This document shows positions 1 through 64,000 of a stretch of 64,000 bases of DNA, piece after piece. Below the pieces are notes generated by a model. That model worked only from the letters and a program-made list of their open reading frames with translations. It did no database searches and had not been told where the DNA came from. The stretch spans positions 608,001 through 672,000 of the forward strand of contig CAWBWI010000003.1 in assembly GCA_963792585.1 (NCBI GenBank), written 5' to 3'. Both the position numbers and the translations under genes were made by a program. This DNA is from Candidatus Eiseniibacteriota bacterium (GTDB lineage Bacteria; Eisenbacteria; RBG-16-71-46; CAIMUX01; VGJL01). Each line of letters opens with the position of its first letter. The first letter of the stretch is position 1.

Positions 1-597
1 ACGGGGATCAAGCTTCACGATGCTCTGTTCTTCGTCGACATGCGCCGGGGCCTGGAATTTGCACGACGGGTCACCGCACTCAATATCAGGTGGGCTGCCA
101 CCATGCACCCGGTCACTCTCTCGAAGATTGACCGGGGCACGCTCTCCGATCTCCGCCGCAGCGGCTTATCGCGTTTGATGGTGGGATTAGAGTCTGGTAA
201 CCAGCAGGTAGTGGATCTGGTGGGCAAACGGTTCAGCGTCCGCGCCATTCCGACCATGGCGAGCAAGCTCCGGGATGCGGACATTATCGGAATGTTCAGC
301 ATGGTGGTCGGCTTTCCCACCGCCGACCCGAGCGAGTACTCCGACACCATCCGGAGCGCTCACGAGATTCACCGGATTTGGGACCGCCATCAGGTCAAGA
401 TCCACTACGCCAGTCCTTGGCCTGGTACTACAATGTGGGAATCTGCTCTCACAGTGCCCGGCTTCACCCCCCCCGCTGACCTCCTCGGATGGGCTAGCTA
501 CGACTACTACCTTGCCCAAATGGTATTCCATGACAGGTCCTGGACAACTGCAATCGACGCTATCAACCGTGCTTACTGTCCTTACTACCATGCGTGA
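1..597 (+). CDS. Radical SAM protein, C-terminal part (B12-binding/class B methyltransferase-like); 5' end lies outside the window
   Basis: Frame is open from base 1. Contains LRRSGLSRLMVGLESGNQQV, FSMVVGFP and PWPGT, typical of the TIM barrel of B12-dependent radical SAM enzymes. The B12 domain and CxxxCxxC motif are not in the window. Confidence 0.75.
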   Translation, partial: TGIKLHDALFFVDMRRGLEFARRVTALNIRWAATMHPVTLSKIDRGTLSDLRRSGLSRLMVGLESGNQQVVDLVGKRFSVRAIPTMASKLRDADIIGMFSMVVGFPTADPSEYSDTIRSAHEIHRIWDRHQVKIHYASPWPGTTMWESALTVPGFTPPADLLGWASYDYYLAQMVFHDRSWTTAIDAINRAYCPYYHA

Positions 598-607
598 GGA
601 GCGCCCC

Positions 608-1720
608 ATGAATGCGACCCATGCACCCCTATCTGACATCCTTCTACGCGCATCCGTTAGTTCCCGATGCAACTTCAACTGCAGTTACTGCCCGAAGGAT
701 GCTACGGCTTCGGGAGGGATGGAGAACTACGCCCCAGATCATCTCGCCGGAAACGCTTTGTCTCCTAACGGCTGCACCGAAGCTCTCCAGCACATCCGCA
801 ATTGTCTCGGTGTAAGAACAGTCAGCTTCACGGGTGGCGAACCAACACTCAACCGTTCCCTTCCTGACCTGTTGGTATCAGCTCGCGCGCTATTCGATCG
901 TGTTGAGATCACAACTAACGGGTCCGACCACGACGACTCCATGGCCACGCGGTTCGCGCGAGTGCCACTAGACCTCGTCAAGATTAGTCTCGATGCTACG
1001 GACCCTACCTCATTCGCCGTGATCACCGGCGTCAACAACCCTGCGGTCTTCCAGGGGGTGATTGAGACGGTACGGACGTTGGCAGCTCGCGGGGTACCGA
1101 TGGCGCTTAATGCCGTCGTGATGCGCAGCACTCTAGCCAGTCTTCGCAAACTGATCGCGTTCGCTCGGATGGTGCCCTGTCCCATCCATCTCCTCGACTA
1201 CGTCTTCTATCCCTCCAAGCGAGACCACTGGGAGACTGAGTTCGTCCCCATGGAATTCCTCGCGAATGTCTTCACCGAGGAGTACGGTCCCCCTAAGACA
1301 GTCACCCGATACGGATGCACATTTTACACCTACAACTTAGAAGACATCTACATCCGCTTCAAGGATTCCATGACGGCGACAACTCGCGCTCCGGCTTGTA
1401 GCCGCTGTATGGAGTACTGCCAAGAAGGCCCCTACGGCCTAAAGCTAAGCGTCGAAGGCTGGGTCACTGCTTGCCCATCAATCGATCCGAGAAAGGGGGT
1501 CGCCCTGCCAGCGGGCTTGGACAGCAACGACGCTGCGGATCGCCTCGCGACGCTCGTTCCAATGTTCACCAATACAGAAGTAGACACGCGCTCATTCGCG
1601 CACTTTCTTCGCAGGTGGGATCTACATCCTGCGGTCACGAGAGATGAGGTTCGGCGGACTGTCAGGTCTTGTGGACCTGTGACACAGCGCACCACCAAGC
1701 GTTCCGCTGGATGGTCATGA
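608..1720 (+). CDS. MoaA-like radical SAM enzyme with C-terminal Cys cluster (twitch/SPASM-like)
   Basis: RCNFNCSYC, FTGGEP, ITTNG, KISLD and C-terminal CSRC...CQEG...ACP. GAGGAG RBS precedes ATG 608. Confidence 0.85.
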   Translation: MNATHAPLSDILLRASVSSRCNFNCSYCPKDATASGGMENYAPDHLAGNALSPNGCTEALQHIRNCLGVRTVSFTGGEPTLNRSLPDLLVSARALFDRVEITTNGSDHDDSMATRFARVPLDLVKISLDATDPTSFAVITGVNNPAVFQGVIETVRTLAARGVPMALNAVVMRSTLASLRKLIAFARMVPCPIHLLDYVFYPSKRDHWETEFVPMEFLANVFTEEYGPPKTVTRYGCTFYTYNLEDIYIRFKDSMTATTRAPACSRCMEYCQEGPYGLKLSVEGWVTACPSIDPRKGVALPAGLDSNDAADRLATLVPMFTNTEVDTRSFAHFLRRWDLHPAVTRDEVRRTVRSCGPVTQRTTKRSAGWS

Positions 1721-3120
1721 CCTCACGTCGGACAATGGAGACGCACGGTATGTTCATAGTCAACCCAACACCCGACAAGCACGAAGAGGAGCTCCTCGAT
1801 CTGGCTGCTCCAATCAGATTCGATCCATACTTTACATTTGGGCGTGGGCCAGCGGTGATGGGGAGGGTTGTCGACCTTAGAGCCTCTCCGGACGGGGCGC
1901 ATCTCGTCCTACGCTCGCCGGACGGCGACCGACGCTTCTTAATCCGGTTCCCCGATACGCCGGGAGTCGCCGAGGTACGACCAGGAGACCACATCGCACT
2001 CGTAGTCGAATCTACCTCCATAACCGCGTTCGCGATACTCAGTCGAGCGGAACGTGCCACCCCGGACGCTGCGGATTGGGGCTCTCCAGAGAACGAGACC
2101 ACCCGCTTGCGACAGCGTGAGGTCGACTTGTTGGTCCGGCCTTCCGCCCGCCGCATGGTCGAACAACGCAGCGCGATTCTCTTCGGAATTCGCCAACACC
2201 TACAGCAACTGGGTTTCATTGAACTTGAGCTCCCAGTCTTGAAGCGGCATCCAGACGTGGCTCCAGCGCAGCACTTTGAGGTCGTCGACAACAACGGACG
2301 GCACCTCTATCTTCGCACCACGTTCCCGCCATTCGAGCGCATGTTCGTGTCCCTCGACCGTGCATATACGATCGGACCCAACTTTCGCAACGGGGACTGG
2401 AGCCATAAGAACATACCGGAGTTCACGATGCTGTGCTTGATGATGCGCGGGGCTACGTACCTTGACGCGCACCGTCTTGTCCGCGCGATGATGGCGACGG
2501 TTGTTGCCGACGTAATGGGCACGAGCATTGTTACTTTCCGTGGCCAGCAGTTCAATCTCCGCTCCTGGGAGGAGGTCAGTCTCGTGCAGGAGGTTCGCGC
2601 TCGGCTTGGCGTAGAACTGGCTGAACTGGACGACGACAAAGAGATGACGCGGTTCGCGTCCCGTCATGGGATCACATCTCCAGCTAGCTCGCCAGGTGGA
2701 CATTTGATGCGGGCCGCTCTCTTCGATCGGCTCTTCGAGGCACTGATCGTTCCAGCCTTTCCTGGCCCCACATTCTTCACTGACGTGCCCTGGTATCTGG
2801 CTGGCCCCGCCGAACCGCACCCAAGCATGCCAGGTATCAAGCTCCGTGGAGAGGGTTATGTGGCCGGCATGGAACTCACCAATGCGAAGAACATCCTGAC
2901 CGATCTCGACGCGCTTCGCAGGTGGCACGAGCGCATCGCTCAGGAGAAGCGTAGTGCGGGCTTTAAAGAGGAGTACGCGGCGGTTGATAAGGATTACCTG
3001 CGATCTATTGAGTACGGCCTCCATCCCGGCGCACTGTCCTCGATCGGCATCGATCGTCTCGTCATGTTGGCTCTCGGTGTTGACCATATCTCGGAGGCCG
3101 TCATGTACCCCGTCCCTTGA
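1717..3120 (+). CDS. Class II lysyl-tRNA synthetase-like paralog (LysS/EpmA family), divergent
   Basis: Motif 2 IGPNFRNG..PEFTML and motif 3 SIGIDRLVMLALG, plus DKDYLRSIEYG. ATGA overlap with the upstream gene. Confidence 0.85.
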   Translation: MTSRRTMETHGMFIVNPTPDKHEEELLDLAAPIRFDPYFTFGRGPAVMGRVVDLRASPDGAHLVLRSPDGDRRFLIRFPDTPGVAEVRPGDHIALVVESTSITAFAILSRAERATPDAADWGSPENETTRLRQREVDLLVRPSARRMVEQRSAILFGIRQHLQQLGFIELELPVLKRHPDVAPAQHFEVVDNNGRHLYLRTTFPPFERMFVSLDRAYTIGPNFRNGDWSHKNIPEFTMLCLMMRGATYLDAHRLVRAMMATVVADVMGTSIVTFRGQQFNLRSWEEVSLVQEVRARLGVELAELDDDKEMTRFASRHGITSPASSPGGHLMRAALFDRLFEALIVPAFPGPTFFTDVPWYLAGPAEPHPSMPGIKLRGEGYVAGMELTNAKNILTDLDALRRWHERIAQEKRSAGFKEEYAAVDKDYLRSIEYGLHPGALSSIGIDRLVMLALGVDHISEAVMYPVP

Positions 3121-3155
3121 GCGGCAGCTCACCATTAACGTAAGAAGGAGTACCT

Positions 3156-4121
3156 ATGCTCACACTTCTCCCTAAGCCCCTAACTCCAGGCGACACGGTC
3201 GGAATAGTCTCACCGTCCGGACCTGTTCGTGACCAGCAGCAATTCGAGCGGGGTCTAGCCGTGCTCAGAGAGCGTGGGTACCGGCTGAAGATCGCACCTC
3301 ACGCCCTAGGGCGCACATTCCATATGTCGGCCGCTGGATCAGACAAAGCCGCCGACCTCATTGCGATGTTCACTGATCCTGAAGTGACGGCGATCTTCCC
3401 TAGTGTAGGTGGCCACACGGCCAACCAGGTTCTCGAGCAATTGGATTACCATTCAATCGCACTGCACCCGAAGCTTCTACTCGGCTTCAGTGACAGTTCC
3501 GTTCTGCTGAATGCCATCTACGCGCGCACCGGACTTGTGTCGATTCATGACAACGCTGATGTCATGTTTGGTCTGGGCCGGTTCGGGGACGAGCGGTTGG
3601 CGACCCGAGGCGAATACACGGCCCGCTACCTCTTTGCGGCCCTTGAGACGCCCTTACCTCTCGGACGGATCGAAGCACTAACGGAGTGGCAGTGTTTGCG
3701 ACCTGGGCGCGGGACTGGCCTCGCCCTCGGAGGCAACCTGTCCACGCTGCGTTCAATTATCGGATCTCCGTTTGAGCCGGACTGGGCCTCGGCCATTCTC
3801 TTCCTGGAGGACAAGGCCGAGCCTCACGTGTGGGATCAGCAGCTCGGCCATTTACGGTTGACGGGCATACTGGCCAAGATAGCGGGACTCGTCGTCGGTA
3901 AGGTGGAGAACAAGCCGGAACAGTTCTACAAGGAGAACTATCAAACCCTCGCCGACATTGTGCTTCGCCACTGCGAAGGCTATGGGTACCCGGTCCTATA
4001 TGGCGCGGATTTCGGCCATGACGTTGAGAACTTCGCGATCCCCATAGGCGTTCGGGCGCAGGTGGATGGCGCTGACAAGTCCGTGACCTTCCTGGGCGCC
4101 GCAACGACCAACCGGATGTAG
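3156..4121 (+). CDS. S66 peptidase (LD-carboxypeptidase / MccF microcin C7 immunity family)
   Basis: GIVSPS, GFSD (catalytic Ser), GGNL, LFLED and DFGH motifs. AAGGAG RBS. Confidence 0.9.
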   Translation: MLTLLPKPLTPGDTVGIVSPSGPVRDQQQFERGLAVLRERGYRLKIAPHALGRTFHMSAAGSDKAADLIAMFTDPEVTAIFPSVGGHTANQVLEQLDYHSIALHPKLLLGFSDSSVLLNAIYARTGLVSIHDNADVMFGLGRFGDERLATRGEYTARYLFAALETPLPLGRIEALTEWQCLRPGRGTGLALGGNLSTLRSIIGSPFEPDWASAILFLEDKAEPHVWDQQLGHLRLTGILAKIAGLVVGKVENKPEQFYKENYQTLADIVLRHCEGYGYPVLYGADFGHDVENFAIPIGVRAQVDGADKSVTFLGAATTNRM

Positions 4122-4125
4122 GGGC

Positions 4126-5352
4126 ATGACACCGCAGCGTCTCGTCATCGGTTTGCCGTCTTTCAATGAAGCCGCCACGATCGGAGCGGTTACCCGCGTA
4201 CTTGACGACGCTGCTTGTAGCCTTACCGGTCTGTGTTGTCTGCTCTGTAATGCGGATAGCGCCTCCGAGGATGGCACGGCCGACGTGTTCCTACGTACCC
4301 CGACAAGGACGCCGAAAGTGTCGCTCGTAACTGGATCCGCCACCGAGAGGGGCAAGGGTCGGAACGTGTTGGCTATTCTCGAACGCGCATCTGGCCTTGA
4401 CGCCGCTTGCGTCTTCTACGATACAGATCTGGTCAGCATCACGCCAGAATGGCTCAAGACGTATGTCGCCGCAATCATCCGCGGATACGACTTCGTCACA
4501 CCGTCGTATCGGCGCGCAAAGCACGCAGCCTCAGTGACAAACACGACACTATACCCCCTCGTTTGCGGCATTCTAGGGGCCGACATTCGGCAGCCGATCG
4601 GGGGCGATTTCGGCCTGTCCAGCGACTTCATCGCTCACGTTCTGAAGAGTCGTAGCGGTCTCGATCCCGCGCTGGACCTTTCCGGCTTCGGTATCGACGC
4701 CTTTCTGACTTGCAGCGCTCTTGAGCGTGACGTGCGTATCTGCGCGGTTCACCTCGGGACTAAGGTACATCGCCCGAAGAATCCCGCTCATGACCTTCTG
4801 CACATCTTTGCCGAAGAGGTGTTGACTACCTTCGCATTCATTCTGCGATACGCCGAGGGCCCGACGGCGCAAAGAACAATTCCCGTCCTTGGGCAGGCGG
4901 GGGAGGGGGACCTTCCTCACCCAGGCGTGGACTGCGGAGAGCTGAGCCTGGCAGCAACGCGTCTTTACGCAGCGCAGGAAAGCGAGATCACTGCATGGCT
5001 CCCTGTTGATGCCTTTCCAGACGTACATAACACACTTCGCACGTCCTTGCGGCCGCGTCTGTCCAATGGCCTATGGTGCGACATTCTTGTAGAAGCGCTG
5101 GTCGCGTTTGCCCGCGCTAGAGCAGTCGAATCCGTCGAGACGCGGCGAGTGAGCTATCGGAGACTTGGATCCAACTTGTATCCTCTCTATCTTGCCAGGT
5201 TGGTCGATCTCGTGGAGGAGACCAGAGACCTGCCCGATGACCTTGCAGAGGACGTGTTTCTATCTTATCCCACAGCGCTCCAACAGAGAAGCGGCCACCT
5301 TATTCGTAAACTGACGCAATGCCTATCCACAGCGCCCACGCTGGTCCGATAA
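4126..5352 (+). CDS. Family 2 glycosyltransferase (mannosyl/glucosylglycerate synthase-like)
   Basis: IGLPSFNEAATI, GKGRN, DxD (YDTDL), IRQPIGGDFGLS and FGIDAFLT motifs. Confidence 0.85.
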   Translation: MTPQRLVIGLPSFNEAATIGAVTRVLDDAACSLTGLCCLLCNADSASEDGTADVFLRTPTRTPKVSLVTGSATERGKGRNVLAILERASGLDAACVFYDTDLVSITPEWLKTYVAAIIRGYDFVTPSYRRAKHAASVTNTTLYPLVCGILGADIRQPIGGDFGLSSDFIAHVLKSRSGLDPALDLSGFGIDAFLTCSALERDVRICAVHLGTKVHRPKNPAHDLLHIFAEEVLTTFAFILRYAEGPTAQRTIPVLGQAGEGDLPHPGVDCGELSLAATRLYAAQESEITAWLPVDAFPDVHNTLRTSLRPRLSNGLWCDILVEALVAFARARAVESVETRRVSYRRLGSNLYPLYLARLVDLVEETRDLPDDLAEDVFLSYPTALQQRSGHLIRKLTQCLSTAPTLVR

Positions 5353-5370
5353 CGCAGCAGGAGGAGTCGA

Positions 5371-5460
5371 ATGTCCGTGGATCGGATACCCAACCAAACG
5401 CGATATGCAGTCAGAGGCGCTCCTTCCATGGAGCGGTCTGTGTCGCGAGGGAGGGAATGA
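5371..5460 (+). CDS. Candidate 29-aa small ORF (MSVDRIPNQTRYAVRGAPSMERSVSRGRE)
   Basis: Strong CAGGAGGAG RBS before ATG 5371. Its TGA overlaps the next ATG (ATGA). Below the ORF-track length cutoff. Confidence 0.4.
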   Translation: MSVDRIPNQTRYAVRGAPSMERSVSRGRE

Positions 5461-6764
5461 CGATGATTCTTGTAATCGGCGCTTCTGGCTTCCTGGGTAG
5501 CCGCCTCATTGCGGCACTGTCGCGGGAAGGGCCGGCCGTCGGTACATGCTGCAATGACAGGCTTCGCGACATGCTGGACTGCGATCTGCGCGTCGATTCG
5601 GCGCTGGACCGAGTGTTGTCCATGGCCGCGGGCAAGGTCGTTTACTTCTGCGCCAACGTTGGTGGCCGCCAGACTGCTGCAAGTGCTCCGGCCGACGCCT
5701 ATCGTGTGAACGCCTACGCACCGAGTCGCATCGCTGCAGTGGCAGCTCAGTTCGTTTACTTCTCGACGGACTACGTGTTCGACCGGCCCGGCATGGCTAC
5801 GGAAGAATCGGCGCCGAGCCCTGATTCGATGTACGCAAGGTCCAAGGCGGACGGCGAGCGTGCCGTTCTTGCGGCTTCCGATACCGTACTGGTAGTCAGG
5901 ATATCGGGTCTGTTCGATGCGCGGGGCACACGAAACGTGCAGTTTGCAGACGCAACAGCTGTTCGGCCTCCCGACAACCGAATGAGCAACCCGACCTTCG
6001 TTCCCGATTTGCTCTCGGTCGTCCGCCTATGGCAGTTGGCCGGCATACGTGGTATTCGTCATGCCTGCGGTCCAGATACGCTTTCCGAATATGAGTTCCA
6101 TCAACTCGCAAGCTTGCGCTGGGGTTACGACGTCCATCCATCACTCTCCTCATCGCCCCGATTCGGAACGCGCTTAGTGTCCTCGTCGCCCGGTGCCATT
6201 CGAAGTCCTTCAGAAGTGTTTATTGATGAACGCTCGCAGGCCTCGTGTGAGATGTGCGGTGACCAGGTGCTCGTTGCTGACACCGTGGGAGTCGTTCTTT
6301 CCGGAAGGAGATGGAAGGAGACCGACCCTCGCTTCTGGTTGGACGTCAATTCCGATCCGAGCGCGACCCTTCGTACCTTGGGCCCAGAGCGAGTGGCCGC
6401 TGCCTACTGCCCAAACCCTCGCTTCTGGCGCATGCTTCGTACGCGACCTGCGGCGGTCAGGATGGTCCTGGCAAACAACGGACCCTGGGAGTCGTTTTTC
6501 CTATGGCAGACTAGGTATGGCCTCTCACGCATATTCGAGCTTGTCATAAACTCCGAGCGAGACAAGATAGTTAAGCCGCAGCGGGCGTTTCGGGCCGGAA
6601 TCGACGCATTTGCAGGTGGACGGTCAATCCATCTGATCGATGACCATTGCGACGTCGTGACCGCCGCAACGAACTGGGGATGGATCGCCAACCAGACGAC
6701 TCTCGTTTCTACGTGGCCCATCGAGGAGTACAGCTACCCGGGAATGGAGGCTATATGGGCATAA
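5457..6764 (+). CDS. RmlD-like sugar-nucleotide reductase (extended SDR) fused to a degenerate HAD-like domain
   Basis: GASGFLG, FSTDYVFD, YARSK and NPTFVPDL in the N-terminal part. C-terminal ADTVGVVL, LANN, KP and LIDD..DV resemble the HAD motifs. Confidence 0.75.
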   Translation: MTMILVIGASGFLGSRLIAALSREGPAVGTCCNDRLRDMLDCDLRVDSALDRVLSMAAGKVVYFCANVGGRQTAASAPADAYRVNAYAPSRIAAVAAQFVYFSTDYVFDRPGMATEESAPSPDSMYARSKADGERAVLAASDTVLVVRISGLFDARGTRNVQFADATAVRPPDNRMSNPTFVPDLLSVVRLWQLAGIRGIRHACGPDTLSEYEFHQLASLRWGYDVHPSLSSSPRFGTRLVSSSPGAIRSPSEVFIDERSQASCEMCGDQVLVADTVGVVLSGRRWKETDPRFWLDVNSDPSATLRTLGPERVAAAYCPNPRFWRMLRTRPAAVRMVLANNGPWESFFLWQTRYGLSRIFELVINSERDKIVKPQRAFRAGIDAFAGGRSIHLIDDHCDVVTAATNWGWIANQTTLVSTWPIEEYSYPGMEAIWA

Positions 6765-7762
6765 CGAACGTGAGAACCGGTACGCGCGCCATTCCCCTGT
6801 CACCGATCAGCCGGCAGATACACACCGTCAACGGGCCGTTCGCCCCCCGAACGACGCTGATCAAGCCATCCCATTTCCCGAGTCCTTATGATCGCTTCCG
6901 GACCGGTGAGTATCTATTCATGACTCGGATCGCCGGATACCAGATTGGCGGATCCGCGCGGTACAGAGAAGGTAAAAATCGTGTCCTCGTAACTCTATAC
7001 GCACCGCGTCAGCAGTCTAGTCCGGGAAACCTCGGTCAGGTCCAGCAGGAAGTCGCCCGACGTTTGGGCCTGCATGACGACCTGAGCGGCTACGAACGCA
7101 TCTGGGCAGGAGACCCCATTCTACGTTCCCTACCGTCGGAAATGATGGGCGCCCGGCCGTCTAGTCCATTTGCGCTCTATGAGTTTCTGGTGATTTGCAC
7201 GCTGCTGCAGAACACGGTGGTACGTCGGACAGTTCAGATGGCCAATGCACTCGCGGAATACCTCGGGGGTCTCTTCCAGTTCCCGGATGGCACGACGCTC
7301 CGTGGGTTCTGGGAACCTGGTGCGTTGGTGAGTGTCGGCGAGTCGCGCCTTCGTGAGTTGCGTCTCGGATACCGGGCGAAGACCTTAGTCCGCTTCTCCG
7401 AGCAGTTCTCTAACCAACCAACACTCGAAGCGGACCTGCTTGGCCTTGCGGGACATCCTGATAGTCTTCGCGACGCCATCGATGACATATATGGTGTTGG
7501 ACCGGCCTCCGCAAACTACGTTCTTTTCGAGTGGTTCAAGTGCACCGGGGCGCTGTTTACACTGTCGCCTTGGGAAGCCAGGATCTTGTCTCGCCTGCTG
7601 TTCAAACGGGATGATGTCGTTGCGTCCCGAACGATGGCGTTCTGCCAGCGGCGGTGGGCACCGCACGCGATGCTTGCCGTTCACGCGGTCTTTGAGACGG
7701 CGTTTTGGGCGCGCGCACGAGGAGAGGGACCGGAGTGGCTCAATGAACTCATTCGGCTCTAA
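6755..7762 (+). CDS. HhH-GPD superfamily DNA glycosylase-like protein (AlkA/OGG-like)
   Basis: LLQNT, LRLGYRAKTL and HhH motif IYGVGPASANYVL. GGAGG RBS before ATG 6755. Confidence 0.75.
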   Translation: MGITNVRTGTRAIPLSPISRQIHTVNGPFAPRTTLIKPSHFPSPYDRFRTGEYLFMTRIAGYQIGGSARYREGKNRVLVTLYAPRQQSSPGNLGQVQQEVARRLGLHDDLSGYERIWAGDPILRSLPSEMMGARPSSPFALYEFLVICTLLQNTVVRRTVQMANALAEYLGGLFQFPDGTTLRGFWEPGALVSVGESRLRELRLGYRAKTLVRFSEQFSNQPTLEADLLGLAGHPDSLRDAIDDIYGVGPASANYVLFEWFKCTGALFTLSPWEARILSRLLFKRDDVVASRTMAFCQRRWAPHAMLAVHAVFETAFWARARGEGPEWLNELIRL

Positions 7763-8579
7763 CAACCTTCGGCGGATGCGGACGGCAGTGCGCAACGCGC
7801 TCGCAGCTGGAGGAGCGGAAGAACTCGAGGAGGAAGCTGATGCAATCATGGAGCATATCGCACGTATGGGATTCTTGGCGGAAGAACCGATGAGTGCACT
7901 CTTGAGTTCCTTGGCAGCCGGGGTATCTCCGTACCTGCTAACCGGCAAGTATCGTATTCGGGGGACAGATCATGTGATCCGTGTGGCACCGGGTGTGATG
8001 CCACCAGGTGGCGACACGTCGCATGTCACCGATATCCTCCGCGAATTCGTACGCAGCTCATCTCCGAGGCTGTTGGCGGACATCGGGTGCGGGACCGGAG
8101 TCTTGGGCATTTCGGGTTTGATCGCCGATCAGGGCTGTCTAGCTGTCCTAGTGGACTCAGACTTCACGGCCTGCCGCGCCGCTCACAGTAACCTTAGGTA
8201 CCTTGGGCTCTTGAGCCGTGCGCACGTCGTTTGTGCCACGGGGTTGGAGTCCCTTCGCTCGAACGTACTGGACTTACTGGTCGCCAATTTGCCATTCGTG
8301 CCCACTGCCTTGGTATCCTCCTTGCCGGCACGCTTCGGCCGATACGTCCCTTCTCACGCCGTGGATGGAGGCCCCGATGGACTGGCCCATATACGGCACC
8401 TACTGTCCCAGATCTGTAGGGTGGTTCGACCGGGCGGTAGACTGATCCTCCAAATCGGCACCGGTCAGAAGGGGGCTGTCGCCAACATGCTGGGCAGCTC
8501 GTGGCTGCAAGACCCGGCTTCGACGATCCAGCACGACACCTTGGTGGTGGCACACCGTGTAGGGAATCAGTTCTCATAA
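7743..8579 (+). CDS. HemK/PrmC-like SAM-dependent methyltransferase
   Basis: DIGCGTG, ANLPF (NPPY variant), AVDGGPDGL and RPGG motifs. Confidence 0.8.
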   Translation: MNSFGSNNLRRMRTAVRNALAAGGAEELEEEADAIMEHIARMGFLAEEPMSALLSSLAAGVSPYLLTGKYRIRGTDHVIRVAPGVMPPGGDTSHVTDILREFVRSSSPRLLADIGCGTGVLGISGLIADQGCLAVLVDSDFTACRAAHSNLRYLGLLSRAHVVCATGLESLRSNVLDLLVANLPFVPTALVSSLPARFGRYVPSHAVDGGPDGLAHIRHLLSQICRVVRPGGRLILQIGTGQKGAVANMLGSSWLQDPASTIQHDTLVVAHRVGNQFS

Positions 8580-8583
8580 TTCA

Positions 8584-9657
8584 ATGCAATCACACATGCA
8601 ATCAGGAGCTTCAGCAGCACTTCCCTTCGGCACACGTGCGAACGCCGCACGTCTTTCGGCCATTGTCTTGATTTTGTACGCCCGCAACAACGTTACCGGC
8701 GAGGAGCTGGCATCTAAGCTCGGCGTGACGCTTCGCACGGTTTATCGCGACGTAGCTCGCCTCGAGGGACTCGGGTTCCCCATAGCAGCCAGTCCAGGCC
8801 CTGGCGGTGGCTTCACTCTGGACTTCATGTCAGCAGAAGAAGGAGGCATCGCCACTGAACGAGACCTTCTCGATGTCTTCGCACGGACCGGGCTGACGGC
8901 TCCCGATAATGCGACCCTTGACGCAGTAATCGGAATGGCCGGCGATGCTATTACTGCGGCCGATTTGCAGAGTCTTCGCAATGCTGCAGATCGTATCCTC
9001 TTCGATCCAGAAGAGTGGTACAGGAGAACGAGACCTCCGGCGGACTTCGGGGTCGTTAGGCACGCCGTGCTGAACGATGTACGTCTTGACGTGGCATTCA
9101 CTGAGCGCACAGGGCCGGGACTTATCGAAGACGTGTTTGATCCCTACGGGCTTATTTGGAAGGGGGGGGTGTGGTACATCTACGGCTACAGTCATCGGGA
9201 ACGGGGGATGCGCCGGATTCGCGTTGAGCGGCTTGTTCGAGCACAGATGAGCGCTGAGCACTTTCGGCGGCCCAAGGACTTCGACTTGTTGCAGCAATGG
9301 CAAGAAGAGCTTGAGTCCTTCGGCAAAGGAACTACGCGCGTTGTCATTCGCATTGAGCAGTCCGTCGTGCCAGAATTCGAGCACTTCAATTGGAAGCGCG
9401 AGAACAAGATCATCAGGAAGCGGGACCATTGGCTCGTGGAAATGCGGGTCGACAATGTCGCATGGCTGGTGCCGCTCGTTCTATCATATGCCGGCGACGT
9501 CAGAATCCTCAGGCCTCCGGCACTCTGCGATCTCGTCCTCGCAGCTGCCCGGGCGGTTCTTGCCGCCCATTCTGGGGAACACGCCGGACCAAGCGGGAGC
9601 CATACCGACGATTCGCGTAGCCGCGCTGCCATTCATCGCCGTAGTCACCAGGAATGA
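8584..9657 (+). CDS. HTH-WYL domain transcriptional regulator (YafY/PafB-like)
   Basis: ELASKLGVTLRTVYRD HTH, PYGL..KGGVWYIYGY..RIRVER WYL core, and a WCX-like tail. Confidence 0.92.
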   Translation: MQSHMQSGASAALPFGTRANAARLSAIVLILYARNNVTGEELASKLGVTLRTVYRDVARLEGLGFPIAASPGPGGGFTLDFMSAEEGGIATERDLLDVFARTGLTAPDNATLDAVIGMAGDAITAADLQSLRNAADRILFDPEEWYRRTRPPADFGVVRHAVLNDVRLDVAFTERTGPGLIEDVFDPYGLIWKGGVWYIYGYSHRERGMRRIRVERLVRAQMSAEHFRRPKDFDLLQQWQEELESFGKGTTRVVIRIEQSVVPEFEHFNWKRENKIIRKRDHWLVEMRVDNVAWLVPLVLSYAGDVRILRPPALCDLVLAAARAVLAAHSGEHAGPSGSHTDDSRSRAAIHRRSHQE

Positions 9658-9717
9658 CCGGCTGCGCCGATCTCCCCATCGTTCGGGAAGGACTTTGTCA
9701 GCAACCTGCTAGAGGAA

Positions 9718-10287
9718 TTGCATATGGTTACAGGCGAGTTCCATTCAGGCGAGCGCCTTTCGGTACTCCTCGCTGAGTACCAACGTGTGCGAGACGAGAT
9801 ATTGCACCACAAGTCGACACAACAGACGGTCATGAACTTCATCATCCTGCTCGCCGCGGCCGAGGTCGCGATGTTTTCTCAGATTGTGGAAAGAGGCTTC
9901 GACGCGCGGTATACGACGGTGCTATTGCTGCTGCCGTTGCCCTTCGCCCTGCTAGCGGTGTACCACTCTGCGTACACAGCGCGGATTCACGTACTCGCCG
10001 AGTACCTCGACGGTGACCTCCGGCATAAGCTCGAGCACATCGTAGGCGATGGGGCGCTGAGGGCCAAGTCGTACTATGCCACACGTAACGTTCTCGGCTT
10101 AAGGCACGCTCGATCGGACGGCAAAGCTACCTATCTCGCACTCTTGGGGCTGAAGAGTCTACCGCAGATCGTGCCTCTGGCCGCTTGCGTGACTCTGGGT
10201 GTGGAAGGTCTCTCTTGGTGGCAGTGGGCCTGGTTGTGTGGCGACGTTGCTCTACTGCTTGTGTCATCTCTGGGTCAACATGACTGA
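9718..10287 (+). CDS. Hypothetical multi-pass membrane protein
   Basis: EY...R.EI N-terminal helix followed by about 4 hydrophobic segments. Confidence 0.6.
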   Translation: MHMVTGEFHSGERLSVLLAEYQRVRDEILHHKSTQQTVMNFIILLAAAEVAMFSQIVERGFDARYTTVLLLLPLPFALLAVYHSAYTARIHVLAEYLDGDLRHKLEHIVGDGALRAKSYYATRNVLGLRHARSDGKATYLALLGLKSLPQIVPLAACVTLGVEGLSWWQWAWLCGDVALLLVSSLGQHD

Positions 10288-10675
10288 AACACTTCGGAAG
10301 CATCGGGGGACCTGTGACATCGGACCAGACGAGCGTGGTTTGTCCGTTTCCTCTGTCGGCCTGGACTACTGCGGGGTGATGGTGGTTACGCGACTCCCCT
10401 CGAGGGACGAGGTGTTTCGACTCGTGAACGGACTTTCGCACCCACCGAACCTCTCCGCGCGCAGCCATACCGCGCAGTTCACCCTATCCACTCCACAATC
10501 ACGAAGCCCTTCTGCTCGGTCCACTTGACGCTGACAAGGTCCTTCGTTGGGGCGCTCGTGTCCCTGGGGTCATGAAAGATGAAAGAGGAGGTCGCGACGG
10601 TGCAGCAGTTGCTCCTCCGTTCCCCTGCCAAGATCACAGGTCGATCCCGGCCGTGAGGAGCCGTATTGCTACCCC

Positions 10676-11377
10676 TCACGCATCAGTATCGTCATCACCG
10701 GGCAGGAGTGCTACAAACCGCGCAATGAGCGCGATGGAGAGTATCACCCCTGTCACTGCCTCACTCGCAACGACTAGCCGCATTGTCCCAGTCGCAGCGA
10801 TATCTCCGAAGCCGACCGTAGTGATTGTAGCGACGCTAAAGTAAAGTGCATCAGCGGGCGTATGCACTGATCCGATCAAAGAGTCGCGGAACGCCCAATA
10901 CAAGAGTCCGTAGAGAAGCGTGATCTCCAGAAAACAGCCGACACCTAGGATCAGGCGCCGTGTGATTGAATACTGCTGGAGATTCTCCCGCGTCCCGTGG
11001 ACACGCCGAAAGAGAAGGAGATTCCCATAGACCTGGATCACCTCGACCATCCGACAGACCACCAGACCGAGTACAACTCGGGAAGTCACTCCAAGGGAGT
11101 AGGACAGTATCTCTAAGACCCAACAGCCGACCACGTAAGCGTCAGTGAACCAGACCTGAGCCACCCGCGATCTGCGGCCCAAGAATCGTTGAATGTGCGT
11201 AGCTAGCGACAGTTGTGCAAGGAACCAAAATGCACTTGTGAGGAGAGCTTCGAGTGGAGAGAGTGATCGATCGGCACGACGCACGACTAGCCTCCTGCCT
11301 ATGCGCGAGACACGAGATGACCAAACGGCGCAACAGCTGCCCGGCCATTCTAGCGTCGTACCAAGCAAGCTGGCCAC
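10676..11377 (-). CDS. Potassium channel family protein (two-TM pore domain); start uncertain
   Basis: DALYFSVATITTVGFGDI selectivity-filter signature. Confidence 0.75.
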   Translation of the reverse strand: MASLLGTTLEWPGSCCAVWSSRVSRIGRRLVVRRADRSLSPLEALLTSAFWFLAQLSLATHIQRFLGRRSRVAQVWFTDAYVVGCWVLEILSYSLGVTSRVVLGLVVCRMVEVIQVYGNLLLFRRVHGTRENLQQYSITRRLILGVGCFLEITLLYGLLYWAFRDSLIGSVHTPADALYFSVATITTVGFGDIAATGTMRLVVASEAVTGVILSIALIARFVALLPGDDDTDA

Positions 11378-11589
11378 CAGGTAGTCCCTTGAATGGCCGG
11401 TGCAGCATTTGCCGGCACGTTGCGGGAGCGTTCCTGGCGGTCTCCCGAGTGGCGTCGCTACGGCGAGGATGCACGACCGAAGGGCGTTGCCCAGCGTGAG
11501 GACGAGGCTTCGCTCCGGGCTCGCGCCCTCCGTCCCACTATCGCGCAGCCCCCGGCCCAGCTACGACGCGCCGGTTCTCCTGATGAATG

Positions 11590-11905
11590 GGTAACGTCAC
11601 TTGTTTTGTGTCAGCAGGAATGGGGTAGCTGCCCCCTCTCTCCTATTCGCATAGTTGAAAACGGCATACAGAATCCGTTCGATGCTCATTCGATCGCTGA
11701 ATGCTCCCATCGGACGGGTCCTGCGCCGCACCTCCCGGAATCGACGCTCGATTGCATTCGTCGTCCGGCTCATCCGCTGCCAGTCCGGCTCCTTCAGCTC
11801 GTAGTGGTTCAGCAACTCGTCAAGGTCCTTCATCAGGCATCGCACGGCCGCATGGTAGAGCTTGTCCCACTTCGCGCCGAATCGCATCGCCGCCTGGTCG
11901 GCCCT
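11590..11905 (-). mobile_element. IS256-family transposase 3' remnant with terminal inverted repeat
   Basis: RTTNAIERRFREVRRRTRPMGAF is a typical IS256 C-terminus. GGTAACGTCACTTGTTTTGTGT resembles an IS256 end. The 5' part is missing. Confidence 0.8.
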
Positions 11906-11935
11906 TTCTAGGATCATGGATCACCTGGACTAACG

Positions 11936-12436
11936 ATGTACTACGAGATCGGGACCTTTGCGAAACGCATTCTATCTCAGAAGTCAATTTGGAAGGATGG
12001 CGAGATTTGGACGGCGCTCGCTGGGGGCGTCGCATCTGTCACTTGGTTCTATTGCGACCTTGACGCAATCAGAAGAGTGCGAGGTCATTTCAGCGACCTG
12101 CTAAGCGTGACGAGCATCATTTTCGGATTCGTGCTGGCGGCGCTATTGTTCTATATCCAGGCAGCTACTGCTTGGGCGAAGGACTCAAAGGTCGCATCCG
12201 TGGCAGACAAGATCGTTGACCGGCATGTGTGGACCATCGTCTGCATGTTGCTCCTGATCGCGTCGTTGCTGGGGCTATGGTCGCTCGGATCATATCTTGG
12301 TGCGGGAAGGAAGCTCGACGCGGTCCTCTATGGTTGGCTCGCGTTTCAACTTCTGTATTGCGGGCTCCAAATCCTGAATCACACGATGACGGTCTGGTGG
12401 TCCTTCCGCTCACGGGGAACATTGAATCCAAAGTGA
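11936..12436 (+). CDS. Hypothetical 4-TM membrane protein
   Basis: 166-aa ORF with four hydrophobic helices. Confidence 0.6.
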   Translation: MYYEIGTFAKRILSQKSIWKDGEIWTALAGGVASVTWFYCDLDAIRRVRGHFSDLLSVTSIIFGFVLAALLFYIQAATAWAKDSKVASVADKIVDRHVWTIVCMLLLIASLLGLWSLGSYLGAGRKLDAVLYGWLAFQLLYCGLQILNHTMTVWWSFRSRGTLNPK

Positions 12437-12695
12437 GCCAGTGGAATTTGTAGTCCGCATCGCCGTGGGCAAAAGCCACATCAAGTCGGCAGCGCCTCTC
12501 CCTCGCCTGACCTCATAAGATCGCGAACATAGGCATCTCCGTCCCCTCCGCCCGGGCCGTCCCGAATCCCTGACCTCCCTCCCCCTACGCCGATCCCTCC
12601 TCCCTCGATACCGTGACTCCTGGAGACTCGCTCTCCATCTCACCTGTTCCTTACACAACCCAACTCTCCCTGCATGGCAAAGGAGGACTGCTCCC

Positions 12696-13382
12696 ATGTC
12701 CGAGAATGGACTCATCCGCACGATCGAGATCAAGGACCGCACCGGCCGAGTGATCGGCACGAAGGAAGTCGTCACGTACCAGGGTCTTCTCTCCAAGGCC
12801 CACGATGAAGGCCTCCAGCGTGTCGCGACCCGCCTCGTCCAGGTTCCCTCGGACGAGAACGGCCGCACCGCGATCGCGAAGGCGCTCGTGGAGACGAAGA
12901 AGGGTCGGTTCGAGGGGATTGGCGATGCCAACCCCGAGAATGTGAACTCCTTCATCGTCCCGCACCTGATCCGCATGGCCGAGACCCGCGCGAAGGCCCG
13001 CGCCCTCCGCGATGCCGTCAATGTCGGCGTCATCTCCTTCGAGGAACTGGACGGCGACGGGGTTCTTCCCAACGGATCGGACCTCGGGTCGGGTGCTTCC
13101 GAGCCGGCTCGCAGCTCGCCCGGCAACGGCCGCACGAGTCCGCGTCCGGCTTCAGGGAATGGCAGTGGAAACGGCAACGGGGCCCTCATGACCGAGGCCC
13201 AGCGCCGCTACCTGTTCCGCATTCTGGCGGGGCAAGGCATCGACAACGAAGCTGCCCATGACTACCTGAAGGGCCACTTCGGGGTCCCTGCTCTCGCTCA
13301 GGTCACGAAGGCGCAGGCCACGGCTGCGATCGACGAACTCCTGAAAGGTGAGGAGGTCCCGCATGGATCCCCTCAGCGTTAG
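12696..13382 (+). CDS. Putative single-strand annealing protein (Rad52/Sak/RecT-like)
   Basis: AAGGAGG RBS, MAETRAKARALRDA motif, G/N/S-rich linker and C-terminal helical domain (TEAQRRYL...ATAAIDEL). Adjacent to an exonuclease. Confidence 0.6.
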   Translation: MSENGLIRTIEIKDRTGRVIGTKEVVTYQGLLSKAHDEGLQRVATRLVQVPSDENGRTAIAKALVETKKGRFEGIGDANPENVNSFIVPHLIRMAETRAKARALRDAVNVGVISFEELDGDGVLPNGSDLGSGASEPARSSPGNGRTSPRPASGNGSGNGNGALMTEAQRRYLFRILAGQGIDNEAAHDYLKGHFGVPALAQVTKAQATAAIDELLKGEEVPHGSPQR

Positions 13383-14124
13383 CCGGGTCCAGACCTACCT
13401 CGGTTGCCCGCTCCAGTACCGCTTCCGCTACATCGACAAGATCCCGCCCCCGTGGCGTCCGGCCGCCCTCGTCTTCGGCTCCACAGTGCATGCGACCATC
13501 GAGTGGTTCCACCGAGAACGCCTCGCCGGTCGCAACCCTACGCCCGAGGCAACGGCTGCCATCTTCAACGCCGACTGGTTCGCGGAGAACCTCGAGCCCG
13601 TGGTCTTTCCCGAGAAGGAGTCCAAGGACTCCCTTGCGGAGAAAGGCCGCGCCCTCGTCACCCTCTACGTGGAACAGATCGGCGAGACGTTGCCCAAGCT
13701 CATCGAGGACCGCTTCGAGATCGACTTGGTCGATCCCGAGACCGGGGAAGTGCTCGATGTGCGCCTCCGCGGGATCATCGATCTCGTTGAGGCCGACGGC
13801 ACGCTCGTGGAGCTCAAGACCGCGGCCCGGACCTTCGATACGGGCACGCTCGAACGGCACCTCCAGCTCTCCACGTATGCCTTGGTCCGCTTCCTCGCGA
13901 CGGGAGAAGTCCCACCGCTTCGGATCGACGCGCTCCTCAAGACCAAGGTCCCACGCCTCGAGCGCCTCCCGGCAAGCCGTACGGTCGAGGATCTCGCCTG
14001 GACCGTTCGGTTGATCGAGCGCGTGGCCCTGGCCATCCGCAGCGGCTGCTTCTACCCGAATCCCTCCTGGCGGTGTGGGGAGTGCGAGTACTTCGCACAC
14101 TGCCAGTCGTGGCGGGGGGAGTAG
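13363..14124 (+). CDS. PD-(D/E)XK nuclease, RecB/AddB/Cas4-like exonuclease with 4-Cys staple
   Basis: YLGCPLQY, GSTVHA, LRGIIDL, ELKT, QLSTYA and CGECEYFAHC motifs. Confidence 0.9.
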   Translation: MDPLSVSRVQTYLGCPLQYRFRYIDKIPPPWRPAALVFGSTVHATIEWFHRERLAGRNPTPEATAAIFNADWFAENLEPVVFPEKESKDSLAEKGRALVTLYVEQIGETLPKLIEDRFEIDLVDPETGEVLDVRLRGIIDLVEADGTLVELKTAARTFDTGTLERHLQLSTYALVRFLATGEVPPLRIDALLKTKVPRLERLPASRTVEDLAWTVRLIERVALAIRSGCFYPNPSWRCGECEYFAHCQSWRGE

Positions 14125-14143
14125 CCCGCTCCTCTCCAGCACC

Positions 14144-14171
14144 GGGGCTCTTCATCACGAGGAGCCCCTTT
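14144..14171 (+). terminator. Intrinsic terminator-like hairpin after the exonuclease gene
   Basis: GGGGCTCTTC-ATCAC-GAGGAGCCCC-TTT. Confidence 0.5.
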
Positions 14172-14230
14172 CCCTTCCCACCGGACACCTCGGACAAGGG
14201 CGCGTGCAACGTGCCCGTCATGGAGGAACC

Positions 14231-14884
14231 ATGCTTGAAACGGATGTTCCCCAGGGCATCACGCCCCAGGTCCACTGCCGTGAGGACTGCCGATCCTGGC
14301 CGGTGACGCGCCTCCTCGGCGCCGTGCTCTGCTCCGACCACGCGGCCGAGGCGCTCCTCACGAAGTTCGGTTCGCTCGACCTCATCGCCGATGCCGGATC
14401 CGCCGACCTCGTGTCGGTGCCGGGAATCGGGCGGCGTCGGGCCACGCAGGTCTTCGCAGCCTTCGAGCTGGCGCGCCGCGCTACCATCCCCCGGGCGGAG
14501 ACGAAGGTCGAGATCCGCTCGGCCGAGGATGTCGTCCGCCTCGTTGCCCCGGCCCTCCAGGACCTGAAGCGTGAGATGTTCGTTGTCCTGCTCCTGAACA
14601 CCCGGCACCGGCTCCTGAAGATGGAGACGGTGAGCCTGGGGAGTCTCAGCGCGTCCATCGTCCACCCGCGCGAAGTGTTCCGCTCCGCGATCCAGGCGGC
14701 CGCGGCCGCGATGATCCTCGCGCACAACCATCCCTCCGGGGACCCGCAACCGTCCGACGACGACATCGAGATCACCCTACGACTTCGGGACGCCGGCCAG
14801 ACGATCGGCATCAATGTCGTGGACCACGTCGTCATCGGTGGTAACGGAACCCACTACTCATTCCAGGAGAACGGGGGTTTCTGA
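14231..14884 (+). CDS. radC: RadC family JAB-domain protein
   Basis: VPGIG HhH, VHPREVF, AHNHPSGDPQPS.DD and DHVVIG motifs. GGAGG RBS. Confidence 0.95.
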   Translation: MLETDVPQGITPQVHCREDCRSWPVTRLLGAVLCSDHAAEALLTKFGSLDLIADAGSADLVSVPGIGRRRATQVFAAFELARRATIPRAETKVEIRSAEDVVRLVAPALQDLKREMFVVLLLNTRHRLLKMETVSLGSLSASIVHPREVFRSAIQAAAAAMILAHNHPSGDPQPSDDDIEITLRLRDAGQTIGINVVDHVVIGGNGTHYSFQENGGF

Positions 14885-14910
14885 CCCTGTCTCTAGAGAG
14901 GAGTCCTGTC

Positions 14911-15639
14911 ATGTCCGGCATGCTTGTCCTGCACCGCGGCGGCTGGGAGGCGACGCCCGCCGACCTCGCCGCCGTTCCCGTGCCTGAAGAGACCGACTCG
15001 TACGTGCCGGTGCCCCATGGCCGCTTCGTCGAGGAGGTCGAACTCCACGTCCCACGCTTCGGCCTCACGATCACCGATGCCCGCTACGCGCTCGCTCACG
15101 ATGGAATGCAAATGTTTGGGGTCCTGACCTGCACGAACGGTCAGAACCACGCGGACTACGGGCTCGCCATCGGTCTCCGGAACTCCTACGACCGTTCACT
15201 GTCCGTGGGTCTCGTGGCGGGAAGCCGGATCTTCTGCTGCGACAACCTCGCCTTCTCGGGTGAGGTGGAGACCAACCGCAAGCACACGGTGAACGTGTTC
15301 CGGGATCTGCCCGATCTCATCTACCGCATGCTCTCGCAGGTTTCGTCGATGCGGAGCCGGATCCACGCGGAGATCGCGGCGATGAAGGAGCGGGAGCTGT
15401 CACCCGAGACGGCCGACCATCTCATGGTCGAGGCGGTTCGCAGGAACGTCCTTCCTGCTTCGAACCTTCCCAAGGTGATCGAGGCATGGGAGAAGCCGGC
15501 GCACGAGGCCTTCGCGCCCCGGACCGCCTGGTCGCTCTTCAACGCCTTCACGGAAACACAAAAGTCACGGAGTCCGCGTGTCCAGATGGACTCCGGGCTC
15601 CGGCTCGCCAGCACCTTCCGGAGCGCGCTCGCGCTCTGA
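14911..15639 (+). CDS. DUF932-family phage/plasmid/ICE protein
   Basis: GLRNSYDRS, FCCDNLAF, KHT and TAWSLFNAFTE motifs. Sits next to radC. Confidence 0.75.
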   Translation: MSGMLVLHRGGWEATPADLAAVPVPEETDSYVPVPHGRFVEEVELHVPRFGLTITDARYALAHDGMQMFGVLTCTNGQNHADYGLAIGLRNSYDRSLSVGLVAGSRIFCCDNLAFSGEVETNRKHTVNVFRDLPDLIYRMLSQVSSMRSRIHAEIAAMKERELSPETADHLMVEAVRRNVLPASNLPKVIEAWEKPAHEAFAPRTAWSLFNAFTETQKSRSPRVQMDSGLRLASTFRSALAL

Positions 15640-15646
15640 TCCTCTA

Positions 15647-15674
15647 GGACCACCCCACACAGGGTGGTCCTTTT
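15647..15674 (+). terminator. Intrinsic terminator after DUF932
   Basis: GGACCACCC-CACACA-GGGTGGTCC-TTTT. Confidence 0.7.
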
Positions 15675-15791
15675 CCTCAGCTTCGAAGACGGCCCCCGAT
15701 ACGCCGGCTTGCGCTATCCTACTTGGCAGGGATGCACCACTTGTGGCCACCCCTATACCAACAGCGGAATGGGCCATCATGGAGGTCATGG

Positions 15792-17183
15792 GTGACTTCG
15801 ACGAGATTCAACCCCTTCGATAAGGACCTGAAGGACTTGCTTCCGGCCGATCTCGCTGTGCTGCGCACCATCTCGGAAGGTTGGTACGTCGAATACAAAC
15901 AGACCCTTATCGAGACCGAGCGCCTTGCTAGGTCCATCGCCTCGTTTGCAAATCAATACGGGGGATGGCTGTTTCTGGGCATCAAGCAGAGCGGCGACGG
16001 GCGCGACACGGCGGGCACATTCGTCGGCATTTCGTGTGATCAGATCCAGCTCGCGCGAACTGAATGCAGGAATGCTGTCCTTACGAAACTCTCTCCGGCC
16101 CCGTATTTCGATCTCAAGCTTCTCGAGGGACCGAGTGAGGAACTCGGACTACCGAGGGGCCGGGGCGTGCTGGTGCTCTCGATTCCCCAGGGGATGGATC
16201 CACCATACGTCCATAGCTCCGGCGTGATCTACCGACGTGTTGCCGACGGTTCTGACCCGAAGCCGGAGACTGACCGCCATGTTCTAGACATGCTCTGGAA
16301 ACGGCGCGGCGATTCACAGAAGCGCCTAGCCAGGCGATTCCACCGGCAACCGCCCCGTTCGAAGGCAGAGGCAGACCAGACCTACGTTCACCTCCACCTC
16401 CTTGCGGATCCCCTTGGCGACCGGGGCATCCGCTCCCGGATGACGTTCGAGACGTTTACGAAGCTAATGCAACAGCCGCCGGGGAACGAGGTGAACATGC
16501 CGTTCGACAACGTATTCCCGGCCACCGACGCATATGTGGCTAGACAGGTGCAGGGCAACCGGCCTTGGTCTCTCGTGCCGACGTGGAGATATGGTCGCGA
16601 CTGTTCGAGCGTGGTTACCCTTCCCCTCAATCAGGCTAAGGCTTACCACGAGAATGCGTTGGCGTTCTTGAGAGGCTATGCTCACGCTAGCCCACTGATC
16701 GAGCGGCTGCGATTCTCTGACTACGCACCTTGTCGGATACTCGATCTGAACTTCATGTGCGTAGGCCTGCAGTGCGCAATCATCCAGCATCGTGTCCTTG
16801 CCGCTGACGACGGCGTCTTCGGACCATTCTACTTCAGGGCGTTCATTGAGAGCACGTGGCGGCGGATTCCATTTTTGGATCTCGATTCCTATGTTGACTG
16901 GATCAAGGTGGCAGGAGTACCGGTCGTGCAAGACAGTGGGGCACTGGCACCCATGGGGACGGACTACGCCGGCATGGTGGCGCTCCCCGAGCGAACGGAT
17001 GGGTTCCTAGCGGCGGCCACGGCTGCGATTGATGCCCTGTTACCGTTCGTCGCAATTCTACGCGCCCTTGGCGTCCCGCCCGAGGTTCTGATCAATTCTG
17101 ATGGGGACTTCCTCCTACTTGTTGAGCATGCGAAGGAGGTGCAGAAGCTTCGCATGGCAGCGCAACGCACTTACGAGTCGTAA
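15792..17183 (+). CDS. AlbA_2/Schlafen-domain protein with unknown C-terminal domain (putative defence)
   Basis: EGWYVEYK, IASFANQYGGWLFLGI and PY...GVIYRR motifs. GGAGG RBS before GTG 15792. Confidence 0.85.
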   Translation: MTSTRFNPFDKDLKDLLPADLAVLRTISEGWYVEYKQTLIETERLARSIASFANQYGGWLFLGIKQSGDGRDTAGTFVGISCDQIQLARTECRNAVLTKLSPAPYFDLKLLEGPSEELGLPRGRGVLVLSIPQGMDPPYVHSSGVIYRRVADGSDPKPETDRHVLDMLWKRRGDSQKRLARRFHRQPPRSKAEADQTYVHLHLLADPLGDRGIRSRMTFETFTKLMQQPPGNEVNMPFDNVFPATDAYVARQVQGNRPWSLVPTWRYGRDCSSVVTLPLNQAKAYHENALAFLRGYAHASPLIERLRFSDYAPCRILDLNFMCVGLQCAIIQHRVLAADDGVFGPFYFRAFIESTWRRIPFLDLDSYVDWIKVAGVPVVQDSGALAPMGTDYAGMVALPERTDGFLAAATAAIDALLPFVAILRALGVPPEVLINSDGDFLLLVEHAKEVQKLRMAAQRTYES

Positions 17184-17305
17184 TGGGTCTACTTCCGTCG
17201 GGTGGCTGGCGTAATTGCGGCTTCCCTGATTCAGGTTGGAACTCGGTCGAGGGGTAGTAGAGGCTGGAAATTGCTGCTTCCCACGCAGTGCAGATCATCG
17301 AGTCT

Positions 17306-17437
17306 GCATTCACGGAATTCCAATTGTCGGAGAGTCCGGGAGTGGGATGAAACTGGGGCTCCGCTTGAGCAGCACCTTCCGGAGCGCGCTCGCGCTCTGA
17401 ATCCACCACGCGAGGCCGTGCTTAATTGAACGGCCTC
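17306..17437 (+). repeat. Degenerate copy 2 of the DUF932 3' end plus hairpin
   Basis: CAGCACCTTCCGGAGCGCGCTCGCGCTCTGA is identical to 15609-15639. The upstream part is decayed. Followed by hairpin GAGGCCGT...ACGGCCTC. Confidence 0.9.
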
Positions 17438-17646
17438 TCTTCGTGCGGGGCTCTCGGTCGGCGGACGAGTCTTGGCGCAACCATCACCCGGCCCGCGTTC
17501 TTGCACGCGGCGTCCGTCGGAGCTACACTGATCTGCGCAAGACCTAATCGATACCACGATGAACCCACCTCGAACGACGAAGCTGACCCCTGGACGACAT
17601 CCCAGAGCGTCCGCCGCCGCTTTCGAACCGCACCGCGCAGACGGCC

Positions 17647-17982
17647 ATGATCCTCGCCGTAGCGGTGAGAAACGCGATGGAGGACTTCCACTGCAAACAT
17701 CTCTCCGACGCCCAGATGAAGGAGCTGAACCCGATCATCCGAAACGCGATCGCGACTGCGCTGTATGCGCTCGAGCACTCCTCGTCCAATCCCCGAGCCC
17801 GCAACTACGTCCGAAGCACGGCCCGGCAGATTCCGGCATACTGGGAAGCCCCGAAGCTCCTCGTCCCCTTCTCACAGGGTGGTTTCCTGAAACTCGTCCG
17901 CCAGTGGTGCCGGGACTCCGGAAAGATCGAGCCGGCTGAGGTCCTGGAGATGGCCGAGGGGATCTTGAACAGTGATTATTGA
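17647..17982 (+). CDS. Hypothetical protein
   Basis: 111-aa ORF with host-like GC3 bias (VRNAMEDFHCKHLSDAQMKELNPIIRNA). Start uncertain. Confidence 0.55.
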   Translation: MILAVAVRNAMEDFHCKHLSDAQMKELNPIIRNAIATALYALEHSSSNPRARNYVRSTARQIPAYWEAPKLLVPFSQGGFLKLVRQWCRDSGKIEPAEVLEMAEGILNSDY

Positions 17983-18624
17983 TGTGATGGGCAAGGGCTG
18001 GGGCATGCCGGATGTCCCCATGGGGAAGCGAAGGAGCGCGAGTCCGAGACACGGGCAGGGTCGAGGCCTGCGCGAACCTCAGAGCGGCGAAATGGATGAG
18101 GATCGTCCACGGTGAAAGCAGGAATTCTCGGAGCGAGTGTTCTCCTGGAGTGATCGGGGGCATCCTCAGGAGCGTCTATTCATGTCAGCCCTCGCCATGA
18201 TTGATGGGATGATCCTTGCCCGTACGTACCTCTTGAAAGGGAATCTTGCGAGCCGCGCACCTTCCCAAAGCGATCCCAGTCTCGGAGCGGCTGGCGCACG
18301 AGGAGTTCGCTCCCAGGACCGACGGGTTGCTCTTCGGCGCCTTCACGGAAGCACAAGCGTAGCGAAGTCTGAGAGTCCAAATTGATTCCGCCCTCCGGCT
18401 GTCACTACTCATTCGCAAGCCCACGGCATGAGGCTCGCACCAACAGCTCCTTCTCGAAGACCTGAGCCGAATCCCATTGGCGCGACTCGTTCCAACTACT
18501 GCAACATCGAGTCCCCTCGGCGAGCGTCCATCCGGATACGTCTCTCGCCGCCTCGCTTCAACAGGGCACAGGAAGCGACGCCGTGCCCTCGACGCCGCCG
18601 TCTGTGTCGATTGAGGGCCGCGGC

Positions 18625-19417
18625 TTACTTTGTTTGGGCGTCTGGCGGGTCAAGATGGTCGTGGTAAAAAACGTCACCATGAGCATGAAGTGAATCAGCG
18701 ACCAGGGACACACATGCCTGGAGCGAAGAAGTGCGACGATTGAGCGAGACCATGAATAGCGGACCATCACCGCAATCAACATGCTGACAATCATGAGGAC
18801 CGAACGGAATGACTACTACAGCACTGACGGTGACGACCTTTCGCCATCTCTCAAACCAAAGCGTCGAAGCCGACAGGAACACGAGGCCAGCGAATATGGT
18901 GCAACCACCAACCACAATTGCTCTTGCCATGTGCTGCGCTGCAACGTCATTGCGCGAATGCAAAGATCCCCAGAGCATGACGACCATACTGATCCAGTAC
19001 CACGCGGTGCCTGCAATGGCGAGAGTCGTGGCGCGACGCGACCGTGGCGTCTTAGGCTTTCGGCCGATCCGGACGGCGGCCAAAAACCATACGCAGTGTC
19101 AGAACGAAGTAGAGGAACCCGAGAGCAAGCCAGGCCTTATCGTACAGAAGGAAAGATGCATTACTCATCCCCTTGAGACTATTGGCAGAGAAGAAGAATA
19201 ACAGGGCCACCATGATGTCTGCGGCGAACTCCAAAAGACCGTAGACGACTCGGTAGCTCTTGGTGAAACTGTGCGCGTACCAATGGTTGGGCCGAGTCGC
19301 AGCACGCAATGGGAATCTGTTTGCCCATTGGAGCCTCGGAGAGCGACTACCGGCTGGACGGTAAGAGCCGGATGAGTGCCCGCTACGGTCGGATCTGGAC
19401 AGCAATCGCCGGACCAA
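18625..19417 (-). pseudogene. Possible frameshifted membrane-protein gene
   Basis: Two overlapping hydrophobic ORFs (19052-19417 and 18625-19083) in different frames. Confidence 0.3.
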
Positions 19418-19601
19418 GAGCCCGCTGGCGGCGAACTCCGCTCCTTGACGGCTTACTTTGCCGGCGCGAGACTCCGTCCACTGATCGCTTACGGTGGCGA
19501 GGCGCGGGGATCGCGAGAAACCGAGTCATGGGCGAGTCCCTCTTGTGCCCGAAAGAAGATCGCCCCACGGACTCAGAGACTTGACCTAACTTCGTTCCAT
19601 A

Positions 19602-20102
19602 CTATCGCAGAATGACCAACCTCTGCTCCTTCAAGGCCTCCCCGACGCGCAGTCGCGCGAAATACACACCTGACGGCAGCGCTGCTCCTTCTTCTCCGCG
19701 ACCATTCCAGAGCACCGTGTGTATCCCCGCAGCCCGCGGGCCTTCCGCTACACGCCTCACCACCCGTCCATCCAGCGTGAAGATCTCAAGGAGGCACCGG
19801 CTCTCCGCTGACGCACGGAAGGTCAGACTCACCTGCCCGCGAGAAGGGTTGGGACCGACCCTGAAGTCCAAGCCCGTGGGCATCTCATTGTCTATCCCCG
19901 AACCCAGATGAGGTGAGTTCAGCTCATATTGTCCGTCACCTCCGCTGGCATACCCTCCACTTTGCGCTCCACCGCCACTGGGGAACGTCGATCCGCAGCA
20001 GTTGCCTGCGCGAACGTTGACAGCGAGCCCCATATGGAGCCCTATCACAAAGACGACGGTGACGAGGCTCGCTCTTCTCAGTGATTGACCGGTATCTCTC
20101 AT
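19602..20102 (-). CDS. Small secreted protein with FlgD-Ig/T9SS-type C-terminal domain
   Basis: Signal peptide, then PNPSRG...IFTLDGRVVR...WNGR...LPSGVYFARL. Confidence 0.8.
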   Translation of the reverse strand: MRDTGQSLRRASLVTVVFVIGLHMGLAVNVRAGNCCGSTFPSGGGAQSGGYASGGDGQYELNSPHLGSGIDNEMPTGLDFRVGPNPSRGQVSLTFRASAESRCLLEIFTLDGRVVRRVAEGPRAAGIHTVLWNGRGEEGAALPSGVYFARLRVGEALKEQRLVILR

Positions 20103-20456
20103 CGCGACCCCCTTTGTAGGATAGTCTCTCAGTTAGTAGCGGAACTCCGATCGCCTACTTCTCGCGAGTTCCACTCCATAAACAAATTGCCCCAATCGCA
20201 AGCAAGGCGTCAGTGGACAACATCCGGAATCGGACCAATCCGTTCCAGATCTCCGGCCCGTAATGTTCCATCCTCGCAATCGGCTGGCCGCATCGGCTGT
20301 TTTGGCTTCCGCACACGTTACGTCAACTGGTCGGCACTTCCTCATTCATATCTCTCCCGTCAATAGGCAACGCACTCCTTCACTCTATTGGTGCACTTGC
20401 AATGCGTTGGTAGCCTATAACCAATGTCCGTGCTCTTGACGCAGCGTCAATAAGCT

Positions 20457-23400
20457 CTACAAGATCATTCGCGCCACTTCTGCCCCGGCTGATATGAACT
20501 TAGTCAGGATGACCGTCCAATCTAGCGATCCACCACCGGAATGCTTCTCAATACATCTGCATCCGTTGCTGCAGTCTGCGACAGCCCCTCTTCCGCAGCA
20601 AGCATAGCAGACGTTAATGACTCTGCAGAAGCCACCCTTACAGTCTTTGAAGGTATCATGAGGATCCTCTTTGTCAGGGCCTGAGACTTGGCACGCCGAT
20701 ACGCGAAAGGATGAACCGACACCTGCCGAGTTGCCTGTTCCGCCTGACCTTGGGGCCAGGGGCCCTAACTTGAGCGCGTCTAGTGGTGTGACATACTTCT
20801 CCCTAAGCTTTTCCAAAATCCGCGCATCTTTCTCCAAGACAAGCGCGGCGGCGGCTCCGACGGCTCCGTTCAGCAATGCCTCGGGCGGCCCATCCCCAAA
20901 CGGATCCACATAGTTGATGGGATTATTGCCTACATACGCATGACTGTTTCCTGGGCTACGCGCATCACTCCACACACCAATCGGATCTCTCTGCATGAAC
21001 CTTCCGAGCCAAGGAGCGTAGTGCCGGTCACGGTAGAAGTACAATCCGATCTCGGCGTCATACTCACGGCCAGTGAAGAGGAAGCGATTGCCTACAACGG
21101 ACCTTGTGCGTGTCGTGGAGTAAACCCCGTCCCAGATAGTCGGAGTGCCGAAGGCATCATACTGATAGCGTTCCACCACGTGACCGGAGACGTCGGTCAT
21201 AGCGACAACCGACCCGAGGGCGTTCGTCACGTAACAATATGTTGCTCCCTGATGGGTCATTGTGAGACGATCATCGACCCATTCATCGCCATATCCATAT
21301 GTGAGTGTGACGGCATCCGACGCGTTCCGCTCTTCGATGACCCTATTGCCGTCGTAGTAGTAGATGATGGTTTCTGAACCGACTGCCTTCTGGATCCGGC
21401 GCCCGAGCGCATCATAGCGGTAGAGCCCTTCATTGGGAGGACTCGTGACCTCTCCGTGGACCAGGCGACACTCATAGTCGTACGCACCCGTAAACGCGCT
21501 ACTTGTGGTTAGGTTGCCAGTTGGATCGTAGCCGAAGGCCCCACCGGGATCTGATGACGTATACTGGTTTAGGACGTTGCTCGTGTACGTTGTGAGGTCC
21601 GCACCATGTTTCACGGAAGTCCAGTTGCCAGCATAGTCGTAGTTGAACCAAGTACTGTCACCTCCGCCTAGTTCAGGGGCTGTCCTGCTGGTCGTGTTCC
21701 CCTCAGGCAATACGGCCGTAGGGCTAACGGATACGGGAGAAGCTCCAGCCGAGCAATGGGTTAGAGAGTCTCCTACCGGTGTTCCCCGCTGGGCCGTCGT
21801 CAGCCAGTTCACGCCGTTGTAGCCGTAGAACTCCGATCGGCTCAAGTCGTAGTTGTCGATTGCAGCCGTGCGGTTCCCTGTGTCGTCGTAGGTGTACGTG
21901 AAGCCGGCAAGCAGCTCGCCCCCTGCGCGATGGTTGAGGGCCGTCATGAGATCGCGATTGTCGTACTGATAACTGGCAGTGTGGTTGTCGCCGTACGAGG
22001 CCGAGGACAGCCGACCTCCTGGATCGTAGGCAAATGCTATCGTGACGTCGTCGCGAGAAAGGGAGATGAGACGCCCTCGCAAATTGTGCAGCTCCTGGGC
22101 AATGGATCCACCTGGGTATGTGATCACTCTCTCTCGCGCTGCCGTGTTGTACGAGTAGCCGGTCGTGTGGCCGTTCGTTGTTTCGCTGAGGACACGGTCC
22201 GCCTCATCATATGTAAATGCGATCGCTGCCTGACTGTTGTTTGCTGTTAGCATTCGTCCCGCAGGATCATAGGTGTAGAGATCATCTTCGACGGGAAAGT
22301 GCCGCCATGTCAGCTCTCCATTGGCATCATAAGTATAGGTGGTCATAGCGCCGGAGTTGTCGATGCGACTGACGAGGTTGTCGTTGCCGTCATAGGCATA
22401 TTGCCGGTAGGAATAGTCGGGGTATGTCGCTTGTATGAGGCGGCTAAGAGCGTCATACGCGTACGTGGTCCGATTTCCCATAGCGTCGATCCGCCAGGAT
22501 ACGTTGCCACATTCGTCATAGCCGGTAAATGTCGTAAGTCCTCCCCTAGATACCGACTCACTCCGATTCAACGCATCATAGGTGATCGTCGTTGTGTGGC
22601 CATTACCATCCGTGATGGTGAGCATGTTGCCGCTGGCATCGTACGTGAAGAGGTCGGGGATGCCGCCCCGGGTGACTGAGGTAACACGACTCTGAGCATC
22701 ATAGGTAAGTGACGTGGCATTCCCGTTGCCATCAACGGTGGAGAGCAGATTGCCGGAACCATCAAAGCTGTTGATCCGTACGATCCCGATGCCGTCACTT
22801 ATCTGAGTTGGCCTATTGAGAGCGTCGTATGCGGCGGTTACCACATTCTCGTTTGGATACGCGGTGGTCACGACATTATCATTTAGATCAAACGCATAGG
22901 TTGTGATCTCGGAGAGGGCGTTCTCGGTGGCAGTGAGGCGATCGAGAGCGTCGTAGGTGTTGGTGGTGGTATTCCCATTGGCATCCGTATGGGTGAGCGG
23001 GTTGCCTACAGCGTCGTACGTGAAAGCCTCAGTCCCGATCGGGCGGGTAATACCTGTTCTGTAGCCGTTGTCGTTATATGTACAGGTTGTTGTATTGCCA
23101 CGGGCGTCGGTGTTGGAGGACACCTGTCCAAAACTGTCGTATGAGAAGTGGAAGGTGGAGTCAAGTGGCCTTGTGAGCGCCGTGCAGTTGCCATGAGTAT
23201 CGTATGTGAGAGCAGTTGTGTTCCCAGCCTGGTCGGTGACGCTGGTTACCTGATTGAAGACCGGCTCGTATGTCAAAGTGGTGGTGTATGTTAATGGGTC
23301 AGTTGTAGTAAGCTGGTTGCCACGGGCGTCATAGGAATAGGTTGTGACGTTGTTGTTGGCGTCAGTCACAGTAGTGATGTTATTGGCGTCATCCCATGCG

Positions 23401-24362
23401 AATAGCCGGTGGTAGCCGCAGCAAAGGCCCGTGATCTCGGTGATGCGCGCGGAGTTGTCAAAGACATAGACGGTCGCGCGGCCGTCGAGTGAATGCGTTG
23501 TCGTTCTGTGCGCAGTGTCGTAGGTAAAGCGCTCATCTGACAGGGGTGACTGGACTCGCGTGACGGCGCCGCTGTCAGTATATGCTATTTGGTAGGGGAT
23601 GCCGCGCCAATCGGTGACTTGGAGAAGACGCTTGTGATCATCGTACCCATATTGCGTGACCCTGCCAGCGGCATCATAGACACGAATTAGGTCACGTTGC
23701 GTAGAGCTGCTGTACTCGTAGGCGATGGTTCTGGGTGGAGATGCGCAATCAGTGATCTGTGTCATTCTGTCGGCGGACCAGGTGAGGATTATGGACCGCC
23801 CGCTGGCATCGGTAATGAGGGTCGGATGGCCCCCGGAGTATGAGAGGGTTACGGTGTTGCCATTGCGGTCGCGTACACTGGTGACGCGCTTGTGTGACGA
23901 GTCCGCAAAGTCATACTCCAGACCGTACTTGGCGCGCAGGCGAAACCGGCCCGGTTGGTACTGGCTGAGGGAATCGTAGCACGCGACGGGTGGTCTGTAG
24001 GCGCCCCCTTCAAAGGTGAACAACTGTCGGTTCCCGTCCCAGCGTTTGACCGAGATGTCGGCGCCGGCTTTCTCATAGACGATGTTGAAGGAATGGGTCC
24101 ATCCGGCCCCGTAGCCGAAGTCGTACTTTGTCTCGCCACTGTTGTAAGAAAAGGTTAGATCGAGGTTGATGCCTCGGGCCGGGATATTGAGCTCCTGGCG
24201 AGCGTAAAACAGATTGCCCGTATAGGTGTTGACCTGGAGCTGGCCCTCGCAGATCACGTTCGGTGCGGTATATTCGCCCGCAACCGCCGGGGAGCCGGAG
24301 AGCGTGAGACAGAGGAGGACGACGGTAAGGAGGAAGTGCCGAGAGCGGCGGGCGGTGTACAT
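20457..24362 (-). CDS. RHS/YD-repeat protein with Sec signal peptide and Cys-rich C-terminal tip
   Basis: Many YDxxGN/YDALxR repeats, FTGREYD..GLYFYR core, and NNPINYVDPFG cleavage motif. GGAGGG RBS before MYTARRSRHFLLTVVLL. Confidence 0.92.
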   Translation of the reverse strand: MYTARRSRHFLLTVVLLCLTLSGSPAVAGEYTAPNVICEGQLQVNTYTGNLFYARQELNIPARGINLDLTFSYNSGETKYDFGYGAGWTHSFNIVYEKAGADISVKRWDGNRQLFTFEGGAYRPPVACYDSLSQYQPGRFRLRAKYGLEYDFADSSHKRVTSVRDRNGNTVTLSYSGGHPTLITDASGRSIILTWSADRMTQITDCASPPRTIAYEYSSSTQRDLIRVYDAAGRVTQYGYDDHKRLLQVTDWRGIPYQIAYTDSGAVTRVQSPLSDERFTYDTAHRTTTHSLDGRATVYVFDNSARITEITGLCCGYHRLFAWDDANNITTVTDANNNVTTYSYDARGNQLTTTDPLTYTTTLTYEPVFNQVTSVTDQAGNTTALTYDTHGNCTALTRPLDSTFHFSYDSFGQVSSNTDARGNTTTCTYNDNGYRTGITRPIGTEAFTYDAVGNPLTHTDANGNTTTNTYDALDRLTATENALSEITTYAFDLNDNVVTTAYPNENVVTAAYDALNRPTQISDGIGIVRINSFDGSGNLLSTVDGNGNATSLTYDAQSRVTSVTRGGIPDLFTYDASGNMLTITDGNGHTTTITYDALNRSESVSRGGLTTFTGYDECGNVSWRIDAMGNRTTYAYDALSRLIQATYPDYSYRQYAYDGNDNLVSRIDNSGAMTTYTYDANGELTWRHFPVEDDLYTYDPAGRMLTANNSQAAIAFTYDEADRVLSETTNGHTTGYSYNTAARERVITYPGGSIAQELHNLRGRLISLSRDDVTIAFAYDPGGRLSSASYGDNHTASYQYDNRDLMTALNHRAGGELLAGFTYTYDDTGNRTAAIDNYDLSRSEFYGYNGVNWLTTAQRGTPVGDSLTHCSAGASPVSVSPTAVLPEGNTTSRTAPELGGGDSTWFNYDYAGNWTSVKHGADLTTYTSNVLNQYTSSDPGGAFGYDPTGNLTTSSAFTGAYDYECRLVHGEVTSPPNEGLYRYDALGRRIQKAVGSETIIYYYDGNRVIEERNASDAVTLTYGYGDEWVDDRLTMTHQGATYCYVTNALGSVVAMTDVSGHVVERYQYDAFGTPTIWDGVYSTTRTRSVVGNRFLFTGREYDAEIGLYFYRDRHYAPWLGRFMQRDPIGVWSDARSPGNSHAYVGNNPINYVDPFGDGPPEALLNGAVGAAAALVLEKDARILEKLREKYVTPLDALKLGPLAPRSGGTGNSAGVGSSFRVSACQVSGPDKEDPHDTFKDCKGGFCRVINVCYACCGRGAVADCSNGCRCIEKHSGGGSLDWTVILTKFISAGAEVARMIL

Positions 24363-25415
24363 TTGGATCCCTCCAGTTGGTTCGGGCCGATCTCGGACTG
24401 GGAGAACGGAAGGTTGCGGGCGAAGAAAGGCTGCCCGGTAGCCGGGATGATCCGAGGATCCGCCGCCGGGCGCTCCTCTCTGGTTTGAGGCAACATGGAC
24501 GGCACGCTGAAATCTGGCACACCATTCCGGGGGGGCTGGCGGGCCGCAGAGCGATGGTGCGGGTCCGGACAGAGCACATCCAGCGGATGCACTCCGCAAC
24601 CGGGTCAGAGATCGGAATCGAGAATGCATGTCAGTTCCCTCCATGGGAGATGAGCCGAGTCGGGATTGGGCGGTCGGGGGAAGCGCGGGTGGGAAACGAT
24701 GAGACGGGCCAGGACCGGAGAGAACGGACACCGGAACTGCACCCAAGGGATGATCGCCAATCGATCCGGATCAGCATTCCGCATCGAGCGCCCACCATTC
24801 GCCACGAGCAGAGGAAAGAAGTGCACGTTTACAAGCGCAAGTAAGCATGCGGAACGACGCAGACGATAGCAACTGAAAAGGTTCAGGTGATTCAACAAAA
24901 CACGTGTGTCATCCATATCCAGGGATGTGCACTCAATATGTGCAATACGGACATACACTGCACCATCTTGCAGCCTCACGGAGCCAGAGCGCTACGAATT
25001 ACCCGCGCACAGGAATAAGCGGACACCATCTCCACCATTCCAAGATCCCGCTCGACGACCACCCCCAGCAGACTTAATCTATTTGCGACTTCTCCAGAGA
25101 AGGTTACTGCTGGGGCTGCGGCCACCCTCAGAATGCGCGATGACGTTAGCTTGGGAATTCGGAGCCGCAATGGAAGCCGCGAGTCCATATGAATCGCTGC
25201 GTGCTGCCATCGCCCCCGCGACTGCTGGCGCGCTCCCGTCTCTGTACATCCACAAGTCAATCCCGACAAGACTCGGAACCCATGTCATTAGGGATCAGTC
25301 CCACGTGGCAATGGGGCGTGCTCCACCCATTGGCTAATTCCAGGGCTACTGGAGTTAACCAATCTTGAAACAAATGTCAGAGTGGTGCTCTCAAGAGAAA
25401 GGACGTCTACTGCTA

Positions 25416-25630
25416 TGAAACGAGCATTGCACTGCGTCAGCGTGTTACGAGCGTCTCTTGCGGTTGCCATCTTCGGATTACTAAGTCCAGGCCATGTCCT
25501 TGCAGGAAGAAACGCAGGCGGGGCGATCATTCTTCACGCGAACGACAGCGTGGAATACACATATACGGGGCAGTACTGCTCCTATGACTTCGACAATCCA
25601 GGTACGTGCGCTCAAGCCCATACGCGGTAA
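25416..25630 (+). pseudogene. 5' fragment of a secreted-protein gene cut by an IS66 end
   Basis: Signal peptide plus NAGGAIILH. The ORF terminates within GTAAGCG at 25627. Confidence 0.55.
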
Positions 25631-25860
25631 GCGGTCAATCCTCGGAGGAGTCCCCTTCGGTTCCAACTGAGCTACAACCCTCCTGAGGCGGGCCGGTCGT
25701 GCCCGTCGATCGACAGGTCTATTCACAGGAGGTCAAGATGCAGCTCATGTCGAACGGCAGGGTCCGGCGCACTGATATCGAATGGCGAGTGATCCTCGCC
25801 CGGTGGAAGAAGAGTGGTCTCAGTCCCGTGGAGTTCTGCAAGAAGCAGGACATACGGCTC
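25627..25860 (+). mobile_element. IS66-family left-end remnant with truncated TnpA
   Basis: Starts GTAAGCG (IS66-type end). GGAGG RBS, then EWRVILARWKKSGLSPVEFCKKQDI, a TnpA-like HTH. Confidence 0.65.
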
Positions 25861-26071
25861 TTGATCACGGGGCCTATCCTAATCGCGATCTCTCCAGAGA
25901 TGATCGTCGTGGAGTTGCGCGATCACCTAATGCGTGATGTCGGGGTTGAGAACCAGTGCTCTATCCATGATAGTCTAGGCCGATTCCTCCACGAATTGCG
26001 CGAGAGCGATCGGCATCCTTGCGGAAACCGATCGCCCTCATGGTGCGCCACCGACTGGCGCCACTGACGGA

Positions 26072-26926
26072 TCAATGATCCAAGAGGAACTTCCCGTGCA
26101 GTTCCCGATCGGGAGCCTTGAGGCGGTACATGTAGACGCCCGAAGGGGCGGCGATGGCTGTAGCAAACCGCCCATCCCAAATCACCTCGTGGATTCCGGG
26201 TGCCAGTGTGGCATCCAGCACGCTTCGGACGAGCCGTCCCAGGACGTCGAAAACGTCGAGCGTGGTCCGTCCCTGTTTCGCCAGGTAGAACCGGATCGTC
26301 CCCTGCGATTGCATCGGGTTGGGACTGACACTCAGGACGATCGTGCTTGCGCTCCATCCCGCTCCGGCCCTTCGGAGCACATTCAGAGTGGCTGAAGAAA
26401 CATCGAGACCGAACTTGTGGTAAGCACCGGACTCGTCCACAAACCCGAGTCCACCGGTCTGCGGTACGCTAAGGATCTTCAATGCGGAGTTGAGGCTCCC
26501 GACCTGAAGGCGCAGAGTGCCAAGCGGCACATCCGCCCCGCTAATCAACTGAGGCACCGCGGCGATGAAGGCCTGCCGGCGGGCAGCCTTCGCGGGCTCC
26601 GGCCGGCTGACGGTGATGGATCCCTCGAGGGTCTGGGACCATCCGAGCAGACGCCATCCGTTTCCCCACTCGAATCCGACCTCGACCGCGGCGAGTGAGT
26701 GAACGTCAGACAGGACGACTGGGATCTCGATCTCCTGACCCTCCATCAGAATTCCCTCGCTCGTCAACTGCGCCTCGGTCTCGGTCCCTTGAGCATCGGC
26801 CGGCCGGGGTGCACCGAAGTGGACGCTCGGGCTCCCGGCGCCCGCCGCACCGACCGCGGCGATCGAGGCAGCTACTGCCAGCACGAATACAGCGCTTCTC
26901 ACGATGTTCTCCCTCCGTCCTGTCAA
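26072..26926 (-). CDS. Secreted protein with cohesin-like domain and FlgD-Ig/T9SS-type C-terminal domain
   Basis: Signal peptide, beta-rich middle region, and PNPM...DVFDVLGRLVR...WDGR...SGVYMYRL. Confidence 0.75.
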   Translation of the reverse strand: MTGRRENIVRSAVFVLAVAASIAAVGAAGAGSPSVHFGAPRPADAQGTETEAQLTSEGILMEGQEIEIPVVLSDVHSLAAVEVGFEWGNGWRLLGWSQTLEGSITVSRPEPAKAARRQAFIAAVPQLISGADVPLGTLRLQVGSLNSALKILSVPQTGGLGFVDESGAYHKFGLDVSSATLNVLRRAGAGWSASTIVLSVSPNPMQSQGTIRFYLAKQGRTTLDVFDVLGRLVRSVLDATLAPGIHEVIWDGRFATAIAAPSGVYMYRLKAPDRELHGKFLLDH

Positions 26927-29385
26927 GGAGCAGCCGCGTGCTGCTGATACCAGGTTACGTCCGTCAGGCCAATTGCGCCGTCGGGATTCATGTCCCCTTC
27001 ATGCAAGGGCGATCCTGAGTTGAAGGCCGCGTTGAACGTGGTCTCGTCCGTCGCGTTGATCACTCCATCCCCATTCTCATCCGGGCTCGAGATCGATGAG
27101 AAGGTCCTGAACTTGTAGAACGTGCCGTCGTTGAAGTAGTCGATCCAGATCGTGACCACATCGCCGCCGCCGAGGTCCGCGTAGCTTCCACCGGTATTCA
27201 GTCCGGCCGCGTATGTCCATTTGCCGGCCACGTCACCGAGCCCGTGAACGGGAAGGTTCCCGGTGCTGCCGTTGCCAGCGGCCGCCGCGATGTCCATCGG
27301 CATTCTGCTGTTGGTCCACTTTTCAATCGGAGTACCTCCTCCGTCCTTCAAAACGACGGACAGCCTGTACCTGTACCCCGAGGGGACGGTGTTGTTCTTC
27401 GGGCTCCGCCCGACCGAGACCGGGAACACAGAACGCTGTGGATGGGGCATCATCGGTGTCATCACGACTGGCTGCTCTACCCCGTTGACCTGCATTGTCG
27501 CTGGGAAGAACGGACCGACCCAGCAACTCTGGATCTCGGCTGGTTCACCGTCCATGGTGAGCAGATCTGGCCCGAAGGTAACCGTCCCCCGATTGGTCGT
27601 GGACTTCAGGGATACGACCAGATAGTCGTCCACACTAACTCGGGAGCCGTTCGCCAGAAGCCCGCTTGTGATGTCCTCCCAGCGAGCCACCGAGCCGCTG
27701 AACCGGAGGACCATGTTGTGGGCGTCGGTCTTCACAATGTGCCCGTCCACGTCGACGACGATGGTGCCGGTCGAATCAAGAGCCTTCGTGATGATGACGT
27801 CCAACGCTCCGTTGGTCAGGACCTTCCGAGCGCGGGCCGGACCGCCGGAGACGATGACGGCGTCGGATACATCGCTCGGACGCGGTTGCCCGACGTCGTA
27901 GAGATAGAGGTCGGACTGTTGAACGAGCGAGTTCCCCGCTGGATCGTATTGGACTGACAGGCGTTTGTGGGTAGGCCAGTGGGTGTAGTTGCTGTTGCTG
28001 TTGTTCCCGGAGGGGGTGAACGACGACTGGCTGATCGATTGCGGACCGCTAAGCAGGTCGAGGTGAGCTCCGACCAGGCCGTCCTCCCATTCCACTGGTC
28101 CTGTCTGCGGATCGGCGATGCCGAAGCCCGTATCGGTGGGGGCATGCCACAACCACGCAAACTGCGGATTGGACACACCGGGAACGTAGAGGTCGTCGTC
28201 GATGTAAAAGGACGGCGGCTGCCCCGAATGCTCCATGATCGTCACCTCCCGAATGGCATTGGCCGACGGGACCAGCGATGATCCGTTGCAAGCCGAATTA
28301 CTGCTGCACAAGGAGCATTCGGGAGTCACACATCCGGGGTCACCGTGGCAGCAATCCTTGCTCCAGGCTCGTGAATTGTCCCCCGTGAGGTAATAGATCG
28401 CGCTCCCGCTCGTCACACTCATCGATGTGCCAAAGCGATGGTCAGCGTCGATCATGTCTGTCCCGATACCGTTGACGAGCATTGCGTTGTGACCTTCGGA
28501 CATGAAGGACTTCTTTTCGTTGTACGGTCTTTGGCAGTTGCGAAAACCAGAATAGCCGGAGTCGTAAAACAGTGGACGTCCCTTGTAGAAGATCGTAATC
28601 GCGTTTTGATCATGCTGCGCGTGCCCAAAGTAACGACCGATGCTTGCGTCGCTAGCCTTTGGCTTCCGACACTCCATCGTTGCGAGAGCCCCGATCGGAT
28701 CCGCGACGAGAGTCCCATTGCTAAACGTCCAGAAGCCACTCTTCCAGATCGCCAAGCCTCTTCCCCTGAAGAGCTTCATCTTGGTCAAGCTCGATGGATC
28801 GATGAAGGCGTTGGACGGAACGTTGTCCTCTGGCCAACCGAGAAGAATGGCGACGGGGTTGTATTCGCGCGCCCGCTGCGCCGCGGGGTAGGAGGTCGCT
28901 GGATCTCCAATGAACGGCGTCGCTGCGAGGTTTGCTAGCGGATTGGTGACGCTAAACGTCTCACCTAGCGCGGTGGTCCAGGTTGCCGGGGGGTAGTGGG
29001 TCCGGAAGAGGTACGTCGCCGCCATTGGCCGCGGAGCGTACCTCAGGGCCATGAGCCATGGCCAGCTCCTCCAGTTCAAGGGATTCAGGCCATAGTGATT
29101 CGAGAACGTGTCATTGAGGGGCGTCGACCACCACGGGTCGTTCCCAAGCTGTTGGTAGACGAGCCGGGTGGCGGCCTACTGTACGCTTCTTTGGGGCGCC
29201 GTATTGACCCGGTAAGTGGACAGCATGAAGCTGTCATTCAGCCGGTCGACGGCGAGTGCATACGGCAGCGCCACATTCATCCCATACCAGGATTACATGA
29301 CACCGTCCATGCCTGCTCCATCCATATCGAAGCCTGTGTCGAAGTAGGTCGTCACCCGATTCGCTGCGTCCAGGAGCCCCTGACG
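26923..29385 (-). pseudogene. Heparinase II/III-like polysaccharide lyase with dockerin/EF-hand tail; 5'-truncated, with two in-frame stops
   Basis: GHAQHDQN, DSGY and GHNAMLVNG motifs, with tail DENGDGVINATD/GDMNPDGAIGLTD. The frame continues upstream of 29079 through stops at 29176-78 and 29293-95. Confidence 0.7.
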
Positions 29386-29556
29386 GGACGGAGAAGTGCC
29401 CTTCGACCCCCATTCAACGGGTGCGACCGCCGCTCCCCCATCGCGACCTATCCAAACGTTTCCGATGACGACGCTTCCCGACTCTGCTATCCTTGTGAAC
29501 GAACGGACGAACCGGAGACACCCCCCTCCCCGGATTTCAAGCCGACGGGGGTGGTC

Positions 29557-32500
29557 ATGAGCCGAGCCGCTTCGTTTATCTTCCTCGCATTTCTCATCCT
29601 CTCCCTACCCGCCCATGCGTATTCGCCAAATGGGCCCCGCTTGCAGACGACGCGCTCCGACCTCGGGGGTGTCTCATTCGAAGTCACGTTCGAAGACCTG
29701 GCTGTGGTCGATCTCATGGTCGATGGCCTGGTCTTCCATCGAATCGAGATTCCTGGCGGCGGCTCGGTCGGTACGGATGGCGAACCGGAGATCCCTGTGC
29801 TGGGTCAGATGATCGCGATCCCCGACGGGATGGGAATCCGAATTCACACCGAGGTGATCGAGGAGGAGGAGCGGGGGGGGATCCTGCTCGCGCCATTCCA
29901 CGAGGTAATCGAGCGGGAATTCGCACGCGACGCCGCTGCCTACGCTCGCGACGAGTTCCTGCCGGAGGAGTCCGCCCGCATCTCGCCGCCGGCGACGATT
30001 GCCGGGATCCGCATTGCATCCATCCTATTGCAGCCGGTCTCGTACAACCCTGCGCAACAACGTCTGAGGATCGCCCGCAAGATGATCCTGACTGTCGACT
30101 TCGTCCCGCAGGCGGGTGAGAAACCGGGGGCACAACTAAGCCGCCCGATTGCACGCTCCTTCGCATCGATGCTGCGGCCACTTATCCCGAACCTCGATAC
30201 CGTCCTCGGCAACCGCGCGGTCTCTGCGGGCACATGGGTGCTCATCGAGCCGGACGATGCTGCGGTGGAGTCCCGGCTCCAACCCCTCGTCGATTGGCGG
30301 ATCCGAATGGGCCTCCCGGTGCGGGTGGCAACGACCGCCGAAACCGGGACGACGAGCGCAAGTATCAAAGCCTGGCTCCAAAACGGATACGATACGTGGC
30401 CATCGCCCCCCGAGTACGTCGTCCTCGCGGGAGATGCGACGGCCCCCTACCAGATTCCAACGTGGTTCGAGAATCTATCGGGCTACGACGGCGAAGGGGA
30501 TTTCCCGTATGTCCAGCTAGACGGCCCCGACGCGCTGCCCGACGCGCACATCGGAAGACTCTCCTTCTCCACGCTGACCGAGCTGGAGGCGATCGTATCC
30601 AAGATCACGGGTTATGAGGCGTCGCCCTACATCACCGATCCGGATTGGTTCCGCCGCGCCTGCCTGATCGCGGATCCCGGGGCATCCTCCTTCGCCAGCG
30701 CCCATATCCTCCAGCATTGGGTGAGGGCCCGGCTGCTCGATTTGGGATATGCCGAAGTCGATACCGCGTTCGGGATGCCGCTGATTCCACTGATGCAGGA
30801 GCAGATGAACAGGGGGGACACGATCATCTGCTACCGAGGGACCTATCAGATGAGCGGATGGTCGAATAGCCTGACCTATGGTCTCACCAACGGCTGGCGC
30901 CTGCCCTTCCTCGTCGCCGTCACGTGCGAGACCGGCAGTTTCCATGCTGAGGGGGCCTCACTCATCGAGGGGTTCCTGCGCGCGAACGCAGGCGTCAACA
31001 ACCCACGGGGCGCGATCGGCGCGATCGGTTCCGCTACTCCCGGCACCCATACCCGTTACAACAACTGCCTCACCTACGGGATCTACCAAGGTTTGCTCTA
31101 TGAAGGTGACCGCACGCTCGGCGCAGCCTTCGCTCGGGGCAAGTTGGAGATGTACCGAAACTACCAGGCGACCGAGCCGGATCAGGTGATGATCTGGGCG
31201 CACTGGAACAACCTGATGGGAGACCCGGCGGTCGAGTGCTGGACCGGCTACCCCGAACCACTGTCGGTGGAGTATCCGTCGAGTCTGCCGGTGGGTGGCA
31301 ACGCAGTCGCTGTCCATATCACGCGAGCGGGCGTCCCCGAAGCGGCCGCGCGCGTCTGCCTGTGGGATGGGACCACGCAAGTGATCGGATTGGCCGATGA
31401 CAACGGCCGCGTTGAACTTTCCTACCACCCCGTTGCGGCGGGGAGCGCCACATTGACCGTCACTGCCCACGACCGACATCCCTTCCAGGCGACGATTCCG
31501 ATCGTCGATGAGGAGTCCTTCATCGCTCTCGAATCGAGCACCGTCGACGACGATGCCATTGACGAAAGCCAAGGCAATGGAGATCAGACCGCGAATCCAG
31601 GCGAGACGATCGAGCTGTCCGTTCGGCTCCGCAACTACGGCACAGCGCCGGAAACCGGGGTGACGGCGACCCTCACATCCGAGGATCCGTACGTGACGAT
31701 CTCGGATGCGGAGGAGTCGTTCGGCGACATCGAGCCGGGGGGTGCGGCCGTAAGCGGGGATGACTTCGGGTTCGTAGTCGCCTCCGGTTGTCCCGACGCC
31801 CGGGTCGTTCGTTTCGGTCTCGAGATCGACGCGGGTCAGCGATCATGGCATTCGTTGATCGACCTGCCCTTCGCCGCCCCCGCGTTCGCCGCTTCGGGCA
31901 CGAGCATCCAGGACCAAGGCGGCAACGGAATCTTGGACCCCGCCGAGTCGGGGTCGCTCGTAGTTCAGATTCGAAACCAGGGGACGATGGATGCCGCCGG
32001 GATCACGGGAACCCTCTTTTCCAAGAGCCCATGGGTCAGTGTGAGCGACAGTACCGGGGGCTTCGGCGCGATCCCCTCGGGCCAGACGGGCGGGAATCCC
32101 GCGGATCCATTCGCTCTCGCCGCGAGCCCGGACGCCTATCCCGGCCATCAGGCGCACCTCGAGCTTGTCATGAACTCCAACGGGGGAATGCTCGACACGA
32201 CCGACGTCGTTGTGCAGGTCGGGGTGCCGGCTACCCACGATCCCACCGGTCCGGATCGCTACGGGTACTACGCCCTCGACGACACGGATCTCGGATATTC
32301 CGACGCGCCTGTATATAGCTGGGTCGAACTCGACCCGGCATACGGGGGCACCGGAACGGCCATCTTCTACCACGATACCCACGAGGGCCTCGATGAATCC
32401 CACGTGATCGATCTTCCCTTCACATTCCAGTTCTACGGAGACGTGTTCAACAGGGTGACGATTTGCTCCAACGGGTGGATCGCATTGGGGGAAACCGATC

Positions 32501-34329
32501 TTGCGGACTATCGAAACTGGACGATTCCCGGCGCGGGCGCGCCTCCCAATCTGATTGCGGCTTTCTGGGATGACCTGTTGTTTGCGGGTGGCAGCAAGAT
32601 CCTACAGAAGTACGATGCGATCGGGCATCGCTGGATCGTCGAGTGGAGCCAGATGCGTAACGCATGGGGGAACGAACTCGAGGTCTTCGAGGTGATCCTC
32701 TATGACCCGGCCCACTATCCCACGTACACCGGAGACGGGTTGATCGATCTCCAGTACCAGACAGTCTTCAACACGGATGAAACGGACGGGTATGCTACCG
32801 TGGGAATCCAGAATGCGTACCATACGGACGGAGTCCTCTATACGGCGTTCAACATCAATTCGCCAGGCGCCGCGCCGCTCGTCAATGGCCGTGCGATCCG
32901 CTTCGCGCCGGTGACGGCGGATCTGCGCGGGCGGATCTCGGGCATCGTGACAAACGCGGAGGACGGCGGGACGCCCGAGGCGGATGTAGAGATCCGCGTC
33001 GAGGGGCGGGATGGTTTCACGCGCACGGACGCCACGGGCGCCTACGACCTGTACCTGCCGCCGGGCACCCATACATTGGAGGCCGGCAACACGCAATTCC
33101 AAACGGAGTCAGTTGGGGGCGTCGTGGTGGATCCGGCGCTGCCGATGGTGGTCGATTTCCAGCTAACGGATGTGCGAGGACCCGCAATTGAACAGACGAC
33201 GGACATCGTGCACACATACTCCCTGGGTCCCTACGCGATCAGCGCGGTGGTGAGCGACCCGAGCGACGTGGCGGCCGTCTCGCTCCACTATCGTGAGTCC
33301 CATGGGACATGGCACGAACTGAGTATGACGCCCGTTGGGGACGCGTATCAGGCGGCCATTTCGAGCGGCGCGCCGGGCGAGGAATACCAGTATTATGTAA
33401 GCGCGCAGGACGGCCTCGGCCACGTTTCGTTCTCACCATCGGGGGCGCCCGACTCGACCTACTCGTTCCTGGTGACGAGCCTCATGGTCTCCTACGCTTG
33501 CGAGGTTCCTGCCCTTCCAGACTGGACGATGGGTGTCCCGGGCGATGACGAGGATATGGGCCGATGGGTGCGGGAGGATCCCCAGGCGGTGCTCAGTCTC
33601 GGCATCATGATCAAGCCCGGCGATGACCACACCCCGCCTCCGGGGGTCAAGTGCTTCGTGACCGGGCACAACAACGCCCCCGTTTTCGGCGGCTGCACCA
33701 CCCTGCTCAGCCCCAACTTTGATCTGACCGGCGCGGGCGCCGCGTTCTTCGGTTACTGGCGGTGGTATGGGGAAGCCCAGTTTGCCCCTGAAGAGGAGTT
33801 CGTCGTGGATGCGAGCAGCGACGGGGGTGTCACCTGGGCCCCTGTCGAGCGCGTGCCCAACTACCAGGACTTCTGGCGCGGCTGCAGTTTCCGTCTCGAC
33901 CAGTTTCTTACGCTCACGAGTCAGATGCGCATTCGATTCGTGGCATGCGATCTCGGGGAGTTCGGCTATACCGCCGCGGCGATCGATGATTTCTGGATCG
34001 AGGTCGTTCCGACCCACCCGATGGGGGTCGCGAACGGCCCGCAGGCGATGAAGACGTCCCTCCTTCCAATCCGGCCCAACCCCTCGCGGATCGGTCCGAT
34101 GGTGATCCGTTTCGCACTTGCGGAACCGGGTCCGGCCAGCCTGGGGATCTATGACGCCGGGGGGCGCCTGGTTCGTAGGCTTCTAAGCGAGACACGCAGC
34201 GCGGGCGCGCACGCAGTCTCATGGGACGGAACCGATGCCGCCGGCAGCCCGGTCGGCAGTGGTGTCTACCTCTGCCGATTCGAGGCGAATGGAACCCGGA
34301 GGACGAGCAAGATCATCTGCGTCAAGTGA
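29557..34329 (+). CDS. C25 (gingipain-like) cysteine peptidase with propeptide, Ig-like/carboxypeptidase-regulatory domains and FlgD-Ig C-terminal domain
   Basis: Signal peptide MSRAASFIFL, GEPEIP propeptide, YVVLAGD, IGRLS, VTCETGSF, NLMGDP and WDGTD...SGVY motifs. Confidence 0.9.
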   Translation: MSRAASFIFLAFLILSLPAHAYSPNGPRLQTTRSDLGGVSFEVTFEDLAVVDLMVDGLVFHRIEIPGGGSVGTDGEPEIPVLGQMIAIPDGMGIRIHTEVIEEEERGGILLAPFHEVIEREFARDAAAYARDEFLPEESARISPPATIAGIRIASILLQPVSYNPAQQRLRIARKMILTVDFVPQAGEKPGAQLSRPIARSFASMLRPLIPNLDTVLGNRAVSAGTWVLIEPDDAAVESRLQPLVDWRIRMGLPVRVATTAETGTTSASIKAWLQNGYDTWPSPPEYVVLAGDATAPYQIPTWFENLSGYDGEGDFPYVQLDGPDALPDAHIGRLSFSTLTELEAIVSKITGYEASPYITDPDWFRRACLIADPGASSFASAHILQHWVRARLLDLGYAEVDTAFGMPLIPLMQEQMNRGDTIICYRGTYQMSGWSNSLTYGLTNGWRLPFLVAVTCETGSFHAEGASLIEGFLRANAGVNNPRGAIGAIGSATPGTHTRYNNCLTYGIYQGLLYEGDRTLGAAFARGKLEMYRNYQATEPDQVMIWAHWNNLMGDPAVECWTGYPEPLSVEYPSSLPVGGNAVAVHITRAGVPEAAARVCLWDGTTQVIGLADDNGRVELSYHPVAAGSATLTVTAHDRHPFQATIPIVDEESFIALESSTVDDDAIDESQGNGDQTANPGETIELSVRLRNYGTAPETGVTATLTSEDPYVTISDAEESFGDIEPGGAAVSGDDFGFVVASGCPDARVVRFGLEIDAGQRSWHSLIDLPFAAPAFAASGTSIQDQGGNGILDPAESGSLVVQIRNQGTMDAAGITGTLFSKSPWVSVSDSTGGFGAIPSGQTGGNPADPFALAASPDAYPGHQAHLELVMNSNGGMLDTTDVVVQVGVPATHDPTGPDRYGYYALDDTDLGYSDAPVYSWVELDPAYGGTGTAIFYHDTHEGLDESHVIDLPFTFQFYGDVFNRVTICSNGWIALGETDLADYRNWTIPGAGAPPNLIAAFWDDLLFAGGSKILQKYDAIGHRWIVEWSQMRNAWGNELEVFEVILYDPAHYPTYTGDGLIDLQYQTVFNTDETDGYATVGIQNAYHTDGVLYTAFNINSPGAAPLVNGRAIRFAPVTADLRGRISGIVTNAEDGGTPEADVEIRVEGRDGFTRTDATGAYDLYLPPGTHTLEAGNTQFQTESVGGVVVDPALPMVVDFQLTDVRGPAIEQTTDIVHTYSLGPYAISAVVSDPSDVAAVSLHYRESHGTWHELSMTPVGDAYQAAISSGAPGEEYQYYVSAQDGLGHVSFSPSGAPDSTYSFLVTSLMVSYACEVPALPDWTMGVPGDDEDMGRWVREDPQAVLSLGIMIKPGDDHTPPPGVKCFVTGHNNAPVFGGCTTLLSPNFDLTGAGAAFFGYWRWYGEAQFAPEEEFVVDASSDGGVTWAPVERVPNYQDFWRGCSFRLDQFLTLTSQMRIRFVACDLGEFGYTAAAIDDFWIEVVPTHPMGVANGPQAMKTSLLPIRPNPSRIGPMVIRFALAEPGPASLGIYDAGGRLVRRLLSETRSAGAHAVSWDGTDAAGSPVGSGVYLCRFEANGTRRTSKIICVK

Positions 34330-34365
34330 TCGGGAGACTTCCAGGTCCCGACCTCTGAATGCGAA

Positions 34366-34397
34366 GAGCCCCGGCCCCCTTGCGGGGGGCCGGGCTC
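34366..34397 (+). terminator. GC-rich terminator-like hairpin; intron insertion site
   Basis: GAGCCCCGGCCCCC-TTGC-GGGGGGCCGGGCTC. Confidence 0.7.
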
Positions 34398-34402
34398 CAC
34401 CT

Positions 34403-34543
34403 GTGCGCCCGGCATGGGCACAGACTTGGAGGTGAAAATCCTCCCCTGAGCAGGTCATAGCGAGGGAAGGGAAGCGCAACGGCGGGAGGGCGACCGACCG
34501 TCTGAAGGAAGTGTGGAACGAATCCACGGGCCGATAGGCAAGA
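34403..34543 (+). ncRNA. Group IIC intron 5' fragment (domain I), with no RT gene or 3' domains
   Basis: Begins GTGCGCCCGGCATGGG and contains GGTGAAAATCC and CTGAAGGAAG. Lies about 5 nt after a hairpin, the known class C target. Confidence 0.75.
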
Positions 34544-34545
34544 TA

Positions 34546-34961
34546 CCCGCGTCTTCTGCTGCGACAACCTCGCCTTCTCGGGGGAAGCGGCAACGAACCG
34601 CAAGCACACGGCAAACGTGTTCCGGGATCTCCCGGACTTGATCTATCGGATGCTCTCGCAGGTCAGCTCAATGCAGAGCCGGATCCACGCGGAGATCGCG
34701 GCGATGAAGGTTCGGGAGCTTTCGACCGAGACGGCCGACCACCTCATGGTGGAGGCGGTCCGAAGGAACGTCCTTCCGGCTTCGAACCTCCCCAGGGTGA
34801 TGGAGGCGTGGGAGAAGCCGGCGCATGAGACGTTCGCGCCTCGGACTGCCTGGTCGCTCTTCAATGCCTTCACCGAAACACAGAAATCCCGGAGCCCGCG
34901 GGTCCAAATGGACGCGGGACTCCGCTTGAGCAGCACCTTCCGGATCGCGCTCGCGCTCTGA
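34546..34961 (+). pseudogene. 3' half of a second DUF932 gene (repeat copy 3)
   Basis: Translation is nearly identical to the C-terminal half of 14911-15639 from FCCDNLAF onward. Followed by a hairpin at 34969-34995. Confidence 0.95.
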
Positions 34962-35068
34962 TCACGATGAGGCCATCCAGCTCCTGGGTGGCCTCCTTAT
35001 CTTTCGAGATAACTCGGACTCGCGCGACGATCTCTGGAGCGCCGTTACTGGCCCTGGGGAGGCCGCGA

Positions 35069-37554
35069 CGGGTGACTCCGTGCGTGCGGGGAACAGACTA
35101 ACTCAGGGCTGGCAAGTGTATACGCTAGCGGTTCATCCCCGCGCGTGCGGGGAACACTGCACAATGGTGCCGTCGGCCGGAGTATAGGCCGGTTCATCCC
35201 CGCGCGTGCGGGGAACACGAGGAGGCTGAGTCAATCTGGACGTCGCATCTGACGGTTCATCCCCGCGCGTGCGGGGAACACTGCGCAATGGTGCTCGTCG
35301 GCCGGAGCATAGGCCGGTTCATCCCCGCGCGTGCGGGGAACAGGTTGCGGCGCTGTTTATCGAAATCTTCTGGTTCGGTTCATCCCCGCGCGTGCGGGGA
35401 ACAGGTAGCTTGAACGATCACCTCTTCGCCTTCGCCCGGTTCATCCCCGCGCGTGCGGGGAACGGATTGCCGGCGCGCATGGCCCCGCGGGATCTGCAGG
35501 TTCATCCCCGCGCGTGCGGGGAACAGGCGCTATGAGCGCGTCCTGGAGACGATCCATACGGTTCATCCCCGCGCGTGCGGGGAACAGCGAGGCGGTCATG
35601 ACGGCAAACGCAGGGATCGCGGTTCATCCCCGCGCGTGCGGGGAACAGTTCACAAGGGCTAGACAATGGCTGTCGAATCAGCGGTTCATCCCCGCGCGTG
35701 CGGGGAACAGCATCAGAAACGTTGCGATCCCGACGAGGATCACGGTTCATCCCCGCGCGTGCGGGGAACAGGTCCCCAAGCGCCGGAACTTCGCCATGAT
35801 CGTCCGGTTCATCCCCGCGCGTGCGGGGAACAGAATGACCCCGTTGACCCGGAGCAAACGTACTTCGGTTCATCCCCGCGCGTGCGGGGAACAGGCGTGG
35901 CCTACCTGCCCGATGGACCCGAACATGCGGTTCATCCCCGCGCGTGCGGGGAACAGGCCCGCGATGCGTCGATTAGAGCATTGCAGGCCCGGTTCATCCC
36001 CGCGCGTGCGGGGAACAGATGCTGGTGGGTGACACGGAGAGTCCACCTGCCGGTTCATCCCCGCGCGTGCGGGGAACAGGGCTGATCGGCTGCGCTGCGT
36101 GCCCTCTGTGCCCGGTTCATCCCCGCGCGTGCGGGGAACAGCAGCTCCTCGAGCTGAAGCCACATGGCGGACGGCCGGTTCATCCCCGCGCGTGCGGGGA
36201 ACAGCTGCGCGTGCTCTCGAAGTTCTTCATCGCAGATCGGTTCATCCCCGCGCGTGCGGGGAACAGGACGCCGAGCTCGAAATCGCCGATCGTTGACATC
36301 GGTTCATCCCCGCGCGTGCGGGGAACAGTCGACGCTCGCAATGCAGCGATCGGCCGTTGACACGGTTCATCCCCGCGCGTGCGGGGAACAGCTCCGGGAT
36401 GCTCACGGGATACGGACGCTCGCCGGTTCATCCCCGCGCGTGCGGGGAACAGGGCGCGACGCCCTTCTCGGGAACCCCGTGTAGCGGTTCATCCCCGCGC
36501 GTGCGGGGAACACGGACACTGCGTTTCAGGAAGGGCATACCTTCCACGGTTCATCCCCGCGCGTGCGGGGAACAGCTGCGAAATCGAGACCAAGGGCAAC
36601 CTGATGCGGTTCATCCCCGCGCGTGCGGGGAACAGACCGTCGACCTCGATCCGGTACGTCGTCCGCCCGGTTCATCCCCGCGCGTGCGGGGAACAGCGCG
36701 AAGTCTCCCGCAACGGTCGTGTACGTGAGCGGTTCATCCCCGCGCGTGCGGGGAACAGATCCCCGTGTGCGCCGTCGTCGCCGACAAAGAGCGGTTCATC
36801 CCCGCGCGTGCGGGGAACAGCGCACGCATCCAGTGCCCTGGTTCGCTGGAACACGGTTCATCCCCGCGCGTGCGGGGAACAGTCCCGGCAGGCGTCGATC
36901 TGCTCGGCAACCGACGGTTCATCCCCGCGCGTGCGGGGAACAGGCCCAACGCCGTTAGCAGAAAGACTGCGAATACGGTTCATCCCCGCGCGTGCGGGGA
37001 ACAGTCGCTGCGCGTCCGCGCCGGTCAAGGTGCCATCCGGTTCATCCCCGCGCGTGCGGGGAACAGCATCTGGAGACGCGTTTCACTTTCTGTTCCTCCG
37101 GTTCATCCCCGCGCGTGCGGGGAACAGCCCCCCGTCGTCTCACGTCTGCAGGTGTGGTTCGGTTCATCCCCGCGCGTGCGGGGAACAGTCCTTCCTTTCT
37201 TGTCTCTGCCTGGGGATTCACGGTTCATCCCCGCGCGTGCGGGGAACAGGCCGTGCCCGTTGCGGGGGCCTCGATTTCAACCGGTTCATCCCCGCGCGTG
37301 CGGGGAACAGGCCCCGTCGAGAAGGGCAAGCGATCCCATCTTCGGTTCATCCCCGCGCGTGCGGGGAACAGAACTCATGGCCGCCCGCGCCGACCTCGTG
37401 CGGCGGTTCATCCCCGCGCGTGCGGGGAACAGGCGAGGGCGATTTGATCCTCCACCGGATAGCTCGGTTCATCCCCGCGCGTGCGGGGAACAGCCGTCGA
37501 TCTTCATCGTGAGGTAGTCGTTCTCCGGTTCATCCCCGCGCGTGCGGGGAACAG
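35069..37554 (-). CRISPR. Type I-E CRISPR array: 41 repeats (40 near-consensus plus 1 degenerate trailer) and 40 spacers of about 31-34 bp
   Basis: Repeat reads CGGTTCATCCCCGCGCGTGCGGGGAACA(G/C) on +, i.e. (C/G)TGTTCCCCGCACGCGCGGGGATGAACCG on -. Degenerate copy at 35069, leader end next to cas2. Counted by hand. Confidence 0.98.
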
Positions 37555-37613
37555 ACTTCTCTCCACCTGCTTATGTCACAATCAGTTATCGGCAATCAAA
37601 GATCCTACCGAGT

Positions 37614-38816
<1,203 letters not shown>

Positions 38817-38820
<4 letters not shown>

Positions 38821-39449
38821 GGTGCCGGCGCCAGTGAAAGGAGGCCCAGTCCCATGGCTTTGCCATGCCCGATGCCGCGTCTTAGGCTCTCCCGGAAAAG
38901 ATTGGAATCCGTTACCTGGAGCCGTCCGTCGAAAAGCGCGGAGAAGACCAGGATCTGAGTCCCTTCATGGGTGCGTCCGCGCAACATCTGCTCCTGAGAC
39001 AGACGGACTGCCATGATCCTGAATCCATGCCGTGCACCTTTCTGGTCGAGCCAAGTTTCCTGGTCCGGCAGCTTCAGGAGTCCCATGCGCTTGCCATCGC
39101 GGGTCACGCAAGGATTGGCCCGCAGGCGGAATCGAAAGCGCGTCTCGGGAGCGAGGGTCTGCAGGCCAAGTCGCTCATCAAGGTCGAGACCGGGGTCCGG
39201 AGATCCGACGAACCAGCCGCGCACACCCAGGCGCGACCAGTTGGGTTCCCGAAGACTCTGGACAAGGAGTCGAGGATGCCCAGAGGGATCGGTCTCGGGC
39301 TCCAGGCGCCAGAGGAAGGCCCCTTCGGGGCATTTCTGCTCAGGCAGAGAGAAGGCTCGGCAGAGGGTGGCATGCATTTGATAGGGATCACTCAGGTCGC
39401 GCCGTGCCTCCTTGCAGCGAGAATCAACGTGGAGCCTATGCAGGAGCAT
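38817..39449 (-). CDS. cas6e: Cas6e/Cse3
   Basis: YQMHATL, FRLRANP and GIGHGKAMGLGLLS G-loop. Confidence 0.95.
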
Positions 39450-40134
39450 GGTTGACCTTCCTTATTAGCTCCACCCATTCGGAACGTACGAAGCGCGCCC
39501 CAAAACGGCGTTCCGAAAATGACGATAGGGGCAGATCCATACGCATGGTCCCGCTCCCGTCCACGGATTCCCAGGAACACAGAAGCTGTTTCGGAGGATT
39601 CTCCTCTGGATATCGTCCACCGATCCAATGCCAGGTGGTCAGTGCCTCCGTCAGTTGGCGATCCAACAACCCATCTGGCAGCCAGAGGGATTCGGAGGGT
39701 ACATAGGACTTCCGGCCAAGGAACAGGGGCCAGACGGGATCGGAGAGCGCGGTATAGACCCTCATCAGAAGGTCCCGATCCGGCCCGTCGAGACCGACCA
39801 GGAAAGCGGCATCGGCAAGGTAGTGCCTCCGGGACACGACGCCGCCATCTTTGGCTTGGGATCCGTCCGCCTTGATGATGGAGTCTGTCGCGGCACAGCC
39901 CGCCGTCTGGTAGTCACACTTGAGGACGCCCGGACGGTCGTGGCGGACCCCCATGGCAAGGCGAGTCAGAGGCTCCAGATCCAGCCAGTTCTCGCGATCG
40001 ATTCCCAATGCGGCAGCCAGCAGCCCAATCACTCCCGACTTGCTGGGCTCTTTGCCTGTGTCTCGCTGATCGAAGCGGCTCGTGGTGCCCCAAGACTGTA
40101 AGGGACCCACTAAGCGAAGCAAGAGGGTGGACAT
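39436..40134 (-). CDS. cas5: Cas5e/CasD
   Basis: LLLRLVGPLQSWG, PSKSGVIGLLAAALG and LGRKS motifs. Confidence 0.95.
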   Translation of the reverse strand: MSTLLLRLVGPLQSWGTTSRFDQRDTGKEPSKSGVIGLLAAALGIDRENWLDLEPLTRLAMGVRHDRPGVLKCDYQTAGCAATDSIIKADGSQAKDGGVVSRRHYLADAAFLVGLDGPDRDLLMRVYTALSDPVWPLFLGRKSYVPSESLWLPDGLLDRQLTEALTTWHWIGGRYPEENPPKQLLCSWESVDGSGTMRMDLPLSSFSERRFGARFVRSEWVELIRKVNHAPA

Positions 40135-40136
40135 GG

Positions 40137-41294
40137 TTACTCCTTCACCGCCTGCAGGACCTTATCCAGAACTGCTTCCAGGGATGGCACACCAGTCCCG
40201 AATCCGGTGGTGTCGGCCTGCACCAGGTTCAAGACAAGAGTGGTCCCCTTCCCACCATAAGCGACTTCGAGCATCTTGGCCTTCTCCACCAGCTTGTTTA
40301 CGGAAGTCAACGTAAGAGAGTCGCTGTTCTTGGCGCGGATGGGCACCTCGAAGGCATTGGCGAGATTGCGCGGGGCCGTATTATGGCGGACCGAGACCGC
40401 CACAAACTCTGGGGGATTGTGGGCCGCGAAGGTGTTTTGCTTCCCCGTGGGCTCGGCCACTACGAAGCCCTCTAGAAAGGCGCGTAGACCCTTCGTGGCC
40501 AGCTCTGCATCCCCTTGGAGGTTCTCTACCAACTTCAACCAGTCCACAACGGCGTAGCGGTAGAAACAGGCGGAGTTGAACTCCACCGTGCCCATCATGT
40601 CCGCCCCGGCGGTGTCCTCGGGCTTGAGATCGTCCACGGCGGTGTAGAAGTCGAAATCGCGTTCGACGGAATGCGTCGAAATGGCGTGAGCCACCTGACA
40701 GGCTGCGTTCTGGTTTCTTTCGGGCATGTCGGCGAGCATGCGCCCGAAGAGCGCCACATCCAACGCCTTGCCACCGTTGAAGACCTTTTCGAGGGCCTTC
40801 TTCAATTCAGGATCCGCCTGCTTGGCCGCGTCCTTCTTGGCTTTGGTTGCCTTCTTGCTTTCTGACGGAGTTACGGGAGAAGCGATGGAATCCCATCTCT
40901 CGTCGATGATCCTCGAGATTTCTTGGATTTCCCGTCGCCCCAGGAACAAGAGGTACTCGCTCTTGCCGTCCTCCTTTATGGAAAGTTCAATGGCCGCCAA
41001 TGCCATGCGCACCTTGTCAATTGCCTCAGTCTCGGTGCGACCCTTCTCAACAAGGGACTTGGTCAGCGCATCCAGAATCCGCTTGGTGCGCGTGGCCAAA
41101 TCTTCAGAAGCCACCACACCCTGTTCGACCAGGGCGGCGAAGTGCTGCCGAACCGCCCGGTTGAGGCACTGACTGGAAATGCGCGCGCGGCGCGTGCCGC
41201 CGAAGAAAGCGTCCTTTGGAGCTCCGGTGTCGTCACGGTTTAGGTTCGACGGCGCAAAGTTCTGTAAGGCGTGGATCTCGATGAGCGTCTTCAT
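40137..41294 (-). CDS. cas7: Cas7/Cse4
   Basis: SNLNRDDTGAPK, RISSQ, DVALFGRM, QVAHAISTH and PTGKQNTFA motifs. Confidence 0.97.
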   Translation of the reverse strand: MKTLIEIHALQNFAPSNLNRDDTGAPKDAFFGGTRRARISSQCLNRAVRQHFAALVEQGVVASEDLATRTKRILDALTKSLVEKGRTETEAIDKVRMALAAIELSIKEDGKSEYLLFLGRREIQEISRIIDERWDSIASPVTPSESKKATKAKKDAAKQADPELKKALEKVFNGGKALDVALFGRMLADMPERNQNAACQVAHAISTHSVERDFDFYTAVDDLKPEDTAGADMMGTVEFNSACFYRYAVVDWLKLVENLQGDAELATKGLRAFLEGFVVAEPTGKQNTFAAHNPPEFVAVSVRHNTAPRNLANAFEVPIRAKNSDSLTLTSVNKLVEKAKMLEVAYGGKGTTLVLNLVQADTTGFGTGVPSLEAVLDKVLQAVKE

Positions 41295-41809
41295 CAAGTG
41301 ATCTCCTCGGTGGAGGCGGTTTGAGTTGCCGTTTCGCGACTCGTGTCGCGGTAGAAATCACGGGCCCAGGCATTCTGAGTGCGTTTCTGGTTGCCGTTCC
41401 AGTAGAGAAGTCCCGCCAGGAGGGCTTCAAAGTCGATGGGTTGGTCATTGAGCAGAGCGATCACTTGACGCAAGCGGTGTGGTAACTGATCTGGATCAGC
41501 ATCCAGCAGAGTGATGAAACGGCGTTCCGTGTTTGTGGATCCACTCGCCGCTTGATGCGCCGCGCACGCCTTTCCGATGGACATCAGCCCATCATTGCGA
41601 CTTTCACGCCAATGCGCGGCCCAGAGCCCGGCCACGAGGTAATGCATCTCCCGGCGCCAGCGATTGTCATCATGCTTCACGAATGGCTCGACGTACGGAA
41701 AGGCTGAAGGATACGTCCCAGGATCGAAGGCGAGACTTCGTCGGAGCACTGCCCGGACCCTGGTGTCCTTTTCGTTTATACCTTCCAGCCATTCGATGAA
41801 CCCGCTCAT
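41294..41809 (-). CDS. cse2: Cas11/Cse2 (CasB)
   Basis: RAVLRRS, ERRFITLL and WARDFY motifs. Position in the operon. Confidence 0.92.
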   Translation of the reverse strand: MSGFIEWLEGINEKDTRVRAVLRRSLAFDPGTYPSAFPYVEPFVKHDDNRWRREMHYLVAGLWAAHWRESRNDGLMSIGKACAAHQAASGSTNTERRFITLLDADPDQLPHRLRQVIALLNDQPIDFEALLAGLLYWNGNQKRTQNAWARDFYRDTSRETATQTASTEEIT

Positions 41810-43326
41810 ATATCCTCCTTTTGGGGTTCGTATCTCTGGATCTCGGCATCAAGTTCCTTAAGCTTGCGGCGGACAGGTCCCTCGGCCTTTGCTAGTGCCC
41901 GGATGGTCCAGGCATCGCCCATAGATACCGATGTGCGATGTTGCTCCCAGGCGGCCCGCAAAGTACCCCGGACGGATTTCAGCCACTGGCAGTGGATGTC
42001 CTCGGAATCCCGATCGGGGCCGTATTCGCGTAGAATCTCATGGAAATGGAACTCCATCGTGGACCAGTACCAGGAATTCGCAGTCATCTGATCCATGAAT
42101 CCTCTGATGTCCTTTCCCGCAGGTTCCCGATCACCCCGACACAATGAGTCGCGTGCGAAGGAACGACAGGCTAACCAAAGGGACTTCTGAGCTTCCTCGG
42201 CATCGATAAGGAGTTGGCGGATCTCAGTCCGGACGGAGCGATTTCCTGACAGAGCCTCAGGCAAGGCGAAGCGCTCCATACGCCAGTACTCGATCTTCGC
42301 CTTGTCGTTTGCTTGGCCAAGAATCAGTACTGATTGCGGAAAGCGATCCCGACTAGTCCGAGTCAAATTTGTTGCATGCTCAATGACTTGGGGGGCGAGA
42401 TGTAGTTCGTCGGGCAGAAGCGAGTCAAAATCCCTCCAGATTCCTCGATCACGGAACTGAATCGGCAGTTTCCCCTTCCTGTCGTCGATTCTGTATCCGA
42501 GCATCGGATCGATCTGATTCTCTGACAAGCTTCCGACTCCTGATGCAAAGGCGAGTTTCTCGATCCTCCCATCACCTGTTGCCATGAGACGAATGGAGCG
42601 GATCGCCCATGTGTATCGATCCGCGAGGCCTTGCGAATATCGTTTCACTCCATCCTTTAGGCTCTCCACGGATTCCGGACTCCGCTCCCAGTTAGGCTTG
42701 TCGTCACAGACGATCTCCCTATTCTCAGGGACCAAAGAAAACAGCAGAGTATCTTGGAGGTCACGCCCAAGGGGCAGTGCCATCACCGCCGTTGCCGAAG
42801 GTGCTGTTCCAGTGTGCGACAGTTCGCTCTTCCCGCAACTCACAGCAAATGTCTGCGTGGCAAGGATCCATCGAGCCGCGGCCGCCGCAGAAATCGAACC
42901 TGGAGCGTCAATAGCCACGTGGTCAAATAGAACCTTGGCATTGTCGGCATTGTGCTCGGCCGCAAGGACAGTCCAGGCTCTCCATGTCTTCGGTTCAAAC
43001 ATTGGGATTTGCCCAAATGGATACGTGTCGTCGAATAACCAGAACCGATCCCGCCACTTCTCAAGGTATGCCTGGATCTTGCCGCCCGGTAGCCCGTCCT
43101 TGAACAGGGCCCTGGCCTGGTCGATGTCCGTTGGGCCTACCAGAGCGCGATAGAGTACCGCCAACAGGAAGCGGTGCAGGGCGGCCACGACCAGTGGCGA
43201 TGGATCTTCGATGCTGGCGATGTACTTGGCTCGCAGCAGTGTTTCGCGGATACCCAGTTCGTCACGGCTTCCATCAGGAAACTGCACCGGGATCCACTTC
43301 TCATCAATCAGGTTGAATCGGTTCAT
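41806..43326 (-). CDS. cse1: Cas8e/Cse1 (CasA)
   Basis: FNLIDEKWIPV, FWLFDDTYPFGQ, LFDH and IWRD motifs. Confidence 0.93.
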   Translation of the reverse strand: MNRFNLIDEKWIPVQFPDGSRDELGIRETLLRAKYIASIEDPSPLVVAALHRFLLAVLYRALVGPTDIDQARALFKDGLPGGKIQAYLEKWRDRFWLFDDTYPFGQIPMFEPKTWRAWTVLAAEHNADNAKVLFDHVAIDAPGSISAAAAARWILATQTFAVSCGKSELSHTGTAPSATAVMALPLGRDLQDTLLFSLVPENREIVCDDKPNWERSPESVESLKDGVKRYSQGLADRYTWAIRSIRLMATGDGRIEKLAFASGVGSLSENQIDPMLGYRIDDRKGKLPIQFRDRGIWRDFDSLLPDELHLAPQVIEHATNLTRTSRDRFPQSVLILGQANDKAKIEYWRMERFALPEALSGNRSVRTEIRQLLIDAEEAQKSLWLACRSFARDSLCRGDREPAGKDIRGFMDQMTANSWYWSTMEFHFHEILREYGPDRDSEDIHCQWLKSVRGTLRAAWEQHRTSVSMGDAWTIRALAKAEGPVRRKLKELDAEIQRYEPQKEDI

Positions 43327-45977
43327 TCGACATCCTTTGGTTCGTACACCAGCCCTAGGTCGTCATCCAGTCGCACGGTCTCATCCTCCGTCCAGCGTCC
43401 CTGCTGATCCAGCAACAACGGATAACAGTTGCGCAAGAGCGGTGATTGCTCCCATCCGTCCGGTACCCCTTGCGCCTGGAGCCTCTTGACAACTCCTTTG
43501 CGCGAAAGGCTCATGGCCCGTAAGAACCAGCTCTTGGCCTGCGCGAAAGTCATCTCCACTTCGGGACGAAATCCGTCATCAGGGAACAGGGGGATCGCCG
43601 GAACCGAGGGCTCGCCCAATCGCGTCTGTGCCACCAGCGTGGGATGTAACCCCGGCTCGTCCTCGTCAGCCTTGACGTATCGTGATGGATCATTCCATGA
43701 TGCGTCGTCCGGAAATCCGATGATCGCCTGATTGGCTTGTCCTTTGTGAGCGAAAGACTCGCCTTCTTCGGCCTCCAGCGCCTTCTCTAATCGCTCTTGT
43801 AGGAAATCTGGTACTTCCACCTGTTCCTCGTACACCGCCTGGACCAGATCATCGATCTCATTCGGCAGCTCCAGGTTGTGTCGCGACCGCAGAAGGGCCC
43901 AGGTGCGGAGCAGCAAGGCTTCTCGATACACCGCACCCCACCACAGAGGCTTGCCGAAGCTGGGAGGTGTATCATCAAGCAATCCAGCCACCAGCAGGGT
44001 TGGCTCGGGAGTGGGTCGCGAATCTCGTGCATGACGCCACAGGCGCCCGGCACGCTGGAGCACTAAGTCGATGGGAGCGAGATCGGTCGCAATGGAATCG
44101 AAGTCCAAGTCCAGGCTTTGTTCGGCCACCTGAGTGGCGATGAGAATCTTCCGGCCTTCTCTTGGCCCGTCTTTCCCAAAAGTTGCTAGAGCGTGCTCTT
44201 CTCGCTGCTGTCGACAATCAGCCGGAAACCGTGCATGAAATAGGAACACTCCCGTTCCATCTGGCAGTCGCTTTCCAACGCACTCCCGATTGTGTGTTAT
44301 TGGATCCCCATCGGGGAAGAGCCGGTAGAGATCCTGTGCTCGCTGCACCGTATTCACGAGGGCTAGGCCCAGACCGCCATTGGTCAGTTGGTCCTCCAAG
44401 GCGGCACGAAGAGCCGTCAGATCGGGGGCTATCCCTTGCATTCGAATGGTTCGCCGTCTCGCGGGATCGGCCTCGAAATGGACCTGGTCGACGCTTCCCG
44501 GACGGAACACCGACAAGCGTGGATAAGCTACTTCAGTCTCTGGGAATTCGGCGTTTGTGATGCTGGCTAGCCTCCTTCGGATAGACGGTGGCAATGTGGC
44601 CGACAGAAGCACCACCGAGGAGTCCAGGGCCAAAAGCCAGCGCAACAAGTGCACCAGGAGAGTGCCCGTGTACCCGTCGTATGCATGGATCTCATCGAAG
44701 ACCACTACGCGGTTCGCCAGTCCCCATAGACGCACAAATTGGTGCCGCACCGGCAGGATAGGCAAAAGCGCTTGGTCTACAGTGCCAACCCCATACTCCG
44801 AGAGAAGCGCACGCTTCTTGTGGGTAAACCATTCACCGGCACGAATGTCACCGCCTCCATCTGGATCTTGAATACTCGAGAAAGTTAGGTTCTGAAAGGT
44901 ATCATTCAGGAGCGCCGCGCCGTGTAAGAGCTGGAGATCCAAGTTCCGTCCCGGGTTCAGGGAACGCAGGAAGGCAAGGGTGCGCTCGAACATGGCGTTG
45001 CCCGTTGCCTTGGTTGGGAGGGCCACATAGAGGCCGCGATGATGGAAACGCCGCTGGAGCTGCAGATGGGCATAGAAAGCTGCTTCGGTCTTGCCCTCAC
45101 CCATGGGGGCTTCCAGGAGGATGATACAAGGTCCCGTAATGTCATGCACGGCTTTGGCGACGGCAATCTGAAGAGGGCGAGCGGGACTGCATTTCGGGAA
45201 GACCTCTTCAAAGGATCGTTCCGTTGGCGATAGAGTTGTTCGATACTCCCATCCGACCGCCGTTAATGCCTGTTCGGCATTGAATCTTCGCCGTTGGAGC
45301 CAGGCCGTCTGGTTCTCGCAGTCCTCGGGGGTGCCGAAGGGGAACCAGTCTTCGTTGGACCCGATCCAGTCGGCGAAACTTGTGAGGCCGGACAGCAGCA
45401 TGAAATCGGGTCCGGAAAGGGTAGGCTTGGTGGGGATTTGGGAAGGCTTGAAAGCTCCGAAAAGCGCATCGAAGATACTTCCACGGACCTTGGTCCAATC
45501 GTTTCGGCCCAGGGCGCGTTCGTCGCCCTCCAGGCCGTTGATCCTGGTCGGCGAGGCCCGATTCCCGTGATGGCAGCCCACTGCGTCTGCTGCCAGTTCC
45601 GCCAAGTCATCCGGCCAGCCTCGTTCCCGCAGCAGTAGCGTCAGGGCAATCTGGCTCACGAATGCATGGTTGATCTTGATATTCGGGTTTCGGGGAAGAG
45701 ACAAACGGGTTTCGGCGAGAAGGGGCTTGGCCCCATCCCACTTGCACTGGAACCCCGGACAGGCCTTTCCCAGGTCATGGCAGGCGATCAGGAGCAATAG
45801 CCATGGGCGGGCGTCTGCCCAAGGCAGGCCGAGGATTGCGGCCATGCGGCTTCGGGTGGTTTCGGGCTCCCGGTCTAGAATGGCTTCGGCGCATGCCGCG
45901 ACATCGAGTAGGTGTAAGGGAAGCGGGTGATAGTTTGTAGAATCCTCTGCGGTCTTCGCCCATAGGCACCTGAGCAT
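43323..45977 (-). CDS. cas3: Cas3 HD nuclease-helicase
   Basis: WAK, HLLDV, HDLGK, APMGEGKTE, DEIH, SAT and QRAGRLWRH motifs. Confidence 0.97.
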   Translation of the reverse strand: MLRCLWAKTAEDSTNYHPLPLHLLDVAACAEAILDREPETTRSRMAAILGLPWADARPWLLLLIACHDLGKACPGFQCKWDGAKPLLAETRLSLPRNPNIKINHAFVSQIALTLLLRERGWPDDLAELAADAVGCHHGNRASPTRINGLEGDERALGRNDWTKVRGSIFDALFGAFKPSQIPTKPTLSGPDFMLLSGLTSFADWIGSNEDWFPFGTPEDCENQTAWLQRRRFNAEQALTAVGWEYRTTLSPTERSFEEVFPKCSPARPLQIAVAKAVHDITGPCIILLEAPMGEGKTEAAFYAHLQLQRRFHHRGLYVALPTKATGNAMFERTLAFLRSLNPGRNLDLQLLHGAALLNDTFQNLTFSSIQDPDGGGDIRAGEWFTHKKRALLSEYGVGTVDQALLPILPVRHQFVRLWGLANRVVVFDEIHAYDGYTGTLLVHLLRWLLALDSSVVLLSATLPPSIRRRLASITNAEFPETEVAYPRLSVFRPGSVDQVHFEADPARRRTIRMQGIAPDLTALRAALEDQLTNGGLGLALVNTVQRAQDLYRLFPDGDPITHNRECVGKRLPDGTGVFLFHARFPADCRQQREEHALATFGKDGPREGRKILIATQVAEQSLDLDFDSIATDLAPIDLVLQRAGRLWRHARDSRPTPEPTLLVAGLLDDTPPSFGKPLWWGAVYREALLLRTWALLRSRHNLELPNEIDDLVQAVYEEQVEVPDFLQERLEKALEAEEGESFAHKGQANQAIIGFPDDASWNDPSRYVKADEDEPGLHPTLVAQTRLGEPSVPAIPLFPDDGFRPEVEMTFAQAKSWFLRAMSLSRKGVVKRLQAQGVPDGWEQSPLLRNCYPLLLDQQGRWTEDETVRLDDDLGLVYEPKDVE

Positions 45978-46799
45978 TCCTGTGTCCCTTCGATCTCGCC
46001 GAGACGTTCAGGGGTCGGGAGCGTGAAGGAGGATTCGTTGCCCTCCCACACGCCCCGATCTCGGTTCCCGCCAACACAAGGCAGCAAATGTCTTCCAGCA
46101 AACGCCACGAGAATACCAGATTGGGGGGTGTCATGCGTTGACGCAGGTTCAGCAGGCGCACCTCTTTCTTCATTAACACCAGGCAGCGTCAACCCATGTC
46201 ACACCTGCCCTTCGCGCCACATTCGAGCCGGGGCAATGCGGCCTGATCTTGGCCGGACAGCAATCTGATCTCCCATATGCTCCCCACTTCCCTTTGCGAT
46301 CCCATGCGAGCCTTCTAGCAATCGATGGACGGCAAGAGTCCCTAGGCTCGGGTACGGCGATGATAATCCGAAACAGCACAACCCGAAACCTTACGGATGC
46401 TGGGGTCGCCATGCGGGTTTCTCGACGTCGGATGATGTCGCCCGCGCCCTTCCAGTGATGCTCAATCCTGTGGACGCATGGCGGTGCCTTCCCAATGTTG
46501 AAGGCCGACCCGATTCAATGCCCCAACTCCCTCCACGCGGCCCAATAAGCCTGTCCGCCTGTTCGTCGGTCGCGCGGAGGCCGAAACCCCGCCTGCCCGC
46601 GTCTGCACTAGGGGTAATCATTCGAGAAGGGGTCTTCTGACGTAGCCCGACAGTGATGCAGGATGGTGCTTCCAACCCAATGTCGAAGACATGCATATAA
46701 TATGTGCGACTCGATCAGAAACTGCACCGTATTGGAGCGCTTGTAGCCAGCGATCTGAATACCATTGTCCAAGTGAATAGGTGAACAGTACCTCCACCT

Positions 46800-46933
46800 G
46801 AAACACGGAGATCGCGGAGTCCCGGGGTCCAGATGGGCTCGGGGCTCCGTTTGAACATCCCTTCCGGAGCGCGCTCGCGCTCTGATCCGGGCGAGCCACC
46901 GCCACAGGGCGGTCCTTTTCCTGAGCTTCGAAG
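46800..46933 (+). repeat. Degenerate copy 4 of the DUF932 3' end plus terminator tail
   Basis: CCTTCCGGAGCGCGCTCGCGCTCTGATCC is identical to copy 1. Downstream ACAGGGCGGTCCTTTTCCTGAGCTTCGAAG closely matches the copy 1 tail at about 15658-15688. Confidence 0.92.
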
Positions 46934-47217
46934 CCTGCTTGCGAACTCTGCACAGCCTGGCTATTCTAGAAACCGCGCCGAGCGACTGAGTGCGCTCCCG
47001 GGGTATCCACGTCGATCGAAATAACTCAACCAGGGGAGGACGAAGGATGCGCCGCATGTGGCGAAGGCGAGTTTGGCTGCGAGCCGGGCCCGAGAGGGAC
47101 GGGCGAGCATCCTCTTGCCTCGTAGACCTAACTGAATCCTGGCGTGGGCGCCGTCCCTCCGCCATCAACACGGAGTGTAATACATGATTACGGGTCGCCA
47201 GAAGACACAGGCGGGCG

Positions 47218-47763
47218 TTGCTGCGACCGTTCTTTGGCTTCTTGCAGCCTATCTACTCGATCGATACTTTTTTCTTGTCCCACATGCCAGTGCTCAGCAA
47301 TAGCCTATATCTCCAGGGTCTTGAACTTGGCGCCGAGCCATTCAAGCGCACCTTTCCTCGTCTTGGCCTCTTCGTCTTTCTCGTGGTTCCTTCGTTTCTC
47401 GGCGCCCTTGTCCTACTCCCATTCCTTCGCGTGCGCCGTCGTCTGCCATGGCGCGAATCGCTGATCGTCTCCGGCGCCGCCATGTTCTGGTTCTTCCTCA
47501 TTCCTGTGTTCATTTGGGCCGGGCACATGCTCTACAAGATCGCAGATGAACTTCTTGGCGATTGGAAAGTCCTGAAGGCGGCGTTTGCGTTCTGCGAGAC
47601 ATTTACCTTCAAGGGATCACTCTACGTGCTCGGGGCTCACCTCTATGACATCGATGCATCCTTGGCGGCTCTCCTTGGGGCGGGGCTTGGGATTCTGCTG
47701 TTCTACAAGAAGGGTCTGTGGAACGGTTTTTCGCGGGCCAACATTTCGCATCCGGGGATTTAG
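47218..47763 (+). CDS. Hypothetical membrane protein
   Basis: Three hydrophobic segments. Start uncertain. Confidence 0.5.
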   Translation: MLRPFFGFLQPIYSIDTFFLSHMPVLSNSLYLQGLELGAEPFKRTFPRLGLFVFLVVPSFLGALVLLPFLRVRRRLPWRESLIVSGAAMFWFFLIPVFIWAGHMLYKIADELLGDWKVLKAAFAFCETFTFKGSLYVLGAHLYDIDASLAALLGAGLGILLFYKKGLWNGFSRANISHPGI

Positions 47764-47777
47764 GAACCTCACGCACC

Positions 47778-48122
47778 CGCTGGCTCAACCCGCTCGAGTG
47801 AGTCCGCGAGGAGGTTCTGGAGTTCCCAGGGTCGACGACCGGCCCGTGGGCGCGGTACGTCCACGACCCGGACGCACGCGGCATTGGCACGGTGCGATAC
47901 CCGCGCCTCGTTGCCCAGGACCCCGTCTGCGCGTCGAAGCTCGCCAAACGCACACTGACGAACCTCTACAACGAGCGGCCGACATGGCTCGCACTCGCGC
48001 ACGAGAAGCTCGACGCGGCCGTGTTCGATGCATACGGCTGGGATCCGGCGATGGGTGATGAGGGGATCCTGGAGAAGCTGCTCGAGATGAATCTTGATCG
48101 GGCAGGGGTGGAGCGGCGCTGA
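47778..48122 (+). pseudogene. C-terminal remnant of an MmeI-like type II restriction-modification DNA methyltransferase
   Basis: RWLNPLE*VREEVLEFPGS...RTLTNLYNERPTWL..AHEKLDAAVFDAYGW, with an internal TGA and no 5' part. Confidence 0.75.
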
Positions 48123-48193
48123 TGGAGACGCCGAAGGCGAAGGCCAAAGGGGGGCAGAGGTGGCGGGGGAAATGAAAGCGGATAGGCAGTCCA

Positions 48194-48958
48194 TTGAACC
48201 GATGGGAATCTCTGAAAGCCGGCGCTCGGGACTGGTGGCGGATCGTACTCGTGGGTGACGAGCTGACTCCTGATCAAGTTCGGGATCGCGATCTTGCGGT
48301 CCTTGGTCCCCGGCTGGGCCCCATCTATAACGCGCTGTCTACCGAGGTGAGCACACTTCATGTGAGATGGAAGCAGTACCGAGCGCTCTTTGGCCATTCA
48401 CCGGATCGGATCGCCCTGCTGAACGAGACTGGGGCTTTATTCTTCCGTGTGGTCCACGATGTCCTTTGGGAGAACACACTGCTCAGCATGGCTCGAGTGA
48501 CCGACAATCCCGGGGCGGGCAAGCGTGCCAAACTCTCGCTCATGGCTCTGGGCTCCGTGATTGACGGCGAACTCGGAATCGAAGTGAAGGCACTCGCTGA
48601 TACGGCCAATGCTGGGTTTGTTCGCGACCTACGGAACCGCCGATTCGCACATCGAAACCTCACTCTTGCTCTCGGCACCGCCGCAGAGCCAATTCCGGCA
48701 ATAGGGCGGCGGGACATCGAGGCAACCCTCGCAGCCATTCGTGCTGTGCTCAATCGGGTGGAACTCCACTACTTCAGTAGTCGCGTCGCCTATGAAGAGA
48801 CGATACCCCATTTAGGGGGAGCCGAAGCTGTCGTCGCATATCTTCAAGGTGGGCTTGATACCAAGCGGGGGAGGCGCGAGCGCGTGAGGCAGGGATCTCC
48901 CCTCCCAGGGTCCGCCAAAGGTGATGACGGGGTCTTGCCACAGCAATCTTCAAAGTGA
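48194..48958 (+). CDS. HEPN-domain protein (AbiU2-like)
   Basis: RxxxxH motif RNRRFAH, plus LLSMARVTD. Helical protein. Start uncertain. Confidence 0.7.
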   Translation: MNRWESLKAGARDWWRIVLVGDELTPDQVRDRDLAVLGPRLGPIYNALSTEVSTLHVRWKQYRALFGHSPDRIALLNETGALFFRVVHDVLWENTLLSMARVTDNPGAGKRAKLSLMALGSVIDGELGIEVKALADTANAGFVRDLRNRRFAHRNLTLALGTAAEPIPAIGRRDIEATLAAIRAVLNRVELHYFSSRVAYEETIPHLGGAEAVVAYLQGGLDTKRGRRERVRQGSPLPGSAKGDDGVLPQQSSK

Positions 48959-49060
48959 ATGCGACCGGCAGCATGGACGCTGGGAGTAATCGGTGGCGGA
49001 CCAAGCGAGCGAGAGGGATCGCCTGCACCGACAACACGCCATTTCCGACCTGGGAAAGCC

Positions 49061-49290
49061 ATGGGATACTTCAATCAGGCCCTTGGCAGACGCCTCGCGG
49101 ACGATCCTGGTCAAGTTCGGGTCAACAAGATCGTCGGGAACACCACGAGCGTCTACGAGTTTCGGGTCGGCGAGGACGAGCGAGGCACGGTCATCGGAAA
49201 GCAGGGGCGCACCCTCCAGGCCTTGCGGACGATCCTAGACGGCGTTGCGGCGAAAGAGAGGAGGTGTGCGATCCTGGAAATTTGGAATAG
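49061..49290 (+). pseudogene. Degenerate KhpA-like KH-domain RNA-binding protein
   Basis: LADDPGQVRV...YEFRVGEDERGTVIGKQGRTLQALRTIL. Start and stop are ragged. Confidence 0.6.
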
Positions 49291-49399
49291 ATCGATGCGC
49301 GGTTCCGGCTGCAACGTCAATCCACGTCAGCCCTCTCCCATGTTACCATCGAGCCGCAATAATCCGGACGCACCCGCTTAGACGAATGGAGCTCGACGA

Positions 49400-49660
49400 A
49401 TGCCAAAGAAGGGACATAGAGAGCGGTTTCTCCGGTTCAACTTAGAAGTGGGGCTGCGAATCCAGGTTGCGCGGCATGCCAGGTCCCTGACCCAGGATCA
49501 ACTTGCAGAACTCTCGGGTATGAACAGACCTACAATCGCAATGATCGAGACCGGCCGCCAGGGTGTCGATGCGCTAAATCCTGTTCTGCTCTCGATGGCG
49601 CTGGGTGTGACACCAACGAGACTCCTTCCGAAACTCCCTTTGCCTCAGCGGAAGAGATAG
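49400..49660 (+). CDS. XRE-family HTH regulator
   Basis: LTQDQLAELSGMNRPTIAMIETG. Confidence 0.8.
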   Translation: MPKKGHRERFLRFNLEVGLRIQVARHARSLTQDQLAELSGMNRPTIAMIETGRQGVDALNPVLLSMALGVTPTRLLPKLPLPQRKR

Positions 49661-50798
49661 ACCCAGGCCGACTGAGCACCAGTATAATGAGAACACAGGA
49701 GTCAAGCTGAGGACTGCCTGCTAGGTCGACATCACGGCACCGCCCCAATCCACGCCCTGGAATCCCGACCTCTGATCGAATGTTGGCCGCCGGAACCTGT
49801 CAACGGATTCATTGGAATCCACTCGGAATCCTCATGAGTGCGGGTCCGTCCTTTGGGCCGAACCCGCCCACCCACTCCTCTGCCCTGCGTAGCACATCTG
49901 TGTCTGTTGACTGCCGCGTCCGGGGGGATCGTGAGCATGCGCCAATTCAGGGCTCTACCTTCCATGTCCGCACAAGTATCCAGCGCACATAGGTTGGATA
50001 GAGCCATAGGACCGAACTTCAAGGGTCAGCGAATTCATAGGCGACCACTCGAGCGGCGACTTCCAGAGTGAGTCCAGGTGATGGGGGCGAGAATGCTCTG
50101 GCCCAAATGCCGATCGGACAGTAGAGACCGGATGAGGCGGGAGTCCCAGGTTCCGTTCCGTGACAGCGCAGAGGTGCGATTCCCCCACGCTATTCGACCC
50201 GTATCGACCACGATCGGAGGCGCCCCTCCACTCTCCCGACCGAAGGGGTCGGAATACTCACCGTTTCTCTCCAGGCGGCGGGTGGTGAACGAAGGTGTTC
50301 GCTCCGGACTCCAAAGCAAATGCTCCTCGAATCCACGTTGTCCTGGTTGATGCTGGTGCGATCGTGACATGCCGAGCATAGGGACCGAAGCGCGGCGATC
50401 GTCGGTGGTGACCCCGGCCACTGGCCGAACGAAGCCCGTCTAAGCCCTCCGCGCATCCATGGACTATCATCAAAGCCGCGCGAGATCAAGGCATCGGATG
50501 GGTGGCTCGTCGACCATTCTTCGGCCAGATGGCGTTTGTAAGAGGTATAGGCTATCTGACTCCCCTCGACAGCGAACGCGTGGTTTCTATTAAGGCGTCC
50601 CGCGCTTGCGATGACGCTGGTGGGGGTGCGAATGCCACCAACCGCAAGTGCTTCGTCGAGGAGCCTTACCGCGCACCCTATCGAGCGGATGTGGGAAGCG
50701 CCCCTGCAGGAACGACGGGAGCGCTTCCATGCCACATAGGTCTTTGGTGCCATCCCAGGGTCGCGGCGCCACACAGCGAACCTATCCATTCGACCGAT

Positions 50799-51512
50799 CT
50801 ACCTGTAGAGCCTCTTTACGGCGCCCCAGGTGGTCTTCTCGATAGGGACTGCGCATCTTGTACAGTCAAACTCCTGGCTAGCTTCGTACTCCACTCCAAA
50901 AACGACGGAGGCGGGAGTCCATTCCGGGTATGAGAAGTAAGCGCTCTTGAACACAGTCTCGCAGCCAAGTATCCCGCAGGTGGCCACGCGACCTACCTGA
51001 GGAGGGAACGCATGGTCGGCTGCCACTGCGCCGAACCAGTACAATGTATTCGCTACGGCACCGAAGGAAATGTCCGCCTCGTACTTGAAGATCGGGTACA
51101 GTCCGCCCTGGCAGTAGCAAAAGTGCTCGTCTGCAAGGACCATGGCTTCGTAGAGAAACACCCCCGGGACGGAGAAAGCATCGTCGTAGAAACGTAGGAT
51201 CCAGTACGTGCCGAAGCCGATGTCATCGCAGGAGTAGTTATTGAAGTAGCCACCCCACCAACGGGCGAGGCAGATCGAGCCGCCATTGGTAAGGAAGAAG
51301 TCGTTGGCGAGTTCCGTCTCGATACCAAAGTGCCCGATGATTTCCGAACTGGCGATCAGGCCTCCGAGGTTGGCTGGCTGGCTCCAGCAGACGCTCCGGC
51401 CAGAGTCGACGACATTCATGCCACCACCTCCAGCGCTCAGGCTGGGGTTGATGGCGAGCGCTGCGCCTGGGACGACAAGACTCAAGGCGAGCACAAGGGC
51501 AAAGGTCTTCAT
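50799..51512 (-). CDS. Secreted Cys-containing hypothetical protein with C-terminal TTWGAVKRLYR motif
   Basis: Signal peptide MKTFALVLALSLVVPGAALA. GAGGA RBS. Confidence 0.8.
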   Translation of the reverse strand: MKTFALVLALSLVVPGAALAINPSLSAGGGGMNVVDSGRSVCWSQPANLGGLIASSEIIGHFGIETELANDFFLTNGGSICLARWWGGYFNNYSCDDIGFGTYWILRFYDDAFSVPGVFLYEAMVLADEHFCYCQGGLYPIFKYEADISFGAVANTLYWFGAVAADHAFPPQVGRVATCGILGCETVFKSAYFSYPEWTPASVVFGVEYEASQEFDCTRCAVPIEKTTWGAVKRLYR

Positions 51513-52212
51513 GGTGGGAATCCCATCCTCTCGTTTGTCGCGGAACCTGGACACGATCGGGGCCGGGATTGAATCTGCCGTAGGGGTGTAGGGGAGGTTC
51601 TGCTTCGATCCTCGGTCCCTCAGATCTCCCCGACATGGGGATCGGGCGGGATCTGCCGCAAAAGAGTGTCTGCTCCATCGGAAGGGAAGTCAAACGCACT
51701 TCGTGCCGACCGGCGCGGCCTCCTAGTGCCGCCGGCAAATGCTCCACGACGTCAGCGTGACAGCTGGTCAGGCTCGACGTGATGGCGCATGCATCAATCT
51801 TGTACGGAAGTTCTCCTCTTCGTACAAGAATGTTGCACTCTCAACCCGCTCACCACGGTCGGTAATGAGCGTCAAAGGCAATAGAGATACAATCGCCCTC
51901 TTAAGTCGCATATACCTCGTTTCCGATCATAAGTAATTAGGGCGCGTTGACGCGTCTCCGTCGAACGCCGTACCGTTGATCGCAATTGTATAAATGGATG
52001 GACGCGGACGTGGGGATCACTGCCTCTTCAATTGGCTGGATGGGTCAAACTGCGAGCGCGAGGGTGGCGACGTGACTTCTCCTGACCCTGCGAAGCTGGG
52101 CTCCAGGTCGCCCGCCGGCCGGATCCGGAAGCCAATGAGTGCATGTCCCCGCGCGCATCTGTCTTTATGGAATGCTAACTCGGAGTGACAGGGTGTCCAG
52201 GAGGGTCAGGTT

Positions 52213-53745
52213 ATGTCCCATCCCCTCGTTGCGATCGTCGGGTACTGCACCAATGATTCGGCCCGAATCTTCTGTTGTACGAAGCTAGCCAAGACCGAGA
52301 AGCCGGCCGCACGGATGTTCTGGAGAACGCCCGGGGCGGCATTCGCCTCCACCGAGATCATGCTCCGTGGCGCAGCTCCCTACTTTATCGGAGTCTTCGA
52401 CCTGAACGGATTACCATCTGGAGTGATGATCGAGTACGCGATCGACATGGCCAGGCAGTCGGACAAGCTCGCAGCCGATGCCCGGGCTGGGGGGCTGCGG
52501 TGGAACTCCTTCCGTTTGCTTCCCGCTGATCGACCCCTGCGCATCGGGCTCGTGAGTTGCAACGGCGTGTATGAAATCAGCGATGAGGGTCGGCGGTATG
52601 TTCTCTGGGATGAACTCAAGAGGCAGATCGACGATAAGCAAGTGGACCTGGTAATCCACTGCGGGGATCAGATCTATGCGGACGCGATCTGGGAGAAATA
52701 CGACTCGAACCCCAAGAACCGGAATCTTCGTCCGGAATCGACTGCTCGTGTGCTCGATCTAACCCGCCAATACCGGGAGTGGTATGTGACGACCTGGAGC
52801 GCTCCGTCGGTCGCAGCGGTGCTCGGCAGCTGTCCGAACCTGATGGTCTGGGACGACCACGACATCTACGACGGTTACGGATCCCACGACGAGGACGGCG
52901 ATCCGCCACAGCAGGCGTTTCTCAGGGCGGCGGGCACGGCCTATCAGGAGTTCCAGCTCTCGCACGGCCCCGAACGCTTGCACCCGGCATCGTCGCTCAG
53001 GGCGATCCGGCTAGACGAGACGGCCATGATCTTGCTGGATGCCCGGACCAATCGTCTCTGGGAGAAAAAGACGGTTCTGGGACGGGAGCAGATCGATCAG
53101 CTGGCGACGTGGGGTGAGCAGCACCTGGAGGGGGTACGCCGGCTCTACCTCGTTTCGAGCATCCCGTTCATCCACGCCAATGTGTCCGCCGCCCTCACCG
53201 TGCTGCGCCTCATTCCTGGGACGGAGGGGATCGAGGACGATCTCCGTGATGCCTGGACGGCGGGGAATAACCTGGACGAGTGCCGATCGGTTCTGCGGCG
53301 GCTCTTCAAGTGGACCAGCAAGTACAGGGACCTGCAGATCACCATCCTCTCGGGCGACGTTCACGTGGGCGCGGTGGGAGAGATCACCGAGGATGATCCG
53401 ACGGGCAGATGGGCCAACGGATCCCAGGCGAAGATCTACCAGGTCACCGCTTCGGCGATCGGCAAACTCCCGCCCTCGGGCGTAGCCGGTTGGCTCATCA
53501 ACCTGGCGACAAACGCGAAGTTCGATCTGGGATCTTCCTTCACGGGCCAGCTCATGACTCTCAACGGCGTGGGGCGACAGATTCTGAGCGGGCGGAACTT
53601 CGCCGTACTTGACCCCTGTGACGCCAGCGGGTCAAGTTGGGAGGCACACGGCAATCTCCACCTCTTCTTTCATGCAGAGAACACCAAGACCCGCGGCGTT
53701 GAAGTCCTCAAGCAGGTCCTAGAGGGTCCGGGGCGCCCGGCCTGA
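52213..53745 (+). CDS. PhoD-like (alkaline phosphatase D) metallophosphatase
   Basis: VSCN, GDQIYAD, WDDHD, LLDAR and LSGDVH motifs. Confidence 0.88.
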   Translation: MSHPLVAIVGYCTNDSARIFCCTKLAKTEKPAARMFWRTPGAAFASTEIMLRGAAPYFIGVFDLNGLPSGVMIEYAIDMARQSDKLAADARAGGLRWNSFRLLPADRPLRIGLVSCNGVYEISDEGRRYVLWDELKRQIDDKQVDLVIHCGDQIYADAIWEKYDSNPKNRNLRPESTARVLDLTRQYREWYVTTWSAPSVAAVLGSCPNLMVWDDHDIYDGYGSHDEDGDPPQQAFLRAAGTAYQEFQLSHGPERLHPASSLRAIRLDETAMILLDARTNRLWEKKTVLGREQIDQLATWGEQHLEGVRRLYLVSSIPFIHANVSAALTVLRLIPGTEGIEDDLRDAWTAGNNLDECRSVLRRLFKWTSKYRDLQITILSGDVHVGAVGEITEDDPTGRWANGSQAKIYQVTASAIGKLPPSGVAGWLINLATNAKFDLGSSFTGQLMTLNGVGRQILSGRNFAVLDPCDASGSSWEAHGNLHLFFHAENTKTRGVEVLKQVLEGPGRPA

Positions 53746-54194
53746 TACGCGGTGGCGGGGCATTGGCCCTCTGCCGTGCCCGGCCGCGAAATGGAGGGCG
53801 TTGTCGGTGTTGCGAAGGCAGCCCATGACGCCTTACTCACTACTGCCCGGATGCCAACCTCATCGAGTTTGGGTTCCTCTGGTTGACGCACATGCGATCG
53901 GGACGTGGCGAGCGTGGCGGCCGGAGCGCAAGGGTCGCGGGAGCGGAGACGTGGACTACCCCAAGGCGAGGGAAAACGGGAGCATCGGGCAGGGCCGAGG
54001 GGTCCGGCAAGAGATGAGCTGGCAGCACGTGGCCCGACCGAACGGGCGATGTGCGCGACTCGATTCAACCGCAATCGCAGCAACCCGGGCCGGGTTCTCA
54101 GAAGGAACGAGCTTTGCGGGGCTTTCCGATGTGGGCATGATATCCACCTTTCTTCTTGGTGAGGACCCGGTAGGAAATCGGAGCCGAAACGGCC

Positions 54195-55094
54195 TCACTC
54201 TGCCATGAGCGCAGCTCGGCGGAGATTGAGGAACTCTCTGACGCTCGTGGGTTCATGACCCGTCAGATCGGCGACGCTCCCAGACGCCGGTGCGAACAGG
54301 CCCTGAGCCATCCCGACGTCGAAGGACACCCACAGATCCGCCACGGGCCTCGGCATTCCCCCTTCGACCGCGCGCGTCCGCAGCGCCTCAGGGTCCACGG
54401 CGACGTACGACACAGGCCTACCCGTCAGTTGGCTGGTAAGCTTGGCGAGATCTGCGTAGGTGACGACCTCTGGACCTGTCACGTCCAACTTCCTCTGCCC
54501 AGCGAAATCGGACTCAAGCGCGGCAGCCGCCGCCTGGGCGCAGTCCTCCCGCGTGACGTATGCCGCGCCGCCCGTTCCCGCAGCCGCGACCAGGTGTCCG
54601 GACGCGACCGCCCGCGGCAGGCTCATGAGCAGCAGGTCGGTGTAGAGATTGTTGCGCAGCACGGTGAATCCAAGGCCGCTCGCCTCGAGCGCAGCCTCGG
54701 TTTGGTGGTGATCAGTCGCGATGAGCACCGGTGAGCCGGGCTCAGGGTGAGTGAGAGACGTGTAGACGATGTGCCGCAGGCCAGCGCGCACCGCGGCGTT
54801 GATCGCCCTTTGATGTTGTTCGAAGCGCCGACCCGGTCGATCAAGGGCATCCGTGCTGACAAGCAACATCCGCTCGGCACCGGCGAAGGCCTCGGTGATT
54901 GCATCCGGGTCATCGTCGAAGTCGACCGGGCGGATCTCAACGCCATCCGCGGCAAAGTGCTCGAGCTTCTCCGGATGCCGTGTCGTCGTGATGACTTGGC
55001 CGGCCCGCGCCTCGAGAAGCAACTCGACGACGCGTTGGGCGAGGTGCCCCGAAGCCCCGGTAACCAGCAGCCTGGGACTCGTACTTGCACTCAT
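54195..55094 (-). CDS. NmrA-family SDR, NAD(P)H:quinone oxidoreductase (QorB/YtfG-like)
   Basis: VTGASGHLA, HIVYTS, DHHQTE, LRNNLY and VTREDCA motifs. Confidence 0.9.
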   Translation of the reverse strand: MSASTSPRLLVTGASGHLAQRVVELLLEARAGQVITTTRHPEKLEHFAADGVEIRPVDFDDDPDAITEAFAGAERMLLVSTDALDRPGRRFEQHQRAINAAVRAGLRHIVYTSLTHPEPGSPVLIATDHHQTEAALEASGLGFTVLRNNLYTDLLLMSLPRAVASGHLVAAAGTGGAAYVTREDCAQAAAAALESDFAGQRKLDVTGPEVVTYADLAKLTSQLTGRPVSYVAVDPEALRTRAVEGGMPRPVADLWVSFDVGMAQGLFAPASGSVADLTGHEPTSVREFLNLRRAALMAE

Positions 55095-55164
55095 GGGTTC
55101 AAGCCTCCTTCTTGTGGTTGTCAATGCTGAGCGGTTCGGTCCCGAACGCGACCACGGGCATTGG

Positions 55165-55545
55165 CTATTTAGGCAACGCTATGGTAACGAGGGTCAGCAA
55201 GACGGCGAACAGGAATGCCTTGAGAATGGCTCGACGTGCCTGCCGCCGCACCTGCGCCGCCACCGCTTCGTCTTCGATTTTCTCCACTTTGTGGCCCAAT
55301 TTACGCGCGCCGCGCGCAGCCAGCGCTACTCAAGTCTTGTCACGCCATTGAAAGAAGCCAATGGCCGCGCCCCAGAATAGGAACAAGAGTGGCAGCCGCC
55401 ACAGGCGATGCGTGCCCGTTGCCATAAGCGCGGCAAGCATGGCAAAGGCGATAACACACTGGATCATGCCGAAAAGTAGCCTCCTACGCCGCTCAGGCGG
55501 GCTGATATTAGCGATGCACACAGTCAACTCGCCAATCATAGCCAT
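55165..55545 (-). CDS. Small membrane protein with in-frame UGA; candidate selenoprotein (126 aa)
   Basis: GFFQWRDKT-TGA(55330-32)-VALAARG...LLTLVTIALPK stays in frame. A hairpin starts 11 nt after the UGA. Confidence 0.65.
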
Positions 55546-55549
55546 GGGT

Positions 55550-55960
55550 TTAGACCTTCCTCCTGCGGTTGTCGATGCTGAACGGTCCAGCCCCGAACGC
55601 GATCACGAGCAGCAGGCCGCCCAAGATCGCCAGGTTCTTCATGAACATGATCATGTTCATCTGCTGCTCCGTTCCTTCCAACGCCCAGAAGTTGTGGAAG
55701 ATGAGCGTAGCGGGGATCAGGAACACAATGAGCGCTGCGGCGCCGATCCTCGCCTTGAGGCCCATCAGAACCGACAGCCCGCCCCCGATTTCAAGGAGAA
55801 CGGCGGCAACGAGGAGAAGGGGGACGAGCGGCATTCCCTTGGACGCCATGTATCCGGCCGTCTTGTGCCATCCGCCGATCTTGCCGAAGCCACTGGCAAG
55901 AAAGATGAGTGCCAGTAGCATGCGACCAAGTGGCGGGGTGATGCGTTCAATCTTCGCCAT
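55550..55960 (-). CDS. DoxX family membrane protein
   Basis: GRMLLALIFLASGFGK, EIGGG and FMKNLAILGGLL motifs. Confidence 0.92.
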   Translation of the reverse strand: MAKIERITPPLGRMLLALIFLASGFGKIGGWHKTAGYMASKGMPLVPLLLVAAVLLEIGGGLSVLMGLKARIGAAALIVFLIPATLIFHNFWALEGTEQQMNMIMFMKNLAILGGLLLVIAFGAGPFSIDNRRRKV

Positions 55961-56013
55961 GTCACTACCTCCTCTACAAGTTCTGGGCAGGCTCGCCAGC
56001 TGTTGCGATATAA

Positions 56014-56034
56014 CGATATACGTCCATACATCGA
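56014..56034. promoter_or_regulatory. Putative ArsR operator upstream of doxX
   Basis: CGATAT-N8-ACATCGA inverted repeat, also present at 56430. Confidence 0.55.
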
Positions 56035-56074
56035 AATATATGATAACAACGAGCCCTGCGGAGTTGTCGTGGGC

Positions 56075-56392
56075 TCACTTCTTCCGTTCGCGTCTACTCG
56101 CCGAGCGATTCGATCCCGAATGCACCAGTTTCTGGCGCAGGATTTCGATATAGGCGTCCAGGACATTCGTCCTCGCCAAGAAATATCCGTGCTGACCCTC
56201 GCGCCGCACATCGACGAGACCTGCATCCGCGAGAACCTTGAGGTGATGAGAAACGGTGGACTGTCCGATCGGAAAGCGCTCCGCGATTGCTCCGCACGAC
56301 ATCTCCCTCACCTCGGCGATCACCCGGAGGATTTCGATGCGCCTAGGATCGGCGAGCGCCTTCGCAATGCGCGTAAACTGCTTGTCATCCAT
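56075..56392 (-). CDS. ArsR/SmtB family regulator
   Basis: KALADPRRIEIL and QSTVSHHLKVLADAGLV motifs. Confidence 0.93.
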   Translation of the reverse strand: MDDKQFTRIAKALADPRRIEILRVIAEVREMSCGAIAERFPIGQSTVSHHLKVLADAGLVDVRREGQHGYFLARTNVLDAYIEILRQKLVHSGSNRSASRRERKK

Positions 56393-56429
56393 CGAATTCC
56401 TCCCGGTGAAGGCGGCCTGTCGAACCATT

Positions 56430-56450
56430 CGATATATTTACACACATCGA
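56430..56450. promoter_or_regulatory. Putative ArsR auto-operator
   Basis: CGATAT-ATTTACAC-ACATCGA, the same arms and spacing as 56014. Confidence 0.55.
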
Positions 56451-57287
56451 TTGACTGTGTCAATCCTCGCAGTGAGCCAAAACTCAGCCCGCCCGAACTG
56501 GCGGAAACACAAGCGGTTATGAGCAGCCCCTCCGGCAGATCTTGGCTGAGTTCCTTCCTGGGTAGAGTATCCGATCCCTTCTGAACACTCTGTCCACGTT
56601 GGCTCATCTTTAGATACCGCGGTACCCCGCCAGAGTTGAACCAGAGGCGGGTTTTGAATAGGGGTTCGGAGTGAGTTGGGGGGCAAGGTCATGAAGGGTC
56701 TGCGGACTCGACTTTGTCCTACGGCACGCCAAGCCGGCACCAGCCTCGTCCCCCGCGCCTCGAACGCCAGCACCACGACCTCAAGCCCCCCCCCCACAAT
56801 CCACCTGTCGGGCCTCACAACGGACCCCACTGCGTTCGCCGGCAGTGGAAGGAGCAGGAGTGGCCCGTACGCGCGTGGCGACCCGGATGGCAACCGGCAC
56901 ACCTTCAGCTCGGCACAACCATATCGCGCCGTCAGGGCCACGGAGCCGCGACTACGGCGCGCTGGTGAACACCTCGATTCCAGCCGTCTCCACCAACGGA
57001 GGCCATCGATGGGACAAGCATCTCAAGGATGACAGGGTTTGACGCCCCCCCCCCCCGTGCCTTGGGCTACTCCCTTGCCGCACCCTGGCTCGGGTGGATC
57101 ATCGGCTCTAGCTTCGTGCGACGGCCATGAGTGCGTACCCCAGGCGATGGGGGAGCAAAATCGGTGGAATCGAAGAAGGCAGTCGAGCCGAACCATCGCT
57201 AAGCCAAGAAGATGGGCACCGCGCATTGTGTGTCCCTCGTCGTGTGGGTCTCAGCCTGATCGTCCAGCGTTGGGAACCGCTCGCCCG

Positions 57288-57557
57288 TCAGTATCCGCCT
57301 TCGGAGCCGTCTGGCTCCAGGAGGTCCAGCCTCACGCGTTGCGTGGTCTTCGCCGCGCAGGCGATCACGAGATGCCGGATCGCATCGACGATGCGTCCAT
57401 GCTTCCCGAGCACCATGCCGATCTCTCCGGGGGCGACTCGGATCGTCAGATGAACGACTCCGTCATCGGTGGACTGGACTGCGACGTCAACGGCCTCCGG
57501 CTGGTCGACGACCATCTGAACCAACCGGGATGCGAATTCTCTGAGTTCGGTATGCAC
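57288..57557 (-). CDS. KhpA-like KH-domain RNA-binding protein
   Basis: VDQPEAVDV...IRVAPGEIGMVLGKHGRIVDAIR. CAGGAGG RBS. Confidence 0.8.
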   Translation of the reverse strand: MHTELREFASRLVQMVVDQPEAVDVAVQSTDDGVVHLTIRVAPGEIGMVLGKHGRIVDAIRHLVIACAAKTTQRVRLDLLEPDGSEGGY

Positions 57558-57911
57558 GAATCGCGACCTCCTGCAACGTCAATGAAGTAAGTGGGTCATG
57601 GAAGAACGAGGATGACCGCGAAGAACATGGCTTCCACAGGTTACCCTCACCCGGTCCGGCTCGCGCTGCCCAAGCGCGTCTCTGTGGGCTACAGCAACTG
57701 GGTGTGCTCCGCAAGAGCCTCCGAAGCCCACCAGGCTCTTGATAGGAACACGCCGAACAGCTGGGGGCGGATCCCCTGGTCCCTCGGGCCTCCTCTTTCA
57801 GCGACAATCCCATTCGGCCGATTGGGGAGACTGTTCGCCAGCTCCCTTCGAGTATCGGTGCTGCTCCAGCCGACGTGCGAAGCAAGGGTCGGGCCGACGA
57901 CAGGGACAGGC

Positions 57912-59801
57912 TCACCTAGCCGCCATCGGCTGGTAGAAGCGTCCAAGCCCTTCGATGGCGGTCCGGACCAAGTCAGCCCGTGGCTCGGGTGCGTTCAGTT
58001 TGATATCCTCCAGCGGGTAACCCCGCGTGTAGAGCGGAAGCACCACATAAGCGTCGTTGTCTATGACGAAGGCATGGTTGAAATTGCTCGCGATCACCAA
58101 CGCCCGATCCCCCGTCAGATCCTGAAATAGATTTCGTCCGTTGCTGTAGGTCGATGGGTCACTCTGGACGCCGAAAACCTCCTGGATGAGAGTCGTTGGA
58201 ATGTCGACGTGAGTTGTGGGAGCGTCGACGACTCGCGGAGCCAGGCCGGGATAGTAGAGCACGAGAGGAACCCGGATCTGGTACTGGGTGAAGTTGCTGG
58301 TGTGTCCCCAGTAGCCGGCCTCGTCGTCGTCGAATTCCTCGCCGTGATCCGTTGTGATCACGATCGCCGTTTCCTCCATCATCCCCAGGGACTCGAGTTC
58401 GCCGAGCAATTCCCCGATCAAGGCGTCGTCAAATCGGACGGCGTTATGGTAGTCGTTCAAGTAGCATGCTCGCTCTCCGCGGCGAACCGTCATCGCCGGG
58501 TTGATTTCCTTGGCCGGGGTGAATACCCGAAAGGAGTCCGGATAGGCGTAGGGATAGTGGCTCGCCTTGTAGAAGGCGAAGAGCATGAACGGGTGGTCTT
58601 GACCCTTCTGTGCGCGAAGGAAGGAGATCATCTGATTGGTCATGTCCAGTTCCTTCTCGATCCGACTGGAGCCGGAGAATGTTTCGTGGATTGTGATGTC
58701 CCGAAACATCGTATCTGTGATCTTATGCCTTTCAAAGTGCGAGTCGGCGTAAATCCCGAATGAGTAATGCGCCTCCTCCATTAAGTCAATCAGCAGAGGA
58801 TTGTGCAGGAGCGCGTTGTTCGACTTCACGGCCATCCAATAGGTCGGGTGCAAGCCGTACAACAAACCGAAGATCCCGGGGGTGGTGGCGTTTCCGGAAC
58901 TGAAGTGTTTCCGGAAGTTCGATGACCTGCGGGAGAACGCATAGATGTGGGGCGTGATCGAGTCGCTCATTGCGTCATAGCGCCAGCTCTCCAGGACGAG
59001 GAAGACCACGTTGAGCGGGCGAGTCCCGTCCGAGAGTGTCGCCTCGCAATCCTGCAGGGGGTACCGCAGCGATGTGGACGGACCGTCGCCGTGGGCGTTC
59101 TCCTCTGGCCCCGGTTCAATCGGGAGCAGGTTGCCATACTTGACCGCATTCCCGTGAGAGGTAACCGGTACGTAGAACGGGAAGTGCGGAGTGAGGCTCG
59201 TGATCCGGCCGATGTCTCGCTCGAAGGCAACAATGTGGACGAGCTGGCTCGAGACGAATGCGATCAGCGAGACCGACGCCAGAGCGAGTAGGATCCAGCG
59301 ACGCGGCCGGAGGCGGCGGGCCACGCGGAAGAAGCCAAGTTCAAGGGCGCTCAGGCCGACGAGGACGAGCCCGGCGTAAGCCAGGGCGGATGGGGGCAGC
59401 CCGATCCCCGCGAGGTCATGCCAGACGTAGTTCATCCAGAACGGATCAATGTGAAAACGGCAGACGGCATAGACGCGATGGTCTAAGAACAGGTAGTAGT
59501 TGAAGAGGGTCAGGACCAGACCGCTCAACAGGAGCGAGACGCGAGGCGCGAAGAGCAAGGCGAAGGACAGGACGGTGACGACAGCGAGGAGTATGAGGAC
59601 GTAGTAGCCGAGGACGATCCCCGCTACGTAGAGGAACACCAGTGGGTCCAGCTCCGTCCCTCGGAGGTTCAGAGTGAGCGGCAGGGCAATCAACGGGATG
59701 TTCAGCAGCAGGACGGTGACGACGCGAAAGTAAGGCTCTAGGCGACGGCTCAGGGCGCGACCACAGGCCGAGGCAAGGGGCGAGAACGCAGGTGCGAGCA
59801 T
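57912..59801 (-). CDS. DUF3413 membrane-anchored sulfatase-like protein (YejM/PbgA-like)
   Basis: Five N-terminal TM helices, LESWRYD, HFSSGNAT, TTDHGEEF and WGH motifs. Confidence 0.85.
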   Translation of the reverse strand: MLAPAFSPLASACGRALSRRLEPYFRVVTVLLLNIPLIALPLTLNLRGTELDPLVFLYVAGIVLGYYVLILLAVVTVLSFALLFAPRVSLLLSGLVLTLFNYYLFLDHRVYAVCRFHIDPFWMNYVWHDLAGIGLPPSALAYAGLVLVGLSALELGFFRVARRLRPRRWILLALASVSLIAFVSSQLVHIVAFERDIGRITSLTPHFPFYVPVTSHGNAVKYGNLLPIEPGPEENAHGDGPSTSLRYPLQDCEATLSDGTRPLNVVFLVLESWRYDAMSDSITPHIYAFSRRSSNFRKHFSSGNATTPGIFGLLYGLHPTYWMAVKSNNALLHNPLLIDLMEEAHYSFGIYADSHFERHKITDTMFRDITIHETFSGSSRIEKELDMTNQMISFLRAQKGQDHPFMLFAFYKASHYPYAYPDSFRVFTPAKEINPAMTVRRGERACYLNDYHNAVRFDDALIGELLGELESLGMMEETAIVITTDHGEEFDDDEAGYWGHTSNFTQYQIRVPLVLYYPGLAPRVVDAPTTHVDIPTTLIQEVFGVQSDPSTYSNGRNLFQDLTGDRALVIASNFNHAFVIDNDAYVVLPLYTRGYPLEDIKLNAPEPRADLVRTAIEGLGRFYQPMAAR

Positions 59802-59837
59802 TGGCCGTCCTCCCTTTAGGGAACGCGCCCAGGGGTC

Positions 59838-62800
59838 CTACTCAGTGCCAATCGCCCGCAGGTAAGCAGAGCGCTTCAGCCAAAAGTCGGATCTGGCGTC
59901 GATACGCTGCTCCAGTGCTTGATGGTGCAGAACTTGGGCTTCCAGGAGATCGGATAGGGTGACCAGTCCATTCTCGTGGCGGTCGCTTTCCTCGTTGAGA
60001 TTCACCTCGGCCTGCGCGACCGCCGCGTCCGCCACCTGCACTGCGATCCATGAGGCGCGCAGGTCATCCCAGCTCTTGTCGATCTCGAGGCCGATCAGAT
60101 CCCTGGTGTCGGCCAGGCTTATTTCCGCGGCCCGGACCTTCTGACGCTGGGCCATGGCTTCGTGGGCTCCTTTCCATGTCCCGGTGATCGGCACGCTGAC
60201 CATTCCAAACACGAGCGCCTCGCTTTCATCGCCGAGCCCCGAGATGTCGTAGCGAAACCATTGAGCACCGACGGAGACGGTGGGCAGCATCTCGCCGATC
60301 TTCAGAGACGTCTGGAGTCGCTCGGCCTGGACGGCCCTGTTCAGGAGGTGGATCTCCGGCCGCCGATCCTCGCCTCCGAGCCGGTCACCTGCGAGAAGCG
60401 ATGGATCCACCGGTGGAGGAGGAGTGCTGTCAGCCAGCGCGATCGTGTCCGCTTCTGGCAGTCCGATATGACGGCGGAGGTCGCGCGCGGAAAGGCGCAA
60501 GCCACTCTCCAGGCGAAGACGGTCGACCTCGGTCTGACGTCGCCGCAGCGAGACCTTGAGCAGGTCGTTCGAGGTGACCAAGCCGGCCGCCACCGCATCC
60601 GTTGCCTCGACTTCCAGGTTCGCGAGGAGGCATTCGTAGGCACGGAGCGTCCGCTCCTTCTCGGCAAGGCCGACCAGGCGCCAGTACTTCTCCTCGGTTT
60701 GGGCCAAGGCGTCACGCCGGGAAAGGGCCGTCTTGTCCCGCGCCACCGCGACTCCCAGGGTGGCGAGCCGGTTTCCGTTGACAATGCGCCCGCCGGCGAA
60801 GACCGGCTGCAGGGCGGTAACCGCAACCGCGTTCGAACGCTTGGCCAGGGCCATGGCTCCTCCGGGCACAGATACGGTGAGCCCGGTAGGATCACCGGTG
60901 TCCGGATCGATCACGGGCAGGCTCTGCCCCGGCGTGCCGATCTCCGCAAGCGGGGATTGGGCCGAGATGGCGATACCCAAGGCAGAAACTTGAGGGAAGT
61001 ACGTGGTCAGGGCGGCCAACCGGGTCTGCTGCGCTGATCGTAGATCGAGTTCGGCCTCCTGGATCTGGGCACTGTTGCGCAAGGTCAGATCCTTGCATTG
61101 GGCGAGCGTGATCGGGATCTCGCCGGCTCGGACAGGCGCTGCCGGGTAGAAGAGCATGAGCGCGAGAGCGAGCCCAACGGATGGCGGCGCGATGGATTTG
61201 CCCGGGTGTTCGCTCCGCACCACTAGCCAGTAGGCCACCGGGAGCACGAAGAGCGTTAGGGCCATCGAGAACAGAAGCCCGAAACAGGTCACGGCGCCGA
61301 GGGGTCCCCAGAGCGTCGACCCGCTCAGGATCATGGGGATGACGCCCACGGACGCGGCCGCGGAGGTGAGGAAGATGGGTCGCAGTCTACGTTGACCCGC
61401 GGCGAGGGCGGCGTCCCTCGGGGCCACCTTGTGGCCGTGGCGCAACTGCTCCGCATGGCCGACGAGGAGAATGCCGTTGCGGACCACGAGACCCATCAGG
61501 CCGATGATGCCCACGAAGGCGGTGATGCCGAACGGGTGCTGCGTGACGGTCAGCCCCAACATGCTCCCGAGGAGACCCAGAGGCATCGTCAGCATCACGA
61601 GCAGCGCCCGGCGGTGACGTTTGAACTGGAACAGGAGAATGAGGTAGATGACGGCGACACTCACGGCGAGCGAGTAGGACAGACTGCGAAACTGCTCGGC
61701 GCCGCGCTCCCTCTCCCCACCGTACTCGATTCGCACGCCCGGCGTGGGGCCGAGCTTGTCGACGAACGTACCGAGGTGACGCTGCACGTCGGAAGCAAAC
61801 TCGCCCGCGGCCACATCCACGCGGACCGTGAGCGTGCGGACGCCATTGCGCCGCACGATCGCTCCCTCATTCCACGCGGGCCGGATCTCCGCGAGCTGCT
61901 CGAGAGGCACGGTCGCCGCCACAAAGGGCGAGGAGATGTACTGCTGACGGAAGTCCTCGAGGCTCGAGGACTGGCGCGGATCATCACCGAGCAGAACACG
62001 CACCGGATAGTCCCCCTCCCAGATGGTGGCCACCGGCAACCCCTGGCCGCTTCCGGCGGCCAGTGCCGCCTGCAAGTACGCGGGAGACACCCCGAGACGC
62101 GCGCAGGCATCGGGGTCCGGGACGACCGAGATTCCCTGGAGCGACTCCTCGTAGTCATTCCGCACCCAAGTGGCGCTCGGGATCTCCCGCGCCCCGGCCT
62201 CGATGCGTTGGGCCACCTCCTTCAGCGTCTGGATGTCGTCGCCGGAGAGCCGGACTTCGACTTGCGCCGGCGCGAGCTCGAAGGCGAGCTGCTTCCAGCG
62301 GACCCAACCTTCGGGGAAGGCGTCTCTCAGGCGTGTTTCGCTGTCCTGTAGGACGGCGATGGTCGCGTTCTCGTCGACCGTGTTGACCAGTAGTTGCGCG
62401 TAATTGCGTGCCGGCATGTTCGGTGCGTAGAGGGTGTGGAAGCGCGGCGAGCTGGAGCCAACGAAGGAGGTGACGTTCACGACGCGGCGGTCCGCCAGCA
62501 GTTCCCGCTCCAGCCGGCGAACCACTTCGTCGGTCTCCTTGAGCGGCCGGCCGTTCGGCAGATAGACCTCGACCGCGAACTGGTTGCGATCGACCTTTGG
62601 AAAAAGCTGCTGCGGCACGGCTTGCCCGAGCAAGATGGCAGCGATCACCGAGACGACCCCAATGCCGATCGTAAGACGGGGGTATCGAAACGCGCTGGCG
62701 AGGCCCCGGTCGTAGATACCCTGCACGCGGTCCAGAAAGCTCTTTCGCCCGTCGCGCCGATTCTCAATCAGGCCTCGGCGGATCCAGCAAACGTTGAGGA

Positions 62801-64000
62801 GGGGGAGGAGGCCCGTGGCAACCAGTAGGCTCGTGGCCAGGGCCACCGCAACGGTGACCGGCAGGCTCCCGATGAAGTCCCTCCCGATCCCTCTCATGAA
62901 TATGGCCATTGGCGCGTAGCACACGATGATGGCAAGGGTGGCGGTGAATACCGGGACCGCCATCTCGCGGGAGCTCTTCCAAGCCGCCGTCCATGGGTCC
63001 ATGCCGGAATCGAGCTTGTGCACGTGGTCGTCGACGACCACGATCGCGTTGTCCACGATCATGCCGAGGACCACGATGAGCCCGGCTAGTGACACCGTCT
63101 GCAACTGGACGCCCAGGGCGTTGAGAATCCCCAATGTGATGAAGATGCAGATGGGGATCGTCAGGGCCGCCACGCCTGCCACGCGCAAGGGGAGGAGCAG
63201 CATGGTCACCGCGATGACCGCGACGATGGCCAGTCCGAAGTCTCGCAGGAAGTGACCGACCGCGACCTTGACGACGTGCGGCTGGTCGGCGACCCGAGTG
63301 ATCTCCACCGTCGGCGGCAGCTCGAGCTGCGCCGCCCGGATCGCTTCGTCCACTTGCCGTCCGAAGTGGGTGATGTCGTTGCCCTTTTGCATCTCGATCG
63401 AGAGCACCAGCGCCGTCTTGCCATTGAAGCGGACGAAGGAGTCGCTGTGGCCATATTCCCGGGCGATCGTGGCGACGTCCTTGAGCCGCACATGTGGCCC
63501 GGTCGGGTTGGAAAGCAGGATGGTCTCGCCTAGCTCACTTTCGGAGAGCAGCACTTTGCCGACATGCACGGGCATCTCGAGATCATCGCTGTCGAGGCGC
63601 GACGGGGCCGGCGCGCCGCCGAGCCCCTGGAGAGTCATCCAGACGGTGGCCGGCCGAATGCCGTATCGAGCGAGCCTTTCTCGGGAAATGGTTACCCGGA
63701 TGATCTCCTTCTGTTCACCGAACTGACGTAGCTTGGACGTGGCGTCGATGCGACGCAGGTGGTTTTCCAGCACATCGAGCTGTCGTTCGAGATCGCGCGG
63801 GCTGTGTCCCTCGGCCACGACCGTGAAGAGAAGCGCGCTGGTGTCGCCAAAGTCGTTGTTGCCGATCAGCGCGAGCACCTGGGGAGACAGCTTCTGGCTC
63901 TTCAACTCGTTGAGACCGTGGCGGAGTTTCGCCCAGAAAGCGGGAGCTTCCGGTCCCGTCACACGATCGTTCAGCTCCACGTAGACAACCACCTGGCCGT
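59838..64000 (-). CDS. RND efflux permease (AcrB-type) fused to a TolC-family outer-membrane domain; 5' end lies outside the window
   Basis: GMIVDNAIVV, GLVVRNGILLV and RLRPIFLTS motifs. The frame continues into a TolC-like region (QPVFAGG...LLEAQ). Confidence 0.9.
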   Translation of the reverse strand, partial: GQVVVYVELNDRVTGPEAPAFWAKLRHGLNELKSQKLSPQVLALIGNNDFGDTSALLFTVVAEGHSPRDLERQLDVLENHLRRIDATSKLRQFGEQKEIIRVTISRERLARYGIRPATVWMTLQGLGGAPAPSRLDSDDLEMPVHVGKVLLSESELGETILLSNPTGPHVRLKDVATIAREYGHSDSFVRFNGKTALVLSIEMQKGNDITHFGRQVDEAIRAAQLELPPTVEITRVADQPHVVKVAVGHFLRDFGLAIVAVIAVTMLLLPLRVAGVAALTIPICIFITLGILNALGVQLQTVSLAGLIVVLGMIVDNAIVVVDDHVHKLDSGMDPWTAAWKSSREMAVPVFTATLAIIVCYAPMAIFMRGIGRDFIGSLPVTVAVALATSLLVATGLLPLLNVCWIRRGLIENRRDGRKSFLDRVQGIYDRGLASAFRYPRLTIGIGVVSVIAAILLGQAVPQQLFPKVDRNQFAVEVYLPNGRPLKETDEVVRRLERELLADRRVVNVTSFVGSSSPRFHTLYAPNMPARNYAQLLVNTVDENATIAVLQDSETRLRDAFPEGWVRWKQLAFELAPAQVEVRLSGDDIQTLKEVAQRIEAGAREIPSATWVRNDYEESLQGISVVPDPDACARLGVSPAYLQAALAAGSGQGLPVATIWEGDYPVRVLLGDDPRQSSSLEDFRQQYISSPFVAATVPLEQLAEIRPAWNEGAIVRRNGVRTLTVRVDVAAGEFASDVQRHLGTFVDKLGPTPGVRIEYGGERERGAEQFRSLSYSLAVSVAVIYLILLFQFKRHRRALLVMLTMPLGLLGSMLGLTVTQHPFGITAFVGIIGLMGLVVRNGILLVGHAEQLRHGHKVAPRDAALAAGQRRLRPIFLTSAAASVGVIPMILSGSTLWGPLGAVTCFGLLFSMALTLFVLPVAYWLVVRSEHPGKSIAPPSVGLALALMLFYPAAPVRAGEIPITLAQCKDLTLRNSAQIQEAELDLRSAQQTRLAALTTYFPQVSALGIAISAQSPLAEIGTPGQSLPVIDPDTGDPTGLTVSVPGGAMALAKRSNAVAVTALQPVFAGGRIVNGNRLATLGVAVARDKTALSRRDALAQTEEKYWRLVGLAEKERTLRAYECLLANLEVEATDAVAAGLVTSNDLLKVSLRRRQTEVDRLRLESGLRLSARDLRRHIGLPEADTIALADSTPPPPVDPSLLAGDRLGGEDRRPEIHLLNRAVQAERLQTSLKIGEMLPTVSVGAQWFRYDISGLGDESEALVFGMVSVPITGTWKGAHEAMAQRQKVRAAEISLADTRDLIGLEIDKSWDDLRASWIAVQVADAAVAQAEVNLNEESDRHENGLVTLSDLLEAQVLHHQALEQRIDARSDFWLKRSAYLRAIGTE

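Follow-up and report, generated by a model that had tools for sequence, protein, structure and literature searches.

Nucleotide analogues rank among the main sources of antivirals and antibiotics, yet few multi-gene defence pathways are known to make them. MoaA-fold enzymes are known to act on free nucleotides. The sections of PMC8323819 that deal with agrocin 84 describe a plasmid-borne cluster with an aaRS-like enzyme, AgnA, with SAM enzymes and with a sugar-decorated nucleotide as its product; the same source places the adenine-stacking Trp of MccF at W186 in the E. coli protein. Among the WYL regulators, BrxR and CapW are presented in the relevant part of PMC10853764 as wHTH-WYL proteins without the DriD-type WCX dimer domain, and the core of the DriD operator is given there as CGAC-N7-GTCG.

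Here we describe an operon from a Candidatus Eiseniibacteriota bacterium, found at the start of a 64,000-nt window (the whole stretch of DNA that was analysed; contig CAWBWI010000003.1 of assembly GCA_963792585.1, positions 608,001-672,000), and coordinates are window positions. Its nine genes form a conserved mobile unit, and we assign a probability of roughly 40% to the reading that they encode an inducible pathway whose product, a purine-nucleotide analogue with an acyl group and further tailoring, acts inside the cell. The nine co-oriented, tightly spaced genes reported in an earlier note were confirmed by ORF calls and translations: all lie in one direction on the + strand, with overlaps or with gaps of at most about 100 nt, and all nine frames are intact.

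1..597, + strand, B12-binding radical SAM enzyme, 3' part (Pfam B12-binding and Radical_SAM)
608..1720, + strand, MoaA-like radical SAM enzyme (NCBIfam scores, fold match)
about 1750..3120 (start at 1711 or 1750), + strand, LysRS-derived class II aaRS paralog (alignment to E. coli LysU)
3156..4121, + strand, S66 serine peptidase (Pfam, triad, MccF/LdcA comparison)
4126..5352, + strand, GT-A glycosyltransferase, weakly mannosylglycerate-synthase-like (Pfam MGS_GT, below cut-off)
5457..6764, + strand, RmlD-like SDR, HAD-like at its C-terminal end (Pfam RmlD_sub_bind; HAD by motif and similarity to a protein of locus L091)
6755..7762, + strand, OGG1/AlkA-fold HhH protein (profile search and AF2 fold; Pfam gave no match)
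about 7743..8579, + strand, PrmC/HemK-like N-methyltransferase (PrmC model, below cut-off)
8584..9657, + strand, HTH_11-WYL-WCX transcription regulator (Pfam)
9724..10287, + strand, small membrane protein 3' of the operon (no Pfam match; operon membership doubtful)

The 5' end had been placed outside the window, which is true, yet the cut affects the first gene alone: the B12 radical SAM protein has 447 aa and starts about 746 nt before the window (L001:18254). Retrieval of the upstream genes showed the operon to be complete, with no further co-oriented enzyme gene 5' of the B12 radical SAM gene. That region holds only small XRE-like ORFs and, in divergent orientation, a toxin-antitoxin-like pair (labels assigned by eye), and no precursor peptide or extra biosynthetic gene was seen upstream. 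At the 3' side, the small membrane protein is absent from related loci (0 of 21 family loci).

A sigma-70-like promoter is located at L001:18212-18241, just 5' of the B12 radical SAM gene, and a palindrome, TGACA-N6-TGTCA, at L001:18244-18259, ahead of the first gene; both are outside the window. This candidate operator is similar to the DriD core and is positioned downstream of the -10 box, which would be a repressor-like arrangement; the exact palindrome occurs in only three of seven WYL-bearing loci. The regulator itself had been likened to BrxR and CapW, a comparison that its WCX domain does not support, as this is the DriD-type layout. The operon sits in a low-GC mobile island with IS elements, near Gabija. 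From the defence role proposed before, the defence-island setting stands for the window and L091, the only two loci where the defence context is clear, but PADLOC 2.0, run on ten proteins, reached no specific antiphage system and returned weak or generic matches only.

The B12 radical SAM protein scored under every NCBIfam cut-off (best HpnJ, 89.9 vs 577.6), and its CxxxCxxC motif is invariant across 18 rows. Its neighbour, of an unnamed family, has four cysteines conserved in the C-terminal part, C264, C267, C271 and C289 (79/79, 79/79, 79/79 and 78/79 rows), and its AF2 model (pLDDT 91.7) has MoaA as the top fold match. Identity with MoaA was rejected (TIGR02666 93.5 vs a cut-off of 284; triphosphate/guanine Arg changed; C-terminal GG absent), and so was identity with prokaryotic viperin (NF038283 49.4 vs 180); weak PADLOC pVip matches cover the N-terminal half of the protein only. 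By NCBIfam scores, the enzyme previously called MoaA/viperin-like is neither a MoaA nor a viperin. Because several MoaA triphosphate residues are lost in the window's enzyme, a nucleotide substrate is not secured. A true MoaA is encoded elsewhere in the host genome. Phylogenetic trees of the two radical SAM enzymes agree in how they divide the shared loci into two groups. Monophyly of the two MoaA-like subfamilies was neither shown nor rejected (p-AU 0.167). Close homologs of both enzymes were named from an ANME-1 archaeon; 20 of 21 Acidobacteriota matches were set aside as a sister B12 family without a MoaA-like partner.

Alignment of the aaRS paralog with E. coli LysU showed that, of the motif 2/3 ATP and Mg residues, R262, F274, E414, E421, N424 and R480 are kept and E264 and H270 are changed. 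E240, E278, Y280, F426 and E428, which we take to form the lysine pocket of LysU (the roles of the other compared residues are likewise assumed), are replaced by P, C, M, K and I in the window's protein, and the replacements P, C and K are invariant in 10 paralog rows. Judged by this alignment, the ATP site is kept and the lysine pocket is lost, so that the paralog is not a resistant LysRS. Canonical LysRS is encoded elsewhere in the host genome. EpmA identity was also rejected (TIGR00462 106.8 vs 286.9; lysine pocket gone). The OB domain PF01336 was detected in none of 10 aaRS paralogs, against nearly all canonical matches, and a degenerate OB fold is possible.

The S66 peptidase has an intact triad (S112/E218/H288), and its best solved relatives are MccF proteins (131 bits vs 63 for LdcA). 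Residues 136-177 span B. anthracis MccF 139-196; the stretch lacks Trp, is shorter by 16 residues and did not align; we presume that this middle segment holds the adenine-binding loop of MccF. An MccF-like label therefore holds in that the protein is an S66 member with its triad, nearer MccF than LdcA, but it is weakened by the shorter stretch where the loop presumably lies.

The glycosyltransferase reached 24.4 bits with Pfam MGS_GT, under the cut-off, and had no match among solved structures; an ortholog is present in L090, and other families occur elsewhere (GT2 in L091, GT4 in L173, GT1 in L009). The RmlD-like/HAD protein, an NAD(P)H oxidoreductase joined to a HAD-like phosphatase domain, has no Pfam HAD match of its own and matches over its full length an L091 protein that does. 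The PrmC-like methyltransferase falls below the PrmC model (TIGR03534 95.7 vs a cut-off of 199.1) and reads NLPF at the NPPY-type motif; a second PrmC-like gene is present elsewhere in the host.

The nearest profile match of the OGG1-like protein is Clostridium Ogg (E 2e-35), and the AF2 model (pLDDT 95) shows an AlkA/OGG1 fold with the HhH motif; the fold search ranks AlkA first, which makes guanine specificity weak. K222 and D241 of Ogg, presumably the catalytic Lys and Asp, correspond to A251 and S271 in the window copy, while three ordinary Ogg-like rows carry K and D in those columns. Both residues are kept in no more than 3 of the 124 rows that were scored, and 73 rows without Lys also lack Asp; LQN, GYR and a Trp are conserved, with KPSHF, LQN and GYR as family-specific motifs. 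Since both catalytic residues are absent, self-resistance by base excision, which the earlier note had attributed to a glycosylase, is doubtful for the window copy. Fusions join the OGG1-like protein to a B12 radical SAM enzyme (P0238) and to an aaRS domain (P0303); P0307 (AAA ATPase plus HhH) was left out of the meaningful fusions. In L173 the glycosylase slot is taken by a different, Asp-bearing HhH-GPD protein, and the OGG1-like gene is absent from L141, from the PurF-type loci described below and from the Bacillota loci, all as fetched. The HhH alignment was too variable to serve for the locus scan. Family labels are therefore misleading here.

The gene set recurs in shuffled order: metagenome contigs carry it, and so do plasmids of Streptomyces, Nocardia and Calothrix. 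All nine roles were found in L091 and seven in L090 before the contig end; the plasmid loci L136 and L137 hold seven roles each and L141 five. The genome-contig scan, which took in 13 of the collection's 64 parts, gave 80 loci, and the 70 generic radical SAMs among them were reused as controls: with the same queries, none of the 70 had an aaRS, S66, OGG1-like, WYL, PrmC, GT or SDR match. The conserved co-occurrence predicted earlier is therefore borne out by distant loci, and the view that the combination matches no described cluster stands, as none was matched in our searches and no description of the pathway family was found in the searchable literature. Among 206 genomes from the phylum of the host, one was found to have the gene set. 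The relatives L009 and L174 are interrupted. L022, a distant MoaA-like gene without partners, was not counted. The 43 loci from a MoaA-like scan of viral contigs were weak throughout (best E 5e-9), and none belonged to this MoaA-like family; the B12 radical SAM and aaRS scans of viral contigs gave no loci, and phage genomes contained no family member at 1e-25.

Parts are swappable across loci, including four GT families, a LysRS-derived, an AspRS-like or no aaRS, and HAD or PHP phosphatases, which would fit a small-molecule scaffold. In Bacillota, a two-gene module of radical SAM and AspRS-like genes was found in 7 of 7 loci. L147 and L149 (by Pfam) and L145 (PurF by eye) carry the radical-SAM pair and RmlD without aaRS or S66, followed by aminotransferase, methyltransferase and PurF. 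PurF belongs to this sister architecture, outside the nine-gene operon. Transporters lie beside L136 (ABC, MFS), L147 (ABC) and L140 (MFS), which favours export and speaks against intracellular action; among the genes listed for the operon itself in the window, L091, L137, L141 and L173 there is no transporter. An HIT protein also follows L136, and the small hypothetical protein of L090 and L136 had no naming match in the ESM Atlas.

We propose that the WYL regulator would respond to ssDNA that DNA damage or an infecting phage produces. Together with the RmlD-like reductase, the two radical SAM enzymes (MoaA-like and B12) may then remodel a purine nucleotide, probably one with guanine as its base, with the radical chemistry first and a keto or aldehyde product reduced afterwards. 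The purine link is drawn from the nearest fold, GTP-binding MoaA, from the nearest glycosylase profile, 8-oxoguanine-specific Ogg, and from the occurrence of the radical-SAM pair and reductase elsewhere with aminotransferase and PurF. The LysRS-derived enzyme would adenylate a non-lysine acid and transfer the acyl group to the purine scaffold, which methyltransferase, glycosyltransferase and HAD phosphatase could tailor or mask; the S66 peptidase would take the acyl group off, so that the product is unmasked or detoxified. The OGG1-fold protein may recognise the altered base, with the Asp-bearing subfamily excising it from host DNA and the window's Asp-less subfamily only binding. Of the modified nucleotide or nucleic-acid product suggested before, a nucleotide-type substrate is likeliest. 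The product, its target and an antiphage role are inferred. That the operon runs a new class of ssDNA-induced antiphage chemistry, in which the cell would make an acyl-masked, radical-modified guanine nucleotide and a dead OGG1, turned into a module for base recognition, would feed the radical SAM and synthetase-like enzymes, possibly with the modification written onto DNA, seems to us unlikely.

Several other readings were considered. The operon could instead modify nucleic acid, the catalytically stripped OGG1-fold protein flipping a base to the B12 radical SAM enzyme and the aaRS-like ligase to give a hypermodified base that would protect the nucleic acid or mark self against non-self. Both fusions would fit this, as would the NPPY-type N-methyltransferase and the conservation of LQN, GYR and Trp in a protein that has mostly lost its catalytic residues; but the OGG1-like gene is missing from several locus types, no conserved nuclease partner and no viral or phage family member was found, and MoaA-fold enzymes are known for work on free nucleotides; we hold this reading improbable. 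We are similarly doubtful of an exported Trojan-horse antibiotic of the kind that microcin C and agrocin 84 represent, in which an acyl-phosphoramidate nucleotide would block a tRNA synthetase, with S66 immunity and a sugar uptake tag. The closeness of the peptidase to MccF, the actinomycete plasmids and the HIT protein and transporters after L136 speak for it, together with the AgnA adenylation enzyme and SAM enzymes reported for agrocin 84 in PMC8323819; the nine genes, however, include neither precursor peptide nor ThiF/MccB, an exporter is not conserved, the peptidase is shortened in the segment that presumably holds the adenine-stacking Trp of MccF, and an aaRS inhibitor leaves the recurrent DNA-glycosylase fold and WYL regulator unexplained.

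The substrate may also not be a nucleotide at all: an EpmA/EpmB-like protein modification with PrmC-like methylation, a cofactor, osmolyte or sugar derivative, or the removal of a foreign genotoxin. Protein modification by a LysRS paralog has precedent in PoxA/EpmA (PMC9437257). The Bacillota module is similar in layout to EpmA/EpmB. The MGS-like GT and HAD parts resemble compatible-solute genes. This is rather improbable, given the low EpmA score, the lost lysine pocket, the lack of a conserved target protein gene, and PurF and the OGG1-like fusions, both of which it leaves unexplained. A chance or decaying assemblage of island genes, for which the IS elements and the interrupted relatives could be cited, is hardly credible: it is refuted by conservation, with nine intact packed frames, recurrence in distant taxa in varied order, fusions and no matches in the controls.

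The proposed purine-nucleotide pathway belongs to a compact, apparently undescribed family spread across bacteria. At least four new enzyme subfamilies occur in the operon: a MoaA offshoot whose auxiliary site has four Cys, a co-travelling B12 radical SAM enzyme, a LysRS-derived enzyme whose substrate pocket is new, and an OGG1-derived protein that lacks the catalytic residues. A direct search for the product is open, since harmless carriers are in culture (Streptomyces sp. F12 with plasmid pFRL6, and Calothrix NIES-4101, also with a plasmid).

Compared with microcin C, the operon shares an S66 peptidase with intact triad and possibly an acyl-nucleotide logic; it lacks precursor peptide, ThiF/MccB (no ThiF match in the nine proteins, none annotated in related loci) and a conserved exporter, and adds two radical SAM enzymes, the OGG1-like protein and WYL. 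Compared by description, agrocin 84 is alike in its aaRS-like adenylation enzyme, SAM enzymes, sugar decoration and plasmid location, but the operon has no resistant full-length synthetase and has S66, OGG1-like and WYL genes. Prokaryotic viperins (ddhNTP) resemble it in the broad radical SAM fold, the inferred intracellular nucleotide analogue and nearby defence genes, while they comprise one or two genes rather than nine and the operon's enzyme has a MoaA-like auxiliary Cys domain. MoaA (GTP 3',8-cyclase) is the best sequence and fold match: the R17, T102 and N165 positions are kept, whereas R71, N124, K163, R192, R266 and R268 are changed and four auxiliary Cys replace three. OGG1, Clostridium Ogg and AlkA share fold and HhH with the window copy, which lacks the catalytic Lys and Asp. 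EpmA (PoxA/GenX) is likewise a LysRS-derived paralog beside a radical SAM gene, but the partner here is MoaA-like, not lysine aminomutase. The oxetanocin enzyme OxsB, of 744 aa, is a distant match (61 bits), and the operon has no HD phosphohydrolase; we take OxsB/OxsA to act on a purine nucleotide with a B12 radical SAM enzyme, a phosphatase and a reduction step, as would the operon.

The nine + strand genes at the left edge of the window (positions -746 to 9657) encode a B12 radical SAM enzyme, a MoaA-like radical SAM enzyme, an aaRS paralog, an S66 peptidase, a GT-A protein, an RmlD-like SDR/HAD protein, an OGG1-like protein, a PrmC-like protein and a WYL regulator. As the earlier note described, they are co-oriented and tightly packed; their frames are intact up to 9657. 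The 5' end does lie outside the window, and the first gene alone is cut, its start being near -746. A sigma-70-like site (TTGACA-18-TG-CATATT; one found vs 0.3 expected in shuffles) ends 13 bases before this start, and the upstream flank, whose retrieval the earlier note advised, contains no additional enzyme gene; the operon, about 10.4 kb long, is therefore complete. The operon has a GC content of 58.8% vs 65.2% for the contig; it is mobile and surrounded by the following features (L001 and L002 are stretches upstream of the window).

L002:4067-5335, PDC-S01 match in the upstream island
L002:12252-15859, GajA/GajB (Gabija) with strong PADLOC scores, some 22-26 kb before the window
L001:2442-6221, TPR-GreAB-C-PIN gene in the island upstream
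L001:6671-13063, LexA-like gene, serine recombinase and two RuvC-like genes, upstream of the operon
Window 12696-15636, Rad52-like (by eye), PD-(D/E)XK and DUF932 genes, as commonly found in mobile elements
Window 15723-17180, Schlafen/AlbA_2 protein, same island
Window 20460-24746, RHS-repeat protein, same island
Window 37912-45977, type I-E cas operon (cas3, cse1, cse2, cas7, cas5, cas6, cas1)
Window 48194-48955, AbiU2-type HEPN protein, same island

The operon is real and conserved, since the co-occurrence that the earlier note left to be checked was found. All nine roles are present in metagenome contig L091, in a different gene order and with a GT-A from another family; locus L090 (34% GC) has seven roles and two PHP-domain genes before the contig ends, and L089 (2.2 kb) has aaRS, S66 and GT ordered as in the window. 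On plasmids, Streptomyces sp. F12 (L136) and Nocardia asteroides (L137) each have the two radical SAM genes, S66, WYL and OGG1-like genes and a short aaRS domain, together with an SDR of different type and a small hypothetical gene; three more Streptomyces plasmids match by search and are close kin of L136, while a Calothrix plasmid (L141) has five roles. The N. farcinica locus L173 possesses both radical SAMs, SDR, S66, WYL and GT4, and an Asp-bearing HhH-GPD protein unrelated to the OGG1-like protein. No aaRS lies within its fetched stretch, and the operon holds in its place a protein of 798 aa that combines an FGE-sulfatase domain with an FkbH/HAD-like motif (motif by eye). The same queries gave no aaRS, S66, OGG1-like, WYL, PrmC, GT or SDR match in 70 control loci (1,065,733 bases), vs two B12 matches and one HAD match; query sensitivity is imperfect, since Pfam found RmlD genes in L145 and L147 that the queries had missed, and some scores are self-hits.

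The system has a sparse, patchy distribution: it occurs in 1/206 genomes of the host phylum (the host itself), in 2/401 of the class and 4/401 of the family of genome G101 (both counts including the seed), and once among 21 matches in 401 Acidobacteriota genomes. A sister B12 radical SAM family (L153-L172) is present in 20/401 genomes of the Acidobacteriota sample, often as two or three tandem genes. The Nocardia clusters L137 and L173 are flanked by DUF4254 and FGE-sulfatase-domain genes, with a nucleoside hydrolase upstream in L173; in a N. cyriacigeorgica plasmid (L174:10035-11573), integrase and chromate-resistance genes split the cluster inside the B12 gene. A small hypothetical domain (about 125-145 aa, no Pfam family) recurs among clusters (L090:1201-1644; L136:9764-10180; L140:7769-8974; L173:8432-8824 and 11393-11809), once fused to a PHP domain, and is missing from the window operon.

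Other architectures share parts of this set. Three genomes of the Micromonosporaceae sample (L145, L147, L149; long flanks) have RmlD-like, B12 and MoaA-like genes without aaRS, S66 or HhH. At L147:7377-15531 and L149:7493-15312 the genes that come next encode a class I/II aminotransferase, an unnamed 323-334 aa protein, a methyltransferase and PurF (by eye in L145). The cluster, whose hosts are culturable, is a candidate for making a purine natural product; NDK, thymidine kinase or CYTH genes lie close by. L009 combines RmlD, both radical SAMs, GT1 and an aminotransferase fragment, surrounded by IS elements. In all seven Bacillota loci (L011-L017; e.g. L012:9968-11882), a MoaA-like gene accompanies an AspRS-like catalytic domain lacking the anticodon domain, with no B12 gene in the fetched DNA and a WYL gene ahead of the module in two. 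Neighbours of this module include WYL, RidA, an NrtR-type Nudix regulator, an AraC-HD protein and an HTH-PurM fusion. Trees built from the B12 and from the MoaA-like proteins recover one and the same division of the loci in two; the PurF-type loci nest beside L091, inside the window's group. A single clade of associated aaRS domains was rejected (p-AU 0.014; quick tree, 23/35 rows kept, AspRS as one partial row), which suggests two or more separate recruitments of class IIb domains.

Compared with E. coli LysU, the aaRS paralog retains R262, F274, E414, E421, N424 and R480, which we take to be ATP/Mg residues, while E240, E278, Y280, F426 and E428, presumably the lysine pocket, are P, C, M, K and I. 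It gave no anticodon-domain match and the host has a canonical LysRS on contig C7; a non-lysine acid is the paralog's likely substrate for adenylation. Host AspRS and AsnRS matches lie in broken frames (contig C1, near 1413067-1414345 and 574483), probably assembly indels. LysU, PoxA and LysX are tabulated as LysRS paralogs in PMC9437257.

The MoaA-like enzyme had been likened to MoaA/viperin, but scores below both cut-offs (93.5 vs 284 bits; 49.4 vs 180). Its predicted structure fits MoaA best (TM 0.63); the family conserves R14, T102, K125, N168, D197, K252, R260 and four C-terminal Cys, and the terminal GG of MoaA is absent. A second subfamily retains more of the MoaA triphosphate residues. 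The nearest solved relatives of the B12 enzyme, all distant, are AprD4, OxsB, TokK and TsrM.

The OGG1-like protein matches Clostridium Ogg best (E 2e-35), and its predicted structure (pLDDT 95) matches AlkA and OGG1. Ogg K222 and D241, presumably the catalytic Lys and Asp, are Ala and Ser here, so the window's glycosylase looks inactive, and the self-resistance role once suggested is doubtful for this copy. Among 124 scored relatives (154 aligned, 30 left out for gaps), 47 are non-Lys/Asp, 38 non-Lys/Ser, 35 non-Lys/other, three Lys/Asp and one Lys/other. Within the best 150 of 339 relatives, the domain is fused to a B12 radical SAM of the operon's family (P0238) and to a class II aaRS domain (P0303), one sequence apiece.

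The WYL protein (HTH_11, WYL and WCX by Pfam) shares the domain layout of DriD, unlike BrxR and CapW, with which it had been compared, according to PMC10853764. The palindrome TGACA-N6-TGTCA has one exact copy in the 5.4-Mb genome, overlapping the operon RBS and start; this copy is not an independent test because the motif was first noticed there. Independent exact copies lie upstream of the L141 cluster and immediately 3' of the WYL gene in L012 and L013. Exact copies occur in 4/23 loci scanned and 3/7 WYL-bearing loci vs one in 70 control loci; the palindrome is a putative WYL operator.

The best reading, at a probability of about 0.4, is that the product is an intracellular nucleotide analogue. 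Most economically, the two radical SAM enzymes and the reductase would form a core for remodelling a purine nucleotide, and the tailoring steps would be interchangeable, through aminotransferase and PurF in one lineage and through aaRS-like acylation and deacylation by S66 in another; the OGG1-fold protein and DriD-type regulator would tie the product to DNA. Against this, the purine link is indirect, a clear defence context is seen in only two loci, and the window's glycosylase is seemingly inactive. Direct modification of nucleic acid is rather unlikely. To the same degree we doubt an exported Trojan-horse antibiotic; three loci are flanked by transporters, which counts against an intracellular product. 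Chemistry on something other than nucleotides is slightly less probable again, and a chance gene collection is very improbable.

The operon belongs to none of the known families tested. The gene combination was not found in the searched literature, in line with the earlier note, and the operon apparently represents an undescribed pathway family; mention elsewhere is possible because most subscription journals and supplementary files lie outside the coverage. Further background is given in PMC12250964 and PMC5388404. The S66 peptidase was rightly called MccF-like in its intact triad and closest relatives, but differs from MccF in a mid segment 16 residues shorter. The MccF loop presumably lies in this segment. 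MccF W186 and agrocin AgnA are covered in PMC8323819. By analogy, the operon of the window may resemble, in its working, a nucleotide-analogue cluster with built-in protection.
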